From an uncultured Gammaproteobacteria bacterium (lineage in GTDB: Bacteria > Patescibacteriota > Microgenomatia > Levybacterales > GWA1-39-11), in NCBI GenBank assembly GCA_964472415.1, contig CAYYLC010000001.1, positions 239,194 to 303,193 of the forward strand: a DNA stretch of 64,000 nucleotides, given 5' to 3'. A program made the position numbers and the translations under genes. The notes under the pieces were generated by a model, which did not search any database, was not told the DNA's origin, and saw only the letters and a program-made list of their open reading frames with translations. Shown in pieces: positions 1 through 64,000 of the stretch. The number at the start of each line of letters is the position of its first letter. Positions within the stretch are counted from its first letter, which is position 1.

Positions 1-1
1 A

Positions 2-1021
2 ATACAAGGCGTAGATTTTGTAGCCCTAAACACAGATGCTCAAGCGCTCCTAAGAAATAAAGCCACGACAAAACTCCAGATTGGTGAAGGTTTAACCCGT
101 GGTTTAGGATCGGGAGGAAATCCTGATATCGGACGTGCTGCTGCAGAGGAGAGCGTGGAGAAGGTAAAGCAACTCTTGGAAGGGTCAGATATGGTGTTTC
201 TTACTGCTGGTATGGGTGGCGGAACTGGGACGGGTGCGACCTCTATTGTAGCCCAGGCCGCAAAAGAAGCAGGGGCACTTACTATCGCTGTAGTTACGAA
301 GCCTTTTACTTTTGAGGGTGCTCGGAGGAAGGTTTCTGCCGAAGAAGGGATTGAGGAATTAAAAGATAAAGTAGATACGCTTATTACTATTCCGAACCAG
401 AGAATTCTTGAGGCAGTAGACAAGAAGCTTTCTCTTATCGAAGCATTTAAGGTAGCAGATTCAGTGCTTGGGCATGGCGTGAAGGGGATCTCAGATATTA
501 TCACTGTACCAGGACTTATTAATGTAGACTTTGCAGATGTGAAGGCAATTATGAATGAGGCAGGGAGTGCGTTGATGGGAATCGGTGTAGGTGTGGGAGA
601 GAACCGAGCGCAGCTTGCTGCACGTCAAGCAACATCCTCACCACTTTTAGAGGTTTCTATGGATGGTGCGCGGGGTGTTTTGTTTAATATTACCGGAGGT
701 TCTGACATGACGATGCAAGAAGTAGAAGATGCGTCCCGAGTTATTGCAAAATCTGCAGATCCAGATGCGAATATTATTTTTGGAGCTGCGATTAATGAAG
801 AGCTGAAGGATGAAATTCGTATTACGCTGATCGCAACTGGGTTTGATGAGTCACGGGTGAGACTTCAGCAGATGGTCGAGGATACGGTAGAAAGGCATGT
901 ACAAGAAGAATCACAAGAGAAAAATAGTCCTTTTGTGAATAATAATCGGGAAAAGGAACGACAGAAGGAAGAAGATGATGATATCTTTGAAATCCCTGCA
1001 TTTCTCCGGCAGAAGAATTGA
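2..1021 (+). CDS. ftsZ: Cell division GTPase FtsZ (5' end lies outside the window)
   Basis: The frame is open from position 2. The translation reads [16 protein letters not shown]...GGGTGTG, the tubulin/FtsZ GTP-binding signature, followed by an acidic C-terminal tail. Confidence 0.95.
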
Positions 1022-1065
1022 TTTTCACTTCATTAGTTAAAACCGTTAGTTTATAATTTCAGAGG

Positions 1066-1728
1066 ATGAGCGATATTCCTTTTAGAGTAATTAAATCAAA
1101 AAGAAGATCCATGGCAATCCAGGTCCTTCGTGATGGTAGTGTTGAAGTTAAAGCTCCGAATTATATTCCTAAGTTTCTCATTACTTCATTTGTGAATAGT
1201 AAGAAGGATTGGATCAATAAAAGGGTAAACTATGTTTTGAAAAACAAGATAGAAGAAAAGAAGTTCCAGGATGGCGAAAAGTTTTTCTATTTAGGTGAAA
1301 CATACTTTTTGAAACTTGGGGACTATACTGAGGTTAAGATTCATGGACAGAATTTCTTGTTTCCAATAGCGCTTGCTTCTAGAGGGAAGATAGTTATGGA
1401 AAAGTGGTATATAAAGCAAGCGAAAGAAGTAATTAGAGATCAGGTAGATTATTGTGCGAAAAAGATGAATGTTACTTATAAAAGTATTTCCTTTTCGGAT
1501 ACGAAATCTAAATGGGGCTCTTGCACGCACGATAATAGATTGCAATTTAATTGGCGATTAGTTCTGGCGCCAATGATAGTTCTGAGATATGTCGTAATAC
1601 ATGAACTTGCTCATACGCAAAACAAGAATCATTCAAGTGATTTTTGGAGAATGGTAAAAAATCATAATCCTTCTTATAAGCAACAGATCAAGTGGCTAAA
1701 AATTCATGGTGAAAACCTTCATATTTAA
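1066..1728 (+). CDS. YgjP/DUF45-family metal-dependent hydrolase (M48-like)
   Basis: C-terminal HELAHTQNKNH is an HExxH motif, and the WGSC...LQFNWRL context is typical of the YgjP/DUF45 family. Confidence 0.75.
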   Translation: MSDIPFRVIKSKRRSMAIQVLRDGSVEVKAPNYIPKFLITSFVNSKKDWINKRVNYVLKNKIEEKKFQDGEKFFYLGETYFLKLGDYTEVKIHGQNFLFPIALASRGKIVMEKWYIKQAKEVIRDQVDYCAKKMNVTYKSISFSDTKSKWGSCTHDNRLQFNWRLVLAPMIVLRYVVIHELAHTQNKNHSSDFWRMVKNHNPSYKQQIKWLKIHGENLHI

Positions 1729-1756
1729 ATAAGACTGTAAGGGAGAATGGGAGGGG

Positions 1757-3592
1757 TTATATTTTTCCTTGGGAGCGCATTCTTCGTGCTTCTGCTGCGT
1801 CAAGTATTAATTTTCTTATTCTGATATTTTGTGGCGTTATTTCTACGAGTTCGTCGTCTGCAATATATTCTAACGCTTCTTCAAGTCCCATTGTTTTGGG
1901 CGTTTTAAAGTATTCAGAAACTCCCTCACCTTTAGAACGCATATTTGTAAGGTGTTTGGTTTTGCAGACATTTACACTGATGTCATCATTTCGACTATTT
2001 TGTCCTACTACTTGCCCTTTGTAAACAGAAGTGCTGGGGCCAATAAACAAATTACCTCTGTCTTGGATATTTGTAAGTCCGTACATATTTGCCATGCCTG
2101 TCTCGTGTGCTACGAGCGATCCCTGTTCGCGCTCGTGTGTATAGCCACTATCTGGACCATATTCATGAAAAAGCGTATTGATGATTCCCAGGCCTTTTGT
2201 ATCCGTAACAAATTCGCCCCGATAGCCAAAGAGTCCTTTTGAAGATATGATAAAGTCAAGAGATGTAATGCCATTTTCAGCTCGCATGTCTTTTAGCTCT
2301 GCATGTCTTGTTCCCATTTTTTGTATTACAGATCCTGCGTATTCATCGGGCACCTCTATAAATACTTGTTCATATGGAGTCATTTTGCGTCCATCAATTT
2401 CTTTGTCAATTACTTGAGGACGTCCAACTTGAAATTCATATCCTTCTCGTCTCATTCTTTCGATTAGGATTGCTAAGTGTAGTTCTCCACGTCCAGACAC
2501 AATCCAACCTCCTCGCGAATCACTCTCTACGCGAAGTGCCATATCTGTCTCCGTTTCTTTGTAGAGCCGTTCTTCGATTTGTCGTGAGGTTTTAAATTCT
2601 CCCTCTTTTCCAGCAAATGGAGAATTATTTATCATGAATCGAGCGCGGATTGTGGGTTCTTCTATTTTCAGTAATGGGAGTGCTTCTGGAGAATTCGCGT
2701 CTGCGACAGTTTCTCCAATTACCGGATTTGTGATCCCCGCAATGGCAACAATATCCCCAGCTTGTGCTTCCGGTATCTCAGCCTTCCCAAGTCCTGCAAA
2801 CGTCATAAGAGAAGAGATCTTTGCCTTTTTAATTTCTCCTTCTCGGGTTATATGGGATACTTCTTGACCAGTTCTAATTTTTCCGTTATATATTCTTCCT
2901 GTTGCAATTCTTCCTTTATGTGTATCAGAAGAAAGAGTCGTGATGAGCATTTGTAGCGGTTTTTCTGAATCTCCAGTTGGAGGAGGGATTTCTTTTAGAA
3001 TTGTTTCAAATACTGGGGTAATATCTGTCATTTCATCTATTGATTCAGTGAGTCCAGCCTTTCCATTTTTTGCTGATGCATAAATAATAGGGAAGTCTGC
3101 AGTTTTATCATCTGCTCCGAGTTCTAGAAATAAATCAAGAGTTTTATCCAGCACATGGTTAATTCTTGCATCTGGTTTATCTATTTTATTTACAACAACA
3201 ATTATCTTGTGCTTCATCTCAAGTGCTTTTTTTAAAACAAATCTTGTTTGAGGCATTGGTCCCTCTTTCGCATCAACCAATAGTAAACAGCCATCGGCCA
3301 TTTTCAGGACACGCTCAACTTCTCCTCCAAAGTCTGCGTGGCCAGGAGTATCAATAATATTAATCTTGACCCCCTCTTCATTTGGTGAAGTAGGATTATT
3401 CCATATGACTGAAGCATTTTTGGAAAAAATTGTAATTCCTCGCTCACGCTCAAGCTCATTATTGTCCATTATCAATGTTTCCGCTGTGTCTTTGTGCATC
3501 TCAGTTTTTGACTGTGTGAGAAGTGCATCAACGAGCGTTGTCTTTCCATGGTCAACGTGAGCTATGATTGCGATATTCCGTATATTGTTCAT
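1757..3592 (-). CDS. typA: Translational GTPase TypA/BipA
   Basis: N-terminus IRNIAIIAHVDHGKTTLVDALL carries the G1 motif AHVDHGKTT and the DTPGHADF G3 motif; at 611 aa the length fits BipA. Confidence 0.93.
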   Translation of the reverse strand: MNNIRNIAIIAHVDHGKTTLVDALLTQSKTEMHKDTAETLIMDNNELERERGITIFSKNASVIWNNPTSPNEEGVKINIIDTPGHADFGGEVERVLKMADGCLLLVDAKEGPMPQTRFVLKKALEMKHKIIVVVNKIDKPDARINHVLDKTLDLFLELGADDKTADFPIIYASAKNGKAGLTESIDEMTDITPVFETILKEIPPPTGDSEKPLQMLITTLSSDTHKGRIATGRIYNGKIRTGQEVSHITREGEIKKAKISSLMTFAGLGKAEIPEAQAGDIVAIAGITNPVIGETVADANSPEALPLLKIEEPTIRARFMINNSPFAGKEGEFKTSRQIEERLYKETETDMALRVESDSRGGWIVSGRGELHLAILIERMRREGYEFQVGRPQVIDKEIDGRKMTPYEQVFIEVPDEYAGSVIQKMGTRHAELKDMRAENGITSLDFIISSKGLFGYRGEFVTDTKGLGIINTLFHEYGPDSGYTHEREQGSLVAHETGMANMYGLTNIQDRGNLFIGPSTSVYKGQVVGQNSRNDDISVNVCKTKHLTNMRSKGEGVSEYFKTPKTMGLEEALEYIADDELVEITPQNIRIRKLILDAAEARRMRSQGKI

Positions 3593-3665
3593 AAAAAAAA
3601 CCGCCTATCGTGCGGTCTATATTATTATAACAGAATCCTATAGAAAATGTAAAAAGAATTTGTGT

Positions 3666-3694
3666 TTGAACTTAAAGCATTACTTCACTATAAT
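3666..3694 (+). promoter_or_regulatory. Sigma70-like promoter for ileS (TTGAAC-17 nt-TATAAT), with the -10 ending about 8 nt before the ATG: leaderless geometry
   Basis: Read directly: ttgaac at 3666-3671, a 17-nt spacer, tataat at 3689-3694, and the ATG at 3703. No Shine-Dalgarno sequence lies in between. Confidence 0.45.
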
Positions 3695-3702
3695 ATCTTC
3701 AT

Positions 3703-6513
3703 ATGTTTAAGCCTATAGATCCAAAAATAACGTTCCCCGAAATAGAGGAAAAAATAATCAACTACTGGAAGAAAAATAAGATTTTTGAAAAGTCTGTTGA
3801 CCGTGATTATGAAGGTCGTAAATGGACTTTTCTGGATGGTCCACCTTTTGTGACGGGTATGCCTCATTATGGAAGTTTACTGTCCTCACTTCCAAAGGAT
3901 GTTTTCGGGAGATATTGGACGATGAAGGGATATAGAGTGCGTCGTGTTTGGGGTTGGGATGGTCATGGATTGCCAATAGAGAATAAGGTGGAGAATAAGC
4001 TTAATGTAAAGCGGAAGAAAGATATCGAAAATATTGTAGGGGTCGATACATTTATTGAAGAATGTAGGAAATACGTAGAAGAAATATCTGATGAATGGGA
4101 GTGGTATGTGGAGCATATAGGACGCTGGGTAGATTTTAAAAACGCATACAAGACGTGGGATACGGATTATATGGAGTCAGTTATGTGGGTTTTTAAAAGT
4201 CTGTATGAAAAGGGGCATATTTACAAAGGGCTCCGAATAGGGCTTTATTGCCCACACTGTTCAACTCCAATTTCAAATTTTGAAGTTGCGATGGATGCTG
4301 AGAATTACAAAGAGATTTCAGATTTTGCAACTACATATAAATATAAATTAGAAAATGAAGAAAATACATTTATCCTCGCGTGGTCTACAACGCCATGGAA
4401 TAAAATAGTAACTCCAGTCTTAGCGATAAACCCAAAACTTACCTATGTAAAAGTAAAACAAGATAATGAGCTGTATGTTCTTGCGGAAACCACTACAAAG
4501 ATTCTTGGAGATGAAAGTACCTATGAAGTGGTTGAAGAATTTACGGGTGAAGCGTTGCTAGGTAAAAAATTTGAGCCACATTATGATTATTATAAAAAGA
4601 AGGCAGAGGATTCTGAGAAGCTATTTGAAATAGTTGGAGGGGATTTTGTAAGTGCTGAAGAGGGAACAGGAGTGGTGACGATTGCAGCTTATGGAGAGGA
4701 AGATCTTAAGCTCATGAGAGAACAGGATATCCATATAGAATTGCATCTTGATGAAGAGGGGGTAGTGAAGGATGAAGTCCCAGTTTTTTCTGGTATGTAT
4801 TATTTGAAGGCAAGCAAAGCAGTCAATGAAGATCTTAAAAAGCGCAATCTTGTTTATAGGGATGAACAAAAGGTTCACAGTGTGCCACTTTGTTGGAGAT
4901 GTCACACTCGACTCTACTATGCACCACTAGATGCCTGGTTTGTGAATGTTCAGAGTCTTAAAGAGAGGCTCAAGAAAACGAATGAAGACATTAATTGGTA
5001 TCCAAAGCATTTTAAGCATGGACGTTTTTTGAAAAGTTTGGAGAATGCGCCAGACTGGAATATTTCTCGCAACAGATATTGGGGGAGCCCTGTTCCGGTA
5101 TGGGAGTGTTCTTGCGGGAATAGAATAGTGACCGGATCTATAGTTGAAATCGAAGAATTAAGTGGAAAAAGAGTAAAAGATTTGCACAAACCAGAAATTG
5201 ACGAAATAGAACTTATGTGCAACAAATGTGGTCAATATGCAAAAAGAGTACCAGAAGTACTCGATAGTTGGATTGAGGCTGGTAGCGCATCTTTTGCAGA
5301 GCGGCACTTTCCTTTTTCGGGTGAAAATCTTAATGATTTCTTTCCTCCGGATTTTATAGCAGAATATACGGGACAAATTCGTGCATGGTTTTATGTGCTC
5401 CATGTGATAGGAGGAGCGTTGTATGATTCAAAGGCATTCAAAAATGTACTGGTTGAAGGTGTGGTTTTAGGAAGCGATGGCCGCAAAATGAGTAAAAACT
5501 TCGGAAATTATCCAGACCCAAAGAAAATGTTACAAAAATATGGCGGGGATGCATTGCGATTGTATCTTTTGGGGAGTAATGTAATGCACGGTGAGGATAT
5601 AAGAATTTCAGAAGATGATTATCGTGATCAAGTACGTGGAAGTATGCTTATTTTGTGGAATGTTTATAACTTTTTTATTTCAAACGCGATTCTTCAAAAT
5701 TGGCAACACGGTGAGGATATAAAATCCTCAAATATTTTAGATGTGTGGATTTTGAGCAGATGCGAACAATTGAGGAATTCGGTAACCGTTGCATTTGATG
5801 TATATGATACGGTTATTGCTATTCAGGAAATTAAAGCTTTTATTTCAGATTTTTCGACGTGGTATATACGTCGCAGTAGGGAGAGGCTGTACAGTGAAGA
5901 AAAAGCCGATATAGCAGCATTCTTTGCGACTACGCATGATGTTCTTGTGAAGTTGTCCAAATTAATTTCTCCCATCATGCCGTTCTTATCAGAAGAAATG
6001 TATAGAAATTTAACAAATAGGGAGTCTGTACACCTTACATCTTGGCCTGCGGAGAATAAGAGATCAATCGATGAAGCGCTGGAAAGTGAGATGGAGATTG
6101 CACGACAGGTTGTAGAAGTTGCACATTTTGAGCGCAGAAAAGCACAGATTAAGATTCGGCAACCGCTTGCGAGTCTCGAATTGACGCTTGATGGTACATT
6201 GACCTCAGAAATTCAAGAGATAATAGGCTCTGAAGTAAACGTAAAAAAGCTTAATATAAAAAAGGGCAATGCATTAAAGGTGGTGCTTGATACTGAAATT
6301 ACGGAAGAACTGAGGGACGAAGGAAAGGCTCGAGAAATAATCAGAAATATTCAGCAGACACGAAAAAAACTTGGTACTCATAGGGAAGAATTTATTGATG
6401 TGTATATCCAATCTTTTCCTCAGAGGTTTGAAAATGAGATAAAAAAGCGTGCGCTTGTCCGAGATATTATTATTTCCGATGAATTCAAGATAGCACGTAT
6501 CGATGAGCAATAA
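3703..6513 (+). CDS. ileS: Isoleucyl-tRNA synthetase
   Basis: HIGH-class motif PHYGS, KMSKS motif KMSKNFGNYPDP, the CP1 editing region and WNISRNRYWGSP. At 936 aa it is a class I Ile/Val-type synthetase, best fitting IleS. Confidence 0.9.
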   Translation: MFKPIDPKITFPEIEEKIINYWKKNKIFEKSVDRDYEGRKWTFLDGPPFVTGMPHYGSLLSSLPKDVFGRYWTMKGYRVRRVWGWDGHGLPIENKVENKLNVKRKKDIENIVGVDTFIEECRKYVEEISDEWEWYVEHIGRWVDFKNAYKTWDTDYMESVMWVFKSLYEKGHIYKGLRIGLYCPHCSTPISNFEVAMDAENYKEISDFATTYKYKLENEENTFILAWSTTPWNKIVTPVLAINPKLTYVKVKQDNELYVLAETTTKILGDESTYEVVEEFTGEALLGKKFEPHYDYYKKKAEDSEKLFEIVGGDFVSAEEGTGVVTIAAYGEEDLKLMREQDIHIELHLDEEGVVKDEVPVFSGMYYLKASKAVNEDLKKRNLVYRDEQKVHSVPLCWRCHTRLYYAPLDAWFVNVQSLKERLKKTNEDINWYPKHFKHGRFLKSLENAPDWNISRNRYWGSPVPVWECSCGNRIVTGSIVEIEELSGKRVKDLHKPEIDEIELMCNKCGQYAKRVPEVLDSWIEAGSASFAERHFPFSGENLNDFFPPDFIAEYTGQIRAWFYVLHVIGGALYDSKAFKNVLVEGVVLGSDGRKMSKNFGNYPDPKKMLQKYGGDALRLYLLGSNVMHGEDIRISEDDYRDQVRGSMLILWNVYNFFISNAILQNWQHGEDIKSSNILDVWILSRCEQLRNSVTVAFDVYDTVIAIQEIKAFISDFSTWYIRRSRERLYSEEKADIAAFFATTHDVLVKLSKLISPIMPFLSEEMYRNLTNRESVHLTSWPAENKRSIDEALESEMEIARQVVEVAHFERRKAQIKIRQPLASLELTLDGTLTSEIQEIIGSEVNVKKLNIKKGNALKVVLDTEITEELRDEGKAREIIRNIQQTRKKLGTHREEFIDVYIQSFPQRFENEIKKRALVRDIIISDEFKIARIDEQ

Positions 6514-7597
6514 TAGTCTATTGAGCTTTTTTGGGAGAATTGATTTACTGATATTAATTCCGGCATTATTTTTAGTACTGATCAGTCTTTCAACACTTCT
6601 CTCTATAAGTCCTGCATATTTTAGACAGCAAATAGTAGCTTTAGTGTTGGGGCTCGTTGGATTCTTGATTTTTACTCGTATTGATTTAAGCCTTTTATCT
6701 TACCTTTCAAAATTTCTTTATGGAGGTATGCTTTTTTTATTAGTGCTGGTTCTATTGTTTGGGGTAACGGTAAATGCGGCAAAAAGTTGGTTTGATATTT
6801 TTGGTATGAGTATTCAGGCCTCGGAGATTATCAAACCATTTTTTCTCATTGTTCTTGCGACGTTTTTGACTCAAAAAATCGGAAAGAGAATATATCGTTT
6901 TTTAGGAGCATTACTTATCACATTTCCAGTTTTTTTTCTTATCTATCAGCAGCCTGATTTGGGGACGGGGATTGTATATATTGCTGCTTCTTTAATGGTA
7001 ATATTTCTTGCCGGTTTCCCATTGCGATATATTTTACTTACTGTGGTAGGTACCAGTATCATAATTCCAATACTGTTCTTTTTTTTGCAGGATTATCAAA
7101 AGCAGCGAATCCTCACATTTTTTGATGTTACGAGTGATCCTACTGGTGCTTCATATAACGCTATCCAATCACTTATTTCTATCGGGAGTGGTGGTTTTTT
7201 CGGGAAAGGATTTGGGCAAGGGACACAGTCTTTGTTGCGATTTCTGCCTGAACAGCAGACAGATTTTATTTTCGCAACGATTTCTGAAGATTTAGGCTTT
7301 ATAGGCTCATTTATCGTACTGTGCTTATTTGGAATTTTGCTATATCGAATATATAAAGTAGCAATCTCAACGGAGAGTGCATATCAATATCTTGTATGCA
7401 TGGGAGTATTTGCGATATTCTTCTTTCAGATACTATTTAACGTTGGGATGAATCTAGGACTTATGCCGATTATTGGGATTACATTGCCATTTGTTTCATT
7501 AGGAGGAAGCTCATTATTAGCAAGTTTTATTGCGCTCGGAATGATTTCTGGAATTTCAAAAGACAATAAAAAGCATCAATCTATGGAAATAGCGTAA
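6503..7597 (+). CDS. ftsW: SEDS-family peptidoglycan glycosyltransferase (FtsW/RodA)
   Basis: Polytopic membrane protein of 364 aa with the SEDS hallmark regions GMSIQASEIIKPFF and LPEQQTDFIFATISEDLGFIG. Whether it is FtsW or RodA is ambiguous. Confidence 0.8.
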   Translation: MSNNSLLSFFGRIDLLILIPALFLVLISLSTLLSISPAYFRQQIVALVLGLVGFLIFTRIDLSLLSYLSKFLYGGMLFLLVLVLLFGVTVNAAKSWFDIFGMSIQASEIIKPFFLIVLATFLTQKIGKRIYRFLGALLITFPVFFLIYQQPDLGTGIVYIAASLMVIFLAGFPLRYILLTVVGTSIIIPILFFFLQDYQKQRILTFFDVTSDPTGASYNAIQSLISIGSGGFFGKGFGQGTQSLLRFLPEQQTDFIFATISEDLGFIGSFIVLCLFGILLYRIYKVAISTESAYQYLVCMGVFAIFFFQILFNVGMNLGLMPIIGITLPFVSLGGSSLLASFIALGMISGISKDNKKHQSMEIA

Positions 7598-7620
7598 TTT
7601 TTTTGCTACAATATGTGACT

Positions 7621-7953
7621 ATGAGTTACGCAGTTATTAAATCTGGAGGAAAACAGCATACTGTTCGTGCAAATGAAAGCTTTATTACAGACAAGCTTTC
7701 AGGGAAAGCGGGAGATAAAATTACCTTTGATGAGGTTCTTTTGTATGTTGATGGAGATAATGCAAAGCTGGGTATGCCATTTGTATCTGGTGTAACGGTC
7801 GAAGGTAGGATAGTTGAACAGACTCGCGGAGAAAAGATTCGTGTAGCAAAATTTAAGGCAAAATCTCGATATCGAAAGGTGCGAGGATTTCGTGCAGAAT
7901 TGACTGAGGTTATGATAGAATCTATTAAGGCAAATAAGAAAGGGGAAAAATAA
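7621..7953 (+). CDS. rplU: 50S ribosomal protein L21
   Basis: MSYAVIKSGGKQHTV is the classic L21 N-terminus. The start is moved to the internal ATG at 7621, six codons into the tracked ORF that begins at 7603. Confidence 0.88.
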   Translation: MSYAVIKSGGKQHTVRANESFITDKLSGKAGDKITFDEVLLYVDGDNAKLGMPFVSGVTVEGRIVEQTRGEKIRVAKFKAKSRYRKVRGFRAELTEVMIESIKANKKGEK

Positions 7954-8199
7954 ATGGCACATACAAAATCACAAGGAGCAGTCAAGGGAAACCGCGATTC
8001 GATTGCAAAGAGGCTTGGAGTTAAGATATATGGCGGCTCTCGAGTAGCTGCGGGAAATATTATCATTCGACAGAGGGGAACAAAATTTGGGTCAGGTGCT
8101 GGAACTTCTTTGGGGAGCGATTACACGATTTTTGCATTGAGAGATGGAATTGTAAATTTCATAACGCGACGTGGTAAAAAAATAGTGGAGGTAATATAA
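7954..8199 (+). CDS. rpmA: 50S ribosomal protein L27
   Basis: [28 protein letters not shown] matches the L27 consensus (MAHKKGGG...GRDS..QRLGVK). Confidence 0.9.
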
Positions 8200-8200
8200 A

Positions 8201-9010
8201 ATGGCAGAAACGAAAGTAGTAGATCTGGAACTTACAATGCTTCAGCCTAACCCTCTTCAGCCACGAGGCCTCATATCTCCAGAGTCTCTTACAGATTTAG
8301 TAAATTCTATTCGCGAACAAGGAATACTTGAGCCTATTGTGGTAGCTGATACTCCTGCTGGTTATCAGATTATTGCTGGAGAGAGGCGTTGGAGAGCTGC
8401 AAAGATCTTGGGATTAGAGTTCGTTCCGGTTATTGTAAAGCAGACCACTCCTCAACAAATGCTTGAGATGTCTATTGTAGAGAATGTTCAGCGTGAGGAT
8501 TTAAATCCTATTGAGCGGGCACAGGCGTATAAGCGACTTATTGATGAATTTAATTTATCAGTTACTGAAGTGGCAAAACGAGTGGGTAAGAGTCTTCCAT
8601 ATATTTCTAACAGTATTCGGCTTTTAACGCTTCCTGACGCAATAAAAGATGCTTTGGCTGCCGGAGTTATCTCTGAGGGACACGTAAGGCCACTTATCTC
8701 AATCGGCGATCCCAAGCTCATGCTTCAGGCGTTTAGAAAGATACTCGTAGAGGGGATTAGTGTGAGAGGTGCTGAGGATGTTGCTCGACAAGTAAAAGCT
8801 GAGGTTCAGAAGAAAGAGCCTCAAAAAAGAGCCGATAGAATCTATATCCCAGAACAAGAAGAGATGGCAAAAACCTTGAGCCAAAGGCATGGGTGGAATG
8901 TGAAGTTTGATCAGTCCGGCGTGAATGGAAGAATTACTATCGTAATTAAGGGTGATCAAGGGAAAACAACTGAAGAATTGAAGAGGATTTATGAAAGATT
9001 AATTAGCTAG
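8201..9010 (+). CDS. parB: ParB/Spo0J-family partition protein
   Basis: LQPNPLQPR box and GERRWRAAKILGL (the ParB GERRxRA motif), plus an HTH region. Confidence 0.85.
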   Translation: MAETKVVDLELTMLQPNPLQPRGLISPESLTDLVNSIREQGILEPIVVADTPAGYQIIAGERRWRAAKILGLEFVPVIVKQTTPQQMLEMSIVENVQREDLNPIERAQAYKRLIDEFNLSVTEVAKRVGKSLPYISNSIRLLTLPDAIKDALAAGVISEGHVRPLISIGDPKLMLQAFRKILVEGISVRGAEDVARQVKAEVQKKEPQKRADRIYIPEQEEMAKTLSQRHGWNVKFDQSGVNGRITIVIKGDQGKTTEELKRIYERLIS

Positions 9011-9570
9011 GGAATAATCTCTGCGTGATCTACAGCTCTAAAACTTCCGATCGGCCAGTATACAAAGAATGATCTGCCAATAACTTCATCTTCAGATACA
9101 AATCCCCATTCTCGAGAGTCAGAACTATTTGAACGATTATCTCCCATTACAAAATAATTCCCCTCAGGAACTGTTATTTGTGCTCCTTCATTTAAAAAGC
9201 TTCCTCCAGCGGTAATATAATTTGATGGTAAGTAGTTTTCATTGAGCATTTTTCCGTTTAAATATACTTCTCCATTGCTGACAGATACTGTATCGCCGTG
9301 AATTCCGATAATTCGTTTAATAAAATCTTTATCGTTTTCAGTGGGAGCGTGAAATACTATAACATCACCGCGATCGTATGTGGAGATCCTTTTCGAAATG
9401 AGGTCTGTAAGGACATATTCGCCGTTATCAAAATTTGGATACATGGAGAGGCCGTTTACCTGGTATGGACGAAATAGAAATGCATAGACTACAACAAAAA
9501 TTGCCCCAGCTATAACCAGTGTTTGGATGAGATCAAAGAGAATATAGTAGATTTTTCGGACCACAAACAT
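9007..9570 (-). CDS. lepB: Signal peptidase I
   Basis: N-terminal TM helix, box B GLSMYPNF (catalytic Ser), box D VMGDNRSNSSDSREWG, box E. Confidence 0.9.
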   Translation of the reverse strand: MFVVRKIYYILFDLIQTLVIAGAIFVVVYAFLFRPYQVNGLSMYPNFDNGEYVLTDLISKRISTYDRGDVIVFHAPTENDKDFIKRIIGIHGDTVSVSNGEVYLNGKMLNENYLPSNYITAGGSFLNEGAQITVPEGNYFVMGDNRSNSSDSREWGFVSEDEVIGRSFFVYWPIGSFRAVDHAEIIP

Positions 9571-9856
9571 ATCTGTATATTCTCTCGTTTCAGATGGTGT
9601 TTGTCAATAACGCATAGTAAAGCACAGGGTTATTTGATAGAATTGATTATAGCGTATAGATAGACATACTATGAATTAGTTTGATAGTTCTTAATAGTCA
9701 CTGATCTTAGGATTGAGTTAGCAGTTAATTGATTGGAGTGATAATATAGTATAAAAAGTGATTTGTGTTGATTTATCAATCTAAATTGAAATATCCAGTA
9801 ATTAAGTGGCGAGTATCTTACTATATCAAACAGTATAAAACAACCATTTTTAATTT

Positions 9857-10888
9857 ATGAAAAAATCTCCGAGAAAGAAGAAAATACTGTTTCTTGCAAG
9901 ATTGTTCTTTCCTCATATCGGCGGTGTTGAGAAGCACCTTTTCAAAGTATCGGAAAAACTTCAACAGCTTGATTACGAAGTTACGATCATTACGGAACAG
10001 TATGATAAGTCTCTCCCACTCCGAGAGGATCGATATGGACTTTCCATAATTCGGATACCTACTTCTTCAGGGGAAAGAATGAAAAAATTTCAGATCTGGA
10101 AATGGATGATAAGAAACAGAAGTTTTATTAGCAAATTCGATATTATCCACGTCCATGACGTATTTTACTGGTTATATCCATTACTTATAGGATTAGATAG
10201 GAAGAATATCTTTATGACATTCCATGGATATGAGGGTTATCCAATCACACTTCGTCAAAAATTGCATCGAAAAATTGCCGAAAAATTATCTCGGAGGAAT
10301 ATCTGTGTTGGAGATTTTATGAGGAAATGGTACGGGACAAATCCTGATATAGTGATATATGGTGCAGCAGAGGAGAATACTTCGGAAGCAAATAGAATAA
10401 AGAAGTATTCAGCATTATTTTTTGGGCGCCTGGATGATCAGACCGGTATTGAAGAGTATTATGCTGCTTTTCAGAGAATTAGAAAAAAATATAAGAATTT
10501 CGTATTTCAGGTGATAGGTGAGGGTAAATATAAGAAAAAGTTAGACGGAGTGCGGGTTAAGCCATTTGATAAAGAAGTGGATAAAAAAATTACTCAATTC
10601 CAGTTTGTATTTGTATCACGGTACCTTTCTATGCTTGAGGCTATGCTGAACAGGAGAGTCATTATTGCAGTATATGATAATCCAGTGAAGCGAGACTATC
10701 TCTACGATTCACCTTTTGCAAAGCATATTGAAATCTGTAAAAGCTCTGATGAAGTGTATCAGAAAGTAGATTTTTACATCAATAATCCCCAAGAAGAAAA
10801 GAAAAAAATAGAAGCTGCATATAGATGGGCAAAAAAGCAAACTTGGGAAAAGGTAGCACAAGACTATAGAAATTTATGGAGCGTATGA
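9857..10888 (+). CDS. Glycosyltransferase family 4 (GT-B, GT1-like)
   Basis: FPHIGGVEKH N-terminal motif and a C-terminal E-x7-E-like region; first gene of the glycan locus. Confidence 0.75.
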   Translation: MKKSPRKKKILFLARLFFPHIGGVEKHLFKVSEKLQQLDYEVTIITEQYDKSLPLREDRYGLSIIRIPTSSGERMKKFQIWKWMIRNRSFISKFDIIHVHDVFYWLYPLLIGLDRKNIFMTFHGYEGYPITLRQKLHRKIAEKLSRRNICVGDFMRKWYGTNPDIVIYGAAEENTSEANRIKKYSALFFGRLDDQTGIEEYYAAFQRIRKKYKNFVFQVIGEGKYKKKLDGVRVKPFDKEVDKKITQFQFVFVSRYLSMLEAMLNRRVIIAVYDNPVKRDYLYDSPFAKHIEICKSSDEVYQKVDFYINNPQEEKKKIEAAYRWAKKQTWEKVAQDYRNLWSV

Positions 10889-11829
10889 AAGTTGGATTTA
10901 TCGCAACAGTTCTTAATGAAGAGAAGACTATTGTACAGTTTCTGGATTCCTTACGAAACCAGACCCTTATCCCGGCAAAAGTCATAATAGTAGATGGAGG
11001 ATCGAAGGATAGAACACTCGATCTTATTAGATCTCATAATATACATACAAAAACCCAAGTCCAGGTTTTTCAAAAAAGAGGGAATATTTCTACTGGGAGA
11101 AACTTTGCTCTCAGAAAAATAGATACAGATATTATTGCAATATCAGACGCTGGGTGTGTTTTAGAGAGAAATTGGGTGAAAAATATTATTGAACCATTCC
11201 AGAAAAAAAATATTGAGATAGTTGCAGGGTTTTATAAGGGACATTTTGAGAATAACTTTCAGAAAAATTTAATTCCTTTTGTATTAGTAATGCCCGATAG
11301 GGTGCGCGATGATTTTCTTCCGGCAGCCCGTTCCATGGCAATACGAAAAAAAATTCTTAAAGATGTTGGGTATTTTTCAGAAAAGCTACCCTATTCAGAG
11401 GATTATGAATTTGCAAGACGGCTTGTGAATCACAACAAAAAAATATTTTTTGCAAAAGAAGCAATAGTTTCCTGGGCACCAAGGAGTAATTTACGGGATA
11501 CATTTCTGATGTTTTATAGATATGCGTATGGAGATGTGCTTGCTGGAACTATTCGGCCTAAAGTCATAGCTCTTTTCGTAAGATATTTTATTATATTTTG
11601 TTTGATTATTTGGGTTCTAACCAAATCTGTATTACTTTCAGGCGTTCTTGTTGCTGCATTTTTTATTTTTTATTCTTTATGGGCAATTTCAAAAAATTAT
11701 AAATATGTTAGAAATATATCTGCAGTTTTCTATTTGCCATTATTTCAATTCATTTCTGATATAGCAGTTATAAATGGTACAATTTTAGGAGGAATAAAGA
11801 ATTTATGGGCTACACAAGAGCAACGATAA
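10876..11829 (+). CDS. Glycosyltransferase family 2 with a C-terminal membrane segment
   Basis: VIIVDGGSKDRT and the DxD-containing region AISDAG; GT-A fold signature. Confidence 0.8.
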   Translation: MERMKVGFIATVLNEEKTIVQFLDSLRNQTLIPAKVIIVDGGSKDRTLDLIRSHNIHTKTQVQVFQKRGNISTGRNFALRKIDTDIIAISDAGCVLERNWVKNIIEPFQKKNIEIVAGFYKGHFENNFQKNLIPFVLVMPDRVRDDFLPAARSMAIRKKILKDVGYFSEKLPYSEDYEFARRLVNHNKKIFFAKEAIVSWAPRSNLRDTFLMFYRYAYGDVLAGTIRPKVIALFVRYFIIFCLIIWVLTKSVLLSGVLVAAFFIFYSLWAISKNYKYVRNISAVFYLPLFQFISDIAVINGTILGGIKNLWATQEQR

Positions 11830-13025
11830 AAGGCATCTCATGGATTGCCGGAATTCGAGGCATAACACGAATTATCTCAATAGCGCGGACTGCCATTCTC
11901 GCACGTATTCTTACTCCAAGTGACTTTGGGTTTTTTGCAATTGCGTCACTTGTTCTTACGCTTGTGGAACTTCTTACGGAAACTGGAATAAATGTTGTCT
12001 TAACTCAGAAGAAGGAGGAGATTAATAAATATATTGATACTGCTTGGGTAGTATCAATTCTTCGTGGAGTCTTGATAAGTATGGCCATTTTTATAGCTGC
12101 GCCTTTTATTGCCTCCTTTTTTAATGCAGCGGGAGCGAAGAATTTATTGCTTCTTATTAGCATCGTGCCATTAGTAAGAGGATTTATAAATCCGTCGGTT
12201 GTGAAATTCACAAAAGATTTGCAGTTTAATAAAGAATTTTTTTACCGGGTATCAATTTTTAGTATTGAGTACATGGTGTCTATTGTGTGGGCGATTTTTT
12301 CTCCGTCTGCAGAGAGCCTTGTGATGGGGCTTATTGCAGGTGCTATGATTGAAGTGTTTCTTTCATTTATTCTTGCAAGACCATTTCCGAAAATTTCATT
12401 TGAGAAGAAAAAGTTTTTCGAGATTATTCATGTAGGGAAATGGCTTACTTCTGCAGGTTTGTTGAATTTTGGGTTTGTGAATGGGGACGATATTGTAGTT
12501 GGGAGAGTGCTTGGTGCTACTTCACTGGGATTATACGATATTGCGTATAGATTTTCGATGCTTCCTATTACTGAGGTTTCAGATGTTATTGGGAAAGTGA
12601 CATTTCCTGTATATGTAAAAATTGCAGAAGACAAAAATCGATTATGGAAGGCGTTTCTTAAATCATTTTTTGTTATTGCTGGAGTTTCAATATGTATTGC
12701 AAGTGTTCTCATACTATTTCCTGAGCTCATTATTAAAGTGGCGCTTGGGGATCAGTGGGCAAGCGCTGCACCGATCTTACAGATTCTTGCAATTGTCGGG
12801 ATGTTTCGTGCCATAATTTTTTCCTTGATGACCCCACTTTATGCTTTGGGACTTCAGAAAAAAATGACAATTATTACAGCCGTTAGTTTTATTGGGATGA
12901 TTAGTGTGATTGTCCCCTTGGTATATTATTTCGGTGTTTTGGGAGCGGCATATGCATCTTTGTTTGGAACGATTATCACTCTGCCATATGTGGTGTATCT
13001 CGGAAAGACAATTTTTAAAGTGTAG
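11805..13025 (+). CDS. Polysaccharide/oligosaccharide flippase (MOP/Wzx family)
   Basis: 406 aa with about 12 predicted TM helices and a Wzx-like N-terminal region. Confidence 0.7.
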   Translation: MGYTRATIKGISWIAGIRGITRIISIARTAILARILTPSDFGFFAIASLVLTLVELLTETGINVVLTQKKEEINKYIDTAWVVSILRGVLISMAIFIAAPFIASFFNAAGAKNLLLLISIVPLVRGFINPSVVKFTKDLQFNKEFFYRVSIFSIEYMVSIVWAIFSPSAESLVMGLIAGAMIEVFLSFILARPFPKISFEKKKFFEIIHVGKWLTSAGLLNFGFVNGDDIVVGRVLGATSLGLYDIAYRFSMLPITEVSDVIGKVTFPVYVKIAEDKNRLWKAFLKSFFVIAGVSICIASVLILFPELIIKVALGDQWASAAPILQILAIVGMFRAIIFSLMTPLYALGLQKKMTIITAVSFIGMISVIVPLVYYFGVLGAAYASLFGTIITLPYVVYLGKTIFKV

Positions 13026-13044
13026 GTGTTAAGGGGTTCTATCT

Positions 13045-14439
13045 ATGAAAAAGTACTTTTCTATCCATCGTTTAGTTTTTTACTTTGCTCTGATTTTTTT
13101 TGTAATTTTTTATCTATATGGCATTTCTTCTAATATGGTTTTCTTTGGAGATCAGGCATGGTTTTATATTTCGGCGAGGGATTTAATCTTAGGTAGAGAA
13201 TTTCCATTGTTGGGTATTACATCTAGCCATACTTGGATTCATCAGGGGCCAGTGTGGACATATATGTTGGTTCCGGGATTTTTAATCTCCAATTTCCACC
13301 CTTTATCAGGAGTGTATTTATCAGTTGTTTTTGGAATTTTAAGTCTCATTCTTGTATATAAAATTGGGAAAGATTTTTTTTCGCAAAGGTTTGCCATAAT
13401 CTTTTTCCTTTTATATGCATTTTCTCCACTTGTAGTGTTTCACGTACGGCTTTCCTACCACACATCTCCTATCCCATTTGTTGTATTGGGATTGTTCTAT
13501 GCAGCAGGCAAGTGGGTGCAGGGAAATGTGATATATTTTCCCTTAACGCTTTTCGCATTAAGTCTTTTATATAATTTCGAATTGGCAACGGTTATATTCG
13601 TTCCCATAATTTTGTTTCTTCTTCTGTATGGGTTTTTTAAAAGAGAGAAGTTTGTGAGTGGGCTTAGGAGTAAAAAAATAATATTTTTTTCAATTCTTGC
13701 AGTTTTTATTCCTATGCTTCCTATTCTTATTCACGATGTGCAAAATGGCTTTCCTCAAACAGTGGTATTTGCTGGGTGGTTTGGGTATAAATTGTTGCAA
13801 TTTATTGGCATTTTAGAAAAAAATAGCGTTGATAATAGTTCTTTTCAGGAGGGAGTTATTTTTTTCTTTCAAAAATATAAAGAACTACTCTCTGTTCCTT
13901 ATCAATATATTAGTGTGACGGTTTTTCTTGCAAGTGTACTATTTTCGATATATAAAGTTTTTACAACAAAGAACTTTATTTCACCTCTTGGGATAATTCT
14001 TTCATGTACATGCTTAGGCTTACTAGCTTATTTTCTGTCTGGAGTCCCATCAGAGGCATATCTTGTCATGCTGTTTCCAGGGTTGATATTTTGTATTTCT
14101 CTTTTAATTTATGGCTTAAGGAGAAATATTATAATAGGTTTTGTTCTATTTATTTTAATTATTCTCAATGTATATTACATTATTTCTACAAATTATCTAA
14201 CAAAAGGGAAAGTGACAATTTCGAAAAAAATAGCTGTTACTGAAAAGATTTTTCAAAATACAAATGGAAAGAAAGTGGAATTGTTTTATAAAGGCCCTGG
14301 TCAAGAGTTTAAAAGTTCTGTGATGCCATATGAATATTTATTGTGGTGGAGAGCTGGGATAGAAAGCGATCCTGATGGAAAAAGGTGGATTATCAAAGAA
14401 TTGAGAGATACTGTTGTGGTAGAAGAGTTTTATCGGTAA
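13045..14439 (+). CDS. GT-C fold glycosyltransferase (ArnT/PMT-like, GT39/GT83-type)
   Basis: Polytopic membrane protein with an N-terminal loop FFGDQAWFYISARD that resembles the DE-x-RYA-x-AR motif of ArnT/PMT enzymes. Confidence 0.55.
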   Translation: MKKYFSIHRLVFYFALIFFVIFYLYGISSNMVFFGDQAWFYISARDLILGREFPLLGITSSHTWIHQGPVWTYMLVPGFLISNFHPLSGVYLSVVFGILSLILVYKIGKDFFSQRFAIIFFLLYAFSPLVVFHVRLSYHTSPIPFVVLGLFYAAGKWVQGNVIYFPLTLFALSLLYNFELATVIFVPIILFLLLYGFFKREKFVSGLRSKKIIFFSILAVFIPMLPILIHDVQNGFPQTVVFAGWFGYKLLQFIGILEKNSVDNSSFQEGVIFFFQKYKELLSVPYQYISVTVFLASVLFSIYKVFTTKNFISPLGIILSCTCLGLLAYFLSGVPSEAYLVMLFPGLIFCISLLIYGLRRNIIIGFVLFILIILNVYYIISTNYLTKGKVTISKKIAVTEKIFQNTNGKKVELFYKGPGQEFKSSVMPYEYLLWWRAGIESDPDGKRWIIKELRDTVVVEEFYR

Positions 14440-14450
14440 TATTAGAGCAT

Positions 14451-15185
14451 ATGAAATTATCTGCAGTAGTTATTGTTAAAAATGAAGAAAAAGATATAGA
14501 AGACTGCTTAAAATCTTTATTATTTTGTGATGAGATAGTTATCATTGATGATGATTCTATAGATAAAACTACAAAAATAGCAAAAAAATATAACGCAAGA
14601 ATTTACCGGAAAACGTTAGCTTCTTTTTCAGATCAGAGAAATTACGGGCTTGAGAAAGCATTACATGATTGGGTTTTATTTATAGATGCCGATGAGAGAG
14701 TAGGAGGGGATTTGCGAGAAGAAATTAAAAATGCTATTTGGAAGGAGTATGATGGGTACTTCATAAAACGAAATGATTTTTTTATTGGGAAAGAGCTTAA
14801 GTATGGGGATTTAAAAAATGTATGGCTGATGCGCCTCGCTAATAAAAAAATGGGGAAGTGGGAGGGTAGAGTTCACGAAGTTTGGAAGATAAAAGGAAAA
14901 ACTGGGAAGTTGAAAAATTCTATTATGCATAATTCGCATACTAATCTTAAAGAGTTTATTCAGAAGATAGACCTCTATTCTACATTGCGCGCTCATGAGT
15001 TAAGAGAAGAAAAAATACCATCGAGTTTGCTCTCAATACTTCTTTATCCATTATCCAAGTTTGCTAAGTTGTATATCTTGAAGCTCGGATTTTTGGATGG
15101 GATCCATGGATTTGTTCATGCAGTTTTTATGAGCATGTATTCCTTTTTAGTTCGTGCAAAGCTATATCTTCCCAATGAAAATTAA
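14451..15185 (+). CDS. Glycosyltransferase family 2
   Basis: MKLSAVVIVKNEEKDIEDCL...IIDDDSIDKT. The start is moved to the internal ATG at 14451; the longer ORF from 14385 overlaps the previous gene. Confidence 0.8.
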   Translation: MKLSAVVIVKNEEKDIEDCLKSLLFCDEIVIIDDDSIDKTTKIAKKYNARIYRKTLASFSDQRNYGLEKALHDWVLFIDADERVGGDLREEIKNAIWKEYDGYFIKRNDFFIGKELKYGDLKNVWLMRLANKKMGKWEGRVHEVWKIKGKTGKLKNSIMHNSHTNLKEFIQKIDLYSTLRAHELREEKIPSSLLSILLYPLSKFAKLYILKLGFLDGIHGFVHAVFMSMYSFLVRAKLYLPNEN

Positions 15186-15254
15186 AGTTATGCCTTTTTT
15201 TAGTTCTGGTATCCGGTCTGTTATGTGTGGTAGATTATTGTTTTATATTTTTGT

Positions 15255-16445
15255 ATGAAGAGAATATCAAATACTCTATTTTTTCTAGTTGTGGCGCTTA
15301 TGTTTTTGTCTTCGTTTGGAGTGTTGCTAAGATTTTCGCCAGTAGAGAATGTGTATATTTATCCTCACGATATTGTTGTTGGAATAATAGCTCTTTTGGG
15401 AGTAATTTATTTTTTCTTCTCGAAAAAGAAGAAGAATTTTCAAAAGATTTTTTCTATCGTTATTATTTTTAATATTGTCTCTCTGCTTTCATTATTCTTA
15501 AATTTTTCTCTTCAAAGAAGTGAGCTGATAACGTCGTTTTCGTACCTCTTAAGGTTTGATGCGTATGTAGCACTTTTATTGCTTGCACTTATTCCATTTT
15601 CAAAATCTCAAATGAGAATCCAAAGAGGGCTTTTTATCGGAATAACAATCTTTATTGTGATATTTGGTTTTTTTCAATATTTTTTCTATAACAATTTACG
15701 CAATCTATACTATCTTGGTTGGGATGAGCATTTATATAGGTTATTTTCAGTATTTCTTGACCCGAATTTTGCCGGTTTATTCTTTGCGCTTTTTCTCCTT
15801 GTGCTCTTAGGGCATTTTATTTTTGAGTTTGGATATAATAAATATTTGTATGGTGGAGTATTTGCATTGACTTTTGCAGCTCTGCTTCTTACTTATTCAA
15901 GAACAGCACTTATCTCGTTTTTTTGCGGTGCAGTATTTTTACTTTTGATAAAAAGGAAATATGCTATTTTAGGATGTGGAGTTTTTGTAATGATAGTAGG
16001 AATCCTTTTAGTCTCTGATTTTTCAATTGAAGGAATGAACCCACTAAGGATTGCGTCGAGTGAGGCAAGAGTTCGATCATTTCAGGAATCCTTTTCTATT
16101 TTTCAGAATAATCCTATACTAGGCGTTGGGTTTAATGCATATCGATATGCACAAATAGATGCAGGATTCCGAAGTGAACATGCTCAATTTCCGAGTAATG
16201 CCGATGCAGGAACTGATAATAGCTTGCTTTTTGTTTTAGCGACAACTGGCGTAGTGGGATTTATAGTGTATGTGTTATTTTGGATTCAAATAATAAAACT
16301 TGGTGTTACTTCTCGCAAAAAGGTATCTTTTATAGCAATTATTCTTACTTTTTTTATAGGGAGTCAATTTATTAATGCGTTATTTTTTACACCACTTTTA
16401 TTGTGGGTATTTTTATATACAGTTTTTTTTGTAGTTAGAGACTAG
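15255..16445 (+). CDS. O-antigen ligase/polymerase-like membrane protein (Wzy/WaaL family)
   Basis: About 10 TM helices plus a periplasmic loop carrying the YSRTALISFF region typical of the O-antigen ligase (Wzy_C) domain. Confidence 0.65.
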   Translation: MKRISNTLFFLVVALMFLSSFGVLLRFSPVENVYIYPHDIVVGIIALLGVIYFFFSKKKKNFQKIFSIVIIFNIVSLLSLFLNFSLQRSELITSFSYLLRFDAYVALLLLALIPFSKSQMRIQRGLFIGITIFIVIFGFFQYFFYNNLRNLYYLGWDEHLYRLFSVFLDPNFAGLFFALFLLVLLGHFIFEFGYNKYLYGGVFALTFAALLLTYSRTALISFFCGAVFLLLIKRKYAILGCGVFVMIVGILLVSDFSIEGMNPLRIASSEARVRSFQESFSIFQNNPILGVGFNAYRYAQIDAGFRSEHAQFPSNADAGTDNSLLFVLATTGVVGFIVYVLFWIQIIKLGVTSRKKVSFIAIILTFFIGSQFINALFFTPLLLWVFLYTVFFVVRD

Positions 16446-17173
16446 TCTTCGTAGGTAACTTTTATCTCTTTCGTGTTTTTGATTCCAGCTTGATTTACTG
16501 ATTCTATTTTTAAAATGTTCTCTCCTTCATCGAGCTCTAAGAGATAAGAGAATTCACCGTTTTTTTTGACAACTGCACGGAAGCCATTTATAGTAACAGA
16601 GTTATTCTCTTCAGTCTTACCGCTTATGGTAATTCGTCGATCTGCTTTTTTAAAGGTAGAACCATCCGAAGGGTGTGTGATTTCGAGTCCTGGTTTTTCT
16701 GATGTGAGGATAATTTCATGATCATCTGAAAGATTACTTTCTCTATCATCAGTTTGGTATTTTACATTGAGTATATTGCTACCACTTTTAAGATTTACTT
16801 TTCGGAATGTGAAGTTGCCGTTGGATCCTAAATTCGTTTTGTTTACTTCGCTATTGTTAACATAGAGGATGACGCGACCATCTTCATAGGGCGAATTTCC
16901 ATGAATGGTAATTTCTGCGCTTGAGGTAGCATCGGGGATGTTTATTAAATCTGGAGCGGCAAGAAACTCCTCACTAATATCTTCGACAGTTATATTTTCT
17001 TCATCTCCTCGTATTCCAAATACTAAATTACCGAATAGGTTGAGAAAAAATCCTGCAAATTGAATCAGAACTGCGATAACTATAATTGTCCCAATCCCAA
17101 ATATAAGAAATTGTTTTTTACTTTGCTTTTCGGCGTAACGGGTAAGTCTGGATGATCGCTTCTTTCGTGCCAT
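16442..17173 (-). CDS. Membrane-anchored protein with two bacterial Ig-like domains
   Basis: N-terminal basic stretch plus a TM helix, then two beta-rich repeats of the type ITI(H/S)G...VTING..A.V..NG.F.....L.EGEN.L. Confidence 0.5.
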   Translation of the reverse strand: MARKKRSSRLTRYAEKQSKKQFLIFGIGTIIVIAVLIQFAGFFLNLFGNLVFGIRGDEENITVEDISEEFLAAPDLINIPDATSSAEITIHGNSPYEDGRVILYVNNSEVNKTNLGSNGNFTFRKVNLKSGSNILNVKYQTDDRESNLSDDHEIILTSEKPGLEITHPSDGSTFKKADRRITISGKTEENNSVTINGFRAVVKKNGEFSYLLELDEGENILKIESVNQAGIKNTKEIKVTYED

Positions 17174-17177
17174 AGGC

Positions 17178-17582
17178 TCACTGTCTTCGTTTTATTTTAT
17201 CAGCAACTTTTAGTTCCATAATAGCCTTTTGTAGTTGTTTTTCCGCCATTATAAAATCTATTTCACTATCTCGTCTTTTCATTCTGTCTTCAGCACGTTT
17301 TTTTGCATCTTGCGCTTGTGCTACCTGGATATTTTCTGCCTTTACTGCGTGGTCTGAAAGAATTGTAATACTGTTATTTTTTATCTCTACAAACCCACCT
17401 ACAGTGGCGATGATTTGTTCTTTTATGCCTTTTTGTATAGAAATAATTCCCTCAGTCATTTTTGTAAAAAGAGCTATATGGTGAGGGAGAATGGTAATCT
17501 CACCCTTTTCAGTAGGAAGAGATACTTGATTTACAGAATCATTGTAAATTGTGCCTTCAGGAGAGACGACGCTTAGGTTCAT
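17178..17582 (-). CDS. atpC: ATP synthase F1 epsilon subunit
   Basis: 134 aa; MNLSVVSPEGTIY...ITILPHH is the epsilon N-terminal beta-sandwich. Confidence 0.85.
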   Translation of the reverse strand: MNLSVVSPEGTIYNDSVNQVSLPTEKGEITILPHHIALFTKMTEGIISIQKGIKEQIIATVGGFVEIKNNSITILSDHAVKAENIQVAQAQDAKKRAEDRMKRRDSEIDFIMAEKQLQKAIMELKVADKIKRRQ

Positions 17583-17585
17583 ACG

Positions 17586-19840
<2,255 letters not shown>

Positions 19841-19843
19841 AAT

Positions 19844-21361
19844 TTATTTGAGAAATGTTTTTTTGAATGTTTTTAATGATTCGTCAAGTTCTTTTTGCAT
19901 CTTTTCATCAATTTTCTCTCCTTTTTCGAGACTGCCGATGAGTTTTTTATTTTTAACTTTTACAAAATCTATGAATTTTTCTTCAAATTCCAGAATCCTT
20001 TCTACCGGGACGTCATCAAGCCCTCCAGAAGTGGCGGCATAAATAGAAATGGTCTCAGAGGCTTCATCGAGTGGTGCGTACTGCCTCTGCTTCAGAATCT
20101 CAGTAACTCGTTTTCCACGCTCAATCTTCTTTTGAGTTTCTTCGTCGAGGTCACTTCCAAATTGTACAAAAGCTGCAAGAGATCGGTACTGTGCAAGCTC
20201 TAATCTAAGCGGAGATCCGACTTGTTTCATGGCCTTAGTTTGCGCTGCGCCTCCTACTCGAGATACTGATTGTCCGGCGTTGATTGCGGGTATAATTCCA
20301 CTATTGAATAAATCATTTTCTAGGTAAATTTGCCCGTCGGTAATAGAGATTACATTTGTAGGAATATAGGCAGAGCTATCTCCTGCCTGTGTTTCTATAA
20401 TTGGAAGTGATGTAAGTGATCCTCCGCCTAGTTTTTCTGACATTCGTGATGAACGTTCTAGAAGGCGTGAGTGAAGGTAAAAAATATCTCCTGGATATGC
20501 CTCACGTCCTGCAGGGCGCCTAAGGAGCAGTGAGAGTTGACGGTATGCCCATGCATGCTTTGATAGGTCGTCATAGACCACAAGCACGTCCTGACCTTTT
20601 TCCATGAAGTACTCACCGATTGCTGTTGCGGTAAAAGGTGCAAGGAATTGGAATGCTGCAGGATCTGATGCACTTGCAGCAACCACTATGCTGTAGTCTA
20701 TTGCGCCTTCAGATTCGAGTCTGCCTATGATTTGTGCGATATTGCTTCGCTTTTGTCCTATTGGGCAATATATGCAAATTACTGGTTTCAAGCCAAGATC
20801 GTGCTTCCTTTGGTTAATAATCGTATCTATTGCAAGCGCAGTTTTTCCCGTATTTCTATCACCGATAATAAGCTCTCTTTGGCCACGGCCGATTGGGATC
20901 ATTGCATCAATTGCTTTAATACCAGTTTTGAGTGGCGTGTCGACTGGCTCTCGTTCTACAATTCCAGGGGCAATTTTTTCTAATGGATATGCGTCTCCTT
21001 TTAGCTCAATTTTCTTTCCATCAAGGGGATTTTGGAGCGGATCAATAACTCTTCCAATAAGATTATCTGTGCCAATGATAGAGAGAATTTTTCCAGTAGA
21101 TTTCACTTCGTCTCCTTCTTTAATTGTTGTAGTATTGCTAAGCAAGATTATTGCCGCATAATCTTCATCTAGGTTAAAGGCAAGTCCGGTTGTTCCATTT
21201 TTAAATTCGACAATCTCTCCAAATCCGACTCGAGAGAGTCCGCTTACCTGTACAATTCCATCTCCAACCGTTTCTACGTACCCGACATTTTCCAATTTCG
21301 GATCGTGGTTTACCGATGTGAGTCGTTCTTCTATCTGTTTTATAAGTTCTTCTGTTTTCAT
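19844..21361 (-). CDS. atpA: ATP synthase F1 alpha subunit
   Basis: Walker [10 protein letters not shown]; 505 aa. Confidence 0.95.
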
Positions 21362-21363
21362 AG

Positions 21364-21711
21364 TTATAGCGCTTTGAGATTGTTTTTAACAAGCCCGGAT
21401 ACAGTATAATTGACTACTAGGTCATTGTCGACTATCTCAATGCCTCCTCCCAATGTTGCATCGTGGATATACTGGATATTTTTATCTGCATATTTTTTTT
21501 CTAACTCCCGTTTGATATTATCAGGAATAGTTCCGGCGTGTTTCACTGTGATATTTTTGTGTGCATATGTTTTTTTCAAGTTCCTTAAGAACATTTTGAG
21601 TTCTTCTTTGCTAAGATTCTTCAAAATATAATCAGTAAGTTTTCTATCTATGTTTCCATCTTTTTCGATTGCTTCTTTTGTAATAAATTGTAGTGTTTTG
21701 TTTCGTATCAT
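21364..21711 (-). CDS. atpH: ATP synthase delta (OSCP) subunit, unusually short at 115 aa
   Basis: Sits between atpF and atpA with an ATGA start/stop overlap with atpF. The C-terminal part resembles OSCP, but about 60 N-terminal residues of a normal delta are missing. Confidence 0.6.
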
Positions 21712-22208
21712 AGTGATTTTATTCTTTCTAGACTTCTTTTCAGGATCTCATCTCGTTCCTTGTTCGTAAAGAGTTCTGATATTACATTTCTCAAGATTTT
21801 TTCTGATGCTTGAATTGCAATATTTGAAATATCCTTTTCGATTGCGGCCTTTTCTAGTGTTGCTTGTTGTCGGGCATTTTCTATTATTCTTTCTGCTTCT
21901 TTTCTGGAATCAGTAAGAATTCTTTCGCTTTCTAGGAGGGCACTTTTTTTTGCACCGTTAACAATTTTTTCACCTTCTTTTGTAGCTTTTGCAAGGATAG
22001 TATCGCTTTTTTCCTCAGCAAGAGCCAATGCTTTTTCAGCATTCTCAGCATCTTCTAGTCCTTTTCGTATATCCTCCTCGCGTTTCTTGACCATTTTTAG
22101 TAATGGTTTGTAAAGAAACTTTTTAAACAAAAAGGCAAGAATAAGAAAGTTAATAATTTGTGCTACAAAAAGCCGCAAATCAAATCCGAATTCTGATAAT
22201 ATTTCCAT
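21708..22208 (-). CDS. atpF: ATP synthase Fo b subunit
   Basis: N-terminal TM helix then a long charged coiled-coil; 166 aa. Confidence 0.85.
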   Translation of the reverse strand: MEILSEFGFDLRLFVAQIINFLILAFLFKKFLYKPLLKMVKKREEDIRKGLEDAENAEKALALAEEKSDTILAKATKEGEKIVNGAKKSALLESERILTDSRKEAERIIENARQQATLEKAAIEKDISNIAIQASEKILRNVISELFTNKERDEILKRSLERIKSL

Positions 22209-22217
22209 AATTCCTTT

Positions 22218-22427
<210 letters not shown>

Positions 22428-23168
22428 TTAATGCCCACCTCCTTCCGAATGTGGCGTGCTTAACACAGCCATAAATACCATTGTAAGCATCGAGAATACA
22501 AGCGCTTGTACAAATGCAATTATTGTTTCTAGCATAACAAAAGGAAGCGGTGCAAGAAATGCAAATAATCCAGAAATTGTTACTAGGACTACCTCTCCTG
22601 CAAATATATTACCAAAAAGTCTGAAAGAAAGTGAGACTATTTTTACAAACTCTAAAACGAATTCTAAAATTCCAATAAATAAGTTCACTGGATTAAACGA
22701 TAAAAACTTTTTGGTGTATTCTACAGCTCCTAAAATATTGATACTGAGAAAATGAGTTGCCACGACTGAAACAGTTCCCAGTGCAAGAGTCATGTTGAAA
22801 TCTGTAGTTGCTGCTCGAAATAGCGGGATAATTGCGTGATTATCATGATGGTGGTCTACAATACCAAATGCTGTGATTCCAGGTAGTAATCCGAAAAGAT
22901 TTGTTACTGCAATAACAATAAAAAATGTTGCAAACCATGGAAAAATTTTCATAGCTCGACTTCCGGATATTTGCTCGGTGAGAGAGTAGAAATAGAGGAG
23001 GATAGGCTCTATGAAGGACTGTGTTCCGGTAGGTGCGGTTGTGATTCGGCGAGCAAAAACATAGAGCATGATGAGCAGAACTGCATCAACTGCAATAGTT
23101 GCAAGTATCGTATTAGTAACTGGAAACCCAGCTAGCTCTGTTATAAGTTCTGGTTGTAATGAGGCCAT
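22428..23168 (-). CDS. atpB: ATP synthase Fo a subunit
   Basis: Polytopic 246-aa protein with the conserved Arg region LSFRLFGNIFAGE. Confidence 0.9.
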   Translation of the reverse strand: MASLQPELITELAGFPVTNTILATIAVDAVLLIMLYVFARRITTAPTGTQSFIEPILLYFYSLTEQISGSRAMKIFPWFATFFIVIAVTNLFGLLPGITAFGIVDHHHDNHAIIPLFRAATTDFNMTLALGTVSVVATHFLSINILGAVEYTKKFLSFNPVNLFIGILEFVLEFVKIVSLSFRLFGNIFAGEVVLVTISGLFAFLAPLPFVMLETIIAFVQALVFSMLTMVFMAVLSTPHSEGGGH

Positions 23169-23234
23169 ATAAAAGATATATTTATGAGCTTACAGAATGC
23201 CCTTATTGTAAACAAGTAAGAAATAATAGTCAAC

Positions 23235-26200
23235 CTAGTTGATGATGCGGAGACTATTTACGAGAATTACTGGGTGGTCTTCCTTTCTATCTATTTTTCC
23301 TTCAACGGAAAGAATTGCATCAATATTAAGAAGCTCTTTGTCACGAGCAAAAACTTTTGGGAAGATAACACATTCTATGGTTGCTCCAGCATGGTCCTCA
23401 ATAGTCGCAAATGCCATTTCTTCATTTCTTCGCTTGGTAAATATTTTTTTAACTTGTGTAACAAGGCCACCTACTCTGACGCCAGATCCGTCCTTTACTT
23501 CAGAAAGTTCATTGATTCTATGTGTAGAAATAGAAAAAAGGTTTCCAAGTTTTTGATTCAATGGATGATCAGTAAGGAAGAATCCTAATAGCTCTCGTTC
23601 AAATACTAATTTTTCTTTTGGGGAAAAATCATCAATATTGTCATATGCTTTCATGTCAAAGTGTAGCGTGCTTTCGTCGGGCAAGTCTTCAAAAAGACTG
23701 TCTTGATTGAGGTTTACCTTCTTCATCCTTTTGTTGACCGTGTCAACAATTTCATTCATGGCGGTAAGCATTTTTGCTCTATTTCCAAATTCATCAAAAG
23801 CCCCTGCTTTTATGAGGCTTTCAATGGTTTTTCTATTTACTTTTGAAAGCTCTACACGGCTCGCAAAATCCATAAGATTTTCAAATGGCTTATTGCTTCT
23901 CGCTCCAAGGATGGATGTGATTGCTGCTTCACCAACATTTTTAATTGCACTCAGTCCGAAGCGAATATTTAAATGATTTTCTATAGAAAATTCTGACTCA
24001 GATTTATTGACTGAGGGAGATAGTACATTAATTTTGAGTCGTTTACATTCAGCAATAGCCTCTGCCATTTTTTCATTCTTTGAAGGCCCAGTGCTTCCTC
24101 GAGATTCAGCAGTGAGAAGTGCTGTCATAAACTCTACACTATAATTTGCTTTTAGATATGCTGTTCTATATGCAATTGTTGCATAGCAGGCAGCATGTGC
24201 TTTATTAAATCCATATCCGGCAAATGGTGCAATTAGGTCAAATAATTCTTCTCCTTGCTTTTTTGTGAGACCATTTTTAATGGTGCCTGCTACGAATTTG
24301 TCCCGCTGGATTTTCATTTCTGATGGAATTTTTTTTCCTACAGCCTTTCGTAATTTGTCTGCGTCGAGCCATGAGAATCCCGCAACTTCTATCGCGGTTA
24401 ACAGTACGTCATCTTGAAAAGTGAGGATTCCGTAGGATGGCTTCAGAATGTGCTCAAGTCTTGGATCTGGGTAAGTAATCTTGCTTGGATCATTTTTGCG
24501 GGCAATAAAGTCTGGGATATTTGCCATTGGTCCAGGCCTATAGAGTGCGACCATTGCCATAAGATCAAAGATTGAAGTTGGCTTGAGTTCTTTAATATAT
24601 CGTCTCATTCCCGCAGACTCAAGTTGGAATATGCCGGTGTTTTCTCCAGAGGACAACAGTTCATAGGTGTTCTTGTCATCAAGGGGAACTGTTGAAAAAT
24701 CTACTATTTCTTCACGATTTTCTTTAATAAAACGAAGTGCTTCTTGAATAATGGTAAGATTTCTCAGTCCAAGGAAATCCATCTTCAGGAGTCCAACACC
24801 ATCTTCTCCTACTGTGTACATGTCGTATTGGGTAATGATTTTTCCTCCTCGAGATTCTCTTTGAAGTGGCGTGTATTCAGTAATATCTTTATCAGCAATA
24901 ACCACTCCTGCTGCGTGAACTGATGCGTGACGAGCTACTCCTTCAAGTTTTTGGGCAAGATCTATCAGTTTTTTTGTTTCCGGTTCTGTTTTGTATGCAG
25001 CTTTTAAATCTGGACTTTGAGAGAGCGCATTGTTTAATGTCATCGCGTGTCCTTGCCAGCCTGGAGGAATCATTTTAGAAATTCTATCTGGAGCAGAGTA
25101 TGGCATGCCGAGTGCACGACCTGTATCACGGACTGACCCCTTGGCCTCCATCGTACCAAAAGTGATAATTTGCGCCACTTTGTCACGTCCATATTTCTCT
25201 GTAACGTAATTTATGACCTCATCGCGTTTAATGTCTGCAAAATCCAGATCAATATCAGGTGCAGATGGCCTTTCGGGATTGAGAAATCTTTCAAACGGGA
25301 GTTTGAAATAAAACGGATCAACGTCTGTGATTTTTAGAATATAAGAAATAACTGATCCTGCTGCAGATCCTCTTCCGGGACCGACTGATATCCCATTATC
25401 TTTGGCCCAATTAACAAAATCTGCAACTACTAAAAAATATGTGTCATACCCTTTTTTACGGATAACTGATAGTTCATAGTCAACACGTTCTCTAATTTCA
25501 GGAGTTATTTCTTTATAGCGCTCATTGATTTTCTCGTCAATAAGTTGTTTGAGATATTCTGTGGGGGTAAGCCCTTCTGGGACTTCAAATTTAGGCATGA
25601 TCCATTTCCCCAGTTCTATTTCTATATTACATCGCTGTGCAATTTTGAGTGTGTTTTCAACCGCTTCGGGAATATCGATGAAAAGATTTTTCATCTCATC
25701 TCCTGATTTGATGTAGAAGTCTGGTGAGTCAAGCATCGAAAGTCCACGGTTTGGTGTGTCAATTGTTTTTTGAGTTCCGATGCAGAGTAAAATTTCTTGC
25801 GCTTCTGCATCATCATTATTTATGTAATGGTTATCATTTGTTGCAACGAGTGGAATGCCATCGCGCTTTGAAATCTCAATCATTTTTTGATTCAGCTCTT
25901 CTTGACGTGGAACCTTTAAGTGTCTTTGGATTTCTAGATAGAGCCTATCATTATCAAATATTTCTTTTAAGTTTTTTAGCCTTTTTTCTGCTTCTTCTTC
26001 TTTCCCATTCAACAGTGGATCAGCAATATATCCATTGAGGCAAGCAGTTAGACAAATAAGTCCTTCGTTATATTTTTTTAAAAGTTCTATATCGCATCGA
26101 GGTTTATAATAGTATCCTTCCAGATGTGAAATGGAAATAATTTTCATTAAATTTTTATATCCTTGTAGGTTTTCTGCGAGGAGAATTAAATGATTGTAAT

Positions 26201-26453
26201 CTTTATCTACGCCTGCTTCTTTATCGTGTAGAGATCGAGGTGCCATGTAAATCTCGCATCCGATTATGGGTTTTATCTCATATTTCTTACAAATCTGAAA
26301 AAATCTAATTGCACCATATAGATTTCCGTGATCAGTTATTGCAATTGACGACATTCCCAGCTCTTTTGCTTTCATGACCATGAGCTCAACCTTTGAAAGC
26401 CCATCGAGCAGTGAATATTCTGAATGGTTATGTAAGTGCGCAAAATCCGTCAT
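23235..26453 (-). CDS. dnaE: DNA polymerase III alpha subunit
   Basis: N-terminal PHP domain FAHLHNHSEYSLLDG, palm/fingers regions; 1072 aa. Confidence 0.95.
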   Translation of the reverse strand: MTDFAHLHNHSEYSLLDGLSKVELMVMKAKELGMSSIAITDHGNLYGAIRFFQICKKYEIKPIIGCEIYMAPRSLHDKEAGVDKDYNHLILLAENLQGYKNLMKIISISHLEGYYYKPRCDIELLKKYNEGLICLTACLNGYIADPLLNGKEEEAEKRLKNLKEIFDNDRLYLEIQRHLKVPRQEELNQKMIEISKRDGIPLVATNDNHYINNDDAEAQEILLCIGTQKTIDTPNRGLSMLDSPDFYIKSGDEMKNLFIDIPEAVENTLKIAQRCNIEIELGKWIMPKFEVPEGLTPTEYLKQLIDEKINERYKEITPEIRERVDYELSVIRKKGYDTYFLVVADFVNWAKDNGISVGPGRGSAAGSVISYILKITDVDPFYFKLPFERFLNPERPSAPDIDLDFADIKRDEVINYVTEKYGRDKVAQIITFGTMEAKGSVRDTGRALGMPYSAPDRISKMIPPGWQGHAMTLNNALSQSPDLKAAYKTEPETKKLIDLAQKLEGVARHASVHAAGVVIADKDITEYTPLQRESRGGKIITQYDMYTVGEDGVGLLKMDFLGLRNLTIIQEALRFIKENREEIVDFSTVPLDDKNTYELLSSGENTGIFQLESAGMRRYIKELKPTSIFDLMAMVALYRPGPMANIPDFIARKNDPSKITYPDPRLEHILKPSYGILTFQDDVLLTAIEVAGFSWLDADKLRKAVGKKIPSEMKIQRDKFVAGTIKNGLTKKQGEELFDLIAPFAGYGFNKAHAACYATIAYRTAYLKANYSVEFMTALLTAESRGSTGPSKNEKMAEAIAECKRLKINVLSPSVNKSESEFSIENHLNIRFGLSAIKNVGEAAITSILGARSNKPFENLMDFASRVELSKVNRKTIESLIKAGAFDEFGNRAKMLTAMNEIVDTVNKRMKKVNLNQDSLFEDLPDESTLHFDMKAYDNIDDFSPKEKLVFERELLGFFLTDHPLNQKLGNLFSISTHRINELSEVKDGSGVRVGGLVTQVKKIFTKRRNEEMAFATIEDHAGATIECVIFPKVFARDKELLNIDAILSVEGKIDRKEDHPVILVNSLRIIN

Positions 26454-26522
26454 GATTTCAGTATCGTAGTTCTCTTTTTTTGAAGTTTTTTATCCCTTGC
26501 GAAGAGTATGATCACCGTTGGA

Positions 26523-27851
26523 TCATTGTAGCATTTCGGTAAGTTTTTTTCTAATCTGTTCTGTATCTTTTGCTTCTGGAAGTTTTCGTTTTACCATTCC
26601 TATCAAAAAACCAATTACCTGTATTTTTCCTGACTGATAGTCAGTAACTGCCTGAGGATTTTCTTCACGTACTTTTTTAATCGTGTCCTCCAAAAGCTTG
26701 TCGTCAATTTGTTTTACTGTGCTTTCTGTAATGATTTGTCTCAGGAGGGATGCAGGGAGAATATCTTTTATTTTCGGCTTCTTGTTGATTATATGGCTTG
26801 CTATTTTTTGTGCTGATATATCGTGTTCGCGGCCTATCTCTATGACCTCTTCGAAGTAGTTTGCAAGCTCTATCTTTCGAGTTAAAATTTCAGCATCATA
26901 TTTTTTGATTTGATACTTATTCGTAAAGCGCTTAATTTTATCATCCTGCAATTCCGGAATTTCAGATTTAATTTTTTCGATCTGTTCGTTAGAAAGTTTT
27001 ATTGGAGGAATGTCGGGTTCTGGGAAGTATCTATAATCATGTGCTTCTTCTTTCGATCTTTGAGATATTGTTTTACTTTTAAATTCATTCCAGCCACGAG
27101 TCTCTTGAATAGGCGTTTCTTTTTTATCAAGCAATTCCTTATGTCTCTTCTCTTCATATTCGATAGCTTTTTCTACAAATCGAAATGAATTAATATTTTT
27201 AACTTCCACTTTATAATTCGGAAGACTTGCTTCTCCAACCTTTCTTAAGGAGATATTTGGTTCAAGTCTCATATGTCCCTTTTCCATATCCGCATCGGAA
27301 ACATTCAAATACTTAATGATTCTTTGGAGCTTTGTGAGAAATTCTTTTGCTTCTTCTCCAGATCTAATATCTGGTTCAGTCACTATTTCGACGAGTGGCA
27401 CGCCTGACCGATTAAAATCAATGAGTGAAACTTCATTTCCATTTACATTTGCGTGGGTGAGTTTTCCAGTGTCTTCCTCCATGTGTACTCGTGTTATTCC
27501 GATAGATTTTTTTTGGCCATTTATTTCTATTTCCAATTTCCCGTTTTTCCCAAAGGGATGTAAAAATTGACTTGTTTGAAAACCTTTTGAAAGATCTGGA
27601 TAGAAATAATTCTTTCTTTCAAAAAATGAATCAGTGTTTATCGTGCATCCCAAAGCAAGTGCGATTTTAATACAATTTTCGATAGCACTTTGGTTAGTAA
27701 ATGGAAGTGCTCCAGGAAGCCCCAGACATACTGGGCATGTGTTTGAGTTCGGTTTATCAGAAAGAGTTGAAAGTTCACATCTGCAAAACATCTTGCTTTT
27801 TGTAGAGAGTTCTACATGAATTTCTAATCCTACTATTGTTTCATACTTCAT
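26523..27851 (-). CDS. gatB: Asp/Glu-tRNA amidotransferase subunit B
   Basis: MKYETIVGLEIHVEL, a Cys cluster and the GatB core; 442 aa, slightly short at the C-terminus. Confidence 0.9.
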   Translation of the reverse strand: MKYETIVGLEIHVELSTKSKMFCRCELSTLSDKPNSNTCPVCLGLPGALPFTNQSAIENCIKIALALGCTINTDSFFERKNYFYPDLSKGFQTSQFLHPFGKNGKLEIEINGQKKSIGITRVHMEEDTGKLTHANVNGNEVSLIDFNRSGVPLVEIVTEPDIRSGEEAKEFLTKLQRIIKYLNVSDADMEKGHMRLEPNISLRKVGEASLPNYKVEVKNINSFRFVEKAIEYEEKRHKELLDKKETPIQETRGWNEFKSKTISQRSKEEAHDYRYFPEPDIPPIKLSNEQIEKIKSEIPELQDDKIKRFTNKYQIKKYDAEILTRKIELANYFEEVIEIGREHDISAQKIASHIINKKPKIKDILPASLLRQIITESTVKQIDDKLLEDTIKKVREENPQAVTDYQSGKIQVIGFLIGMVKRKLPEAKDTEQIRKKLTEMLQ

Positions 27852-29272
27852 AAGTTTGGTGTTTGTTTATAGTATTCAGTTTCTTTTTCGAAATTATTTC
27901 CAATTCTAAATAATAATTTTTCAGAAAAATGAGGACCGATAAACTGCATCCCAATCGGAAGTCGATTTTTAGAAAACCCAGCAGGGACAGAAAGTGCTGG
28001 AATTCCCGCAAGATTCATGGGTACGGTAAGTGCGTCAGACAGATACATCTGAAGAGGATCATTTGTTTTTTCGTTAAACTTCCATGCAGGTGTTGGGCAG
28101 ATTGGTGCAATAAGCGCATCGACTTGAGTAAAAGCTTTTTTAAAGTCTTCTATGATAAGCGTTCGTGCCTGCATAGCCTTTTTATAATATGCATCATAAT
28201 AACCGGAAGAAAGAGTAAATGTCCCGAGCATAATTCTGCGCTTTGCTTCTTTTCCAAAAAAACTTCTATCATGCCCAAATCGCACTCCGTCATATCGAGC
28301 AAGATTAGATGAAACCTCTGAGGGTTGTATTATGTAGTACGTCGCGATGGCATATTCGGTGTGGGGAAGGGATAACTCAATAATTTCTGCACCGAGTTTT
28401 TCAAGAATTTTTATAGATCTGTTAAATGTTTCCTTTATATCTGCATTGAGGGCATCGGTTATATATTCTTTTGGAACGCCGATTTTAAGACCTTTTATTT
28501 CTTCATGTAAGCCTTTTAGGTAATCTTCCTTTTCCCGTTTCGAAACAGTGCTATCATAGCCATCATGTCCTGCGGTAGTTTGAAGAATTCGTGCAGAGTC
28601 TTCAACTGTCTTACTAAAATGTCCAATGGAATCAAGTGATGATGCCATGGCAATTACCCCGTAGCGACTTACGAGTCCATATGTAGGTTTTAGTCCTACA
28701 GTATTTGTGAAGCTTGCGGGGAGGCGTATAGATCCACCAGTATCTGTGCCAGTTGCAATAGGCACTAATGAACCTGCTACAGAGGCACCAGATCCACTTG
28801 AAGAACCGCCAGGAACGTGTTCAAAATTCCATGGATTGAGAGTATTTCCGAAGTCAGAATTTTCTCCTGATGAGCCATGCGCCCATGCGTCACAGTTTAA
28901 TTTTCCGAGTGAAATAGCACCTGCCTCTTCAAGCCGCATTACAGTAGTTGCGGAGTAGGGCGGAGTATAGTTTTCTAACAGCTTTGCACTGGCAGTCGTC
29001 TTTACTCCTTTTGTAAGGAACATATCTTTGATGCCAATAGGTATGCCATGTAATGTGTTTGTGATATCCTTTCCGTCAAGCTCTTTTGCTTTTTTGCGAG
29101 CATTTTTACTATCAATAGTAATGAACGCATTGATTTGTGGATTTAGTTTTTCTATTCTTGCAAGATAAGAGCTCACTATCTCACTTACAGAGAAATCCTT
29201 TTTCTTATAGCCATTTAAAATATCCGAGATTGTAAAATTTAATACATCCATTTTATTTATTAGTTTCGACAA
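27848..29272 (-). CDS. gatA: Asp/Glu-tRNA amidotransferase subunit A (amidase)
   Basis: Amidase signature GGSSSGSGA...GTDTGGSIRLPA with the Ser-cisSer-Lys catalytic residues. Confidence 0.93.
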   Translation of the reverse strand: MSKLINKMDVLNFTISDILNGYKKKDFSVSEIVSSYLARIEKLNPQINAFITIDSKNARKKAKELDGKDITNTLHGIPIGIKDMFLTKGVKTTASAKLLENYTPPYSATTVMRLEEAGAISLGKLNCDAWAHGSSGENSDFGNTLNPWNFEHVPGGSSSGSGASVAGSLVPIATGTDTGGSIRLPASFTNTVGLKPTYGLVSRYGVIAMASSLDSIGHFSKTVEDSARILQTTAGHDGYDSTVSKREKEDYLKGLHEEIKGLKIGVPKEYITDALNADIKETFNRSIKILEKLGAEIIELSLPHTEYAIATYYIIQPSEVSSNLARYDGVRFGHDRSFFGKEAKRRIMLGTFTLSSGYYDAYYKKAMQARTLIIEDFKKAFTQVDALIAPICPTPAWKFNEKTNDPLQMYLSDALTVPMNLAGIPALSVPAGFSKNRLPIGMQFIGPHFSEKLLFRIGNNFEKETEYYKQTPNL

Positions 29273-29543
29273 GTTTGTCTACGATGAACAATTCATTGTG
29301 TTTATTTTTTGTTTCTGCGAGCGCATCATTTTGTGATAGCGATTCATGAAGTTCTGTATCATTTCTCAAAATATTTGTAAGTCCAGTAACCTGTGCTGTA
29401 GGTTCTATTGATGAAGTATCAAGGGAGTTTAATTGTTTAATATAGGAAAGAATATTGTTAAGCTGAGTAGTAAATTCTGCTTCTTCTTCTGGTGATATTT
29501 CTAAGTTGGAGAGCTTAGCTATTTTTTTTACATCAATTTTCAT
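29253..29543 (-). CDS. gatC: Asp/Glu-tRNA amidotransferase subunit C
   Basis: 96 aa; IDVKKIAKLSNLEISPEE is the GatC N-terminus, and the gene sits immediately upstream of gatA. Confidence 0.8.
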   Translation of the reverse strand: MKIDVKKIAKLSNLEISPEEEAEFTTQLNNILSYIKQLNSLDTSSIEPTAQVTGLTNILRNDTELHESLSQNDALAETKNKHNELFIVDKLVETNK

Positions 29544-29581
29544 GAGTTGATTATATAATTTTGAGGCTAATTAAACAACCG

Positions 29582-30373
29582 CTAATATGCGATATTCATG
29601 CGTTTCAAAATCTTCATTTTCGCCAAATGTGCAAACGAATCATCAATTTTTTTTAGAGAAAGATTTTGTCCATATTTCTTTCTGTATGCTTTCTCTATAA
29701 GATAGTCTGCAAGTTCTGGATTACTTGGAAGGATAGGGCCGTGGAGATATGTGCCGATTGCATTCATGTAATGAATTCCTTCTGTTTTGTCTTTTCCATT
29801 ATTTCCAAATCCATTTATCACAGATCCAAACATGAGTGATTTGTCTGAAATATATGTTCGCCCACCATGGTTCTCAAATCCTACTAAGAACGATGATGTT
29901 GATTGATTTCCAGAGAAAATTTTTGGTTTTATTACTGTCGTGCCAACGAGCCTCGTTTTATCAATTGGGGATTCAGTATACATATTAAATAATCCAATGC
30001 CATTTATTTTCTTTCCGTATGCATCTTTATAATAATTTCCTAAAATTTGGTACGCTCCACAAATAAATAAACCTGGAATGTTATCTTCTATCATTTTAGA
30101 AATTACTGTCCCTTTATTTTTTAGTAAGTCTTTTTGTACAATTTCTTGTTGAATATCTTGGGCACCTCCCATAAATAGTAAATCTACAGAATTAAGAGTT
30201 GAAGATCCAGAGTTATGATTTATTCTCGCGATATTAGCTTTTACTCCATGCCATTCGATACGTTTTTGAAGGACCATAACATTTCCCCGATCTCCATATG
30301 TAGACATTAGTTCAGGATAGAGCCAGCCTATCGTGAGGTGTGGGTTGTGCAGTGATCGTTTATTGTTTTTCAT
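29582..30373 (-). CDS. gatD: Lipid II isoglutaminyl synthase glutaminase subunit GatD (CobB/CobQ-like GATase)
   Basis: GATase1-like with the catalytic Cys in LFICGAYQILG. Translationally coupled to the upstream MurT homolog by an ATGA overlap. Confidence 0.7.
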   Translation of the reverse strand: MKNNKRSLHNPHLTIGWLYPELMSTYGDRGNVMVLQKRIEWHGVKANIARINHNSGSSTLNSVDLLFMGGAQDIQQEIVQKDLLKNKGTVISKMIEDNIPGLFICGAYQILGNYYKDAYGKKINGIGLFNMYTESPIDKTRLVGTTVIKPKIFSGNQSTSSFLVGFENHGGRTYISDKSLMFGSVINGFGNNGKDKTEGIHYMNAIGTYLHGPILPSNPELADYLIEKAYRKKYGQNLSLKKIDDSFAHLAKMKILKRMNIAY

Positions 30374-31647
30374 AGTATACTTTTTCCAGTTAGTAGTTTC
30401 CTTACTTCAAGCATTCCGGAATACGTAGCGAGTATTGCGATAGTCTCTCCCTTCGGTGTTCTCTTTATTGCTGATTGTAGTGCCTTTTTGAGATCCTTTG
30501 AGGCATGTATATTTTTCATTCCTGCATACAAAAGCCTGTTTGACATATCATAAGTCCTGTCGCCAGAGATGGTTGTATGGGAATTTTTCCCGAGTAATTC
30601 AAAGTCCACATCCCATATCCATGATATATCACGCCCATCCGGGACCCTATCATTGAGAATAATAAGACTATGGGAGTAGTTATTGTTGCTCATAACTTTG
30701 AGCGATTCGTTAAACCCAGTCGGATTTTTTGAGAGCAATATAAGTACATTTTTACCTTGAATATCGATGATTTCTTGTCTTCCGAATGCGGGTTTAAAAT
30801 CATTTAACTTCTCTCTTGAATTTTCGGGGGCGATATTAAATATTTTTTCTGATAAAAGCACAGCTGCTGTAAGATTATAGGTATTAAATGATCCTTTTAA
30901 GGTAGTTTTAATATCTATGTTCAGTGCTTTTGGGTTTTTGAAGCCACATTTCGGACATGAAAAATTTCCGATGTGTGAATACGCGATTCTAGAGTAGGTA
31001 AGCTCGCTCTGACAGTTTGGGCAGAGTGTGGAGTCGATTGCGTGAGAGAGACTTTTTTCGGTTTTCAGTTTGTTTGGGATAGTAAAGTAGTGCACTCTTT
31101 TTTGTTTTGTGATTTTTACAATCTGCGGATCGTCAGCATTTGCAATCAACAGTGTATTTTCGGTTTTTTGAAGAGCATTCTCCCATTTCTCTGCGATGGT
31201 GTTAATTTCTCCAAAGCGGTCTAGCTGGTCTCTAAAAAGATTTAAGAGAATAATAGCCTGTGGCTTTACTTGTTTTACTAGTTTTGGTAGAGCATTTTCA
31301 TCTACTTCGAAAAGTACTGCGTCACGTGGTATTTTTCCTTGAATATTTGCATGCTTGATAATAAGTGACGCAAATCCGTTCATAAGATTTGCACCAGCTC
31401 TATTTCTTATTACTGAGATACTATCTTCCTGGAGGATATGATTGAGTGCCTTGGTGGTGGTTGTTTTGCCATTTGTGCCAGCAATAAAAATTATTTTTAA
31501 TTGAGGATTCTTTTGGATAACATTTTTAATAAAATGTGCATTTATTTTTAGTGCTAAATGTCCGGGCCACGTGGAGGCATTTCTTCCAAGAAGCTTTGTA
31601 ATAATAAATGTAGAAATTTTTCCAATAGCAAGAGGGAGAAGTGTCAT
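30370..31647 (-). CDS. murT: Lipid II isoglutaminyl synthase ligase subunit MurT (Mur-ligase family, DUF1727)
   Basis: Mur ligase P-loop GTNGKTTTT, a Cys4 ribbon (CPNCQ...CPKCG) as in MurT, and the C-terminal DUF1727 region. Confidence 0.7.
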   Translation of the reverse strand: MTLLPLAIGKISTFIITKLLGRNASTWPGHLALKINAHFIKNVIQKNPQLKIIFIAGTNGKTTTTKALNHILQEDSISVIRNRAGANLMNGFASLIIKHANIQGKIPRDAVLFEVDENALPKLVKQVKPQAIILLNLFRDQLDRFGEINTIAEKWENALQKTENTLLIANADDPQIVKITKQKRVHYFTIPNKLKTEKSLSHAIDSTLCPNCQSELTYSRIAYSHIGNFSCPKCGFKNPKALNIDIKTTLKGSFNTYNLTAAVLLSEKIFNIAPENSREKLNDFKPAFGRQEIIDIQGKNVLILLSKNPTGFNESLKVMSNNNYSHSLIILNDRVPDGRDISWIWDVDFELLGKNSHTTISGDRTYDMSNRLLYAGMKNIHASKDLKKALQSAIKRTPKGETIAILATYSGMLEVRKLLTGKSIL

Positions 31648-31671
31648 GTGTAATTTATTATAGCAATTTCA

Positions 31672-32556
31672 TTACATCGCACGAAGCCTTTTTATACGTT
31701 CTTCAGCTGGAGGGTGTGTGCTGTAAAGATTTGTAAAAAAATTGCGAGCTTTTTTACTACTAAAAGGGTTTTGGATAAATAAATGTGCAGTTGCGTGAGA
31801 TGCATTTTTAAGATTTGGTTGTTTACTAATTTTTTCTAATGCGCTCGCCAAGCCATCAGGATATCGAGTAAGGAGTGCCCCGCTTGCGTCTGCGAGATAT
31901 TCTCTATTTCGAGAAACAGAAAGTTTTATAAGGGTTGCAGCAAGCGGTGCCAGAATCGCCGCAGCAATCGCAATTATTATCATCAATCCATTTGATTTTC
32001 TGTCATTATCTCCCCCTGAGAAAATAAGACTTCTCAGAAAAAAATCAGAAACGATGGCAATGCTTCCAGCAAGGATCGTTACCATGCTCATAACGCGAAT
32101 GTCATAATTTCTGATATGAGATAGTTCATGTGCCATAACCCCTTCAAGCTCTTGCTTATTGAGCGCTTGAAGAATCCCAGTGGTTGCAGCAACAGCACTG
32201 TGCTGTGGGTCACGTCCAGTCGCAAACGCATTCATGCCTGGGTCCTGTATTACATAGACTTTTGGCATTGGCTGGCCAAGTCCAATGGAGAGATTTTCCA
32301 CAATACTATAAAGCTGAGGATAGTGCTCCTTTTTTGCTGGTTTTGCATGAGATAGTGCAAGTGCTACCTTGTCGGAATTGTAGTATGAAATATAGGTAAC
32401 TACTCCAAAGATGATAAGAAATATTCCAAGACCTATCAATCCGAGATCAAAAAAAAGCGAGATGATGTAGCCAAATATAATAGTAAAAATGAGAAATCCA
32501 AATATAAGAAAAAATGTTTTCCTCTTATTAGAGGCTATCTGTTGATAGATATTCAT
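31672..32556 (-). CDS. htpX: Membrane zinc metalloprotease HtpX (M48)
   Basis: HELSHIRNYD is an HExxH motif within the TM topology of HtpX. Confidence 0.85.
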   Translation of the reverse strand: MNIYQQIASNKRKTFFLIFGFLIFTIIFGYIISLFFDLGLIGLGIFLIIFGVVTYISYYNSDKVALALSHAKPAKKEHYPQLYSIVENLSIGLGQPMPKVYVIQDPGMNAFATGRDPQHSAVAATTGILQALNKQELEGVMAHELSHIRNYDIRVMSMVTILAGSIAIVSDFFLRSLIFSGGDNDRKSNGLMIIIAIAAAILAPLAATLIKLSVSRNREYLADASGALLTRYPDGLASALEKISKQPNLKNASHATAHLFIQNPFSSKKARNFFTNLYSTHPPAEERIKRLRAM

Positions 32557-32560
32557 AAGA

Positions 32561-33112
32561 CTAGAAGGAGACTTTTATTGGGTCTTTCGCAGCAGGCTCT
32601 GCTTCAAAAAATTCTTGTTCTTTAAAGTTAAATTGGCCAGCAATAAAATTAGAAGGGAACATTTTTATTTTTGTGTTGTAAGACAAAACATTTGAATTAT
32701 AAAATTGTCGAGAATAAGAAATCTTGTCCTCAGTATCCGAAAGTTCCTCTTGGAGCTTTAAAAAATTTGCACTTGCCTTTAAATCTGGGTAGCCCTCTGC
32801 GACAGCAAAAAGACTCTTCAGGGTGTCAGTGACCATATTGTTCGCTCGTGCTTTTTGTTCTGGAGTTTTTGCTCCCATTAGTTCTGAGCGTGCATTTGTG
32901 ACGTTTTCAAGAAGTTGCTTTTCGTGTTTTGCGTAACCTTTTACTGTTTCAACCAGATTCGGGATCAGATCACTACGTCTTTTGAGTTGTATATCGATAC
33001 TGCTGAGTGCCTCTGTGATCCGCTCTTTCAGTGTTACTAGTTGATTATATGTAAGCCAGATGAATGCAGCTAAGATAAGAATTATGATCGCGACAGTGAT
33101 TAAAATACCCAT
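32561..33112 (-). CDS. lemA: LemA-family protein
   Basis: N-terminal TM helix plus the LemA-family conserved core. Confidence 0.75.
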
Positions 33113-33146
33113 AGGTAATTTTTACATAGACCAGCGGAAAAGTCAA

Positions 33147-34949
33147 TTATTTTTCAATCCATTGAGCGAGTTTTTCATGAGCATAAGAGTTGATAATATC
33201 CTTCTTCTCACACCATCCTCGTTTTGCGACAGCTATTCCGAATTTCATGTTATTCATGTGGTCAACCGCGTGACTGTCGGTGTTAATAACAAATTGACAT
33301 CCTAGTGCGCGTGCTTGAAATACTAAATCATCGCGGAGGTCAAGCCGAGTAGGCCAAGCATTAATTTCTAGTGCTTTATTTTTTTTCTTTATATATTGAA
33401 ATATTTTCTCCCAATTTGCCTCGTATCCGGGTCTCTGATTAATGAGTCTGCCAGTAGGGTGTGCAAATATTTTAGCTTTGGGATGCTCTAGTCCTGATAA
33501 TATCCTTCTTGTCATTTCTTCTTTTGGTGTTTTAAATGAGCTGTGGATAGAAACAATTGCCATATCAAGTAAATCCATACATCTATCGGAGAGAGCTAGC
33601 TTCCCTGAGGTTAAAATATCTACTTCGAGTAAATTTACTATTCGTATATTTTTATTACTCTCTTTAAGTTGTTCAATTTTATTATTCCTTTTTATGAGCA
33701 ATTCATATATCTGTTTTTCTGTATGATTTCCCACGCTTGGATTGTGTTCTGAGAAGCCGATGTATTCATAGCCAAGCTCGAGCGCTTTATGAATCATTAC
33801 TTCCATAGAATCTTTTCCGAAATCATGGCTTGGTTCAATTGGATAATTTGAATGGATGTGAAAATCACCCTTAATATCCTTTTCCTCAATAAGTATCGGG
33901 AGTTTATTTATACGTGATAGCTCGATTTCACCATTGTTTTCTCTTATTTCTGGTGGAATCCATTCGAGCCCCAGAAAATTATAAAACTTTTTTTCATCTC
34001 CAAACTTCTTGAGTGTTCCGTCTTGTAGCTTTATCCCCTTTTCAGATAATGAATAGCCTTTTTTGATTGCATATTCTCGAAGTTTTACATTGTGTTCTTT
34101 GCTACCTGTGAAATGCTGCAATAAGGAGCCAATTTGATCTGGATTGAGCACCATTAGATCAATCTGCTTATTACCCGAAAGAACGATCGAGGCTGTTATA
34201 TACCCCTTTTCTATAACTCTATCTTTGTAGGGATAATTTACAAAATGCTCAATAACCTTTGTAGGATTATCAGAGGTGATTGCAATATCAACATCACCAA
34301 TAGTTGATTTTTGTCGTCTTAGACTGCCCAGAGGATATGCCTCCTGAACTGCTTTCTCTTCTTTTAAATACTGCAAAATACTATCTGCAATTTCTTGAGC
34401 AAGAGGGAGCACCATGCGTGCTGATTTTGTTTTTCCAAGTCGATATTCTTCTATTGCCGTTATGATATCTGCTTGAGATTTTTCTCCAAAGCTCTCAAGT
34501 GACGATATTCTATTTTCTTTTGCAAGTTTATATATATCATCGATTACTTTTCTTGGATTGGTGAGGTTAAATGCATTTACTAATTTGAATGCCTTTTTGG
34601 GTCCGAATGATGGTACATCGAGAAGTGGAAATACCGCTGGGGAGATTTGTTCAAGAATAGACTCAAAATGTTCGACTTTCCCTTTCTCAAATAATTCTGT
34701 TAAATATGCCTGTATGCCTTTTCCTATTCCTGGAAACTTATCAAGCGCATTCTCTTTAAGAAGGGTCTCTATTTCTTTGCTGGATGACTCTATAGAATCA
34801 GCAGCTTTTTGGTAAGCAAGGATTTGAAATCGGTATTTTGCTTCATTTTTTATAGCATATGCGCCAGCAATTTTTTTTAAAAGTCGTGCGATCTCCTCAT
34901 TCTTAAAAGAGTACATATTATGTATAATAATAACACGCACAAATCTCAT
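33147..34949 (-). CDS. polX: Family X DNA polymerase with C-terminal PHP phosphoesterase domain (PolX)
   Basis: Pol-beta-like HhH (GIGKGIQ), nucleotidyltransferase GS...DVDIAI and PHP motif DFHIHSNY; 600 aa. Confidence 0.85.
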   Translation of the reverse strand: MRFVRVIIIHNMYSFKNEEIARLLKKIAGAYAIKNEAKYRFQILAYQKAADSIESSSKEIETLLKENALDKFPGIGKGIQAYLTELFEKGKVEHFESILEQISPAVFPLLDVPSFGPKKAFKLVNAFNLTNPRKVIDDIYKLAKENRISSLESFGEKSQADIITAIEEYRLGKTKSARMVLPLAQEIADSILQYLKEEKAVQEAYPLGSLRRQKSTIGDVDIAITSDNPTKVIEHFVNYPYKDRVIEKGYITASIVLSGNKQIDLMVLNPDQIGSLLQHFTGSKEHNVKLREYAIKKGYSLSEKGIKLQDGTLKKFGDEKKFYNFLGLEWIPPEIRENNGEIELSRINKLPILIEEKDIKGDFHIHSNYPIEPSHDFGKDSMEVMIHKALELGYEYIGFSEHNPSVGNHTEKQIYELLIKRNNKIEQLKESNKNIRIVNLLEVDILTSGKLALSDRCMDLLDMAIVSIHSSFKTPKEEMTRRILSGLEHPKAKIFAHPTGRLINQRPGYEANWEKIFQYIKKKNKALEINAWPTRLDLRDDLVFQARALGCQFVINTDSHAVDHMNNMKFGIAVAKRGWCEKKDIINSYAHEKLAQWIEK

Positions 34950-34992
34950 TGACGATAGGGTGTCAATCTGCTAGTATATTGAAAATAATCGT

Positions 34993-35069
34993 GGGGTGGT
35001 AGCTCAGTTGGCTAGAGCGCTTCCCTGTCACGGAAGAGGTCGCGGGTTCGAGTCCCGTCCATCCCGCCA
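34993..35069 (+). tRNA. tRNA-Asp (anticodon GUC), CCA encoded
   Basis: Cloverleaf folded by hand: acceptor GGGGTGG/CCATCCC, D arm GCTC/GAGC, anticodon stem CTTCC/GGAAG with loop CTGTCAC, T arm GCGGG-TTCGAGT-CCCGT, discriminator G plus CCA. Confidence 0.85.
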
Positions 35070-35111
35070 CGTTGCAGCAGATTTTGCGTTTTGCGCTCAG
35101 TTTGATGCTCC

Positions 35112-35143
35112 TTATTACAAGTCAGAATATAGTCTTGTAATAG
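35112..35143 (+). promoter_or_regulatory. 10-bp inverted repeat (TTATTACAAG ... CTTGTAATAG, 12-nt loop) between tRNA-Asp and the LysM gene; a possible operator or processing hairpin
   Basis: Read directly from the sequence; 9 of 10 positions pair. Confidence 0.25.
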
Positions 35144-35258
35144 AGGATAAAAAACGGTTGAGGTCTAGATGTGAATAGTTCTTTATGAGCTCGATCTAGT
35201 CAAGTACACCTTGCCCTTATTACTAAGATCTTCTGCCCAGAAAGGAGGCGACTTCTTA

Positions 35259-35912
35259 ATGGCTAAAAAAAAGACAACCAAAACAACAAGAAAGAAAAAC
35301 AATAATAATTTCGACATTAAACGGCTTATGGATTCTTCAGGTTCATACAGAAATCTTATTTATGGAGTAGTAACTGTTGTAGTATTGTTTCTTATTATCT
35401 TTCTTGGAATGAGAACTCTTTCTCAGAACCAAGGTGAGGTAAATGAAGGAGCAGTAACAACAAACGAAACAGCAGATCAGAAACAATACGAAGTTGTTGA
35501 AGGGGATACTCTTTGGGGTATTTCAGAAAAAGTGTATGGAACAGGATTTAATTGGCAACAAATTGCTGAAGAGAATAATCTGGAAAATCCAGGAGTAGTG
35601 GAAGCAGGAACAACGCTTATAATTCCTGAGGTTTCACCTACTACAGATCCAGCTATAGCGCAAGACATGACTGATGAGCAGACAGTAAGTGAGGTAACTA
35701 TCTCGCCAACTGCAGTATCTCAAGAATCAGATGATCTCCAGGAAGGGTCTGAAACCGTGACTCGTTATACAGTAGAAGCGGGTGATAATCTGTGGAATAT
35801 AGCGGTAGCTCAATATAATGACGGATATAGATGGGTGGATATTGCTCGTGTGAATAACCTGGTAAATCCTGATTATATTCATGTTGGGAATAATTTGGAA
35901 ATTCCGAGATAA
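35259..35912 (+). CDS. Membrane-anchored protein with two LysM peptidoglycan-binding domains
   Basis: AAAGGAGG Shine-Dalgarno sequence 10 nt upstream of the ATG at 35259, so that start is preferred over the TTG at 35211. One TM helix, then two LysM repeats (YEVVEGDTLWGISEKVYG... and YTVEAGDNLWNIAVAQYN...). Confidence 0.8.
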   Translation: MAKKKTTKTTRKKNNNNFDIKRLMDSSGSYRNLIYGVVTVVVLFLIIFLGMRTLSQNQGEVNEGAVTTNETADQKQYEVVEGDTLWGISEKVYGTGFNWQQIAEENNLENPGVVEAGTTLIIPEVSPTTDPAIAQDMTDEQTVSEVTISPTAVSQESDDLQEGSETVTRYTVEAGDNLWNIAVAQYNDGYRWVDIARVNNLVNPDYIHVGNNLEIPR

Positions 35913-35990
35913 AGAGGTATTCTAGATAGAGAGTCTTATTTATCTCGGGTTTCTGACTTGGGATTAAGAGACGAAAGTTTTCGTTGGTCT

Positions 35991-36064
35991 GCGAGGTTCG
36001 TACACCGGTAGTATGCCACCTTCCCAAGGTGGAGAAACGAGTTCGATTCTCGTACCTCGCTCCA
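35991..36064 (+). tRNA. tRNA-Gly (anticodon CCC), CCA encoded
   Basis: Acceptor GCGAGGT/ACCTCGC, anticodon stem CCACC/GGTGG with loop TTCCCAA, T arm ACGAG-TTCGATT-CTCGT, discriminator T plus CCA. Confidence 0.8.
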
Positions 36065-36158
36065 GATATAGAGAGGACAGAGAAGATTTTTTCCGGAAGT
36101 TTTCAGGAAGCCTTGTTTTTTTGTAAAAAATAGGATGGTAAATTCAATAAAGATTATA

Positions 36159-36187
36159 TTGACAGTATTTTTTGGATTTGATATATT
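36159..36187 (+). promoter_or_regulatory. Sigma70-like promoter for pyrG (TTGACA-17 nt-TATATT), with the -10 ending 5 nt before the GTG start: leaderless geometry
   Basis: Read directly: ttgaca at 36159-36164, 17-nt spacer, tatatt at 36182-36187, GTG at 36193. Confidence 0.4.
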
Positions 36188-36192
36188 AAGTC

Positions 36193-37851
36193 GTGCCGAA
36201 AAAGAATAGAACAAAATATATATTCGTTTCAGGCGGAGTTATTTCAGGAATAGGGAAAGGAATAACAGTTGCCTCGACGGCTCTCCTTCTCAAAAACTCC
36301 GGATACAAGATTTCCCCAGTAAAATTCGAAAACTACTTGAATCAAGATGCTGGCACGATAAACCCCATAGAGCATGGAGATGTTTTTTTGTGTGAAGATG
36401 GGACTGAGAGCGATATGGATATCGGGACGTATGAGAAATTCCTCAACGAAGAAATGGGGAGTGATAACTTCGTTACTATAGGAAAGATTTATAAATCTGT
36501 GATGGATCGAGAGCGCGCTTTCGGATATAAGGGTGAAGATGTAGAGGCGATTCCGCACGTTACTGATGAAATTCTGAAGAGAATTATATCGCTTGGAAAA
36601 AAGAATGATTCCGATATTGTATTAGTAGAATTGGGAGGCACTGCTGGAGAGTATCAAAATATTTTATATTATGAGGCAGCACGGCTTTTGACCCTTCGAT
36701 ATCCTGAAGATGTTATTCATATCCATGTAAGCTATGTTCCAGTTCCGAAACACTTGGGAGAGCCCAAGACTAAACCTACGCAACTTTCAGTAAAAACGCT
36801 TAATTCTATGGGCATCCAGCCAGATTTTATAGTTGCGCGATCTGAGAAGGTAATTGATAAAAGGCGTGCAGAGCGGTTTGCGCTTTTTTGCAATATGCAC
36901 ACAGAAGATATTATTTCCAATCCCGATCTTGAGAGTGTTTACGAGCTTCCGCTCGTTCTTGCTGAGCAAAAATTTTCAGAAAAAATACTTCGTAAGCTGG
37001 GGCTCCCCGTACGACCCCCGAAGTTAGATGAATGGAAAGATCTCATTAAAAAGATAAAATCTACAAAGAAAAAACAAGTTGAGATTGCAATTATCGGGAA
37101 GTATTTCTCTACTGGGAATTATGAATTGAGAGATTCTTATGCAGCGTTATTTGATGCAATAGATCATGCTTCATGGGCAGTAAATACAAAAATAAATCTC
37201 AAATGGATTGATGCACAGAAAATAGAAAAAGAAGGAGTTTCGATAATAGGAAAGCCGGATGGGATCATCGTGCCAATTGGTTGGGGGGAGCGAGGTGCAG
37301 AGGGAATGATTGCAGCAGCATCTTATGCACGAGATAAGAAGATTCCATACTTGGGGCTTTGCTATGGGATGCAGCTTGCGGTAGTTGCATATGCCCGTGA
37401 TATCCTCGGGCTGAAAGGGGCAAATACAGAAGAGAACGAACCTAAATCAGAGCATCCTGTTATTCATTTCATTCCTGAGCAGAAAGAACTCATGGAGCGT
37501 CGTGCATACGGAGGGACAATGAGACTTGGTGGCTGGGATGCCAAAGTTAAAGAAGGGACTTTGCTTGATAAAATTTATGGAGAACATGACTCCTATAAAG
37601 ACAAAAAAAAGAAGATTGTGAGTGAGCGACATCGGCATAGATACGAGTTTAATGACGCATATGAAAAGGATTTTTTGGAGCATGGACTCATTATTTCAGC
37701 AAAATCAGTAGTCGAGAATCTCGTTGAGGCAATAGAGTTACCGAAAGAAAAACACCCATTTTATGTTGCAGTTCAAGGTCATCCTGAGTATAAAACGAGT
37801 CTTACTCATCCCCACCCCTTATTCCTAGAATTCATAAAAGCTACTTTGTAG
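36193..37851 (+). CDS. pyrG: CTP synthase
   Basis: N-terminus KYIFVSGGVISGIGKGI (synthetase P-loop) and a C-terminal GATase domain with LGLCYGMQL (catalytic Cys). Confidence 0.93.
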   Translation: MPKKNRTKYIFVSGGVISGIGKGITVASTALLLKNSGYKISPVKFENYLNQDAGTINPIEHGDVFLCEDGTESDMDIGTYEKFLNEEMGSDNFVTIGKIYKSVMDRERAFGYKGEDVEAIPHVTDEILKRIISLGKKNDSDIVLVELGGTAGEYQNILYYEAARLLTLRYPEDVIHIHVSYVPVPKHLGEPKTKPTQLSVKTLNSMGIQPDFIVARSEKVIDKRRAERFALFCNMHTEDIISNPDLESVYELPLVLAEQKFSEKILRKLGLPVRPPKLDEWKDLIKKIKSTKKKQVEIAIIGKYFSTGNYELRDSYAALFDAIDHASWAVNTKINLKWIDAQKIEKEGVSIIGKPDGIIVPIGWGERGAEGMIAAASYARDKKIPYLGLCYGMQLAVVAYARDILGLKGANTEENEPKSEHPVIHFIPEQKELMERRAYGGTMRLGGWDAKVKEGTLLDKIYGEHDSYKDKKKKIVSERHRHRYEFNDAYEKDFLEHGLIISAKSVVENLVEAIELPKEKHPFYVAVQGHPEYKTSLTHPHPLFLEFIKATL

Positions 37852-37897
37852 TATGCAGCCTAGAAATTTCAAAAAAGTTGTTGTATAATATTTACCT

Positions 37898-38143
37898 ATG
37901 AGTGATTTAGATATTAGGCCAAAGAATGTAGTAAAGATTTCTCAGAAAATGACTGAGGGAAAACGCGAACGCGTAATTTCGTTTATAGGAGAGGTTATTA
38001 AGTCTCGTGGGAAAGGCGAGAATAAAATGATTACCGTGAGGCAGAGCATTGATGGAGTAGAGGTAGATAGAATTCTTCCTGTTATGCATCCTTCACTTGT
38101 AACCATAGAGTTGATTCAAAAAAAAGCAAAGAAGAAGAAATAA
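37898..38143 (+). CDS. rplS: 50S ribosomal protein L19 (short form)
   Basis: VVKISQKMTEGKRERVISFIGEVIKSRGKG...ITVRQSIDGVEVDRILPVMHPSLVTIELI parallels the L19 consensus (GDTV.V..EG.RER.Q.FEGVVI...G.G...FTVRK.S.GVGVER.FP.HSP.I..IEV). Confidence 0.75.
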   Translation: MSDLDIRPKNVVKISQKMTEGKRERVISFIGEVIKSRGKGENKMITVRQSIDGVEVDRILPVMHPSLVTIELIQKKAKKKK

Positions 38144-38178
38144 TCGCTTTTCCCCCTCATTTTTTATATCCTTAATAG

Positions 38179-38526
38179 GTGCGTAGTTTAGGTTTTCAAG
38201 CGGAAAGGTATGCTGCTTATTACTTGCGAGATCAAGGTTATAAAATTTTAGCTCAGAATTTCCATTCTCGATTCGGTGAGATAGATATTATTGCAACAGA
38301 GCGGGAGACTTTAGTATTTGTGGAAGTGAAAATGAGAAGCAGTAGGGTGTTTGGCACTCCGCTTGAAGCAATTACTTACTCAAAACTTCAAAAAATGCAA
38401 AAAACTGCATACTATTTTCTTACTATTCGCAATTATAAAGATGTACCATTTCGATTTGACGCAATAGCGATTAAATTGGAGAAGAATCAAAAAATTATAA
38501 ATCACGTAAAAAATATTACTCTTTAA
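38179..38526 (+). CDS. yraN: YraN-family (UPF0102) predicted endonuclease
   Basis: GE(R)YAA.YL...GY.IL..N....GEIDIIA......VFVEVK pattern; GTG start. Confidence 0.75.
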   Translation: MRSLGFQAERYAAYYLRDQGYKILAQNFHSRFGEIDIIATERETLVFVEVKMRSSRVFGTPLEAITYSKLQKMQKTAYYFLTIRNYKDVPFRFDAIAIKLEKNQKIINHVKNITL

Positions 38527-39825
38527 TTACTCCTCTGAAAGTTCTTCGTAATCAGAATCGTATATGGGTTTTATTAAAAATCCTTTCATATCAGTGTACC
38601 CAATAAGCATTGGAAAAGTGAGGTGAGAACGATTTGCGACTGTTGCAGTGACAGTTTTCTTCTTTCCTCCTACTTCTACTGTTATGTTTGCAGTGGGCCT
38701 TTCGCTTATTCCATTTGCTGAGAGAATTTTTACTGTTTTTCCGGTGAGCGGAATATTAAGCTCTTCCAGTAACGATTTGTCGATAGATGAGCGTTTGGCT
38801 CCGGTATCCATTTTTGCTTTTACCTTATGTTCTTTGCCATGGTGGTGAATGACAATATCTTGGTTTATAGCAAGTACTGTAGGAGAGATTTTTATTTTTT
38901 CAGAAAAATCTGCAGCAAAGAGATTTTTCCCAATCTCTACCCCTCGTTCTGCTGTGCTAACTGGCATATTTTCTACCCGTTCGAGTCTACTTCTGAGAGA
39001 TGCTCTATTCGCATTTTGTATGGAAAGACCTGGGCGTGCGTTCACTTCTAGGATAAGAGGGCCTCTGATTTTGTCTATTACAATATCTACTCCTGCATAC
39101 CCAAGCCCTACCGTGGTTTGCGTGCGTGCCGCAATTGTGAGGATTTCGTCCCACATGGGAAGCTTTATGCCTCGCGCTTTAATTTTTGTATCAGGGATAT
39201 AGTCTATGTGTTGGTCGTACAGTATTGCTCCGGTCGTAATTCCGGTTCTAATATCGATTCCGAATCCAAGCGCTCCTTGGTGGAGATTTGCTTTTCCATT
39301 TGAAAGACCTGTGGGAAGTCTCAGCATGGCCATAACAGGGACAGAATTAAAGGCGATAACACGAATATCAGGGATCCCTTGATCTCTATATTTTTTAAAA
39401 AAAGGATGGAGAATGACACGTTCTTCGATGAATGCTATATCTGGAAGAAACTGAAGAGAAAATGCCCCTTCGAAGATATCCAGAATATGAGATTCTAGTT
39501 GTTGTATAGAATATGATAAATTTTCGTTAATAAATGCGATATTTTCTTCAAATTTCCGAACTGGTAAAATCCCAAGGCCCCCATAGCCTCGAGCAGGCTT
39601 TATTACAAATCCCTTAGTAGGAAGGGAGGACCAGTTAAAATATCGGAGTGCTTCCCTGTTATAGAAGCCTTGAAGAAGATTTGGTGTGGGGATGCCGTTT
39701 TCAGCTAATATTTTTTTTGTTTCCAGCTTATCGTCTGCAATTCTTTTCGCAGCACGAGAGTTATATTTATTTACATAGAGAAAATTGCGGGCATTCATAC
39801 CCAAGATGTTTCTACTTACCGGCAT
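38527..39825 (-). CDS. Fusion protein: RimK-related alpha-L-glutamate-ligase-like ATP-grasp (N-terminal, about 300 aa) plus a retropepsin-like aspartic peptidase domain (C-terminal, about 130 aa)
   Basis: N-terminus ILGMNARNFLYVNKYNSR...DKLETKKIL matches the start of the RimK-related amidoligase family (TIGR02291 / ATPgrasp_ST type). The C-terminus VKAKMDTGAKRSSI carries the clan-AA aspartic protease D(T/S)G motif, as in RimB / 'ATP-dependent zinc protease' proteins. Confidence 0.65.
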   Translation of the reverse strand: MPVSRNILGMNARNFLYVNKYNSRAAKRIADDKLETKKILAENGIPTPNLLQGFYNREALRYFNWSSLPTKGFVIKPARGYGGLGILPVRKFEENIAFINENLSYSIQQLESHILDIFEGAFSLQFLPDIAFIEERVILHPFFKKYRDQGIPDIRVIAFNSVPVMAMLRLPTGLSNGKANLHQGALGFGIDIRTGITTGAILYDQHIDYIPDTKIKARGIKLPMWDEILTIAARTQTTVGLGYAGVDIVIDKIRGPLILEVNARPGLSIQNANRASLRSRLERVENMPVSTAERGVEIGKNLFAADFSEKIKISPTVLAINQDIVIHHHGKEHKVKAKMDTGAKRSSIDKSLLEELNIPLTGKTVKILSANGISERPTANITVEVGGKKKTVTATVANRSHLTFPMLIGYTDMKGFLIKPIYDSDYEELSEE

Positions 39826-40765
39826 GGCGAGATATTGAAGTAAATCTGAAATATTCCAATATTCTGAGACCGAAGTAGCGCCCGATAAGAATGTTGATTG
39901 GAATAAGGAGGAAGATGAGTTCCGGGTAAAGAAGGAATGTATTTCTGATAATTTGTGCTGAAAGTATTACAAATCCTACCATTCCGAGCGCAAATGTGAC
40001 GAGGGTAATAACAAGCATTTCTTGAAAGCTTCGTTCCAGCTGTACAGAAATAATTTGTTCGCTCAAGAGAATGAGAAGAAGAATAGGGAAAATAGAGAGT
40101 TGTCTTACAGATAGAACTCCTACCATTGCACTGAGAGTAAGTGCAACAAGGATGATAATTGACACAATAAACATAGACATTGCCATCTTTGGAAGCTGCA
40201 TGATTCGTACTCTTTTCAGGATTATGCGCGCAAAAGTTGAACCGAGAATAATAGATCCCAAAAGAATTAACCCTGCGGTTATTCCCGTAGAGAGAAGTGT
40301 TATAGAAAGCGCGATTGGAACTAAAAGTCCAATGCTGGGAAGCCCTACAACGTGTCTAATAAATGCGATGATGGAGGCAAGCATGGGGAGTAGTAGTATT
40401 AGGATGATTGTTCGTGAAGGAACTCCTGAGCGCACTGATTCTTGGATGAAATATGCTGCGAAGTTAAATGGAGTAAGAGTATCTGCAGGACGTCGTTCGA
40501 ACAATACGAATACTTCGTCTCGAGATGCAGGTTCTTCAGGTCGTGTAACGTCTTCTTCTGCAATCCGTCTTAATTCATTAAGCTCTTCTGCGGAAGGAGA
40601 GGCGTCAGCTGACCTTGTAGCAGTTTCTTCTTCAAGTTCTTCTTCTGCAGAAGTAGGCGTGAGATTCTGTCTTATTTGTGCGGATACGCTATCTGCGAAT
40701 AAAGAAAGTCCAAGTGAAAAAATGACAGATAGCAATATCAGTTTTTTAAATCCGATATTTATCAT
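39812..40765 (-). CDS. Signal-peptide plus 7-TM membrane protein, the partner of the ATP-grasp cassette (resembles the 7TM module usually fused to an inactive transglutaminase)
   Basis: Signal peptide, an acidic Glu/Ala/Ser-rich ectodomain of about 70 aa, then 7 predicted TM helices. Overlaps the downstream ATP-grasp gene by 14 nt, so the two form an operon. Confidence 0.5.
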   Translation of the reverse strand: MINIGFKKLILLSVIFSLGLSLFADSVSAQIRQNLTPTSAEEELEEETATRSADASPSAEELNELRRIAEEDVTRPEEPASRDEVFVLFERRPADTLTPFNFAAYFIQESVRSGVPSRTIILILLLPMLASIIAFIRHVVGLPSIGLLVPIALSITLLSTGITAGLILLGSIILGSTFARIILKRVRIMQLPKMAMSMFIVSIIILVALTLSAMVGVLSVRQLSIFPILLLILLSEQIISVQLERSFQEMLVITLVTFALGMVGFVILSAQIIRNTFLLYPELIFLLIPINILIGRYFGLRILEYFRFTSISRHAGK

Positions 40766-40796
40766 AATGTATGATTATAGTATATATTATAACTGA

Positions 40797-41282
40797 ATGA
40801 AAATATTGGGTGTAGATCCTGGTCTTGGAAGAACAGGCTGGGGAGTTATCAGAGAAGAGCGAGGAAAAATTACAGCGTTGGAGTATGGATGTATAGAAAC
40901 TGATAAAAATTCAAACGAGGGGAAGAGGATAGCTATTATTTATAAAGAAATAACCATGGCTATTGAAAAGCATCATCCGGAAGCTATTTCAATAGAGAAA
41001 TTATTTTTTAATAAGAATGTAACGACTGCATTAAGTGTGGGACAAGCACGAGGGGTAGTACTGCTTGCAGCGATAAATCACGGGCTTATTATAGGAGAGT
41101 ATACTCCACTTGAAGTGAAAATGGCTGTTGCGGGGTATGGTAGGGCTGATAAGTCTCAGATTGGGGAGATGGTAAAAGTGAGCTTTGGGCTTTCCTCTGT
41201 TCCGAGGCCGGATGATGTAGCTGATGCACTTGCTATAGCGCTTACTCATGCAGTGTCATACAGAATTAGAAATTTGGTTTGA
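40797..41282 (+). CDS. ruvC: Holliday junction resolvase RuvC
   Basis: MKILGVDPGLGRTGWGVI is the RuvC N-terminus (catalytic Asp). Confidence 0.9.
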   Translation: MKILGVDPGLGRTGWGVIREERGKITALEYGCIETDKNSNEGKRIAIIYKEITMAIEKHHPEAISIEKLFFNKNVTTALSVGQARGVVLLAAINHGLIIGEYTPLEVKMAVAGYGRADKSQIGEMVKVSFGLSSVPRPDDVADALAIALTHAVSYRIRNLV

Positions 41283-41304
41283 ATTGCGGTAGTATAGTAG
41301 GGCT

Positions 41305-41877
41305 ATGATTGGGTATTTACGCGGAGAGGTTTTTGAGATATTTGACACGAGTATCATTCTTCTGGTGAACAATGTAGGCTATAAAGTGTTTCCCACGCTG
41401 CAGTCTTTTGAGAAAATACAAAAGGGTGATCAAGCCTCCTTTTATATCACGAGTATTATTAAGGAAGACGAGTTTTCTTTGTATGGATTTGAGAGCATGG
41501 AAGAGAAGAATTTATTTGATCTAATAATCAATATTTCAGGTATTGGTCCGAGAACTGCCAATGCAATCCTTTCGAGATTTAAAATCGATGATATTATGAA
41601 TGCAGTAATAAATTCTGATGACGCATTTTTTACTGGTGTCCCAAGGCTTGGAAAGAAAAATGCGCAGAAGCTTATTATAGAGCTGAAAGGAAAAATAGGA
41701 AGTTTGTCTTCTTTGAGCTTTGCACAGAACAATGAGCGACAGGAGCTTATTATGGCATTGAAAGGATTTGGATATCAAGATAGCGAAATTCAGGGGGTTA
41801 TTATGACGGTGGAAAAAAACGGTGGAACATTAGAGCAGAGAATTGCATTCGCACTCAAACATTTAGGCAGGAAGTAA
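41305..41877 (+). CDS. ruvA: Holliday junction branch-migration protein RuvA
   Basis: MIGYLRGEV...VNNVGY OB domain and HhH pairs (ISGIGPRTA). Confidence 0.88.
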   Translation: MIGYLRGEVFEIFDTSIILLVNNVGYKVFPTLQSFEKIQKGDQASFYITSIIKEDEFSLYGFESMEEKNLFDLIINISGIGPRTANAILSRFKIDDIMNAVINSDDAFFTGVPRLGKKNAQKLIIELKGKIGSLSSLSFAQNNERQELIMALKGFGYQDSEIQGVIMTVEKNGGTLEQRIAFALKHLGRK

Positions 41878-41880
41878 TAT

Positions 41881-42897
41881 ATGAGCGATATAGATATTTT
41901 AGATCCACAGGAGAAAGAAGCAGATGAGATCGTAATTCAGACGTTGCGTGCTTCATCTTGGAATGAATTTGTTGGCCAAGAGAATGTTAAAAATTCATTG
42001 TTCATATCAATTGAAGCGGCAAAAAAGCGCGAAGAAGCTCTCGAGCACTTATTGTTCTATGGGCCACCAGGATTAGGAAAGACGACAATCTCCCATATTA
42101 TCGCCCGTGAGATGAGTGCAAATATTAGAATAACGTCAGGTCCAGCGCTTGAACGATCAGGGGATTTAGCGTCGATTCTTACGAATCTTTCAGAAGGTGA
42201 TGTGCTGTTTATCGATGAAATTCATCGGTTAAATAAGGTGGTTGAGGAAACACTTTATCCTGCAATGGAGGATTTTGCGCTGGATATCGTGATTGGAAAA
42301 GGCCCATCAGCTCGAACGCTCAGAATGGACTTGCCGAGATTTACCATAATTGGTGCAACCACAAAAGCAGGAATGATTTCAGGCCCATTGAGGGATCGTT
42401 TTGGCGTAATCAATAGGCTTACATTTTATGATACCTCTGATCTTTCTCGGATTATAAAAAATGCAGCAAACAAGCTTGAGATTGAAATAGAAGATGATGC
42501 GGCAGTGTCACTTGCGAGTCGCGGAAGAGGGACTCCGCGGATTGCTTTGCGACTTCTTAAGCGTGCGAGAGACTATGCTGCAATCCATGGGAAAGGAGTA
42601 ATTACAAAGCCAATTGTTGACAAGACGCTTGATGTATTGGAAATAGATAGGATGGGGTTAGATGAATCAGATAAGCGGTACCTTAAAGCAATTGTTGAAA
42701 AATATGATGGCGGGCCCGTAGGATTGGAGACGTTGGCTGCAAGTCTTTCTGAGGATAGTCAAACACTCGAAGAGGTCGTTGAGCCATACCTTATGCAAAT
42801 AGGATTTGTAAAGCGAACAACTCGTGGAAGAATGATAACTGAGAATGCGCTATCTCATCTGGGGATAAATACTTCAAAACAAAAACCCCTCCTTTAA
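41881..42897 (+). CDS. ruvB: Holliday junction ATPase RuvB
   Basis: AAA+ Walker [10 protein letters not shown], Walker [11 protein letters not shown] and a winged-helix C-terminus. Confidence 0.93.
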
Positions 42898-45539
42898 TCT
42901 ATCGTCAGCGATCTGATGAACGATTTCGTAGCTGAAAATGGAAGAGATTTTATAAGATCTTGTAGGCATAAAAGAATAAGCGCAAAACTAAGAGGAAGCA
43001 GCCATACGATAGGACTCATTGGGGCAGTAGAGAAGATTTTATTGATTGGTGAATATACTATTAATATCAGAGCGGTGATTGAGAGAAATGCTGCTACAAC
43101 AAGATATTTGTTCACAAACAGTGAGCGAGTAAGAACATTTTTTCGGAATGAACGGAATGTGAATGCATTTACTATTTCAAGCAATACAATAGAAGCAAGT
43201 GCCGCAGTTCTAGCAACTTCAACACTTTCACCGAGAATGTTAAATACAAAATAATATGAAGTTAGGGCGGCAAGCGCCATAAGGCTCCCGAGGATAAGAA
43301 CAATTAGGATATGCCATCTCGTAATAATTGTAGAATTTCTTCTTGGGGGATAATTCATGATGTCTTTTGATGTAGGGTTAAGTCCAAGAGTGATTGCAGG
43401 CATGTTATCAGTAACAAGATTCAAAAATAGAATTTGCAGCGCAACGAGAACTGGTGCTTCCCAACCAAAAAATGGAGCGAGCATTACCCCGACGATAATC
43501 ATTCCAAGCTCTGAAAAATTGGTTGAGAGTTGATACGTTACAAATTTTCTGATGTTGTTAAATATAGTTCTTCCTTCTCGAATCGCATTGACAATTGTTG
43601 CGAAGTTGTCATCTTTGAGTGTTAGGTCTGCGACAGATCGTGAAACATCAGTACCATTCTTGCCCATAGCAACACCGATGTGTGCCTCTTTAAGAGCTGG
43701 TGCATCATTTACGCCATCTCCTGTCATCGTGACAATTTCCCCAAGTCTTTTTAAGGCCTTTACGATTCTGAGTTTGTGTTCTGGGTTTACTCGTGCAAAT
43801 ATTGCAGTTTCTTGCACAACATTTTTGAGTTCTTCATCAGATAGTTCAGAGATTTCTTTGCCCACAAGAATTTTTCCCGTAATGCCCACTTGTTTACCGA
43901 TAGCCTCAGCCGTTTCTTTATTATCGCCTGTTATCATTTTTACGGTAATAAAGGCTTTTTTGCAGATCTCAATTGCTGCACGTGCTTCTTCACGAGGCGG
44001 GTCTTCGAGTGCTGCGGTCCCGATAAATATAAAATCATCTTCGGTATATTCTTTGGAGTTTTTTTTATATGCAAAACAAAGAGTCCTGAGTGCTTTCCCT
44101 GCAAGGTGATTATTAATTTCTAAAAGTTCTTGCTTTTTATCCTCAGTCAACTGTACTGTTTTTCCATCGAGCGAGATTTTGTTGCACTTATTGATTATTA
44201 CCTCGAATGCGCCTTTTGCATACACATATTCGGAATTTTCTTCTTTCGTAAGCACAGACATCATCTTGCGCTCTGAAGAAAATGGCACCTCGCTAGTTCG
44301 TTGGAGTCGAAAATCTTCGCTATAAGTATTTGTTTTTGCACCAAGTATTAGAAGCGCTCCCTCGGTTTGACTCCCGATGATTTTATATTCATGCTTTTCA
44401 TCAAGCTTTTCCAACTTCGAATCATTACAAAGAACTGCAGTTTTTATAAGAAGATTAAGTTCATGTGTTTTTTTCAGATCCACACGTTTTTTTTGTTGGA
44501 TGATTTCACCGTTTGATTTATAACCTCTTCCAGTCACGGAGTATATTTCATCTCCAGCAATAATATTTCTTACTGTCATTTCTCCTAGTGTGAGAGTCCC
44601 TGTTTTATCAGTACAAATGACTGTAGTTTCACCGAGTGTTTCGATAATAGACATGCGGTTGACGATGGCATTCTTCTTCGCCATTCGAGAAGCACCAACT
44701 GCGAGCGTTGTGGTGAGGACAACTGGGAAACTTTCAGGAAATGCAGAAACAGAAATTGCGATAACGAGAATGAGTATTTCTGTAAGGTGTGGGCTTGTAA
44801 ATTCTGTTATTCGAGAAAGCATGATAAGGCCGGTTGTTACTGATGCAAGAATTGCGATTCCGACCATTATTTTGGTGATTTTATTTACTTTATTTTGGAG
44901 GGGGAGTTCTTTTTCAACTCGTGAAATAAGTCCAGCAATTTGCCCAAATTTCGTATTCATTCCAGTATGAATTACTTTCGCGTAGCATTTTCCATTTACC
45001 AGAAATGATCCCATATGGAGAATATTTTCTTCATTGTATTTTTCTTCGTTTTTAACTTGCTTTTTTTCTATATCGCTGGATTCTCCGGTGAGAATTGCTT
45101 CGTTTACCTCTATATCTTCGCCATCTATGAGTATGCAGTCTGCAGGAATGCGCTCGCCAGAACGGAGTACAAGGATATCTTCGGTGACGATTCTTTTAGA
45201 AAGTATTTCCTTTTCTTTCCCACCTCTAATAACTCGAGTATGAGGGAGAATCATTTTCTTGAGGGCACTTATTGCCTTTTCTGCACGGTATTCTTGAATA
45301 AATCCTGTGACGATAACAAGGATTATAACTCCTATGATTGTATAGCCAGTGACGACTTCTCCTACGGTGAATGAAATAATTGCAGCAGCAAGGAGAAGGT
45401 AAAATACAAAATTATTCTTTATTTGCCGAAGTAAGATTTTAAACGGAGATGATTTAGAAATATCTCGAATTTCATTTGGTCCTGATTCTTGGAGTTTTCT
45501 CTGTGCTTGCTCGTCAGTAAGTCCCAAGATTTTATTCAT
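42894..45539 (-). CDS. P-type cation-transporting ATPase (P2-type, Ca2+-ATPase-like)
   Basis: TGES, phosphorylation site [19 protein letters not shown] and [20 protein letters not shown] motifs; about 10 TM helices. Confidence 0.88.
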
Positions 45540-45607
45540 ATTACTCTAGCATAGTAAATATAGTAGTTATATTTCAAGAATTTACAGTATTTCGTATAAT
45601 ACGAGTT

Positions 45608-46069
45608 ATGCGCAAAATAAAGCGAATCCCTATAACACAAGAAGGGTTTGATGCACTGAGAAAAAAATTACAGGATTTAAAAAATATGAGGCCTCAGGCA
45701 GTAGAGACGCTTTCTGATGCACGCAAGATGGGAGATCTATCTGAAAATGGACTATACAGTGCCGCAAAAATGCGCCTGAGGTCTATTGATTCGCAGATTT
45801 TTCGACTTACTATTCAGATACGACTTGCAGATATTATCTTAGATTTAGGGAATGATGTCGTGCGACTTGGTTCAAGAGTTACGATTTCTGATGGTGAAAA
45901 AACTCGTACATTCCATATTGTAGGTCACTATGAGGCAGATCCTTTGAGTGGAAAGATATCGAGCCTTTCGCCAATTGGGAAAGGTCTTATGAGAAAAAAA
46001 GTTGGAGATAAGGGGGAAATTATTACGCCACAAGGAAAAACCACCTTTACAATTTTACAAATTCAGTAG
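45608..46069 (+). CDS. greA: Transcription elongation factor GreA
   Basis: IPITQEGFDALRKKLQDL coiled-coil N-terminus plus the FKBP-like C-terminus; 153 aa. Confidence 0.85.
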   Translation: MRKIKRIPITQEGFDALRKKLQDLKNMRPQAVETLSDARKMGDLSENGLYSAAKMRLRSIDSQIFRLTIQIRLADIILDLGNDVVRLGSRVTISDGEKTRTFHIVGHYEADPLSGKISSLSPIGKGLMRKKVGDKGEIITPQGKTTFTILQIQ

Positions 46070-48349
46070 CTCGTCTTCTTCGTCAGGGGTTGGTGAGATT
46101 TCGTCAGGAGTTGGTGAGGCTTTGTTTGGGATAGTTGGAATAAGAATTATTGATTGTGTCGGAGTTGGAGTATTGCTCGGATTATTATTGTCATTAGTAT
46201 CATCTTCCTCACTTTCATCACCATCATTATCATCGTTGTTATTATCACTAGCATTTTCATCCGGTGTGGGGGTGGGTGTTGGGATATCGCATTGTCTATC
46301 AGGAACAGTTCCTCTGAGGAAGAATTCAGGGTACGCAGAAGATGTTGCGAAATCAATAAGACCTCCATCTTCAAAACATACTTCTTGTTTTATAATGCCA
46401 TTTGGCTGTCTAAAATTTTCTATTCGTGTTATTTGTTTAAATCCTGCTTCCATAATCTGTCTCCAAATAGGGGCGGCACCTAAAGATCCTGCGATACTTG
46501 TCATGGGGCTATTGTCATTATTTCCGATCCATACTCCTACAGCGAGTTGTGGTGTGTATCCTACAGTAAGTGCGTCACGGTAATCATCTGTAGTTCCGGT
46601 TTTAACAGCTGCGGGGCGAGATACAGTGAGTGCTTCGCCGAAAGTATCTTGGCGTGCAGCATTATCTGAAAGAATAGAGCTTATGAGAAATGCGACTGTT
46701 TCAGGAAGCGCACTGCTGCTATCTGGATTTGATTTATATATCCTTTTTCCATTTTTATCTTGTATTTCAGTGAGGAGTGAATATTCATTCCACTCACCTT
46801 GATTTGCAAATGTAGCATAGGCATTTGTTATTTCGATAAGTGGTACTTCTGCAGATCCAAGAACGAAGGGGAGCCCATAGTCCAAATCATCTGATAATGT
46901 AGTAATCCCGAGGTCTTGAGCAAATTCTATCCCTTTATTAACTCCGAGCATATTCATTACATGGACTGCTGGAATATTGAGAGAATTTGAAAGTGCATAG
47001 CGAATAGTTACTTCACCACGAAACGAATTGTCATAGTTTCTTGGACGGTAAGTCCCAAATGTTATTGGCTCATCCTTTATTTGGGTAGATGGAGTGATAA
47101 GTCGTTCTTCAAATGCTTTTGCATAAATTATCGGCTTAAATGACGATCCAGGTTGTCGTGGCCGAATTGCCATGTTGATACGACCATTTTCAGTATCATT
47201 CCAATCATAGCTTCCCACCAGAGCTCGTACCTCACCAGTGTCAGGATCAATCACAACTGCAGCGCCATTGGTTACCTGCGAACCTTTTAGTCTGTTTACT
47301 TGTGCTTCTACTGCATTCTGGGCGGCAGTCTGCAGACTTAAATCAAGCGTTGTGTGTACTACATATCCACTTTTTGCGACATCTCGTTCACCAAATTTAT
47401 CGATAAGAAAATCCTGGATCATTAATGCGAAATGAACACCTTGTTCATTCATATCTTGCTCTGTTGGATTAAATATTATATTTTCTTCTTGAGCTCTATT
47501 CATTTCTTCTTCAGTGATGTGTTTTTGTTCATACATGAGTGAGAGAACGAGATTTTTTCGATTTAGTGCTGCATCCAAATTTCCCGTGAGTGGCGAGTAG
47601 TATGATGGCGCGCGGATAATTCCTGCTAGTAATGCACTTTCGGCAAGTGTAAGTTCTGATGCATCCTTTGAGAAGTAGCGCATTGCTGCATCTGCAATAC
47701 CAAATGCACCTTCTCCATAAAAATTCGTGTTTATATATAGTTCAAGAATGTCATCTTTTGAATATCGTCGCTCGAGTTCGAGTGCAAGGACTAGTTCTTG
47801 GTATTTTCTGAGTAAATGCTTATCTGGAGACAATATGGCATTTTTTATGAGTTGTTGAGAGATTGTAGATCCTCCTTGGATACTCGATTGCGAGAGGATA
47901 TTTTCTCGAAATGCCCGAGCAATTCCTGTGATGGAAAATCCCGGATGACTATAGAAATCTTTATCCTCTATCGCAATAAAAGCATATTTCGTATACGCTG
48001 GAAGCGTATCGAGAGCAACAGGGTTTTTTGTAGTAGCATCAAAGAGGGTGAAAAACGCTTCTCCGCTCCGGTCAAGTAAAATTATTCCCTCGTTCTTTTT
48101 ATTCAGAATCCGATCTTTAGACGAAAGATCTCTTACAAAATAAAGATATGTCGCAATAGGAATCAAGATCATAATAACGATTCCAATGAGAATTGCGTAC
48201 TTTAGATATCTCCGATTTTTCTTTATAAAATGGAAAATATCTTCCTTTCTAAGATTTCGTATCTTGTGATATTGCTCTTTTAAATACGTTTTATCGATTT
48301 TCTTGTTCAATATCACAAAAGATTTGAGCTTGTCTGATAACGACCTCAT
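46055..48349 (-). CDS. Class A penicillin-binding protein (bifunctional transglycosylase/transpeptidase) with an acidic Pro/Thr-rich C-terminal tail
   Basis: GT51 motifs (EDKDFYSHPG, GGSTISQQL), transpeptidase SxxK/SxN/KTG (SFKP, KTGTT), and a C-terminal low-complexity tail of about 90 aa. Confidence 0.88.
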   Translation of the reverse strand: MRSLSDKLKSFVILNKKIDKTYLKEQYHKIRNLRKEDIFHFIKKNRRYLKYAILIGIVIMILIPIATYLYFVRDLSSKDRILNKKNEGIILLDRSGEAFFTLFDATTKNPVALDTLPAYTKYAFIAIEDKDFYSHPGFSITGIARAFRENILSQSSIQGGSTISQQLIKNAILSPDKHLLRKYQELVLALELERRYSKDDILELYINTNFYGEGAFGIADAAMRYFSKDASELTLAESALLAGIIRAPSYYSPLTGNLDAALNRKNLVLSLMYEQKHITEEEMNRAQEENIIFNPTEQDMNEQGVHFALMIQDFLIDKFGERDVAKSGYVVHTTLDLSLQTAAQNAVEAQVNRLKGSQVTNGAAVVIDPDTGEVRALVGSYDWNDTENGRINMAIRPRQPGSSFKPIIYAKAFEERLITPSTQIKDEPITFGTYRPRNYDNSFRGEVTIRYALSNSLNIPAVHVMNMLGVNKGIEFAQDLGITTLSDDLDYGLPFVLGSAEVPLIEITNAYATFANQGEWNEYSLLTEIQDKNGKRIYKSNPDSSSALPETVAFLISSILSDNAARQDTFGEALTVSRPAAVKTGTTDDYRDALTVGYTPQLAVGVWIGNNDNSPMTSIAGSLGAAPIWRQIMEAGFKQITRIENFRQPNGIIKQEVCFEDGGLIDFATSSAYPEFFLRGTVPDRQCDIPTPTPTPDENASDNNNDDNDGDESEEDDTNDNNNPSNTPTPTQSIILIPTIPNKASPTPDEISPTPDEEDELLNL
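46078..46118 (-). repeat. Near-perfect tandem duplication of about 21 bp in the PBP tail-coding region (encodes SPTPDEI/SPTPDEE)
   Basis: ttcgtcaggggttggtgaga / ttcgtcaggagttggtgagg read directly. Coordinates are +/-1 because this region showed a 1-nt disagreement with the ORF track when counted by hand. Confidence 0.5.
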
Positions 48350-48539
48350 ATGTCAATATTATACTATCGAAAACTGAATTTCAGAGAAATCCTCGTAGGA
48401 CTATCGGAAGATGTGTATTTGACGCTATGGCTATGTAACACAGCAAAATTAACCTCCTATCTGTAAATGAATGGATTTATTACTCATCCTGAGCCTATGA
48501 TGGAAGATAAATTTTTGGTAGCATAAAAGCTATAGAGTT

Positions 48540-50894
48540 ATGTGGGTATTGCTAAGAAATATTCTTATTGTGGGTATCTTGGGAACATTTTTTTTGTCGG
48601 GTTTCCCATCGGATAAATTTGTGTATTATGCAACACAAGATATTTTTTATGGGAATCTTATCCAGAAGGATTTTGCTCAACTTTTCAAGCCGGAAGTGAA
48701 AAAAATACAGGCTGCAAATTTTTCTATGCAGACAGGATATTATATAGGATCTGGTTCGACGCTCTCTATTTCTGGCCTTGGATTCCAGCCGGATTTCATA
48801 TTGATCAAATCAGACACAAATGCTGGAGAGGCAGTGTTTAAAACGAGTGCGATGGCAAGCACAAATATGGCACTCATTGGTCCTGCTGCAGATAACACTA
48901 CTTCACAGATAACGATTGATTCAGATGGATTTACTGTAGGTAATATCGCCTACGTAAATAGAATTAATGATAGATATAATTGGGTGGCATTTGGAGGATC
49001 TGATTGTAGTTCAAGTGGAACATTTTGCGTAGGTCAGTATACGGGTAACGGATCATCTCCACGAAAAATTTCTACAGGATTCCAGCCAGATTTTGTACTA
49101 GCGAAGCATTCAACTGCAAATTTTTCAGCACATTTTCATACAGCTTCTCAGCCAGATAATGAAATTGGATATCTTACAAATTCTGTGCGAAATACGAGCG
49201 GGAACTATATTCGAGACTTCGTGTCAGATGGTTTTAATGTAGGACATTCCGGTTCATCAGGAAATAATGTAAATGGGCAGACATATAACTATATTGCTTT
49301 CAAGGCGACAAGCGGAATATTTTCAGAAGGAAGCTATACTGGCAATAACACGGATAATAGAAACATCACTGGAGTTGGGTTTAAGCCGGATTTTGTGCTG
49401 GTAAAAAGTATTAGTGCTTCTCCAGGAACGATAAATATTTCCGAAACTTATGGAGATTATGGAATACTGTTAACTGCTGTTGCAAGCAGTACTAATAATA
49501 TTCAAGAACTTCAGAGTGATGGGTTCCAAGTGGGGACTGCTACGACAGTAAATGCAAATGCTGATACATATTATTGGGTGGCATTTGGGGGCTCTGCCGA
49601 TTATACGTCTAGCGGAACCTTTCGTATGGATGTGGGATCGTATACTGGCACTGGGACCTCTCAATCTATCACAGGATTAGGATTCGCGCCAGATTTGGTT
49701 ATTATTAAAGCTCATAATGGAAACTACTCTGTTTTTAGAACCAGCATGATGAGAAATGATTTAACGAATTACCTTGCTGTGTCTGCGGGAGATTTTACGC
49801 AGGGAATAACGTCTCTTGATTCAGATGGATTTACTGTGGGATTGAGTTCTATTGTAAATACCAATGGCATTACCTATGAATGGCAGGCATTCGGGAATGC
49901 ATATAATCCATATACTAATACTGGGGCTTCTGATTTTGCGATAGGCGCATATATCGGAAACGGTGTGGATAATAGGAACATAGTCAAACTTCCCTGGCAG
50001 CCGGATTTTATCGCGACAAAAAGGAACACAACTTCACCATTGGTATGGAGATCATCTGTTATGGGGGGGGATGTTTCCAGCTCTTTGAATGCAACTGCTG
50101 ATAGTTCAAATAAGATACAAGCATTTAATAGTGATGGGTTTCAAGTGGGTTCTGATGATACTGCAAACTTCTCTGGGAGCTTATATCGGTGGTTTGCGTT
50201 TAAACAAGGGAGTAGTTTTGCAGTAGGAGGTTATACAGGGAATTCTACGGACAATCGTGATATTACTGATGTAGGGTTCCAGCCAGATTTGGTTTTTGTT
50301 AAAGGTACGGCAGGTGTGAATGGTGTGTTCCGATCGAGCTCTCTTACGGGAGATAGTTCTCAGTATTTCATAAATTTACCAAATACGAGTGACCGGATTC
50401 AGTCCCTTCTCTCGAATGGGTTTCAGTTGGGAGGAAATCAAACAGAAACAAATACAAATGCTAGTATTTATCGATATATCGCATGGAAAATCCCATCGAG
50501 CGCGCCTGAAGTTTCAGTTACGATAACAACTGATGGAACGATAAATTACGGAACGATAAATTCTGGTGAGACTATAAGTACTCTCAATCTTTCTGATACG
50601 CAAACTGTCCAGAATGACGGAGGAGTACCGATAGATATAAATATAAAAACAAGTACCCCAGAGGGATGGACATTGGGTTCAGTTTCTGGCACAGACACAT
50701 TTATTCATGAATTTTCTACAAATGCAGGATCTGATTGGATAGAATTTATTGCTGAAGATACGTATCAATCTTTTTGGAGTAATTTGGGAGTTGATGATAC
50801 GAAAAATTTTGATTTACGTTTTACTTCACCAAATCCTTCTACAGTTGCTACAGAGAAGATTATTTCCGTAACTATTCAAGCAGTCGAGCACTAG
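48540..50894 (+). CDS. Large secreted or anchored protein: N-terminal TM/signal anchor, six tandem repeats of about 100 aa, and a C-terminal beta-rich domain of about 130 aa containing a WTLG motif
   Basis: Repeats share Y(T/I)GNG...R.I.G(L/V)GF(Q/K)PD(F/L)V..K...(FR/FK)(T/S)S.M.......SDGF.VG......N.....Y.W(V/F)AFGGS, seen directly six times. The C-terminal domain is paralogous to ORF 50947-51477. Confidence 0.6.
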   Translation: MWVLLRNILIVGILGTFFLSGFPSDKFVYYATQDIFYGNLIQKDFAQLFKPEVKKIQAANFSMQTGYYIGSGSTLSISGLGFQPDFILIKSDTNAGEAVFKTSAMASTNMALIGPAADNTTSQITIDSDGFTVGNIAYVNRINDRYNWVAFGGSDCSSSGTFCVGQYTGNGSSPRKISTGFQPDFVLAKHSTANFSAHFHTASQPDNEIGYLTNSVRNTSGNYIRDFVSDGFNVGHSGSSGNNVNGQTYNYIAFKATSGIFSEGSYTGNNTDNRNITGVGFKPDFVLVKSISASPGTINISETYGDYGILLTAVASSTNNIQELQSDGFQVGTATTVNANADTYYWVAFGGSADYTSSGTFRMDVGSYTGTGTSQSITGLGFAPDLVIIKAHNGNYSVFRTSMMRNDLTNYLAVSAGDFTQGITSLDSDGFTVGLSSIVNTNGITYEWQAFGNAYNPYTNTGASDFAIGAYIGNGVDNRNIVKLPWQPDFIATKRNTTSPLVWRSSVMGGDVSSSLNATADSSNKIQAFNSDGFQVGSDDTANFSGSLYRWFAFKQGSSFAVGGYTGNSTDNRDITDVGFQPDLVFVKGTAGVNGVFRSSSLTGDSSQYFINLPNTSDRIQSLLSNGFQLGGNQTETNTNASIYRYIAWKIPSSAPEVSVTITTDGTINYGTINSGETISTLNLSDTQTVQNDGGVPIDINIKTSTPEGWTLGSVSGTDTFIHEFSTNAGSDWIEFIAEDTYQSFWSNLGVDDTKNFDLRFTSPNPSTVATEKIISVTIQAVEH
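50063..50070 (+). repeat. Homopolymeric G8 tract inside the coding sequence of the large repeat protein
   Basis: atgggggggga read directly. G runs of this length are rare in a 37 % GC genome and form a potential slipped-strand site. Confidence 0.7.
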
Positions 50895-50946
50895 ATTGCC
50901 TATTGACTGAATAAAGATTATTTGATTTACTGATACCATAAGTACA

Positions 50947-51477
50947 ATGAAAGTGTCTATTCGTACTAAAAACATTACAAAAAGATCGATATTTTTTCAT
51001 TTATCGTTGATTATGTTCCTTTTTTCAATGGTTGTGCTGCCAGTGCGGGCAGCAAGTACAGATTCTGTTACCGCAACAGTTACTGTCCAGAACATATCAG
51101 TCTCAGTTTCAGATGGTGCTATTGCATACGGTACTTTGGCGCTAAATTCTTCCGCTGGTACGAATGGGATAGATACGCAAACTGCAGAAAACGATGGTAA
51201 TGTTACAGTAGACTTCAATATTCGTGGTCAAGACACCGCAAACTGGACACTGGGTGCTACAGCTGATTCTGATCTGTATGTTCATCGGTTTTGTACAGAA
51301 ACTTGCGATTCTGCACCTACAAACTATACTGCATTAACAACAAACTATCAGACACTTGCCGAGAGTAAGGCAGCAGAGGCAACGCAGACATTTGATCTTC
51401 ATATCTCTACTCCTACATCGACAGCTAACTATACAGAACAGTCAGCAGATGTTACCGTACAAGCAGCCCTTCCATAA
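50947..51477 (+). CDS. Secreted beta-rich protein (signal peptide plus one domain paralogous to the C-terminal domain of the upstream large protein; WxL-like motif NWTLG)
   Basis: Signal peptide then DGAIAYGT...QTAENDGNVTVDFNI...NWTLGATADSDLYVHRF...QTFDLHISTP...VTVQA, which aligns to the big protein C-terminus DGTINYGT...QTVQNDGGVPIDINI...GWTLGSVSGTDTFIHEF...KNFDLRFTSP...VTIQA. Confidence 0.6.
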   Translation: MKVSIRTKNITKRSIFFHLSLIMFLFSMVVLPVRAASTDSVTATVTVQNISVSVSDGAIAYGTLALNSSAGTNGIDTQTAENDGNVTVDFNIRGQDTANWTLGATADSDLYVHRFCTETCDSAPTNYTALTTNYQTLAESKAAEATQTFDLHISTPTSTANYTEQSADVTVQAALP

Positions 51478-51530
51478 AGATATAAAATTCTTCAACATTT
51501 CTGTAATCACTTATGTATAATAATGAATAG

Positions 51531-52196
51531 ATGAGAAGGTTAATACTGTACATATTCTTAGGACTTATTTTCTTTACTATTCCCATTCAGTCGTTTGCAA
51601 AAATTGGCGTAGGAGTCGGGACGGGAAAAATTCAAGTTGACGATGATTTAAAGCCAGGAATTATCTATCAACTTCCCTCACTTACCGTATTTAATACCGG
51701 TGATGTGGATTCTGAATACACAGTGAATGTTGCATATCACGAGAAACAGCCAGAACTACGGCCTGAAAAATCGTGGTTACAGTTTTCTCCTGCTGAATTT
51801 GAGCTTAAACCAGGAGAGTCACAGGAAGTCCAGATAAAATTAAACCTTCCTGTGCGAACTGAGCCAGGAGACTACTTCGCGTATTTAGAAGGGAGCCCGA
51901 TTACCAAAAGTGCGAATGGGGCAACTACTGTAGGCATTGCTGCTGCTGCAAAATTATATTTCACGATAGTACCGGGAAATATTTTAGAGGGTATATATTT
52001 TAAATTGCTTTCTATGTGGGATATATACGCACCGTGGCCACAGGTAATTCTTGGAATTATCGTGGTGATGGGGATAATTCTTCTCGGCAAAAAATACCTC
52101 AATATTCAAATAAATGTAAAGGGGGACAAACGTAAATCTCCAAAGAAACTTGAAGCACAAGAAAAGCTAGCTAATGAGGAGATTGATAAAAAGTAA
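51531..52196 (+). CDS. Cell-surface protein with a signal peptide, a beta-rich ectodomain and a C-terminal TM anchor with a basic tail (architecture like DUF916/DUF3324 CscA-type proteins)
   Basis: Signal peptide, an ectodomain of about 150 aa, then ...LYFTIVPG plus a TM helix plus KKYLNIQINVKGDKRK. Confidence 0.5.
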   Translation: MRRLILYIFLGLIFFTIPIQSFAKIGVGVGTGKIQVDDDLKPGIIYQLPSLTVFNTGDVDSEYTVNVAYHEKQPELRPEKSWLQFSPAEFELKPGESQEVQIKLNLPVRTEPGDYFAYLEGSPITKSANGATTVGIAAAAKLYFTIVPGNILEGIYFKLLSMWDIYAPWPQVILGIIVVMGIILLGKKYLNIQINVKGDKRKSPKKLEAQEKLANEEIDKK

Positions 52197-52204
52197 TAGG
52201 ATGG

Positions 52205-52882
52205 ATGAACAGAGCAAATCAGATTGCAAGAATAATAACGTTCTTCGTTATATTCTTCCCCTTTGGATTATATGAGATTTATGCCCAGAGTAGCACTACA
52301 ATTATTGATGCAACGGTCAAGATCAGTATCTGTGGGAATGAAATAATTGAAGGAGGAGAGGACTGTGAAGGATCAAATCTCAATAATCAAACATGTCAGT
52401 CAGTAGGATATGGCCCAGGAAATCTTACGTGTGATATAGCCTGTACGTATGACGTAACCAATTGCTTAAGCCCTTCACCAACTCCTTCACCAATTCCTAC
52501 TATAATCCCTACACTTACTCCAACGGAAGGAGTAAGTCCGTCTCTTCCACAATTAGATAGTATTTCACCGTCGCCTTATTTGCTACAAAGTCCTATATTG
52601 CAGCCAAGTGTTTCTATATCGCCACGAATTACAGAATTAAGACCTCTCGGTACGGAGCTTCCAGAAAGCTTGCAGTATTTTGACTTTCGGGGTATCGGGA
52701 AAATCTTACTTTCAGATCTAACAGATGTTGTTGCCATTTGGGTAGATGGATGGAGAAATGTATTGCGTGAAGATGGGTCGAAAGGTGCGGTTTTACCAGA
52801 TCTGCAGAAATGTGATATGAATAATGATGGATTGTGTAATTTAACAGATTTTTCAATACTTATGTCATATATTGAATCGTAA
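52205..52882 (+). CDS. Secreted protein with an N-terminal Cys-rich repeat (CGNEIIEGGEDCEG type), a Pro/Ser/Thr linker and a C-terminal dockerin-like Ca-binding module
   Basis: The C-terminal CDMNNDGLCNLTDFSILMSYI fits the dockerin repeat consensus D-x-N-x-DG-x-(V/C)-N-x-x-D-x-x-x-L-x-x-Y position by position. The Cys-rich module resembles the Myxococcus-type cysteine-rich repeat. Confidence 0.6.
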   Translation: MNRANQIARIITFFVIFFPFGLYEIYAQSSTTIIDATVKISICGNEIIEGGEDCEGSNLNNQTCQSVGYGPGNLTCDIACTYDVTNCLSPSPTPSPIPTIIPTLTPTEGVSPSLPQLDSISPSPYLLQSPILQPSVSISPRITELRPLGTELPESLQYFDFRGIGKILLSDLTDVVAIWVDGWRNVLREDGSKGAVLPDLQKCDMNNDGLCNLTDFSILMSYIES

Positions 52883-52885
52883 ATT

Positions 52886-53899
52886 ATGAGTAGAAAATTG
52901 TGGGGCTTTAGTTTTATTTTTATTAGTATATTTTTAGCGCTTTTGCTTTGGATTTTGATTCATGTTCTTGCATTTTTTGGAGTATTTCTCGCTTTTGCGT
53001 ATCCTATTTGGTGGTTATTTTTTCCGCGACAAACAGTCTGTTTTTTCTGCAGGGTGCAGCGTGAAGGATCAAGTTGTCTGTTATGTAAACAGCGAATTAT
53101 TAAGCGTAATGGGGTCGTGCCGCAGACACTGCGTTCTGCTATTCTAAATGGTATTTTTTTGCTCCTTTTTTCACTTCTTTCTCTAGGAATTGTGTACGGG
53201 GAAAGTCAGATTTTATCTCTTTTTGGATTTCCGACAACTTCAAAAACTGCATCGTTTTCTACTCCCTCTCAAGGTCAATATAAAATACATGAAATATTTC
53301 CTATGGAAATAATCATAGAAAATATCGATAATCCTATTAATGCAATCCAGGCAGATATAGGATTTGATCCGGAAAAAGTTACAATTGTAGATATCACAAC
53401 TGATGAGTCATTTGCAAAAGTTTTTCTTCAGAAGGAAATCAATAATTCCGCCGGTTGGGCGCGACTCACTGGAGGACTTCCGAATCCAGGATGGAGCGGT
53501 GACAAAGGGATTTTTGGAGTCGTGTACTTTAGGGCAAAGAATGCAGGACTCGTGAGTATAGATTTTCTTTCTTCGTCAATGATACTTGCAAATGATAATC
53601 ATGGAACAGATGTCTTGAAGAGTTTACCGAGTGCAAATTATGTTATTCTTCCGGAAGAATTATCCCCAGATGAAATCCAGGAACAAATGAAATTCTTTGT
53701 TGATCAAGATACTTTCGGAATTAGTACAAGAGATGCACAGTTAAAATTTTATGAAGAGCAAGAAATGTTAGATCCGCAGGAATTTTCACGAGAAAAAAGT
53801 ACCAAAGATTCCATTTTCCCCCATTATCCTTTACAGGTTTTGGCAAAAGTTGATAATTTTATTATCGATTTTTGGAAGAATATTTTTAGAAATGGGTAG
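52886..53899 (+). CDS. Membrane protein with N-terminal TM helices, a Cys4 cluster (CFFC...CLLC) and an extracytoplasmic cohesin-like domain
   Basis: INAIQADIGFDPEKVTIVDIT...GDKGIFGVVYFRAKNAGLVSIDF parallels the cohesin core (I..(C/A)DF.(Y/F).YDP.VLE(I/V)..I...G..G.F..I.FK.K..G...I.F). Confidence 0.55.
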   Translation: MSRKLWGFSFIFISIFLALLLWILIHVLAFFGVFLAFAYPIWWLFFPRQTVCFFCRVQREGSSCLLCKQRIIKRNGVVPQTLRSAILNGIFLLLFSLLSLGIVYGESQILSLFGFPTTSKTASFSTPSQGQYKIHEIFPMEIIIENIDNPINAIQADIGFDPEKVTIVDITTDESFAKVFLQKEINNSAGWARLTGGLPNPGWSGDKGIFGVVYFRAKNAGLVSIDFLSSSMILANDNHGTDVLKSLPSANYVILPEELSPDEIQEQMKFFVDQDTFGISTRDAQLKFYEEQEMLDPQEFSREKSTKDSIFPHYPLQVLAKVDNFIIDFWKNIFRNG

Positions 53900-53903
53900 G
53901 TGT

Positions 53904-54968
53904 TTAAAGAGTTGCTTCTATTCCTCTAAATGAAATAGATGATTTTGATAAATGCCATGCTTCGTTTTTTCTTTTTCCGCTTGTATTTTTAAAGAATATA
54001 TTTTTCATTATTCTTTCTGCTGCGTAATTATCATGGGGGAATGTATCTCTATAGTGCACATCAGAATCCGGCGCACTATTTATCTCATTAATAGCGCTTC
54101 GGATGAGCGTGTGTGGTGTTGTAATATTCGGTGTTATGTAGTCTATTCCTGCGAATCTGAGGCTAAGTGTTTTTGCAGCATTGATAAATAATTCACGATT
54201 TTCTTGCGGAATATTTTCTTTATCTATTCTCACTCGCTCTCCCCCAATATCCAAGTCGCACCCGAGCTGGAGAAGGATATATGTTCCCTTTGGGTATATT
54301 TTCTGTAGGTCAATATTTTCCTCTTTTAGATAATGAAGATCTTTTTTTCTTAAAAAGATTGGGGGTAGTTGCATCTTTTCTCGTTGGGCATTTTTTTGTT
54401 GGATAAGCTCTGTTACGGTTTGTTTTCCATCTCCTGTAACGTTTGCTGCTATGCGTTGTGTAATAGCGATTATCTCATCATCGAGTATAGTTATTCTGAA
54501 ATGCTTTCCGGGTATATATTCTTCTATCATAATACTTGAATTTCCTTCGAATGCTTCTTTTACCGCATTTCTAATTTGGGCAGGAGTGGAGGGTTTCACT
54601 GTTATTCCGATAGAAAGTGAGCCGCTTATTGGTTTAACCACGAGTGCTTTTTTCTTTTTGAGTTGGTTTATGGCGTATGTATTTGCAGCTATTTCTTCAG
54701 TGAAAGTTTTAAATTTTGGGGTAGGAATATTTTGACTTTTTAAAAGTATTGAGGTTTTTACTTTATTTACTGAAAGATTTGAGCTAAGTTGTGAATTGAC
54801 CCCAAGTACATTCGAGCTTATATCGAGAACTGTTTTATCACTATAGATGCGAACTAAACCAATTTCTTCATTGAGAATTGAATATTCTAGGCCTAATTTT
54901 ATTGCAGCATTTAGGTATAGGTTTGCATATCTATTTTCTATTATTTTCTTCATATAGTTTTTTGGCAC
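53904..54968 (-). CDS. Stand-alone ATP-grasp enzyme (CphA N-terminal-like / RimK-like ligase)
   Basis: ANVTGDGKQTVTELIQQKN...LQLGCDLDIGGERVRIDKENI...LSLRFAGIDYI is the ATP-grasp C-terminal half, as in the cyanophycin-synthetase N-domain and D-Ala-D-Ala ligase-like enzymes. Confidence 0.55.
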   Translation of the reverse strand: MPKNYMKKIIENRYANLYLNAAIKLGLEYSILNEEIGLVRIYSDKTVLDISSNVLGVNSQLSSNLSVNKVKTSILLKSQNIPTPKFKTFTEEIAANTYAINQLKKKKALVVKPISGSLSIGITVKPSTPAQIRNAVKEAFEGNSSIMIEEYIPGKHFRITILDDEIIAITQRIAANVTGDGKQTVTELIQQKNAQREKMQLPPIFLRKKDLHYLKEENIDLQKIYPKGTYILLQLGCDLDIGGERVRIDKENIPQENRELFINAAKTLSLRFAGIDYITPNITTPHTLIRSAINEINSAPDSDVHYRDTFPHDNYAAERIMKNIFFKNTSGKRKNEAWHLSKSSISFRGIEATL

Positions 54969-55145
54969 TGAAAATTTTCATTCCAGGAGTGCGACTTTTT
55001 AAATTAGTAAGTGTAGAAAAAAGACCGAATTCTATGTGGAAAAGAATAGGATACTAAATAACACTGGATACAGTATAGCAGCTTATAGGATAAATAGCCA
55101 ATAATATTGGATACCTCCGAGTTGTCGGTGAGTGAGTTGCTCAGG

Positions 55146-55172
55146 ATTATTTTGCGCAGATTATTTTGCGCA
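55146..55172. repeat. Tandem direct repeat (g)attattttgcgca x2 (13-14 bp period) in an intergenic region
   Basis: Read directly. Confidence 0.6.
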
Positions 55173-55187
55173 CTTTCTCGATTTGTG

Positions 55188-55216
55188 AAGCTTATTTTGA
55201 CATAAGCTTTTTTCTT
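55188..55216 (+). terminator. Plus-strand intrinsic-terminator-like hairpin (AAGCTTAT-tttgac-ATAAGCTT followed by TTTTCTT) with no annotated plus-strand gene upstream
   Basis: 8-bp perfect stem plus a T-run read directly. The stem is AT-rich, so it is weak. Confidence 0.3.
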
Positions 55217-55222
55217 GAAGGC

Positions 55223-55924
55223 TTAAACTTCTAAGCTACTAGCTAATTTATCCCACTGCTGCTTTCGAAGTACTAATTTAGAATTATTATCAATAATTTC
55301 CTTTGCTTTTTGTAGGAATTCTTTTGCTTTTGGCACATCAATTTCCCGAAGAGCTTTTGCAAGCCTCATATATCCGCCTGAACCCCAAACATCTTTGTTG
55401 TATTTATTAGGTTCTTCAGAAGTCTCGAGTTCATGAAGTGCTTGGGTTGCTCGCTCAAATGCTGATTTATCTCCTGCACCTAGTTCACAGGTAGCCAAAT
55501 GTAACTTCATATTCGCTAATACCGAAGGTCGATTATGATTATCTGGTGGATTATTTACCATATTATCAACAGCCTCCCTATATGTTGCAACTGCATCTGT
55601 TAATTCGCCTAAATCTTCATGAACCTGAGCCAAATTATAGAGGGGCATAGCAAGAGCCTGTGCATTCCCACTTACCCTGGCTATTTCTACCGATGCCATC
55701 ATTTCATGCTTTGCAAGAGCAAGAATTCTTTTACTGTCATGCTGATTAGCATATACTCGTAATGTTATCGAACGACAGGCAATTCCTTCCGCAAAGCCGA
55801 GAGAGTCGTTATCTAGATCATATGCAAATAGTGCGCGGTCATTAAAATCTAATGATTCAGAAAATTGTCCTGCTTCTCGAGCCTGTGCTGCTTGAGCGTG
55901 TAATCTCCTGCCTTCACTTTCCAT
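55223..55924 (-). CDS. Hypothetical alpha-helical (TPR-like) protein
   Basis: 233-aa ORF with no recognisable catalytic motif; repeated Ala/Leu-rich helical hairpins. Confidence 0.4.
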   Translation of the reverse strand: MESEGRRLHAQAAQAREAGQFSESLDFNDRALFAYDLDNDSLGFAEGIACRSITLRVYANQHDSKRILALAKHEMMASVEIARVSGNAQALAMPLYNLAQVHEDLGELTDAVATYREAVDNMVNNPPDNHNRPSVLANMKLHLATCELGAGDKSAFERATQALHELETSEEPNKYNKDVWGSGGYMRLAKALREIDVPKAKEFLQKAKEIIDNNSKLVLRKQQWDKLASSLEV

Positions 55925-56004
55925 AAGTGGATTATATCATGGAGAGGATGTAGTGAGAGAAATAGCGCTAGGGGTTAAGTAGTTAAATCTTAATTAATCG
56001 AGTG

Positions 56005-56077
56005 TGAGCCGACTGGGACTCGAACCCAGAACCAAAAGCTTAAAAGGCTTTTGCTCTGCCAATTGAGCTATCGGCCC
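56005..56077 (-). tRNA. tRNA-Lys (anticodon UUU)
   Basis: Reverse complement GGGCCGATAGCTCAATTGGCAGAGCAAAAGCCTTTTAAGCTTTTGGTTCTGGGTTCGAGTCCCAGTCGGCTCA folds into a cloverleaf with anticodon loop CTTTTAA. CCA is not encoded. Confidence 0.85.
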
Positions 56078-56283
56078 GATATCGAATCAGAGATATTTCC
56101 TTTGCAAGAAGTTTGATCTATTCTGATTCTCTTTATTTTATCCTATAAGTAGAATGAAAATAAAGCACTGGACTGTAATTTTATCAAAGTTGGGCGTGTT
56201 ACGCAATGAATGTATTTGACAAAGCACAAATATTTTTTAATACTGATAGAAGTGAAACAGAAGAGAGGGGGTGATAAATACAC

Positions 56284-56943
56284 ATGGAAGAAATCAGTAA
56301 TACGCTTGTCAGTACGATAAACAGCAGTATGGAGGGTGTTATTGCATATGCGCCGCGATTTATTCTTGGTTTAATTTTTCTTATAATTGGGATAATCGTT
56401 GCTGCATTTGTACGGCAAGTTCTCAAAGAACTATTTCGGTTTTTCAAACTTGATGCGTATTTGACAAAATACGGAGTTCCAGAATCAAAAGATGGTTCGA
56501 AGTGGAGTGCAATTGTTGCAGAAATCGCACGTTGGTTTGTAATTATTGCGTTTCTTGTTCCGACAGCAGATTTGTGGGGATTGGAGCGGTTCGCATCGCT
56601 TCTGAACAATCTCTTGACTTATCTCCCAAACGTGTTTATTGCAGTATTGTTGCTTCTTGTAGGATTTGTGGTGGCACGATTGGTGTACGACTTAGTCCTT
56701 GCATCAGTTCGAGGAGTTTCTAAAGATTCTGCAAAAACTGTTGCGCTCGTTGCACGCTATGCAGTTCTCGTATTTGTGGCACTTGTTGTGCTTAATCAAC
56801 TCGGAATAGCGAGTGACTTAATACGCATATTGTTTGCAGGAATTGTTGCGATGCTTGCTATCGCTGGGGGCCTTGCATTTGGACTTGGTGGAAAAGACGC
56901 GGCACGAGATACGATAGAGCGACTCAGACGAAAAATGAAATAA
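56284..56943 (+). CDS. Small membrane protein of the conserved-TM-helix / MscS-related family
   Basis: Four hydrophobic helices with repeated ...(R/K)..........G.. helix motifs. Preceded by TTGACA-17-TAATAC and a GGGGGTGA Shine-Dalgarno sequence. Confidence 0.45.
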   Translation: MEEISNTLVSTINSSMEGVIAYAPRFILGLIFLIIGIIVAAFVRQVLKELFRFFKLDAYLTKYGVPESKDGSKWSAIVAEIARWFVIIAFLVPTADLWGLERFASLLNNLLTYLPNVFIAVLLLLVGFVVARLVYDLVLASVRGVSKDSAKTVALVARYAVLVFVALVVLNQLGIASDLIRILFAGIVAMLAIAGGLAFGLGGKDAARDTIERLRRKMK

Positions 56944-56950
56944 TTTTTCC

Positions 56951-56994
56951 AAGGAACACACTGAAGTCGTTTTTCGGTGTGTTTCCTTGTTTGT
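56951..56994 (+). terminator. Rho-independent terminator candidate after the 56284-56943 gene
   Basis: AAGGAACACAC ... GTGTGTTTCCTT stem (one bulge) followed by GTTTGT. Confidence 0.45.
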
Positions 56995-57034
56995 AAGTCA
57001 AAGTTTTTATATAATTGGCAATGTGTCACTGTAC

Positions 57035-57107
57035 GGCCCCATCGTCTAGTGGCCTAGGACACCGGGCTTTCATCCCGGCAACACGGGTTCGACTCCCGTT
57101 GGGGTCA
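57035..57107 (+). tRNA. tRNA-Glu (anticodon UUC)
   Basis: Acceptor GGCCCCA/TGGGGTC, anticodon stem CCGGG/CCCGG with loop CTTTCAT, T arm ACGGG-TTCGACT-CCCGT, discriminator A. Confidence 0.85.
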
Positions 57108-58587
57108 CATTTCGAGATAAGGAATCTTCAAACTCCCTGTTTAGCTTGAATGGAAGGGCTAAGTCGTGGTTCGAAACCTTCTCAAATTGATACTTTACCC
57201 CTCTAGGAAAAATCATTGTTTGTAATTTGATTTTGAAGAGAGGTGGAGCGTCAAACCATATCAAATTAACGGTTTGAATGAAGTTCTGAGCATATGCAAG
57301 ACAAACTTTAATTTCACCCTCATCAGTCTTTGTCTCATGTAAGCCTAACTCTGCAATAGCAATCTGATCTCTTATTTGAGAAAGCTCTTCATTTGATTCT
57401 TCGTCTGTTAAGATCTGTTTCTTGCTCATTTGTATTATTCGAGCCTTTTCAGCTTGTAATCTCTGTATTTCACTCTTGAGTCTAATAGTATCTCCTTCCA
57501 ACTCCTGAATTCTGTTACGATACACTCGAATAAACATTTCCTTAAATAATTCTATCGTGTCTTCGTTTGGCTTTACATGCCCAAGCAGGTTATAAAAATC
57601 CTCGTGTAAATCATTTCGCTTATATGTTTTACCTCTTAACTCGCATCCTTTTCTAACACAGTAATACTTTGGATATTTTTTAGTTCTCCCTTTACACCAT
57701 GCAGCAGTCATAGGTACCCCACATTCTTTGCATTGGATAAATCTTCTCATTGGAAAATCTTCATTTTCTGTATTTCTTTTCATTTTACCTATATTTGATT
57801 TTCGAAGTATGACTTCATGACACTTATAGAATGTGTGTTCATCAGTGAGAGGCGTGTGTATTCCTTTTGTCTCAACTCCGTACTTACTAATTACTCCCAT
57901 ATAAAACTTATCACGGAGTATTTTGTGGATTAGCTGAGGATGAATTTTCATTCCTTTCTTACTCTTAATTCCTCTTCTATTAAGTTCATCTGCTAAATTC
58001 TTATAAGTATAATGTCCAGTAGAGAACTTCTTAAACAACTCGGTTACTATTGGTCCTTTAATAGGATCTAGAGCCATGATTGCATGATCTGTTTCATCTT
58101 TTTTATTGATGTACCCGAACTTAGCTCCCCAAACCCATCTTCCTTTAAGTACCCATCCTTGCATAGCTTCTGTAACACGTGTAGATTTAATATCATTATC
58201 TAACTGTGCTACAGCTGCAAATAGTCCTTCTATTACTTTCCCCATACCAGTGTCGTCAATTGGTTCGGTAGCAGACCTAAGACTAATGTCATATTCAAGT
58301 AGTCTTGCTTTAATTGCGAAGTGATCCATTTGGTTCCTAGCTAATCGGTCAATTTTATAAACTAAACACACATTCACTTTGCCTTTATTGATTCGACAGT
58401 ACTCAATAAGTTCTTTTAGTTGAGTTCTTTTTGTGGTTTTGGCGGATTCACCTTCTTCTTTGAAGATCTTTACGATTTTCCACCCATTCTCTTGAGCATA
58501 TTTTTTACATGAGGCAATTTGTGCATCAAAGCTGATATTGCCTATCTGACTAGGATCTGATACTCGGATATAAAGAATAACATTCAT
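57070..58587 (-). CDS. Large serine recombinase (integrase): resolvase catalytic domain, recombinase domain and zinc ribbon
   Basis: YIRVSDPSQ (catalytic Ser), KIDRLARN, recombinase domain and C4 ribbon CKECG...YYCVRKGC. The last 12 codons are encoded by the complement of the tRNA-Glu 3' half (38-nt overlap). Confidence 0.85.
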   Translation of the reverse strand: MNVILYIRVSDPSQIGNISFDAQIASCKKYAQENGWKIVKIFKEEGESAKTTKRTQLKELIEYCRINKGKVNVCLVYKIDRLARNQMDHFAIKARLLEYDISLRSATEPIDDTGMGKVIEGLFAAVAQLDNDIKSTRVTEAMQGWVLKGRWVWGAKFGYINKKDETDHAIMALDPIKGPIVTELFKKFSTGHYTYKNLADELNRRGIKSKKGMKIHPQLIHKILRDKFYMGVISKYGVETKGIHTPLTDEHTFYKCHEVILRKSNIGKMKRNTENEDFPMRRFIQCKECGVPMTAAWCKGRTKKYPKYYCVRKGCELRGKTYKRNDLHEDFYNLLGHVKPNEDTIELFKEMFIRVYRNRIQELEGDTIRLKSEIQRLQAEKARIIQMSKKQILTDEESNEELSQIRDQIAIAELGLHETKTDEGEIKVCLAYAQNFIQTVNLIWFDAPPLFKIKLQTMIFPRGVKYQFEKVSNHDLALPFKLNREFEDSLSRNVTPTGVEPVLPG

Positions 58588-58633
58588 ATTATTTCAATTT
58601 TATTAATCTATATTTAGTATAGCTTTTTTGAGC

Positions 58634-59353
58634 CTATTTTTGTGAATTTTTCTTTAAGAAATCAATGATTTTTGTATTAAAAATTGCTCCTGGAACTCTC
58701 ACTGTCTTATCTTGTTCTATCTCACTGGCAAATTGAAATAATATGTGAGCTGGAACACCTTTTTTAATTGCTGCTAAGTATGTTGTCTGAAGTGATTTAT
58801 GATTATTAGGTTCTAGTCTTTTGAATACCTCAAAGGCTGCAAATGTATCATTATCTGTTGGTTCAAAAGTATTAGGATCTAGTTCTTTATGCTCTTTTTT
58901 GCGAGATGATATTTCTAGTTCGCTTTCATTATTCTGTATTTTATTTGATTTAATTAAATTAGATTGGGGTGACCACTGGTTGTCTTTTGGCGGTACATTG
59001 GCTGTACTTTGTCTGTCCTCGTATGCTGGAATTTGTGATTTGCGAAATCTATTCTTTCTAATTTGCTGATGATCAAGCCATGAAGGAAACTCTATATACC
59101 ATTCACCATTTCTTTCCCATCTAATTATCAGTTTTTGAGTTGTTATTTCATCAAGGAACTTTTCAATATCAGAGTGTTTATATTCAGTCATGGGAAAAAC
59201 TTTCCCTTTTATATAATCAAATTCTCCTCTAATCCTTCCTTCATCATCCGCATGTGCAATCATCCAAGTGAATAAAAGTCTAGCTTCAAGTGATAGTCGA
59301 TTTACCTGAAGTGAGGTTGATATTTTCCAATGCAACATTCTTGCTTTTGCCAT
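58634..59353 (-). CDS. Putative replication-initiation / replisome-organizer-like protein (phage/plasmid type)
   Basis: N-terminal RLSLEARLLFTWMIAHADDEGRIRG...LIIRWERNGEWYIEFPSWLDHQ resembles the winged-helix N-domain of phage replisome organizers / DnaD-like initiators. This is a weak, by-eye call. Confidence 0.3.
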   Translation of the reverse strand: MAKARMLHWKISTSLQVNRLSLEARLLFTWMIAHADDEGRIRGEFDYIKGKVFPMTEYKHSDIEKFLDEITTQKLIIRWERNGEWYIEFPSWLDHQQIRKNRFRKSQIPAYEDRQSTANVPPKDNQWSPQSNLIKSNKIQNNESELEISSRKKEHKELDPNTFEPTDNDTFAAFEVFKRLEPNNHKSLQTTYLAAIKKGVPAHILFQFASEIEQDKTVRVPGAIFNTKIIDFLKKNSQK

Positions 59354-59504
59354 TTCTATTTATTTTTAATTTCTATATATCTATCAATAATTAAGTTAGA
59401 CAATACATATAAGTGATCTATAATCTCCTGAATTTGTTTATCTGTATATTTGAGATTACTGTCTCCTATTATTTTTCGTGCTTCTTTAATTGTTATTAAC
59501 ATAG

Positions 59505-59747
59505 TTAGCTAAAAATCAAATCCTTTAATTCTGATAACTTTGTGTTAAGCTCTTTGGGATTTACTACTGCACGATCTAGCCAGTATTCATTAACTAGAGA
59601 TTCACATAATTTTGAATCTTCAAATAGAAAGATTGCTTCTTTGGGGTTAGTTTTATTGATTCCAGCAAACTGAACCTTCCTAGTAGTTTGTAGATATGCT
59701 GCGAGGATTAGGGATTTAGTTTTGTAATATCTATCTGCTGTATTCAT
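59505..59747 (-). CDS. Hypothetical small protein (80 aa) of the mobile element
   Basis: ORF only; compact spacing within the element operon. Confidence 0.3.
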   Translation of the reverse strand: MNTADRYYKTKSLILAAYLQTTRKVQFAGINKTNPKEAIFLFEDSKLCESLVNEYWLDRAVVNPKELNTKLSELKDLIFS

Positions 59748-59821
59748 ATTCTGTGCTCAATTTGATATGAGTACAGTTTATTTGAAGTAGATAATTATTA
59801 GTATGGTGGTTTATGTTGCTA

Positions 59822-60700
59822 TTAAACCTCAGGTGAAAAACGTTTTAGTAGCTTTTTATATTCTGACACTGCGTGATAGATGTAATTATCATCATCTATA
59901 TAGCAGTTATCGCATCTTTGAGTTCCATTGTGGTGAGTCAAGTATTCATGTAAATCTGGACGTTCATTCCATTTTTTTATAATTTTTTTATAGTTACCTT
60001 TTGTCTGTACACTCCAATACCACTCTCTGTCACGCTTAATGTTTCTGTGAGTATCTTTCTTTAGCTTGCTATAAATAGAAAGTTCACCTAAATGATTTTC
60101 ATTTTGCATGTTTAGCAAATCACTTACTGCTGCATAAATATCTTTTTTAGTAGTAAATGGCATAACTTCAATTCCAGTAATAACTTCTCGCTCTGTCAAG
60201 ATATCAGTAGGCTGAGAGGGTAGATATGGTATCTCTTCTGAAAATGCTCTTGCGGTTTTAAGCGATGATACTTTGTGTTCTAAGATCACGTTTAGAATTA
60301 CATATTCAAAAATTCTAGGATAGTGAAATTTCAACCTAAGTATTCTTAATTCCTCAAAAAAATTTTTCTCTATTTCATCTACTTTTGACTGAATTTTTTC
60401 AAACACTTCATATTCAGTGTTACTTTTTCTATTGCGAATGAAAGTGTTTGGATCAACCCCATTTAATGGATCGGACTCATCTTCAAGTCTGTAATACTCT
60501 TTCGGATTGTAACCCGCAAGTTTTATGAAATGATCAAATAAACTATCACGTACTCCTTCTACTTTTAATTCAAGAGGAGGAATTATTTTGTACTTATCTC
60601 TTATTCGTTTAACTGACTCTAGAAATAGTGGTTGATCTACCAAAAAAGCAACAAGAGCATAATTACGGCTATTCTCAATATCTATCTGGACTTGTTTCAT
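59822..60700 (-). CDS. Hypothetical protein (292 aa) of the mobile element
   Basis: ORF only; no motif recognised. Confidence 0.35.
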   Translation of the reverse strand: MKQVQIDIENSRNYALVAFLVDQPLFLESVKRIRDKYKIIPPLELKVEGVRDSLFDHFIKLAGYNPKEYYRLEDESDPLNGVDPNTFIRNRKSNTEYEVFEKIQSKVDEIEKNFFEELRILRLKFHYPRIFEYVILNVILEHKVSSLKTARAFSEEIPYLPSQPTDILTEREVITGIEVMPFTTKKDIYAAVSDLLNMQNENHLGELSIYSKLKKDTHRNIKRDREWYWSVQTKGNYKKIIKKWNERPDLHEYLTHHNGTQRCDNCYIDDDNYIYHAVSEYKKLLKRFSPEV

Positions 60701-60724
60701 GACTATATCAATATCTAGCTTGAA

Positions 60725-61090
60725 TTATATAAAATTCTTTACTGGAACAGATATTTTTGCGAATCTTCGTTGTGTTATTCCTGTTTCTCCTGACCTGATT
60801 CTTTGATTGACTTTCCTTCGTAGTTCTCTATATGTATCTTCATTGGCTGCTTGAATTGTGCTTTTATGCTTCTGTAGTGCAGTATGTAATCTTTTTGCAT
60901 CTGCCTTTGAGAGATATCTTTTCTTTTGAATCCATGCTCTGTGTGAGAGTTTCCAGTATCGATAGTAAAAGTAGGGACCGTGCAGGTCACCTTTCAGACA
61001 CTTACAGCCTCTCTTACCACATTTGACCATTTGTGAATGGATATTGCCAGGTGTCTTGATCACTGAATCAAGTATTTTTATGTCCTTCAT
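60725..61090 (-). CDS. Small basic Zn-ribbon protein (CGKRGCKC...HGPY); candidate DNA-binding / recombination-directionality-type factor
   Basis: C-x4-C-x-C followed by HGPYFYY and a Lys/Arg-rich C-terminal half; first gene of the element operon. Confidence 0.35.
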   Translation of the reverse strand: MKDIKILDSVIKTPGNIHSQMVKCGKRGCKCLKGDLHGPYFYYRYWKLSHRAWIQKKRYLSKADAKRLHTALQKHKSTIQAANEDTYRELRRKVNQRIRSGETGITQRRFAKISVPVKNFI

Positions 61091-61174
61091 ACTATGATTC
61101 TATCAAATCTTAGGACACAAAAAAGGCATTTTAGGGCTCTCCATGCAAGGTCAAATTAAATGGTCAAAGTATAG

Positions 61175-62501
61175 CTTCAAAAACTGAAATGTACTAAAAC
61201 TTTGGTCCTTGTAATACCAATACACCAACACAAAATAACAGGAAATACATGGGTTAATATGCAAGATTTTGTAATTTACCTTGTAATTAGCAAGGGTAAT
61301 CAATACATGAATCAAGATTATATGGATTACATCTCTTCAATCGATTTACAGTCTTTACTTAAAAGTACTTTGTGATGAGATATTCGGTAGGCATAATTTT
61401 GTAACTAGTGTTATATGGCAAAAAATTCATAGTACTAAGAACGATGCAAAATATCTTTCTGTTAATCATGATTACATACTTATTTATGCAAAGAATATAG
61501 ACAAAATCAAAATTCCATTGCTTCCTAGAACAGAAAAAATGAATGCAAGATACAAAAATCCAGATAACGATCCACGTGGACCTTGGCAATCTGGGGATCT
61601 TGTAGCTAATGAAGAAAGAACAAATGGAAGATTTGAAATTATTGGTCCAACAGGAAAATCATTTAATGTACCAGCTGGTAAACATTGGGTATATACAAAA
61701 TCTAAATTACAAGAAATGATCAATGATGACAGAATATGGTTCGGTAAAAATGGTGATTCTTTTCCAAGAAAAAAGAGGTTCTTAACAGAAGTTCAACAGG
61801 GAAAAAAAGCAGATACATGGTGGATCAGCGAAGAAGTAGGACATAATCAAGAAGGTAAAAGAGAAGTATTGAAATTTAATCCTGATGATGTATTTGCTAC
61901 TCCAAAACCTGAGAGATTACTACATCGAATTATAACTTTAGCTACAAATGAAGGAGATATAGTATTAGACAGCTTTGCAGGCTCTGGTACAACTGGAGCT
62001 GTTGCACATAAGATGAATAGAAAATGGATAATGGTAGAACTTGGTAATCATGCAGAAACACACATTATCCCACGTATGAAAAAAGTTGTTGAAGGCAAAG
62101 ATGGTGGTGGAATTTCTAAACTTGTGGACTGGCAAGGTGGCGGTGGATTCAAGTATTTTGAATTAGGTGAAAGCCTCTTTGTCAAAGATGGTGATCTCAG
62201 ACTTACTGTTATCAATCCCAAAATGTATAACGGTGCTCTCATCAGAGCTATATTGAAATTAGAAGGCTTCAAAGTTGTAAACCCTGATAATGGTTTGCAT
62301 GGTAAGTCTGGAACAACTGTAGCTCATGTCACAGAGCAGTATGTAAGCCAAGAATATATTGATACCCTACTCAATGAGATAGGAGATCAGGCAAAGTTTG
62401 TTGTTATATATGCAAAAACTATCTCAAGTAATGTAAAATTGCCTGATAATGTAGAGATAAAGAGAATACCAGATATTCTCCTAAAGAAATTTACCGTATG
62501 A
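61175..62501 (+). pseudogene. Type III restriction-modification Mod (N6-adenine methyltransferase, beta class): the N-terminal region is degenerate and frameshifted, only the C-terminal about 330 aa remain as an intact ORF
   Basis: Intact part: FATPKPERLLHRII...DSFAGSGTTGAVAH (motif I FxGxG) from a TTG-start ORF at 61518-62501. Upstream, frame 0 reads LCDEIFGRHNFVTSVIWQK...HDYILIYAK, which is Mod-like but is preceded by a stop at 61308. A different frame reads ...NTGN..DFVIY..YISSID ending in a stop at 61373. The expected DPPY is degenerated to PIHQ, and no start codon is found. Confidence 0.55.
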
Positions 62502-64000
62502 GTAATAACAAAATTTTAGAAAAAATTACAAAAGAGTTGGATCTAAGAAAACCACAAGCTCAATCTCTAACAAAGCTAGATGCACTGATGTCTACTTTTA
62601 AGATTGGTGATGATCCGAAAGACATCGAGGCTAAGTTGATCGGTAGTCTTCAATTTGATACTGAGTTTCCATCATTTACATTTTCCCTTGCGACAGGTGT
62701 CGGGAAAACTAGACTGATGGGTGCGATGATTGCATATCTGTACTACACAAAAGGATTAAAGGACTTCTTTATTTTGACTCCTGGCGAAACAATCTACACA
62801 AAAACTATTGAAAACTTTACCAGTGGCACTAAAAAATATGTCCTACAAGGTCTAACAGACTTTCCTATGTTTAATGTTGTCACTGGTGAGAATTACACAT
62901 ATTCTGACTTTGGGAATAAACTTTTTGATGCTGTTAATGTCTATATCTTCAATATCCAGAAAATCTTTAATGAACGAAAAGATGTAGAGTTCCGATTTCA
63001 TAAGTATCAAGAAACACTTGGTTCTAGCTTTGCAGAGTTATTACAGAAGAAAGATCTTGTTATTTTGATGGATGAGAGTCATAGATATCGAGGAGAAAAA
63101 TCACTTCGGGCAATTAACCACTTATCACCTGAATTAGGTCTAGAATTTACTGCAACTCCTACCAGTAATAATGTTGTCCATAACTACTCACTTTCAGATG
63201 CTATTAAAGACGCTAGGCAAGCCCTAGAATCGCTTGAAAGTGGCGGCAGTGCAGAGAATGGGTATATTAAGATTCCTGGCGTTGTAGCTCGATCTGACAA
63301 CTTTGCATACGAAGGAGATATTGACCGCATAAAGTTAGAAGATGGAATACATCTACACAGACAGAAGAAAGCACTAATTGAAGAGTATATAAAGAATAAT
63401 AAGCTGAAAATGATCCTCCCTGTCACTTTAATTACAACCAAATCGATCCAACATGCAAATGAAGTAAAAGAGATGGTAACTAGTGATGACTTTTTTGATG
63501 GCTACTACAAAAATAAAACACTTGTTGTCACAAGCGAAAGTGAGGTTGATTCAATCAATCAGTTATTGCATTTAGAAGAGGCTCCACCTATCAACAAAAA
63601 TGAGATTGTTATTCACGTTGATAAGCTCAAAGAAGGATGGGATGTTCGAAATGTCTTTACAATTATTCCTTTTAGAGCCTCGATTAGTAAAACTCTTATT
63701 GAACAGACGATTGGTCGAGGCTTACGACTACCTTTCGGACAATTAACAGGAATTGAGATGTTAGATTCTCTAGATATTATTTCACATGATAATTATTCTC
63801 GTGTACTCTCTGTTGCTCATGAAGTTGCAGAAGGCATTTTAGTTAAGGAAGCAAAAACACGAGAAGAAATGAAGGTGGTTGAAATTAAACCTACTGATGA
63901 TAAAAAGCTAAGGGTAAGACTTCCAGCTGTAGAAACCAAAGTATATTCCTCAAACAATCTTGAATTCTTCCCTATCGCTATGAGAATGGATGAATTGAAA
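62498..64000 (+). CDS. Type III restriction enzyme Res subunit (SF2 helicase-like), 3' partial; it runs off the window and is not in the supplied ORF track
   Basis: ATG at 62498 overlaps the mod stop (ATGA). Hand translation is open for 501 codons to the window end, with Walker A ATGVGKTRLM and the DEAH box ILMDESHRY. Confidence 0.75.
   Translation, partial: MSNNKILEKITKELDLRKPQAQSLTKLDALMSTFKIGDDPKDIEAKLIGSLQFDTEFPSFTFSLATGVGKTRLMGAMIAYLYYTKGLKDFFILTPGETIYTKTIENFTSGTKKYVLQGLTDFPMFNVVTGENYTYSDFGNKLFDAVNVYIFNIQKIFNERKDVEFRFHKYQETLGSSFAELLQKKDLVILMDESHRYRGEKSLRAINHLSPELGLEFTATPTSNNVVHNYSLSDAIKDARQALESLESGGSAENGYIKIPGVVARSDNFAYEGDIDRIKLEDGIHLHRQKKALIEEYIKNNKLKMILPVTLITTKSIQHANEVKEMVTSDDFFDGYYKNKTLVVTSESEVDSINQLLHLEEAPPINKNEIVIHVDKLKEGWDVRNVFTIIPFRASISKTLIEQTIGRGLRLPFGQLTGIEMLDSLDIISHDNYSRVLSVAHEVAEGILVKEAKTREEMKVVEIKPTDDKKLRVRLPAVETKVYSSNNLEFFPIAMRMDELK

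What the first reader, a model, noticed from the sequence alone, without database searches (positions are those of the whole stretch)
48540..52196. Surface-protein island: 784-aa protein with six tandem repeats of about 100 aa, a small paralog of its C-terminal domain and a C-terminally anchored partner (Csc/WxL-like organisation)
Seen: the large ORF has an N-terminal hydrophobic anchor and six repeats of about 100 aa sharing YTGNG...GFQPDFV.(I/A)K...FRTS.M...SDGF.VG...Y.WVAFGGS. It ends in a domain of about 130 aa (DGTINYGT...NDGGVPIDINI...GWTLG...FDLRF...VTIQA). The next ORF is a signal peptide plus a single copy of that same domain (DGAIAYGT...NDGNVTVDFNI...NWTLG...FDLHI...VTVQA). The third ORF has a signal peptide, a beta-rich ectodomain and a C-terminal TM anchor with a Lys-rich tail.

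Inference: this triad (large WxL-type protein, small WxL-type protein, DUF916/DUF3324-like membrane-anchored protein) mirrors the cell-surface-complex (csc) clusters of lactobacilli and enterococci. The WTLG motif is reminiscent of the WxL domain, but I cannot confirm family membership by eye. The 100-aa repeat does not match any repeat family I recognise and may be lineage-specific.
Basis: partly seen in the sequence, partly recalled or inferred. Interest (0 to 1): 0.65.

Follow-up and report, generated by a model that had tools for sequence, protein, structure and literature searches.

The report
Pilus-like surface operon of CPR bacteria
The three genes are real but are part of a five-gene operon conserved across the ultra-small Patescibacteria (CPR) that most likely builds a thin adhesive surface fibre by strand-swapping between subunits; it resembles, but does not belong to, the WxL/Csc surface clusters of lactic acid bacteria.

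Summary
p1 (784 aa) has six ~100-aa repeats and a C-terminal domain; p2 (176 aa) is a paralogue of that domain; p3 (221 aa) is a signal peptide, beta-sandwich and C-terminal TM helix.

- No WxL, DUF916 or DUF3324 HMM hit in 140 family members, while real WxL clusters score 1e-43 to 1e-51.
- Profile-profile similarity to WxL disappears once signal peptides are trimmed.
- The repeat is not lineage-specific. It is Pfam DUF7483, shared with marine-phage tail fibres.

The unit is a five-gene operon (48540-53899) that also encodes a dockerin-like protein (p4) and a membrane cohesin protein (p5). The order LARGE-small-p3-p4-p5 recurs in 69 Patescibacteria genomes.
- p3 has a PapD-like Ig fold. Its second-best solved match is enterococcal WxLIP, followed by fimbrial chaperones.
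- A low-confidence p2 model ranks chaperone-usher pilins first.
- Small proteins carry a highly conserved N-terminal strand that the large proteins lack; p4 starts with a similar strand.

Best reading: an usher-less donor-strand fibre, with p1 as tip adhesin, p2 as shaft, p3 as tethered chaperone and p4/p5 as base anchor. It is akin to the Pam pili described in a 2026 preprint. Homology to Pam could not be tested.

The parts
48540..50894 (+). p1: 784-aa 'LARGE' protein. It has an N-terminal hydrophobic leader, six DUF7483 repeats and a C-terminal p2-like acceptor domain. Proposed role: tip adhesin.
   Evidence: ORF. Pfam DUF7483 at 171.8 bits (cut-off 27), six stretches. PHROG 24898 'tail fiber protein' and 19943 'virion structural protein'. 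tblastn matches in 28 phage records.
48720..50501 (+). Six tandem DUF7483 repeats of p1 (aa 61-654). Copy boundaries in nt: 48720, 49020, 49317, 49617, 49932, 50214.
   Evidence: Alignment A5: 14 invariant columns, 24-40% identity to the first copy. Coordinates.
50508..50888 (+). C-terminal domain of p1 (aa 657-783), paralogous to p2. It lacks the N-terminal strand of the small proteins and the Cys pair.
   Evidence: BLASTP against p2: 36% identity, E = 2e-18. Family HMM: E = 4.8e-26, HMM positions 47-173.
50947..51477 (+). p2: 176-aa secreted protein consisting of a signal peptide, a conserved N-terminal strand and the shared beta-domain. Proposed role: shaft subunit that both donates and accepts a strand.
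   Evidence: 469 close homologues, all unannotated and from Patescibacteria. 1396 representatives. Alignment A1. Low-confidence model whose best structural matches are chaperone-usher pilins.
51052..51096 (+). N-terminal strand of mature p2 (aa 36-50, ASTDSVTATVTVQNI). Proposed donor strand.
   Evidence: Positions 41 and 43-46 are 87-95% conserved in 85 small proteins but only 16-42% in 69 large ones. The segment is unplaced (pLDDT < 50) in the monomer model.
51531..52196 (+). p3: signal peptide, conserved N-terminal strand IGVGVGTGKIQV, one PapD-like Ig domain (aa 27-146), amphipathic helix, TM helix (168-189) and Lys-rich tail. Proposed role: membrane-tethered chaperone or anchor.
52205..52882 (+). 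p4: signal peptide, N-terminal strand IIDATVKISI, six-Cys module (C43-C87), Pro/Thr/Ser linker and a dockerin-like C-terminus (aa ~150-225). Proposed role: strand-donating terminator.
   Evidence: Pfam Dockerin_1 at 18.3 bits (below the 22.9 cut-off) in the window, but 23.2 bits in the orthologue of L086. Conserved gene position. N-terminal consensus T[IV]xAT[VI]K[IL]S[VI]CG[ND].
52886..53899 (+). p5: membrane protein with hydrophobic segments at aa 10-28 and 85-110, a CxxC...CxxC zinc ribbon at 52-67 between them, and a cohesin domain at aa 136-237. Proposed role: membrane socket for the p4 dockerin.
   Evidence: Pfam Cohesin at 26.3 bits (cut-off 24.1). The Daviesbacteria orthologue scores 24.7 bits and also has a weak double zinc ribbon hit. 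Hydropathy and Cys positions. Conserved gene position.

Best explanation
The region is a five-gene operon specific to Patescibacteria (CPR). I infer that it assembles an adhesive surface fibre by donor-strand complementation, with no outer-membrane usher.

Proposed roles:
- p1 and its 'LARGE' counterparts in other genomes carry a variable, adhesin-like N-terminal part. In p1 this is six phage-tail-fibre-type DUF7483 modules. They also carry a C-terminal pilin-like domain that can accept a strand but has none to donate, so they cap the distal end.
- p2 is the minimal subunit: the same domain preceded by a highly conserved N-terminal strand that fills the groove of the preceding subunit. It forms the shaft, or at least an adaptor.
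- p3 is a PapD-like Ig domain held at the membrane by a C-terminal helix. It caps or primes subunits as they leave Sec.
- p4 begins with a p2-like strand but has no acceptor domain, so it ends the chain. Its dockerin-like tail plugs into the cohesin of the membrane protein p5 and fixes the fibre to the cell.

What is shown: gene content, paralogy, conservation of gene order, the domain families, the p3 fold, and the class-specific N-terminal strands.

What is inferred: the truncated-Ig nature of the shared domain, strand insertion, polymerisation, the order of subunits, and the p4-p5 contact.
For: 1. Distribution. The shared domain has 1396 representatives at 50% identity, and the 150 best listed fall into two classes: stand-alone ~170 aa, or the last ~130 aa of 270-1581-aa proteins. 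All 69 genome loci are Patescibacteria MAGs spanning many classes. About 15 carry Gammaproteobacteria, Pseudomonadales or Bdellovibrionales labels, which I take to be mislabels.
2. Gene order. In those loci p3 follows the small gene in 54 of 60, p4 is present in 40 of 48, p5 in 38 of 48, and a LARGE gene lies directly upstream in 28 of 45.
3. N-terminal parts of LARGE proteins are interchangeable: Gly_rich_2, fn3, DUF7483, DUF2341, cohesin, or no Pfam hit. This is expected of tip adhesins.
4. Small proteins have a class-specific strand just after the signal peptide (V41 and A43-T46, 87-95% conserved). It is absent from LARGE proteins and unplaced in the monomer model.
5. p4 starts with T[IV]xAT[VI]K[IL]S. 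The motif [VI].AT[VIA].[VILT] occurs in the first 80 aa of 54/71 small, 27/54 p4, 3/54 LARGE, 1/68 p3, 0/66 p5 and 9/1380 other ORFs. A scoring matrix built from small proteins only ranks p4 above other ORFs (AUC 0.865, p = 6e-20).
8. Precedent. Pam pili of the CPR bacterium Ca. Mycosynbacter amalyticus are donor-strand fibres with TM-anchored PapD-like chaperones and a membrane-anchored, strand-donating terminator. A tail-fibre-like gene is consistently nearby (bioRxiv 10.64898/2026.03.03.709456).
9. Cohesin in p5 passes Pfam's cut-off, and dockerin passes it in a p4 orthologue.
Against:
- p3 has one Ig domain, whereas chaperone-usher and Pam chaperones have two.
- The p2/p4 motif was noticed post hoc. 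With the p2-only matrix, just 4 of 54 p4 proteins exceed the 99th percentile of other ORFs.
- The hydrophobic N-terminus of LARGE proteins could be a membrane anchor rather than a cleaved leader, which would invert the geometry.
- In Pam pili it is the two-domain proteins that polymerise, and the single-domain protein is the tip.
- No filament has been observed for any organism carrying this operon.
Confidence: 0.45

Rival explanations
1. A WxL/Csc-type, non-polymeric cell-surface complex. The shared domain would be a wall-binding or WxLIP-binding module. p2 and p1 would sit side by side on p3, stabilised by a hairpin from p3. They would display the adhesive repeats of p1 without forming a fibre. 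The system could even be a very distant relative of WxL clusters.
For: - The organisation is the same: a small protein made of the domain alone, a large protein with the domain at its C-terminus, and an Ig-fold protein with a C-terminal TM helix (PMC9772566, PMC10599100).
- There is an invariant W-T-L preceded by R-G-x4-x, reminiscent of the first WxL motif D-x-R-G-T-x-A-G-W-x-L.
- The N-terminal strand of p3 is split in two, as described for DUF916.
- Real WxLIP gives the same weak fn3_5 hit as the p3 family.
Against: - No PF13731, PF06030 or PF11797 hit in 140 family members, while the controls are strongly positive.
- hhalign gives 0.25% after signal-peptide trimming, against 97.8% for the WxL control.
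- Only one WxL motif is present.
- p3 has a single Ig domain and lacks the NQIDKxxxYFDLK motif.
- The WxL structure 9i25 is not among the matches listed for the p2 model.
- The conserved N-terminal strands of p2 and p4, and the p4/p5 pair, have no counterpart in WxL clusters.
Confidence: 0.2
2. An orthologue of the Pam pilus system working exactly as in the preprint. The two-domain LARGE proteins would be the polymerising pilins, donating the conserved linker (VSVSVSDG) between their N-terminal part and the C-terminal domain. p2 would be the PamT-like tip or an adaptor. p3 would be the PamC/D chaperone or the PamR anchor.
For: - The architecture of N-terminal beta-domain, linker and C-terminal Ig-like domain matches PamA/B/E.
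- The segment S51-G57 at the start of the domain is the best-conserved part of LARGE proteins (S 0.97, D 0.97, G 0.94). The preprint reports the same for the donated linker.
- The preprint finds Pam homologues in Microgenomatia and a tail-fibre-like neighbour.
- Loci labelled Saccharibacteria have two p3-like genes flanking a LARGE gene and a small gene (L080, L030).
Against: - PamT lacks a donor strand, whereas p2 has the most conserved N-terminal strand of the system.
- LARGE proteins range from 270 to 1581 aa with unrelated N-terminal domains and usually occur once per operon. That fits a variable tip better than a uniform shaft.
- Pam chaperones have two domains.
- The preprint mentions neither cohesin nor dockerin.
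Confidence: 0.2
3. The proteins are separate envelope or S-layer-type components. The shared N-terminal motif of p2 and p4 would be a sorting, processing or modification signal rather than a structural donor strand.
For: - The motif lies at a fixed distance (median residue 35) behind the signal peptide in both families.
- Dedicated signal peptidases recognise such regions in TasA/TapA-type systems (my own knowledge).
- A sortase and a DsbA/VKOR pair flank the operon in Levybacteria.
Against: - No peptidase or modifying enzyme is conserved in the operon.
- The motif has the alternating pattern of a beta-strand.
- The strict co-occurrence and high conservation of p2 (60% mean column identity) and p3 (54%) across classes argue for direct physical interfaces.
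Confidence: 0.1

Closest known systems
Pam pili of Candidatus Mycosynbacter amalyticus (Troman et al., bioRxiv 2026, doi 10.64898/2026.03.03.709456)
   Same: Both are CPR-restricted. Both have Sec-secreted subunits with a C-terminal Ig-like acceptor domain. Both have PapD-like proteins kept at the membrane by a C-terminal helix, a strand-donating element that ends and anchors the fibre, no usher, and a tail-fibre-like gene nearby.
   Different: - Here the single-domain protein carries a conserved N-terminal strand, whereas PamT has none.
- The PapD-like protein has one Ig domain instead of two.
- The anchor would be a dockerin-cohesin pair (p4/p5) rather than the RbmA-like PamR.
- The family is found in essentially all CPR classes sampled, not mainly in Saccharimonadia and Microgenomatia.
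- Homology to the Pam proteins is untested.
WxL / Csc cell-surface clusters of Lactobacillales and Bacillales (small WxL, large WxL, WxLIP = DUF916 + DUF3324)
   Same: Both have the triad of a small protein made of the domain alone, a large protein with the domain at its C-terminus and adhesin domains in front, and an Ig-fold protein with a C-terminal TM helix and basic tail. WxLIP is one of the best structural matches of p3.
   Different: - There is no detectable sequence relationship.
- Only one W-x-L motif is present, against two in WxL domains.
- p3 has one Ig domain, against two in WxLIP.
- There is no LPXTG partner.
- The extra p4/p5 pair and the conserved N-terminal strands have no WxL counterpart.
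- The phylum is different.
Chaperone-usher pili (type 1, P, CFA/I class 5, archaic Csu)
   Same: The logic is the same: a two-domain tip adhesin without a donor strand, pilin subunits with an N-terminal extension, a PapD-fold chaperone, and a terminator that cannot accept a strand. These pilins are the best structural matches of the p2 model.
   Different: There is no outer membrane and no usher. The chaperone-like protein has a single domain and is membrane-tethered. No sequence similarity was found.
Usher-independent donor-strand fibres (Bacillus TasA, archaeal bundling pili, Tafi pili, threads)
   Different: Those systems have no PapD-like partner and no cohesin-dockerin pair. No sequence similarity was found, including to the NCBIfam and Pfam camelysin/TasA models.
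DUF7483 (PF24299) modules of marine-phage tail fibres and virion proteins (Pelagibacter, Synechococcus and Roseobacter phages)
   Same: The six repeats of p1 are members of this family. They are 25-33% identical to the phage proteins.
   Different: Here the modules are tandemly repeated in a cellular secreted protein and fused to the pilin-like domain. The function of the module is unknown in either context.
Cohesin-dockerin pairs of cellulosomes
   Same: p5 carries a cohesin domain above Pfam's cut-off. p4 ends in two dockerin-like calcium-loop segments.
   Different: The pair is not linked to any glycoside hydrolase. The cohesin protein is an integral membrane protein with a zinc ribbon between its hydrophobic segments. 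The dockerin match is below threshold in the window itself.

Membership tests
WxL domain (Pfam PF13731) | Match to the family HMM at or above the gathering score | tested here: not met
   No hit at E <= 1 for p1 or p2 or for 37 p2-family members. No hit at E <= 0.001 for 64 large proteins. Controls: genuine small WxL 5.1e-51 and large WxL 2.2e-11.
WxL domain (Pfam PF13731) | Two conserved Trp-x-Leu motifs on adjacent strands (PMC9772566) | tested here: not met
   There is one invariant motif (W100-T-L102) and p2 has no second Trp. The C-terminal strand reads VDVTVQA where WxL proteins have LTWTL.
WxL domain (Pfam PF13731) | Profile-profile similarity to WxL proteins | tested here: not met
   hhalign of 153 family domains against 80 WxL proteins, signal peptides removed: probability 0.25%, score 12.9. 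The 47-71% seen earlier came from the signal peptides. Control, small versus large WxL: 97.8%.
WxL domain (Pfam PF13731) | Fold of the solved WxL protein (PDB 9i25) | tested here: inconclusive
WxL domain (Pfam PF13731) | Domain always C-terminal in large proteins and alone in small ones, clustered with an Ig-fold TM protein | tested here: met
WxLIP (DUF916/PF06030 + DUF3324/PF11797) | HMM matches to both domains, two tandem Ig domains plus a TM helix, and the NQIDKxxxYFDLK motif | tested here: not met
   No hit in p3 or in 39 relatives; the control scored 3.8e-43 and 5.5e-50. p3 has one Ig domain. The motif is absent. hhalign against 7 WxLIP proteins: 9.3%.
WxLIP (DUF916/PF06030 + DUF3324/PF11797) | Structural similarity to solved WxLIP (9i1y) | tested here: met
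Pam pilus system (bioRxiv 2026.03.03.709456) | Sequence or structural homology to PamA/B/E/T pilins and PamC/D chaperones | not testable with these tools
   The Pam sequences (WP_260763277/280/282/284/285/287/289) and the models 25PZ/25QA are not in the PDB copies or in any fetched data.
Pam pilus system (bioRxiv 2026.03.03.709456) | CPR-restricted operon with pilins ending in an Ig-like acceptor domain and PapD-like proteins carrying a C-terminal TM helix | tested here: met
   Deviations: the chaperone-like protein has a single domain and no RbmA-like gene was recognised.
Classical chaperone-usher pathway | Outer-membrane usher and a periplasmic two-domain chaperone | tested here: not met
   None of the five operon genes matches an usher family, and no further gene family recurs with the operon in the related loci. 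p3 has one domain and is membrane-anchored.
DUF7483 (PF24299) | HMM match above the gathering score | tested here: met
   171.8 bits against a cut-off of 27, with six stretches, each matching profile positions ~5-117 of 330.
Cohesin (PF00963) / Dockerin_1 (PF00404) | HMM matches above the gathering score in the p5/p4 pair | tested here: inconclusive
   p5 cohesin scores 26.3 against 24.1, so that part is met. p4 dockerin scores 18.3 against 22.9 in the window, but 23.2 in the L086 orthologue. Binding was not tested.

The most novel reading that the evidence does not exclude
This may be a second, CPR-wide donor-strand fibre system, distinct from Pam pili and from every chaperone-usher class. 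Its base would be fixed to the cytoplasmic membrane by a cohesin-dockerin joint. p4 would be a strand-donating terminator, p2 a minimal pilin, a single-domain tethered PapD-like protein would replace both chaperone and usher, and interchangeable tips would include modules borrowed from phage tail fibres.
Probability: 0.3. Interest if true: 0.8.

Novelty: new variant of a known kind. Interest (0 to 1): 0.6.

Why it matters
Patescibacteria make up a large share of bacterial diversity and appear to live attached to other cells, yet apart from type IV pili their attachment machinery is almost unknown. This operon is present in many CPR classes. Its two core proteins are unusually conserved (54-60% mean column identity across classes), and none of p2, p3 or p4 has a Pfam family.

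If the operon builds a fibre, three things follow:
- It would be a general host-contact organelle of the radiation, with swappable tips.
- It would show how donor-strand assembly can work in a cell without an outer membrane.
- It would give cohesin-dockerin pairs a new role as a pilus anchor.

The resemblance in organisation to WxL clusters also suggests that the poorly understood WxL system should be examined for strand complementation.

Tried and rejected
- WxL homology by hhalign looked promising (47%, then 71% with 80 WxL sequences). This was an artefact of aligned signal peptides. After trimming, the probability was 0.25%.
- The structure of p2 was predicted with a 37-sequence alignment and came out at pLDDT 58.8.
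- The AlphaFold-database fold library was not installed, so I could not search for 'WxL'-named AFDB models.
- PDB sequence searches with p1, p2, p3, the profiles A1, A2 and A5, and a Saccharibacteria LARGE protein gave only chance-level hits.
- NCBIfam gave nothing meaningful, and no p2, p3, p4 or p5 PHROG hit was meaningful.
- The apparent extra copies of the domain inside large proteins ('2-3 stretches') are insignificant, with i-Evalue > 0.04.
- Promoter and terminator scans did not exceed shuffled expectation.
- The preprint's supplements are not held, and the window's proteins carry no source names.
- The hypothesis of a horizontally acquired 'island' was rejected on composition and on the housekeeping neighbours.

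Full report
OBSERVATION

- p1 contains six tandem repeats at residues 61-654. They align with 24-40% identity to the first copy and 14 invariant columns.
- The last ~130 residues of p1 and the mature part of p2 are paralogues: 36% identity, E = 2e-18.
- Hydropathy shows N-terminal hydrophobic segments in all three proteins and a second one in p3 at 172-190, followed by a Lys-rich tail.
- An AlphaFold2 model of p3 (mean pLDDT 85) shows one beta-sandwich (27-146), an amphipathic helix and a TM helix.

The unit is larger than reported, however. Two more genes follow after gaps of 8 and 3 nt: p4 at 52205-52882 and p5 at 52886-53899. The region has the same GC content as its housekeeping surroundings (RuvABC, a P-type ATPase, GreA, a class A penicillin-binding protein, an ATP-grasp ligase), so it is not an island.

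ORGANISM AND DISTRIBUTION

- Close homologues of p2 (469) and p3 (847) come from Patescibacteria MAGs (Daviesbacteria, Levybacteria, Dojkabacteria). Nearly all are unnamed. A few p3 relatives are labelled 'P pilus assembly chaperone PapD' by JGI.
- An exhaustive profile search found 1396 family representatives at 50% identity. The 150 best listed fall into two classes: stand-alone proteins of ~170 aa, and proteins of 270-1581 aa in which the domain occupies the very last ~130 residues.
- A scan of one genome per GTDB species returned 69 loci. All are Patescibacteria MAGs: Microgenomates lineages, Dojkabacteria/WS6, WWE3, Saccharibacteria-labelled bins, many Parcubacteria lineages, and Ca. Microsyncoccus archaeolyticus. 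About 15 carry Gammaproteobacteria, Pseudomonadales or Bdellovibrionales labels, which I take to be mislabelled bins.
- With HMMs for each component, the order LARGE - small - p3 - p4 - p5 recurs throughout, often with a second, longer p5-like gene. p3 directly follows the small gene in 54 of 60 loci with enough sequence. p4 is present in 40 of 48, p5 in 38 of 48, and a LARGE gene lies directly upstream in 28 of 45.
- The Daviesbacteria operon has a 365-aa LARGE protein with an unrelated N-terminal part but the same C-terminal domain (54% identical to p2).

THE REPEATS

The ~100-aa repeat is not lineage-specific.

- It is Pfam DUF7483 (171.8 bits, six stretches).
- It matches the PHROG families annotated 'tail fiber protein' and 'virion structural protein'.
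- tblastn finds it at 25-33% identity in 28 phage records, mostly Pelagibacter, Synechococcus and Roseobacter phages. One of these genes is annotated as the tail fibre of HTVC011P.

Other LARGE proteins carry Gly_rich_2, fn3, DUF2341, cohesin or unrecognised domains instead. The N-terminal part therefore looks like an exchangeable passenger or adhesin.

TEST OF THE WxL/Csc INTERPRETATION

I retrieved genuine WxL clusters from Enterococcus, Bacillus, Listeria and Lactobacillaceae plasmids and 70 further WxL proteins.

- In the same Pfam library these score 5e-51 (WxL) and 4e-43 and 6e-50 (WxLIP domains). None of p1-p3, 37 p2 relatives, 64 LARGE proteins or 39 p3 relatives hits any of the three families.
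- hhalign gave 47%, then 71%, probability between the p2 family and WxL. The aligned region included the signal peptides. With these removed the probability is 0.25%, whereas small versus large WxL domains give 97.8%.
- The family has a single invariant W-T-L.
- p3 has one Ig domain rather than two and lacks the DUF916 signature motif.

Verdict: the analogy of organisation is real, but membership is not supported.

WHAT THE SHARED DOMAIN LOOKS LIKE

The p2 model is poor (mean pLDDT 58.8), and the conserved N-terminal residues 32-73 fall below 50. With that caveat, two methods agree on the ranking.

- Foldseek, although not significant (best E = 0.067), also ranks CS20, FimA/F/G/I, EcpA and CfaB first.
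- The solved WxL protein 9i25 appears in neither list.

CLASS-SPECIFIC STRANDS

Column statistics on 85 small and 69 large family members show the following.

- Small proteins carry a segment just behind the signal peptidase site (V41 and A43-T46) that is 87-95% conserved.
- The corresponding columns of LARGE proteins are only 16-42% conserved. Conservation in LARGE proteins starts at S51-G57.

So the small protein has an N-terminal extension that the large one lacks. This is the arrangement of pilin versus tip adhesin in chaperone-usher pili.

Unexpectedly, p4 orthologues also start, at the same distance from the signal peptide, with T-[IV]-x-A-T-[VI]-K-[IL]-S-[VI], followed by CG[ND].

- The motif [VI].AT[VIA].[VILT] occurs in the first 80 residues of 54/71 small, 27/54 p4, 3/54 LARGE, 1/68 p3, 0/66 p5 and 9/1380 other ORFs of the same loci.
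- Because I defined that motif after seeing both families, I also built a matrix from small proteins only. It ranks p4 above other ORFs (AUC 0.865, p = 6e-20) and better than LARGE, p3 or p5. Only 4 of 54 p4 proteins exceed the 99th percentile of other ORFs.
- The similarity is therefore real at the level of pattern, but moderate.

p4 AND p5

- After the strand, p4 has a six-Cys module, a Pro/Thr/Ser linker and a dockerin-like end. Dockerin_1 scores 18.3 bits in the window and 23.2 bits, above the cut-off, in the Microsyncoccus orthologue.
- p5 has hydrophobic segments at residues 10-28 and 85-110, with a CxxC...CxxC zinc ribbon (52-67) between them. A cohesin domain follows, scoring above Pfam's cut-off (26.3 against 24.1).

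MECHANISM PROPOSED

I propose an usher-less donor-strand fibre built as follows.

- LARGE proteins (p1) act as an acceptor-only tip adhesin.
- p2 acts as a donor-and-acceptor shaft or adaptor.
- p4 acts as a donor-only terminator, and its dockerin binds the membrane cohesin p5.
- p3 acts as a membrane-tethered PapD-like chaperone.

Gene content, paralogy, conservation of gene order, domain families, the p3 fold and the strands are shown. The incomplete-Ig fold, strand insertion, polymerisation and the p4-p5 contact are inferred.

RELATION TO KNOWN SYSTEMS

A 2026 preprint describes Pam pili of the CPR bacterium Ca. Mycosynbacter amalyticus (doi 10.64898/2026.03.03.709456). Its components are:

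- a single-domain tip (PamT);
- PapD-like chaperones with C-terminal TM helices;
- a membrane-anchored, strand-donating terminator (PamR);
- a tail-fibre-like gene nearby.

The present operon follows the same principle and may be its Microgenomates counterpart. It differs in four ways. The small protein has a donor-type strand. The chaperone-like protein has one domain. The anchor would be a dockerin-cohesin pair. Cohesin and dockerin are not mentioned in the preprint.

I could not obtain the Pam sequences or models, so homology is open.

VERDICT

- The finding is real.
- The WxL label is an analogy, not membership.
- The repeat belongs to a known family of unknown function.
- The most likely function is a CPR-specific adhesive fibre of the donor-strand type.

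I rate it a new variant of a known kind. Interest is moderate to high, because the operon is so widespread and unannotated, and because the proposed strand-donating terminator with a cohesin-dockerin anchor is directly testable.

Noticed in passing
window 52205-53899: Two genes directly downstream of the reported triad are conserved with it across CPR classes. One is a Cys-rich, Pro/Thr-linker, dockerin-like protein. The other is a membrane protein with a zinc ribbon and a cohesin domain. Many loci labelled Parcubacteria have a second p5-like gene of ~570-700 aa.
   Followed up: partly
window 48540-48720 (p1 aa 1-60); loci L007, L064, L086: LARGE proteins share a conserved leader after the hydrophobic segment, with consensus GWPxxWxNPxxPPKIxxxYA. 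p1 has a diverged version (GFPSDKF ... KPEVKKIQAA). It is unknown whether this is a long cleaved signal peptide or a retained anchor.
   Followed up: partly
window 57035-62500: A 505-aa serine recombinase gene (Resolvase + Recombinase domains) overlaps the tRNA-Glu gene (57035-57108). It is followed by small unannotated ORFs (one DUF5659, one DUF6788) in a stretch where GC drops to 0.32-0.33. This may be an integrated mobile element.
   Followed up: no
window 46055-48349 (- strand): The divergently transcribed class A penicillin-binding protein ends in a ~90-residue low-complexity tail rich in Asp, Asn, Thr and Pro.
   Followed up: no
window 16442-22208 (- strand): An F-type ATP synthase operon (alpha, gamma and beta subunits confirmed by Pfam) lies about 27 kb upstream of the cluster. 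The Pam preprint reports consistent co-localisation of ATP synthase genes with pam operons within 30-kb windows.
   Followed up: partly
L015/L016 (Levybacteria) 2849-4846 and 10979-12149: In Levybacteria the operon is preceded by a PEGA-domain protein and a sortase on the opposite strand. Within 3 kb downstream lies a DsbA-like and VKOR pair, which is relevant to the conserved cysteines of p2 and p4.
   Followed up: no
L030 and L080 (L080 labelled Saccharibacteria; L030 labelled Pseudomonadales): A variant arrangement has two p3-like genes around the LARGE and small genes and no adjacent p4/p5. One p3-like protein (194 aa, L080 3845-4429) appears to lack the C-terminal TM helix. This arrangement is closest to the gene content described for the pam operon.
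   Followed up: partly
PDB entries 9i25 and 9i1y: Solved structures of a WxL domain protein and of E. faecium WxLIP1 now exist (9i1y released January 2026). I found no paper describing them in the library.
   Followed up: no

Follow-up and report, generated by a model that had tools for sequence, protein, structure and literature searches.

A candidate dockerin-like/cohesin gene pair within a conserved surface-protein cassette of Patescibacteria

Two adjacent genes, A and B, probably encode a dedicated, non-cellulosomal dockerin-like/cohesin pair of Microgenomates-group Patescibacteria (CPR), through which a secreted protein would be displayed on a membrane-anchored partner. The pair belongs to a five-gene surface cassette that is conserved in dozens of related species, where it forms the end of the gene order g1 (a variable head protein), g2, g3, A, B. 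Patescibacteria, which are ultra-small, are believed to spend most of their lives attached to other cells, and their surface proteins are very poorly known. We found no published description of the A/B family in the literature. In the stretch of DNA analysed here (64,000 nucleotides in all, hereafter the window), both open reading frames named in the initial annotation were recovered, and the cassette is laid out as follows:

48540–50894, plus strand: g1, 784 residues, secreted; six DUF7483 repeat stretches; occupies the variable ‘head’ position.
50947–51477, plus strand: g2, 176 residues, secreted Thr/Val-rich beta protein with an invariant W in ‘WTL’.
51531–52196, plus strand: g3, 221 residues; signal peptide, Ig-like beta domain, C-terminal transmembrane (TM) segment and basic tail (alignment A5).
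52205–52882, plus strand: A, 225 residues, secreted protein with a dockerin-like C-terminus; AGGA 8 nt 5′ of the ATG.
52886–53899, plus strand: B, 337 residues, membrane-anchored cohesin protein; ATG 3 nt past the stop codon of A.

The second protein of the pair, B, can be divided into an N-terminal anchor, a cohesin domain and a tail:

52895–53020, plus strand: N-terminal hydrophobic helix or hairpin, residues 4–45 (40-residue hydrophobic stretch at 7–46).
53039–53086, plus strand: Cys4 cluster, C52-x2-C55...C64-x2-C67, in a basic loop.
53129–53221, plus strand: third TM helix, residues ∼84–105 (helix 82–112 in the model).
53249–53659, plus strand: cohesin beta-sandwich, residues 122–258.
53660–53896, plus strand: C-terminal tail, with an acidic helix, a disordered stretch and a terminal amphipathic helix bearing the near-invariant W330.

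Judged by profile and by structure model, B carries a true cohesin domain, as its core had been read initially. The Pfam Cohesin model (PF00963) matches residues 136–237 with 26.3 bits (gathering cut-off 24.1), and in a Foldseek search of the PDB with an AF2 model of B (mean pLDDT 83.9; mostly 84–96 over the cohesin domain) the top 35 matches were all cohesins, with a best E of 1.2e-10 and best target TM-scores of 0.71–0.81 (the cohesins 6kgc_A, 2vo8, 4uyq_A and 2xdh lying at 0.75–0.81). Both a cohesin profile match and the nine-stranded, flattened (jelly-roll) cohesin sandwich fold were found, the very features whose lack the initial annotation had named as grounds for abandoning its reading. 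A sequence search of B against PDB chains gave no match. B has more than 200 database homologues, some of them labelled ‘cohesin domain-containing protein’ by NCBI, and many of its orthologues carry a precomputed PF00963 match; NCBIfam holds no model for either A or B. Conservation on the predicted strands was highest on beta5, beta6 and beta3, a peak that is non-discriminating because the whole cohesin domain is conserved.

The arrangement of N-terminal TM segments around a CxxC...CxxC cluster, noted at the outset, was recovered as the hydrophobic stretch 7–46, the cysteines C52–C67 and the TM segment at ∼84–105. Topology prediction yields a TM hairpin, a cytoplasmic Cys4 cluster and a further TM segment, and puts the cohesin domain outside the cell, in keeping with the proposed membrane-anchored protein with an extracytoplasmic domain. 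The loop at 46–83 has a family-mean net charge of +4.3 and is read as cytoplasmic because it is so strongly basic. C55 is invariant and C52, C64 and C67 are kept in at least 90% of members; we read the cluster as a putative cytoplasmic zinc ribbon, which would bind zinc. Conserved residues of the hairpin are S21, W22, H26, G32, Y39, P40, W42 and W43. Among 1.84 billion representative proteins, this anchor module was found only in the B family, in 77 clusters.

For the first protein of the pair, A, the databases gave 101 homologues, every one from a Patescibacteria metagenome; A comprises the following parts:

52205–52285, plus strand: predicted signal peptide, residues 1–27, ...EIYA/QS.
52331–52465, plus strand: 6-Cys module, residues 43–87, weakly DUF4215-like.
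52466–52654, plus strand: Pro/Ser/Thr-rich linker, residues ∼88–150, predicted to be disordered.
52658–52879, plus strand: dockerin-like EF-hand-pair module, residues 152–225.
52682–52717, plus strand: loop 1, D160–D171, DFRGIGKILLSD, a degenerate EF-hand loop in the window copy.
52811–52849, plus strand: loop 2 with its flanking cysteines, C203–D215, CDMNNDGLCNLTD.

The N-terminus of A is a predicted signal peptide, with a basic n-region, a hydrophobic core and an A-x-A-like end as read from the sequence and a helix (H3-21) in the structure model. The Cys-rich module and the Pro/Ser/Thr linker of the initial annotation correspond to residues 43–87 and ∼88–150, respectively. The six cysteines of the former (C43, C54, C64, C76, C80 and C87) are invariant in the family alignment (A1), its first 14 residues (43–56) read CGNEIIEGGEDCEG, its pLDDT is ∼87–94, and DUF4215 gave sub-threshold matches in 10 of 42 members (best E 0.004); the linker (pLDDT 46–64) differs in length and sequence across the family.

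The C-terminal module, ending in ...QKCDMNNDGLCNLTDFSILMSYIES, runs in the order helix, loop 1, helix, linker, loop 2, helix, with a pLDDT of 86–96 except in the inter-repeat linker. The fit of this end to the dockerin repeat consensus was borne out: the corresponding regular expression has a single match among all open reading frames of the window, the one in A, and 200 shuffles of their residues gave none; the dockerin motif in A is not a chance match. The earlier view that only one dockerin repeat is present has to be revised, as a second, upstream repeat lies at D160–D171, degenerate in the window copy, in which R at position 3 and I at position 5 mean the loss of two Ca ligands. Among 98 relatives, all have two loop-helix repeats and a canonical loop 2, while loop 1 retains its canonical Ca ligands in 63 and E at position 12 in 66. 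Loop 2 is a dockerin-type Ca loop set between invariant cysteines at positions 0 and 8 (98 modules: D1 100%, N3 95%, D5 96%, C8 100%, D or N at position 9 in 89%, D12 100%), and it is kept together with its cysteine pair in 98 of the 101 full-length A-family homologues.

Whether such a module should be called a dockerin is a matter of degree. The Dockerin_1 model (PF00404) aligns to the second repeat only of the window copy, which at 18.3 bits for the whole protein and 21.0 bits for the isolated module stays below the cut-off of 22.9, whereas several relatives exceed it over both repeats (L078, 35.9 bits; L010, 28.0; L068, 25.3; L017, 23.9); the dockerin-like character of the end, which the initial annotation had proposed to check with this model, stands, and a formal Pfam match is reserved to those relatives. 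Dockerin_1 matches 44 of 49 module members with E up to 0.1, and EF-hand_1 matches 41 of 49, the latter being over its cut-off in L017 (27.4 versus 25.4). By hhalign, the module aligns with both repeats in register to the CelS dockerin (93.4% probability, E 2.5e-7) and as well or better to the calmodulin C-lobe (95.4%, E 1.8e-8). A sequence search of A against PDB chains gave marginal dockerin matches only, and the top PDB matches of the module profile are EF-hand proteins, with calmodulin, calcineurin B and calbindin at E 1e-11 to 1e-7; the pattern D-x-[DNS]-x-[DNS]-G-x-I-x-x-x-E fits loop 1 in most relatives. On these comparisons the module can be assigned to the EF-hand superfamily and appears equally near to dockerins and to calmodulin-type EF-hand pairs. 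Since it is as near to calmodulin as to dockerins, sequence by itself does not justify the name ‘dockerin’, which draws on genomic context.

The context consists of a near-obligate adjacency of A and B, often with overlapping genes, that was seen in both search directions, as expected if the two form a pair as initially proposed. Starting from B orthologues, an A-type gene lies directly upstream in 60 of 68 species-level loci, with a gap of −4 nt in 13 loci and of −1 nt in eight; four of the eight exceptions come without upstream sequence, and in the A-type genes so paired the module ends 0–6 residues from the C-terminus. In the reciprocal direction, 69 loci were picked by the loop-2 signature alone (a degenerate DNA pattern), without reference to cohesin, and a gene matching the cohesin HMM is found directly downstream in 63 of them, very divergent cohesins included. 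In 13 of these 63 pairs g3 is missing although 1.5 kb or more of upstream sequence is available, and two of the six downstream open reading frames in the remaining loci give sub-threshold Pfam Cohesin matches. This genomic pairing is the best evidence for a partnership between A and B. In all, roughly 120 syntenic A–B pairs were collected, a number too small for a dependable inter-protein covariation signal. In L013 a single open reading frame joins B to a dockerin-like module through a PT linker; it was considered as Rosetta-stone evidence and counted as weak, being a singleton. Its nearest relative (77% identity) is unfused, the rest of the cassette is absent from the L013 locus, and the fusion could be a misassembly through PT-linker DNA.

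Gene adjacency speaks for co-function, not for direct contact, and the partner of the B cohesin domain could be g1, g2 or a host ligand instead. The A module would then be a usual extracellular EF-hand pair, binding Ca for structure or for sensing and making no contact with B, the two genes being neighbours by virtue of a common operon. The closeness to calmodulin in profile and hhalign searches, the EF-hand_1 matches, the classical E at position 12 of loop 1 and the weak structural match of the module to dockerins all fit such an account. We nevertheless regard it as unlikely, because a cohesin gene follows in most of the cohesin-blind loci, including pairs that lack g3 and those with very divergent cohesins, because loop 2 has the dockerin pattern (N/D at position 9, D at position 12), and because the module behaves like a dockerin within its proteins: it is always C-terminal, after a linker, and constant on interchangeable cargo that differs between lineages, Big_6/Big_13 Ig-like domains replacing the 6-Cys module elsewhere.

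The cassette that ends in the A–B pair is spread over Microgenomates lineages, WWE3 and Dojkabacteria, with g2 present in 32 and g3 in 41 of 42 large loci. Its first gene is the most changeable: g1 of the window scores 171.8 bits with Pfam DUF7483, and the equivalents in other species are 286–1495 residues long and carry DUF7483, BNR-like, Gly_rich_2 or no known domain. The C-terminal domain of g1 (residues ∼640–784) is homologous to g2 (iterative g2 profile match, 1e-44). For the g2 family (39 orthologues in alignment A4) we found no Pfam family and no PDB relative. A profile search of the PDB with g3 was empty, and its Ig-like matches are all sub-threshold (fn3_5 in 20 of 40 members, NEW3 in 19 and PapD_N in eight). 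No other gene family recurs beside the cassette in the large loci; DsbA and VKOR genes lie nearby in L002 and L004, a proximity that we take as coincidence because it concerns only two of 41 large loci. Scans for promoters (34 promoter-like sites versus 24.5 ± 4.9 expected) and for terminators (no plus-strand terminator inside the cassette) were uninformative.

The genes upstream of the pair had been described initially as a WxL-like island. They are indeed members of that conserved cassette, yet homology to WxL or WxLIP proteins did not hold up. Akin to the WxL/Csc loci of Firmicutes, a large and a small secreted protein (g1 and g2) share a C-terminal domain, here with the invariant ‘WTL’, and are followed by a membrane-anchored Ig-like protein (g3, with its C-terminal TM segment), an analogous architecture that would make the locus a CPR counterpart of the WxL/Csc complex, with g1/g2 as WxL-type proteins, g3 as the WxL-interacting (DUF916/DUF3324) protein and A/B as accessory anchors. 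However, sequence homology between the cassette proteins and those of WxL/Csc loci is not detectable: none of the 39 g2 members matches the WxL model, WxLIP_PGBD matches one of 39 g2 and one of 40 g3 members at E ∼0.09, the WxL domain and DUF916/DUF3324 partner of that complex were not recognised among g2 and g3, and no LPXTG partner was seen. WxL loci are not known to contain a cohesin or a dockerin, or a pair of the two. We regard a relationship to WxL/Csc complexes as quite improbable.

It is chiefly through cellulosomes that the cohesin and dockerin families are known, and the best structural matches of B are cellulosomal cohesins, so that the pair might be seen as a minimal cellulosome in which a scaffoldin-like cohesin recruits a dockerin-bearing, polysaccharide-degrading enzyme. 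A cellulosome consists of a scaffoldin with two or more cohesins and of dockerin-fused glycoside hydrolases (PMC13487519), whereas B has a single cohesin and no CBM, and the dockerin-bearing protein A brings only a 45-residue Cys-rich (6-Cys) module or Ig-like domains. Neither in the window nor in those related loci that were examined did A, g1, g2 or g3 show a domain of a glycoside hydrolase, of another CAZyme or of any other enzyme. A cassette without enzymes is not a cellulosome; this reading is already contradicted by the domain content, and we give it next to no credence.

We propose instead that A and B act as a display pair. B is predicted to sit in the cytoplasmic membrane with its hydrophobic hairpin and with the Cys4 loop on the cytoplasmic side, its third TM helix putting the single cohesin domain outside the cell. 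The secreted A would dock on that cohesin domain by its C-terminal EF-hand-pair module, which has one dockerin-type Ca loop (loop 2) probably stapled by a C203–C211 disulfide, and docking would keep the Pro/Thr stalk and, with it, the small 6-Cys module at the cell surface. The pair is probably co-translated with three envelope proteins, the head-variable g1, the small g1 paralogue g2 and g3, which is Ig-like and membrane-anchored, as a five-gene, enzyme-free surface cassette that most likely serves adhesion or surface architecture. More speculatively, and with considerable doubt, the cassette could be an undescribed CPR-specific surface apparatus, in which the B cohesin forms a base socket whose Cys4 zinc ribbon could relay occupancy inward, A plugs in as a disulfide-stapled EF-hand/dockerin hybrid in a Ca- and redox-dependent manner, g1, g2 and g3 form a fibre or patch, and hypervariable g1 heads attach the episymbiont to its host.

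As the cassette is conserved, enzyme-free and predicted to be located wholly in the envelope, and as its first gene is hypervariable, it is a concrete and testable candidate for a surface-display or attachment system. If the pairing is as we propose, it would extend cohesin–dockerin biology by a one-to-one, translationally coupled gene pair, by a new membrane anchor and by a module midway between EF-hand and dockerin with a conserved cysteine staple. Such an intermediate would bear on the origin of dockerins from EF-hands, and the A and B modules could yield a small affinity pair switchable by redox state and Ca. Cohesin and dockerin matches in CPR genomes should not be taken as evidence of cellulolysis, as they are in some metagenome surveys.

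Among known systems, the clostridial type I cohesin–dockerin pairs are close in form. The beta-sandwich of B resembles that of the C. acetobutylicum complex CaCohA2–CaDoc0917 (6KGC; Foldseek E 1e-10, target TM 0.78), the C. thermocellum CelS dockerin (1DAQ) matches, in register, the two Ca-loop-plus-helix repeats of A, and the module of A likewise is C-terminal and follows a Pro/Thr linker. By contrast, B, whose one cohesin is carried by a polytopic anchor with a Cys4 loop, is not an SLH-, sortase- or CBM-bearing scaffoldin, the cargo of A is non-catalytic, and the two form a one-to-one, translationally coupled pair where clostridia use one scaffoldin for many dockerins. The A module also departs from clostridial dockerins in that repeat 1 is of EF-hand type (E at position 12, with a helix before it), loop 2 lies between two invariant cysteines and usually lacks Gly at position 6, and the inter-repeat linker varies widely in length across the family. 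Calmodulin-type EF-hand pairs align with the A module across both loops, loop 1 being a textbook EF-hand in most relatives, but the A module is predicted to be extracytoplasmic, stands at the C-terminus of a secreted protein, combines a dockerin-patterned loop 2 with a cysteine pair and is almost always encoded beside a cohesin gene. Also close are the non-cellulosomal cohesin and dockerin modules surveyed by Peer et al. (2009), as cited in PMC13487519. There, too, the modules occur singly or in small numbers on proteins that are non-catalytic or non-cellulolytic, and the Archaeoglobus fulgidus cohesin 2XDH and the cohesin-like modules of Clostridium perfringens GH84/GH33 proteins (2VO8, 2JH2 and 2W1N) are among the significant fold matches of B; the A/B family differs from them in being found only in Patescibacteria, in having its own anchor module and in lying within a conserved five-gene cassette.

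The two ORFs that the initial annotation had read as a single-repeat dockerin protein and a cohesin-like protein, A and B below, were both recovered exactly at the coordinates it gave; they close a cassette of five genes on one strand.

48540-50894 (+): g1, first gene of the cassette
50947-51477 (+): g2
51531-52196 (+): g3
52205-52882 (+): A, 225 aa, secreted
52886-53899 (+): B, 337 aa, membrane-anchored, its start 3 nt past the stop codon of A
53904-54968 (-): ATP-grasp ligase, converging on B with 4 nt between the stop codons
57035-57108: tRNA-Glu
57070-58587 (-): serine recombinase gene with Resolvase and Recombinase domains
61518-62501: N6_N4 methyltransferase

B is a cohesin protein, as had been proposed: its Pfam Cohesin match (26.3 bits) exceeds the gathering score of 24.1, and the first 35 PDB matches returned by Foldseek are all cohesin modules (E-values to 1.2e-10; target TM-scores 0.71-0.81 for the best matches), from cellulosomes (6kgc_A, 4uyq_A, 1g1k_A) and from non-cellulosomal proteins (2vo8, 2jh2_A, 2xdh). 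In sequence, a 40-residue hydrophobic stretch is followed by C52-x2-C55...C64-x2-C67, a further hydrophobic helix and then a domain rich in beta structure. Modelling with AF2 from 46 orthologues gave a confident structure (mean pLDDT 83.9), with a long hydrophobic helix at the N-terminus (4-45), a small knuckle formed by the Cys4 cluster, which may bind zinc, a helix (82-112), a beta-sandwich (122-258) and a poorly ordered tail with an amphipathic helix at its end. As the Cys4 loop is strongly basic (8 K/R versus 1 D/E in the window copy; family mean net charge +4.3), the positive-inside rule places it in the cytoplasm and hence the cohesin outside the cell, a predicted topology that agrees with the anchoring initially suggested. 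When the first 115 residues were searched against 1.84 billion representative proteins, only 77 clusters were found, nearly all of them proteins of ~320-370 aa or fragments matching at the N-terminus, and the TM, Cys4, TM anchor is thus exclusive to this cohesin family.

The layout of A is as follows.

N-terminus: signal-peptide-like
Residues 43-56: CGNEIIEGGEDCEG
Between the N-terminal parts and the C-terminus: Pro/Ser/Thr-rich stretch
C-terminal sequence: CDMNNDGLCNLTDFSILMSYIES

The dockerin consensus, searched as a regular expression, matched once among the window ORFs and never in 200 shuffles, and is thus not a chance motif. Its surroundings were read from an alignment of 42 relatives and from C-terminal modules excised from 98, in which the order LPxxLxxF, loop 1, helix, linker of variable length, loop 2, helix is constant.

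Loop 1: D-x-[DN]-G-[DS]-G-[KR]-I-x-x-x-E
Helix after loop 1: VKxWVxEW[RK]
Loop 2: C-D-x-N-x-D-x-x-C-[DN]-L-x-D
Helix after loop 2: FSILLYYV

The calcium ligands of loop 2 are canonical in 98/98 modules, and two invariant cysteines that bracket the loop (positions 0 and 8) suggest a disulfide staple. Loop 1 is canonical in 63/98; the window copy, DFRGIGKILLSD, lacks the position 3 and position 5 ligands, so that A carries not one repeat but two, one degenerate and one intact. In the AF2 model of A, the module runs in the order helix, loop, long helix, linker, short helix, loop and helix, with pLDDT 86-96 except in the linker. In metagenomic lineages further removed (L114:769-1257, L141:2-313, L098:537-923, L150:5029-7146), tandem dockerins that are classical in other respects have the cysteine-bracketed loop C-D-x-N-x-D-x-x-C as repeat 1, and the motif is therefore wider than the A family.

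Whether this module is a dockerin is a question that sequence cannot decide. Pfam Dockerin_1 matches 44/49 modules and EF-hand_1 41/49; repeat 1 is EF-hand-like (E at position 12, helix before) and repeat 2 dockerin-like (N or D at position 9, D at position 12). Searched against the PDB, the family profile matches calmodulin, calcineurin B and calbindin (E 1e-11 to 1e-7), and by hhalign it aligns with both repeats in register to the CelS dockerin (93.4%, E 2.5e-7, 35% identity) and to the calmodulin C-lobe (95.4%, E 1.8e-8, 25% identity). The dockerin initially annotated in A hence stands as a two-repeat dockerin-like module that in several relatives passes the Dockerin_1 cut-off across both repeats (L078, 35.9 bits; L010, 28.0; L068, 25.3; L017, 23.9), but the window copy falls below that cut-off of 22.9 bits (18.3 for the whole protein, 21.0 for the isolated module) and calmodulin is equally near. 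We name it a dockerin-like EF-hand pair. The main rival, that it is a plain calcium-binding EF-hand pair and that the cohesin of B binds something else, we consider improbable; with sequence alone undecided, the dockerin reading rests on genomic context.

That context was examined from both sides. Eighty loci from species-representative genomes (Beckwith-, Ames-, Levy-, Woese-, Roizman-, Shapiro-, Collier-, Davies- and Pacebacteria, WWE3, WS6/Dojkabacteria) were fetched with the B family and analysed with local HMMs. A gene ending in the module lay directly upstream of B on the same strand in 60/68 loci with an orthologous B, the module ending 0-6 residues from the C-terminus in 60/60; in 4 of the 8 remaining loci the upstream sequence was simply missing. 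Gaps of -4 nt (13 loci), -1 nt (8) and -14 nt (5) form a pattern typical of translational coupling. Reciprocally, metagenome contigs were scanned using only loop 2, as a degenerate DNA pattern: in 78/80 loci returned the motif lay inside an ORF matching the module HMM, and where 300 nt or more of sequence followed (69 loci), a cohesin-HMM gene came directly downstream in 63. Some of the six exceptions encode a classical tandem dockerin protein (Dockerin_1 24.8-27.4 bits in L097, L098 and L150) and then a TM-anchored cohesin-like ORF, two of these ORFs giving sub-threshold Pfam Cohesin matches. Since 13 of the 63 pairs occur without g3 although 1.5 kb or more of sequence precedes them, the A-B pair is the conserved core. 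The cargo of A varies, with a 6-Cys module in 45/60 loci (weakly resembling DUF4215 in 10/42 members, best E 0.004) and Big_6/Big_13 Ig-like domains in its place in a second cassette type, which fits a docking tag on interchangeable passengers.

L013 and L037 depart from this arrangement. At L013:4603-6225 (+), with none of g2, g3 and A upstream, one ORF of 540 aa encodes a B-type protein that is missing the final helix and continues through a long Pro/Thr linker into a dockerin-like module. This ORF is a singleton, its nearest relative being unfused, and reflects either a true cohesin-dockerin fusion or an assembly error across PT-linker DNA. The gene upstream of B at L037:7014-8372 (+) encodes 452 aa, comprising an Ig-like N-terminal region, a Pro/Thr linker, a TM and a weak cohesin-like domain of its own, giving two tandem cohesin proteins and no dockerin-bearing protein at the A position. 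The organism titles of many TPA_asm records (L006, L010, L013, L017, L021 and others) look untrustworthy: the names given are 'uncultured Gammaproteobacteria', 'Pseudomonadales' or 'Saccharibacteria', yet the cassette they carry is of Microgenomates type and shares 40-50% identity with named Microgenomates genomes.

Across species the gene order is g1, g2, g3, A, B. B is found in all 42 large loci, g3 in 41 of them and g2 in 32; any further gene family is shared by 8 at most, and the genes on either side of the cassette vary from species to species. The large g1 (286-1495 aa) has a g2-like C-terminal domain and a variable head (DUF7483, BNR-like, Gly_rich_2 or no known domain); g2 (~170 aa) has no relative in Pfam or PDB; and g3 (~205-230 aa) carries a C-terminal TM and gives sub-threshold Ig-like matches only (fn3_5, NEW3, PapD_N). 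Neither g2 nor g3 shows WxL or WxLIP homology, and the "WxL-like island" once placed here is an architectural analogy at most. No enzyme domain occurs in any g1 head, and the domain content of the locus contradicts a cellulosome.

In the window, g1 holds ~6 tandem units of ~100 residues matching DUF7483 (171.8 bits), with weaker DUF7361 matches; such repeats recur at the g1 position in L009 and L055 and are absent from most other species. The second cassette type (L012, L017, L028, L034, L043, L054, L066, L068) has, ~4 kb upstream of B, two g3-like genes of ~310 aa, usually with another gene between them (a family of ~356 aa, e.g. L066:5024-6094, in 8/42 large loci), and ends with the Big_6/Big_13 form of A, then B. 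The ATP-grasp ligase, whose best partial matches are to the ligase portions of cyanophycin synthetase and of bifunctional GshA/GshB, far below cut-offs, does not keep its adjacency to the cassette in other species. Further on, the serine recombinase gene adjoins and slightly overlaps tRNA-Glu, and beyond it lie small unknown genes (DUF5659, DUF6788), the methyltransferase and a ResIII/restriction endonuclease gene; GC is 0.32-0.33 at 58-62 kb versus ~0.38 elsewhere. The region 56004-62501 and beyond looks like an integrated mobile element with a restriction-modification system at a tRNA gene.

Beside the domain identities, predicted topology and A-B gene pairing observed here, we infer binding of A to B and a biological role for the cassette. 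B would be a membrane socket presenting a single cohesin outside the cell; A, once secreted, would dock through its C-terminal module; docking would hold its Pro/Thr stalk and small disulfide-rich head at the surface; and g1, g2 and g3, from the same operon, would form a surface structure that lacks enzymes and includes a hypervariable component, which would suit adhesion by host-attached bacteria. Taken as a whole, this four-step reading is the most likely one, and we hold it with reasonable though not high confidence.

One survey uses cohesin/dockerin genes to mark polysaccharide degradation and, as a separate prediction, associates some CPR (Patescibacteria) taxa, e.g. Dojkabacteria, with carbohydrate degradation; our analysis argues against taking cohesin/dockerin matches in CPR genomes as such markers. 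Some B homologues are already labelled 'cohesin domain-containing protein' at NCBI, and the literature searched held no description of the A-B pair or the cassette in CPR bacteria. Non-cellulosomal cohesins and dockerins are known, on mostly non-catalytic proteins (PMC13487519, citing Peer et al. 2009); new here are the family-specific TM, Cys4, TM anchor of B, the EF-hand/dockerin hybrid module with its putative cysteine staple, the one-to-one coupled A-B gene pair and the conserved five-gene cassette.

Follow-up and report, generated by a model that had tools for sequence, protein, structure and literature searches.

A Type III restriction-modification operon with a recently 5'-truncated mod gene at a mobile-element boundary in a Levybacteria-like genome

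At the right end of the window, the 64,000-nt stretch of DNA analysed here, lies what is most likely an ordinary Type III restriction-modification (R-M) pair of a Levybacteria-like (CPR) genome, recently beheaded at a mobile-element boundary and inactivated. We propose that the locus represents a Type III R-M operon, mod then res with translational overlap, which underwent a recent illegitimate deletion or replacement at its boundary with a serine-recombinase element integrated at tRNA-Glu. Such an event would have removed the mod promoter, any small gene upstream and mod codons 1 to ~124, among them those for the DPPY catalytic motif and for the dimerisation helices at the N-terminus; what survives would be the C-terminal three-quarters of mod, lacking a promoter and a start, next to a res of 772 codons that was left untouched.

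The mod remnant and its breakpoint

The mod remnant is an open frame on the forward strand (61311-62501) that corresponds to Mod residues ~125-516 and shares 74-83% identity with Type III Mod proteins of ~517 aa. This frame, located upstream of res, encodes VLDSFAGSGTTG and terminates at TGA 62499-62501. It matches PADLOC MTase_III (PDLC03636, E=5.5e-108) over profile positions 117-543 of 575 and Pfam PF01555 (E=2.9e-32) over positions 56-215 of 221 only, whereas the intact Mod of the related locus L002 covers positions 1-215, including the 1-55 that the remnant is without. Retained are the TRD, the C-terminal domain and the AdoMet-binding motif I (DSFAGSGTTG, of the form FxGxG), the latter in an N6_N4 methyltransferase domain of the beta class whose TRD is central. 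Two features of a Type III Mod are absent, namely the N-terminal domain (residues 1 to ~124) and the catalytic motif IV (DPPY), which occupies residues ~84-87 in the Mod of intact relatives. Public annotation starts the product at TTG 61518 (327 aa) or at ATG 61539 (320 aa).

The motifs CDEIFGRHNF, VIWQK and HDYILIYAK lie 5' of the listed ORF start TTG 61518, as an earlier sequence-only reading had noticed, but the frame switch that it placed between them does not exist: CDEIFG...HDYILIYAK and DSFAGSGTTG share a single frame, open from 61311. Both stops to which it pointed are present. The in-frame TGA at 61308-61310 shuts the mod frame on its upstream side, while the stop at 61373 belongs to an unrelated frame (ORF 61202-61375) and does not interrupt mod.

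Mod homology sets in abruptly. Matches in tblastn searches with the full-length relatives P0001, P0003, P0004 and P0005 begin at residue 125-129, equivalent to position 61320, and DNA alignments to relatives place the breakpoint in a scrambled forward-strand junction patch of ~40 nt (61311-61352). Within it, TATGGATTAC (61321-61330) still agrees with the relatives (IWIT), while 61331-61352 encodes SLQSIYS in place of IDDDE(S/G)H, with a net change of +3 nt; from ~61353 onward the homology is uninterrupted. The only four deviations of the remnant at conserved columns all fall at 61335-61349, and none occurs at the 86 conserved columns downstream of 61350.

The AT-rich spacer on the other side (61091-61310), which presumably serves as upstream region to the divergently oriented DUF6788 gene, shows no Mod similarity. 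A maximum-sensitivity search of all six frames of 60650-61420 with a profile HMM built on the N-terminus of Mod reached a best score of 1.8 bits, tblastn with the N-termini of 35 full-length relatives gave no match upstream of 61320, and DNA comparison of 59700-61400 with the relatives' loci revealed no similarity except mod itself. Rfam detected a tRNA alone in 56900-64000 and nothing in the spacer. Neither a promoter nor a ribosome-binding site can be made out for the mod remnant; a scan of 60600-62700 for promoters and terminators was uninformative, with promoter-like sites fewer than in shuffles and no terminators. The spacer also holds a spurious 57-aa ORF (61202-61375), from which the string 'PIHQ..ITGN' originates.

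These results bear on the possibility that the whole of mod persists with its 5' part frameshifted or substituted, DPPYNTGN having turned into PIHQ..ITGN. The ATCGAT at 61340-61345, read in another frame, may be left over from the I-D codons in IDDDE, and ITGN stands near the place expected for NTGN, though ~10 codons too close. However, neither the HMM nor tblastn matches anything upstream of 61320 in any frame, of the 124 missing codons 61091-61320 has space for no more than ~76, and decay that erased all upstream similarity is incompatible with the absence of deviations at the 86 columns directly downstream. The text in question reads IPIHQHKITGN, in a frame where the N-terminal HMM finds nothing, and the resemblance to DPPYNTGN is one of chance. 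In-place decay is thus largely refuted already, and we hold it to be very improbable. Since Mod residues 1-124, including DPPY, are unmatched upstream in any frame, mod is truncated at its 5' end, and the breakpoint is sharp. The earlier description of a 5'-degraded pseudogene is supported by the absence of these residues, while the frameshifts suggested with it are not seen, the breakpoint being sharp and the remnant free of decay beyond the junction. The gene is neither frameshifted nor decayed in place; its first 124 codons are absent, having been replaced at the breakpoint.

A reversible switch, with the 5' part of mod and its promoter residing elsewhere and rejoined through recombinase inversion, or with mod subject to repeat-slippage phase variation, is likewise very unlikely. 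Some serine recombinases are invertases, and a gene for a serine recombinase is found at a distance of 2.7 kb. Phase variation is also a classic trait of Type III mod genes (PMC3874151). Against such a switch, searches with 35 relatives for the Mod N-terminal piece on both strands of the window plus 8.5 kb (72.5 kb) returned only chance matches (E of at least 0.003), inverted repeats flanking the junction are at chance level only, and a single orientation is found in all four assemblies that contain the junction. The recombinase moreover has the make-up of a large integrase (Resolvase, Recombinase and zinc ribbon domains) and adjoins a tRNA gene. Simple-sequence repeats are absent from mod and from the region before it; TRF, applied in search of phase-variation repeats, reported only a weak array inside res (62504-62533; 10 nt, 3 copies, 65% match). 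With neither simple repeats nor an N-terminal piece in 72.5 kb, the truncation is therefore not phase variation, and the idea of a locus turned phase-off by an indel is not supported either, as 370 nt of mod coding sequence are missing.

The res gene, the age of the junction and the functional state

Directly downstream of mod, res begins at ATG 62498 on the forward strand; the first 501 of its 772 codons lie in the window (62498-64000) and the gene is complete on the overlapping public contig L001 (772 aa, to position 64816). The frame that opens at ATG 62498 and is still open at the window end, with its Walker A motif (ATGVGKTRLM) and DEAH box (LMDESHRY), had been recognised from the sequence and is confirmed, the families being assigned by Pfam and PADLOC: ResIII (E=4.4e-21) and PF04851 (E=1.2e-20) for the helicase, PADLOC REase_III (E=3.3e-88), and PF19778 (residues 646-734, E=6.4e-7) for the C-terminal PD-(D/E)xK endonuclease domain. 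It is indeed missing from the ORF list, solely because the listing omits ORFs that run off the window. The res start overlaps the stop of the DSFAGSGTTG frame as ATGA (62498-62501), again as first described, and L002, L005, L041 and L052 have a mod-then-res arrangement like that of the window. The SF2 motifs ATGVGKT, MDESH, FTATP and QTIGRGLR occupy columns that are at least 95% conserved among 106 relatives, and the PDF...EVK nuclease motif, which sits beyond the window on L001, is conserved as well. Res shows no deviation at 197 columns conserved in the 106 relatives (median of intact relatives, 1) and no premature stop past the window. The expectation of an intact res is thereby borne out, with every helicase and nuclease motif intact.

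The junction is identical in L001, L006 and L007 (ENA ERZ27247346, ENA ERZ27247376 and JGI 3300015214), three contigs of limited independence that may stem from one community or study. Four assemblies (the NCBI MAG contig, two ENA k141 contigs and a JGI contig) have identical flanks over several kb on each side. Between the window and L001, L006 and L007 there are 11-12 SNPs, which cluster at 62471-62843 and are synonymous between the haplotypes in 11 of 12 cases; over 62471-62576 the window is identical to L041, a locus with an intact mod. One could suppose that the assembly fused two metagenome populations into a chimera at the junction (~61310-61350) and that the true mod is intact, as the SNP cluster and its partial identity to L041 testify to related R-M alleles, which make a mixed consensus conceivable for the window. 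We give such an assembly artefact very little credence: four assemblies from different pipelines agree exactly on the junction and on several kb of flanks, and the SNP tract is 1.1 kb distant from it.

The event that truncated mod is recent. Neutral divergence since then would be below ~0.5%, a bound derived from zero hits in 849 nt under the rough assumption that ~72% of substitutions alter an amino acid. The flawless state of the remnant and of res would also fit continued selection instead of recency. The synonymous tract, being identical to the functional allele L041, reflects recombination and not selection on the window copy.

Type III systems are characterised by ATP-dependent cleavage at unmethylated sites that are inversely oriented and bound by Mod, and by hemimethylation of the site. 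Mod recognises the target site and directs Res, and its expression raises the Res level (PMC3874151); the role of the Mod N-terminal domain is treated in PMC4490356. Because Mod confers DNA recognition and stabilises Res, and its N-terminus is lost, the system is probably dead for both methylation and restriction, in agreement with the sequence-only reading. Loss of mod would be tolerated because Res depends on Mod. Conversely, translation from an internal start at ATG 61539 could yield a Mod fragment of 320 aa, coupled to that of res, and one may ask whether this fragment (TRD, C-terminal half and C-terminal domain) recruits the intact Res in a host protected by another methylase or by a lack of sites. 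The remnant and res are without fault at conserved positions and the haplotype SNPs are synonymous in 11 of 12 cases, although the synonymous tract, as noted, reflects recombination. Furthermore, without motifs IV-VIII and the dimerisation helices, methyltransferase folding and dimer formation are doubtful, the fragment has no evident promoter or ribosome-binding site, and self-destruction would be expected from restriction without cognate methylation. We thus regard a remnant in use as extremely unlikely. Very doubtful, too, are the notion that the remnant and Res constitute, via ATG 61539, a methylation-independent recognition-nuclease pair, and the related one that an incoming element disabled a resident R-M system in an inter-element conflict at tRNA-Glu.

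The adjacent element and the mobility of the mod-res family

The mobile element at whose boundary we place the truncation has a backbone with all genes on the reverse strand (57070-61090; Pfam Resolvase, Recombinase, DUF5659 and DUF6788). It comprises a large serine recombinase gene (57070-58587), a 239-aa gene (58634-59353), a 48-aa gene (59356-59502), a DUF5659 gene (59505-59747), a 292-aa gene (59822-60700) and a DUF6788 gene (60725-61090). The recombinase (~500 aa) has the three domains of large serine recombinases, Resolvase (PF00239, E=9e-31), Recombinase (PF07508, E=8.8e-11) and zinc ribbon (PF13408, a weak match with E=0.006). Its gene overlaps, in antisense, the 3' part of tRNA-Glu(ttc) (57035-57108, forward strand; ARAGORN and Rfam), which the left end of the element abuts and which is its integration site. 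No repeat or empty site defining the right end was found, and neither att sites nor tRNA-Glu/tRNA-Lys fragment repeats were located as element ends in L001 and L002; hence the sequence of events, and the position of the R-M genes within or beyond the adjacent element, are what we infer.

The sole relatives of the backbone, from the recombinase to the 292-aa gene, are L008 and L009, which share with the window the gene order 292aa-DUF5659-~50aa-recombinase. A metagenome scan with the 292-aa protein found no relatives, a viral-contig scan with the recombinase gave no match, and a literature search on serine-recombinase/tRNA elements in Patescibacteria found no directly relevant work among the papers covered. 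On the short contig L009, what comes after the 292-aa homologue is an MgsA_C gene fragment and not an R-M. The R-M genes of the window may therefore be a remnant of cargo from an element other than the adjacent backbone.

Relatives carry intact mod-res pairs beside tRNA-seated serine-recombinase/DUF5659 elements. L002 has a tRNA-Lys and recombinase..DUF5659 followed by mod (517 aa) and res (772 aa), and also carries a Dsr1-like gene; L005 has DUF5659 beside mod (520 aa) and res (770 aa). In L052, at the same MscS/tRNA-Lys/tRNA-Glu site as in the window, a different recombinase element (recombinase..DUF5659) is seated with intact mod (521 aa) and res (771 aa). Of the 57 loci with 3 kb or more of upstream sequence, 10 have a recombinase and/or DUF5659 module, every recombinase match being divergent from mod. 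These associations point to the window R-M as mobile-element cargo. The earlier suggestion that it is cargo of the adjacent module thus stands for the mobile-element link and is qualified for the carrier, given the L008/L009 backbone and the MgsA_C gene of L009. Between the window and L052, Res is 78% identical while the flanking MscS-like gene is only 46% identical, which indicates horizontal transfer, and window and L041 DNA are 89-100% identical outside the TRD versus 42-66% inside it. The mod-res family moves horizontally in CPR bacteria as well as in other phyla and, judging from these loci, travels in CPR bacteria with tRNA-targeting serine-recombinase/DUF5659 elements, its TRDs being swapped between alleles. 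The route to the window locus might then have begun with an older recombinase element carrying intact mod-res at tRNA-Glu, as in L052; a second element with an L008/L009-type backbone would have landed at the same tRNA, and a deletion would have joined its distal end to mod codon ~125.

Known systems and significance

The locus has the gene order of EcoP15I and EcoP1I (PDB 4ZCF), mod then res. As in these prototypes, the Mod is a beta-class N6-adenine enzyme with the TRD between motif IV-VIII and motif X/I-III (intact P0001 against 4ZCF_A, E=6.8e-28), and Res combines an SF2 helicase with a PD-(D/E)xK nuclease at the C-terminus (against 4ZCF_C, E=7.6e-6), although sequence similarity to EcoP15I Res is weak. 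Unlike both prototypes, the window Mod is without residues 1 to ~124, that is, the N-terminal domain and DPPY, and the intact family itself is shorter (Mod ~517 versus 644 aa, Res 772 versus 970 aa). The nearest solved relative of the intact family Mod is 6K0W ('Adenine specific DNA methyltransferase (Mod)'; P0001, E=3.1e-49), with which the DPPYNTGN, ISIDDNE and CDEIFG motifs of P0001 align, whereas the window keeps only IW.. and CDEIFG onward, with the IDD.E motif scrambled.

Phasevarions with an inactivated res likewise leave one Type III partner intact, and share conserved ends with swapped TRDs (here L041 versus the window). Their polarity is the opposite, mod being kept while res decays (PMC3874151), as also in L003, where mod is kept and res decayed; the window instead combines a destroyed mod with a preserved res, repeat tracts are absent and the loss is irreversible. 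In common with tRNA genomic islands, an integrase gene adjoins the 3' end of a tRNA, defence genes are carried as cargo (Type III R-M here, the Dsr1-like gene in L002), and, as in serial accretion or deletion at tRNA genes, different elements occupy the same tRNA-Glu site in related genomes. Unlike in the usual islands, the integrase is a large serine recombinase and not a tyrosine integrase, and flanking direct repeats of tRNA fragments were not found.

Public records and the cluster name label the 327/320-aa product a normal site-specific DNA methyltransferase. As it is without the catalytic motif, it should be flagged as a pseudogene, and the adjoining res should not be counted as active defence. 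The locus offers a clean, datable snapshot of a Type III system dying, in which the tolerance of mod loss contrasts with Type II systems. R-M cargo and TRD swapping in this family may be of modest use for studies of mobile elements and defence in reduced genomes.

The 5′ boundary of mod

The methylase gene mod of the Type III restriction-modification (R-M) locus lies in a frame that is open from 61311, ends at the TGA at 62499–62501 and encodes ...IWITSLQSIYSLYLKVLCDEIFGRHNFVTSVIWQK...HDYILIYAK...VLDSFAGSGTTG...KKFTV. The ORF list starts it at TTG 61518 (327 aa), because ATG, GTG and TTG are absent farther upstream in this frame. The remnant matches N6_N4_Mtase in Pfam (E=2.9e-32, profile positions 56–215 of 221) and MTase_III in PADLOC (E=5.5e-108, positions 117–543 of 575); the intact Mod of the related locus L002 covers Pfam positions 1–215. 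Hundreds of Mod relatives of ~516–520 aa were found in the protein database, the closest of which (P0001, P0003, P0004, P0005 and P0007) display 74–83% identity. An exact copy of the 327-aa product is recorded on the overlapping ENA contig L001. A 94%-identical fragment of the mod remnant comes from a Candidatus Levybacteria-type CPR MAG, and the window probably derives from a bacterium of this type.

The motifs, the stops at 61308 and 61373 and the ATG/stop overlap picked out by a sequence-only reading are real, and its families were confirmed by Pfam and PADLOC. The same reading described Mod as frameshifted and decayed, with a frame switch around 61340–61375. By tblastn, the match to four close relatives begins at their residue 125–129 (IWIT), which is position 61320; this segment, with CDEIFG...HDYILIYAK, and the remainder of mod share one frame, so that no switch is needed. 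The TGA at 61308–61310 is in the mod frame, while the TGA at 61373–61375 ends a 57-aa ORF (61202–61375) in a different frame. Upstream of 61320, tblastn at E<=100 returned only noise as Mod similarity; the Mod N-terminus from 35 relatives had no match on either strand of the window and its 8.5 kb extension, and a Mod N-terminal profile HMM, run with all filters off, did not exceed 1.8 bits in any of the frames across 60650–61420. The frame with IPIHQHKITGN gave zero alignment to this HMM, which speaks against PIHQ being a decayed DPPY. The room from the end of the neighbouring gene (61090) to 61320 amounts to ~76 codons, versus 124 missing. In DNA alignment with the relatives, a preserved TATGGATTAC (61321–61330) is followed by a scrambled patch of ~22 nt (61331–61352; SLQSIYS in place of IDDDE(S/G)H, net +3 nt) and by continuous mod homology from ~61353. 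The junction is a breakpoint with a messy join rather than gradual decay, and the frameshift was rejected: mod is truncated at its 5′ side.

An intact res in a probably disabled system

The restriction gene res starts at ATG 62498, overlapping the mod stop as ATGA, and its frame is open to the window end, within which it carries ATGVGKTRLM and LMDESHRY (ResIII, Pfam E=4.4e-21; REase_III, PADLOC E=3.3e-88). It is missing from the ORF track only because the frame runs off the window. The contig L001 shares sequence with the window from 51518 onward and reaches 8.5 kb past its end; there res is complete, with 772 codons to window-equivalent 64816 and a C-terminus displaying a RE_endonuc domain and a PDF...EVK motif. 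Among 106 full-length relatives, 197 columns reach at least 95% conservation, and Res deviates at 0 of them (relatives' median 1). The earlier view of res as intact was thus borne out, with no early stop beyond the window. For the mod remnant, set against 113 Mod relatives, 90 columns reach this level; it deviates at four of them, all in the junction patch at 61335–61349. If both genes are assumed to have evolved neutrally since the event, zero deviations in ~849 conserved nt correspond, as a rough estimate, to less than ~0.5% divergence. The truncation is recent. On the 3′ side of res, L001 (13317–15462; window-equivalent 64834–66979) holds a 446-aa Schlafen/AlbA_2 gene and an overlapping 277-aa gene, the latter with neither a family match nor a PADLOC hit; both may be further defence-island cargo.

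In Type III enzymes, site recognition is the task of Mod, which also guides Res, and the amount of Res goes up when Mod is expressed (PMC3874151). Since the mod remnant is without promoter, start codon, N-terminal domain and DPPY, methylation by the locus would be lost, and restriction almost certainly with it; loss of mod is tolerated because restriction goes with Mod. Phase variation had been proposed as an alternative, the locus being in an off state; this was not supported, as there are no repeat tracts and no relocated mod 5′ segment in the window and its 8.5 kb extension, and a single orientation is seen in all assemblies. Domain content and gene order make this a Type III R-M locus, in which motif IV and the N-terminal domain, defining features of Mod, are missing, and which we regard as a disabled member of its kind. 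The opposite decay is seen in the related locus L003 (5947–9829), where mod is intact (493 aa) and res has fallen apart into several short ORFs, among them one of 78 aa with a weak ResIII match and one of 167 aa with RE_endonuc. For phasevarions, an intact mod with a decayed res is described as the commoner pattern (PMC3874151).

The recombinase element and the loci of relatives

The region left of mod contains tRNA-Glu (57035–57108) and, on the minus strand, a large serine recombinase (505 aa, 57070–58587) and five small genes that extend to 61090, DUF5659 and DUF6788 among them. The 292-aa gene at 59822–60700 has only two relatives among 5.8 billion clustered proteins (56% and 36% identity), in L008 and L009, both in recombinase elements and each directly beside DUF5659; in L009 the homologue is followed by a MgsA_C gene fragment, not by R-M. 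The final 39 nt of the window's recombinase run antisense into tRNA-Glu. Such an overlap of the recombinase ORF 3′ end with the tRNA 3′ part was observed in four independent loci: the window, L002 (tRNA-Lys-ctt 1474–1547, recombinase 1485–3233), L052 (tRNA-Glu 5500–5574, recombinase 5485–7302) and L056 (tRNA-Lys-ttt 448–520, recombinase 461–2143). These serine-recombinase elements target tRNA genes, an unusual choice of site for serine integrases, and the recombinase C-terminus would be encoded across the putative attachment junction. As a possible origin, the 57.1–61.1 kb backbone would be a small, self-contained element and the mod-res remnant leftover cargo of another element at the same tRNA-Glu, and a deletion would have fused the two; no att repeats in support of this fusion were found.

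In related loci an intact mod-res pair lies next to similar modules. L002 comprises tRNA-Lys, recombinase, HTH_36, DUF5659, two small genes, mod (517 aa), res (772 aa) and a Dsr1-like gene; L005 a 50-aa gene, DUF5659, mod (520 aa) and res (770 aa); and L052 (4541–13461) an MscS-like gene, tRNA-Lys (−), tRNA-Glu (+), recombinase, HTH_36, DUF5659, mod (521 aa) and res (771 aa). The chromosomal site of L052 (MscS-like gene, tRNA-Lys, tRNA-Glu) is that of the window in a distant relative, occupied with a different type of serine recombinase, and this tRNA-Glu is a recurrent landing site. Between window and L052, Res is 78% identical and the flanking MscS-like gene 46%; the R-M system is therefore horizontally mobile. 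Fifty-seven loci extend at least 3 kb upstream of mod; 10 of them have a recombinase and/or DUF5659 module within 7 kb, and the recombinase is divergent from mod in every locus with a recombinase match.

Further genes were observed in these loci. After res, L002 encodes a 1129-aa protein (9728–13117; PADLOC Dsr1, E=7.5e-59) that covers profile positions 295–1177 only and is without the first ~290; this Dsr1-like gene is another defence-type cargo on its element. A 59-aa HTH_17/MerR-type gene in L004 (339–518) has relatives in 10 other loci (L059, L045, L056, L067, L013, L073, L048, L014, L058 and L052) and may encode a controller or excisionase-like protein. In seven loci (L004, L014, L045, L048, L056, L058 and L059) it precedes an intact mod by no more than 600 nt. 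The window lacks this gene, which presumably disappeared together with the mod 5′ end. L106 carries two complete identical tRNA-Gly(ccc) copies 9.5 kb apart (689–762 and 10211–10283), next to which is a 115-nt inverted repeat of 96% identity; a recombinase and a distant mod lie between the copies, which may be element ends.

Alleles and significance

The truncation junction is reproducible: its recombinase-to-mod architecture recurs in three other assemblies, L001 (ERZ27247346), L006 (ERZ27247376) and L007 (JGI 3300015214), which are mutually identical and differ from the window at only 11–12 positions, at 62471–62576 and 62843; 11 are silent, and the remaining one causes I6V in Res. Across 62471–62576 the window is identical to L041 (106/106), and this clustering at the mod/res junction stems from gene conversion over a short tract or else from a mixed consensus. 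In L041 an intact mod (517 aa) is followed by res (1163–4647 versus window 61362–64432), with a tyrosine-integrase-like gene 5′ of mod, in a place equivalent to the window's, and no serine recombinase there. DNA identity is 89–100% from ~61870 to ~64370 and 42–66% in the TRD-coding part (61568–61867), which marks a TRD swap between alleles and demonstrates recombination within the family; the swap would imply a specificity other than the window's.

The locus amounts to an ordinary R-M operon, inactivated recently where it borders a mobile element and mechanistically nothing new, and an annotation correction follows from its disabled mod. The more interesting lead lies to its side, in tRNA-targeting serine-recombinase elements with defence cargo in CPR genomes.
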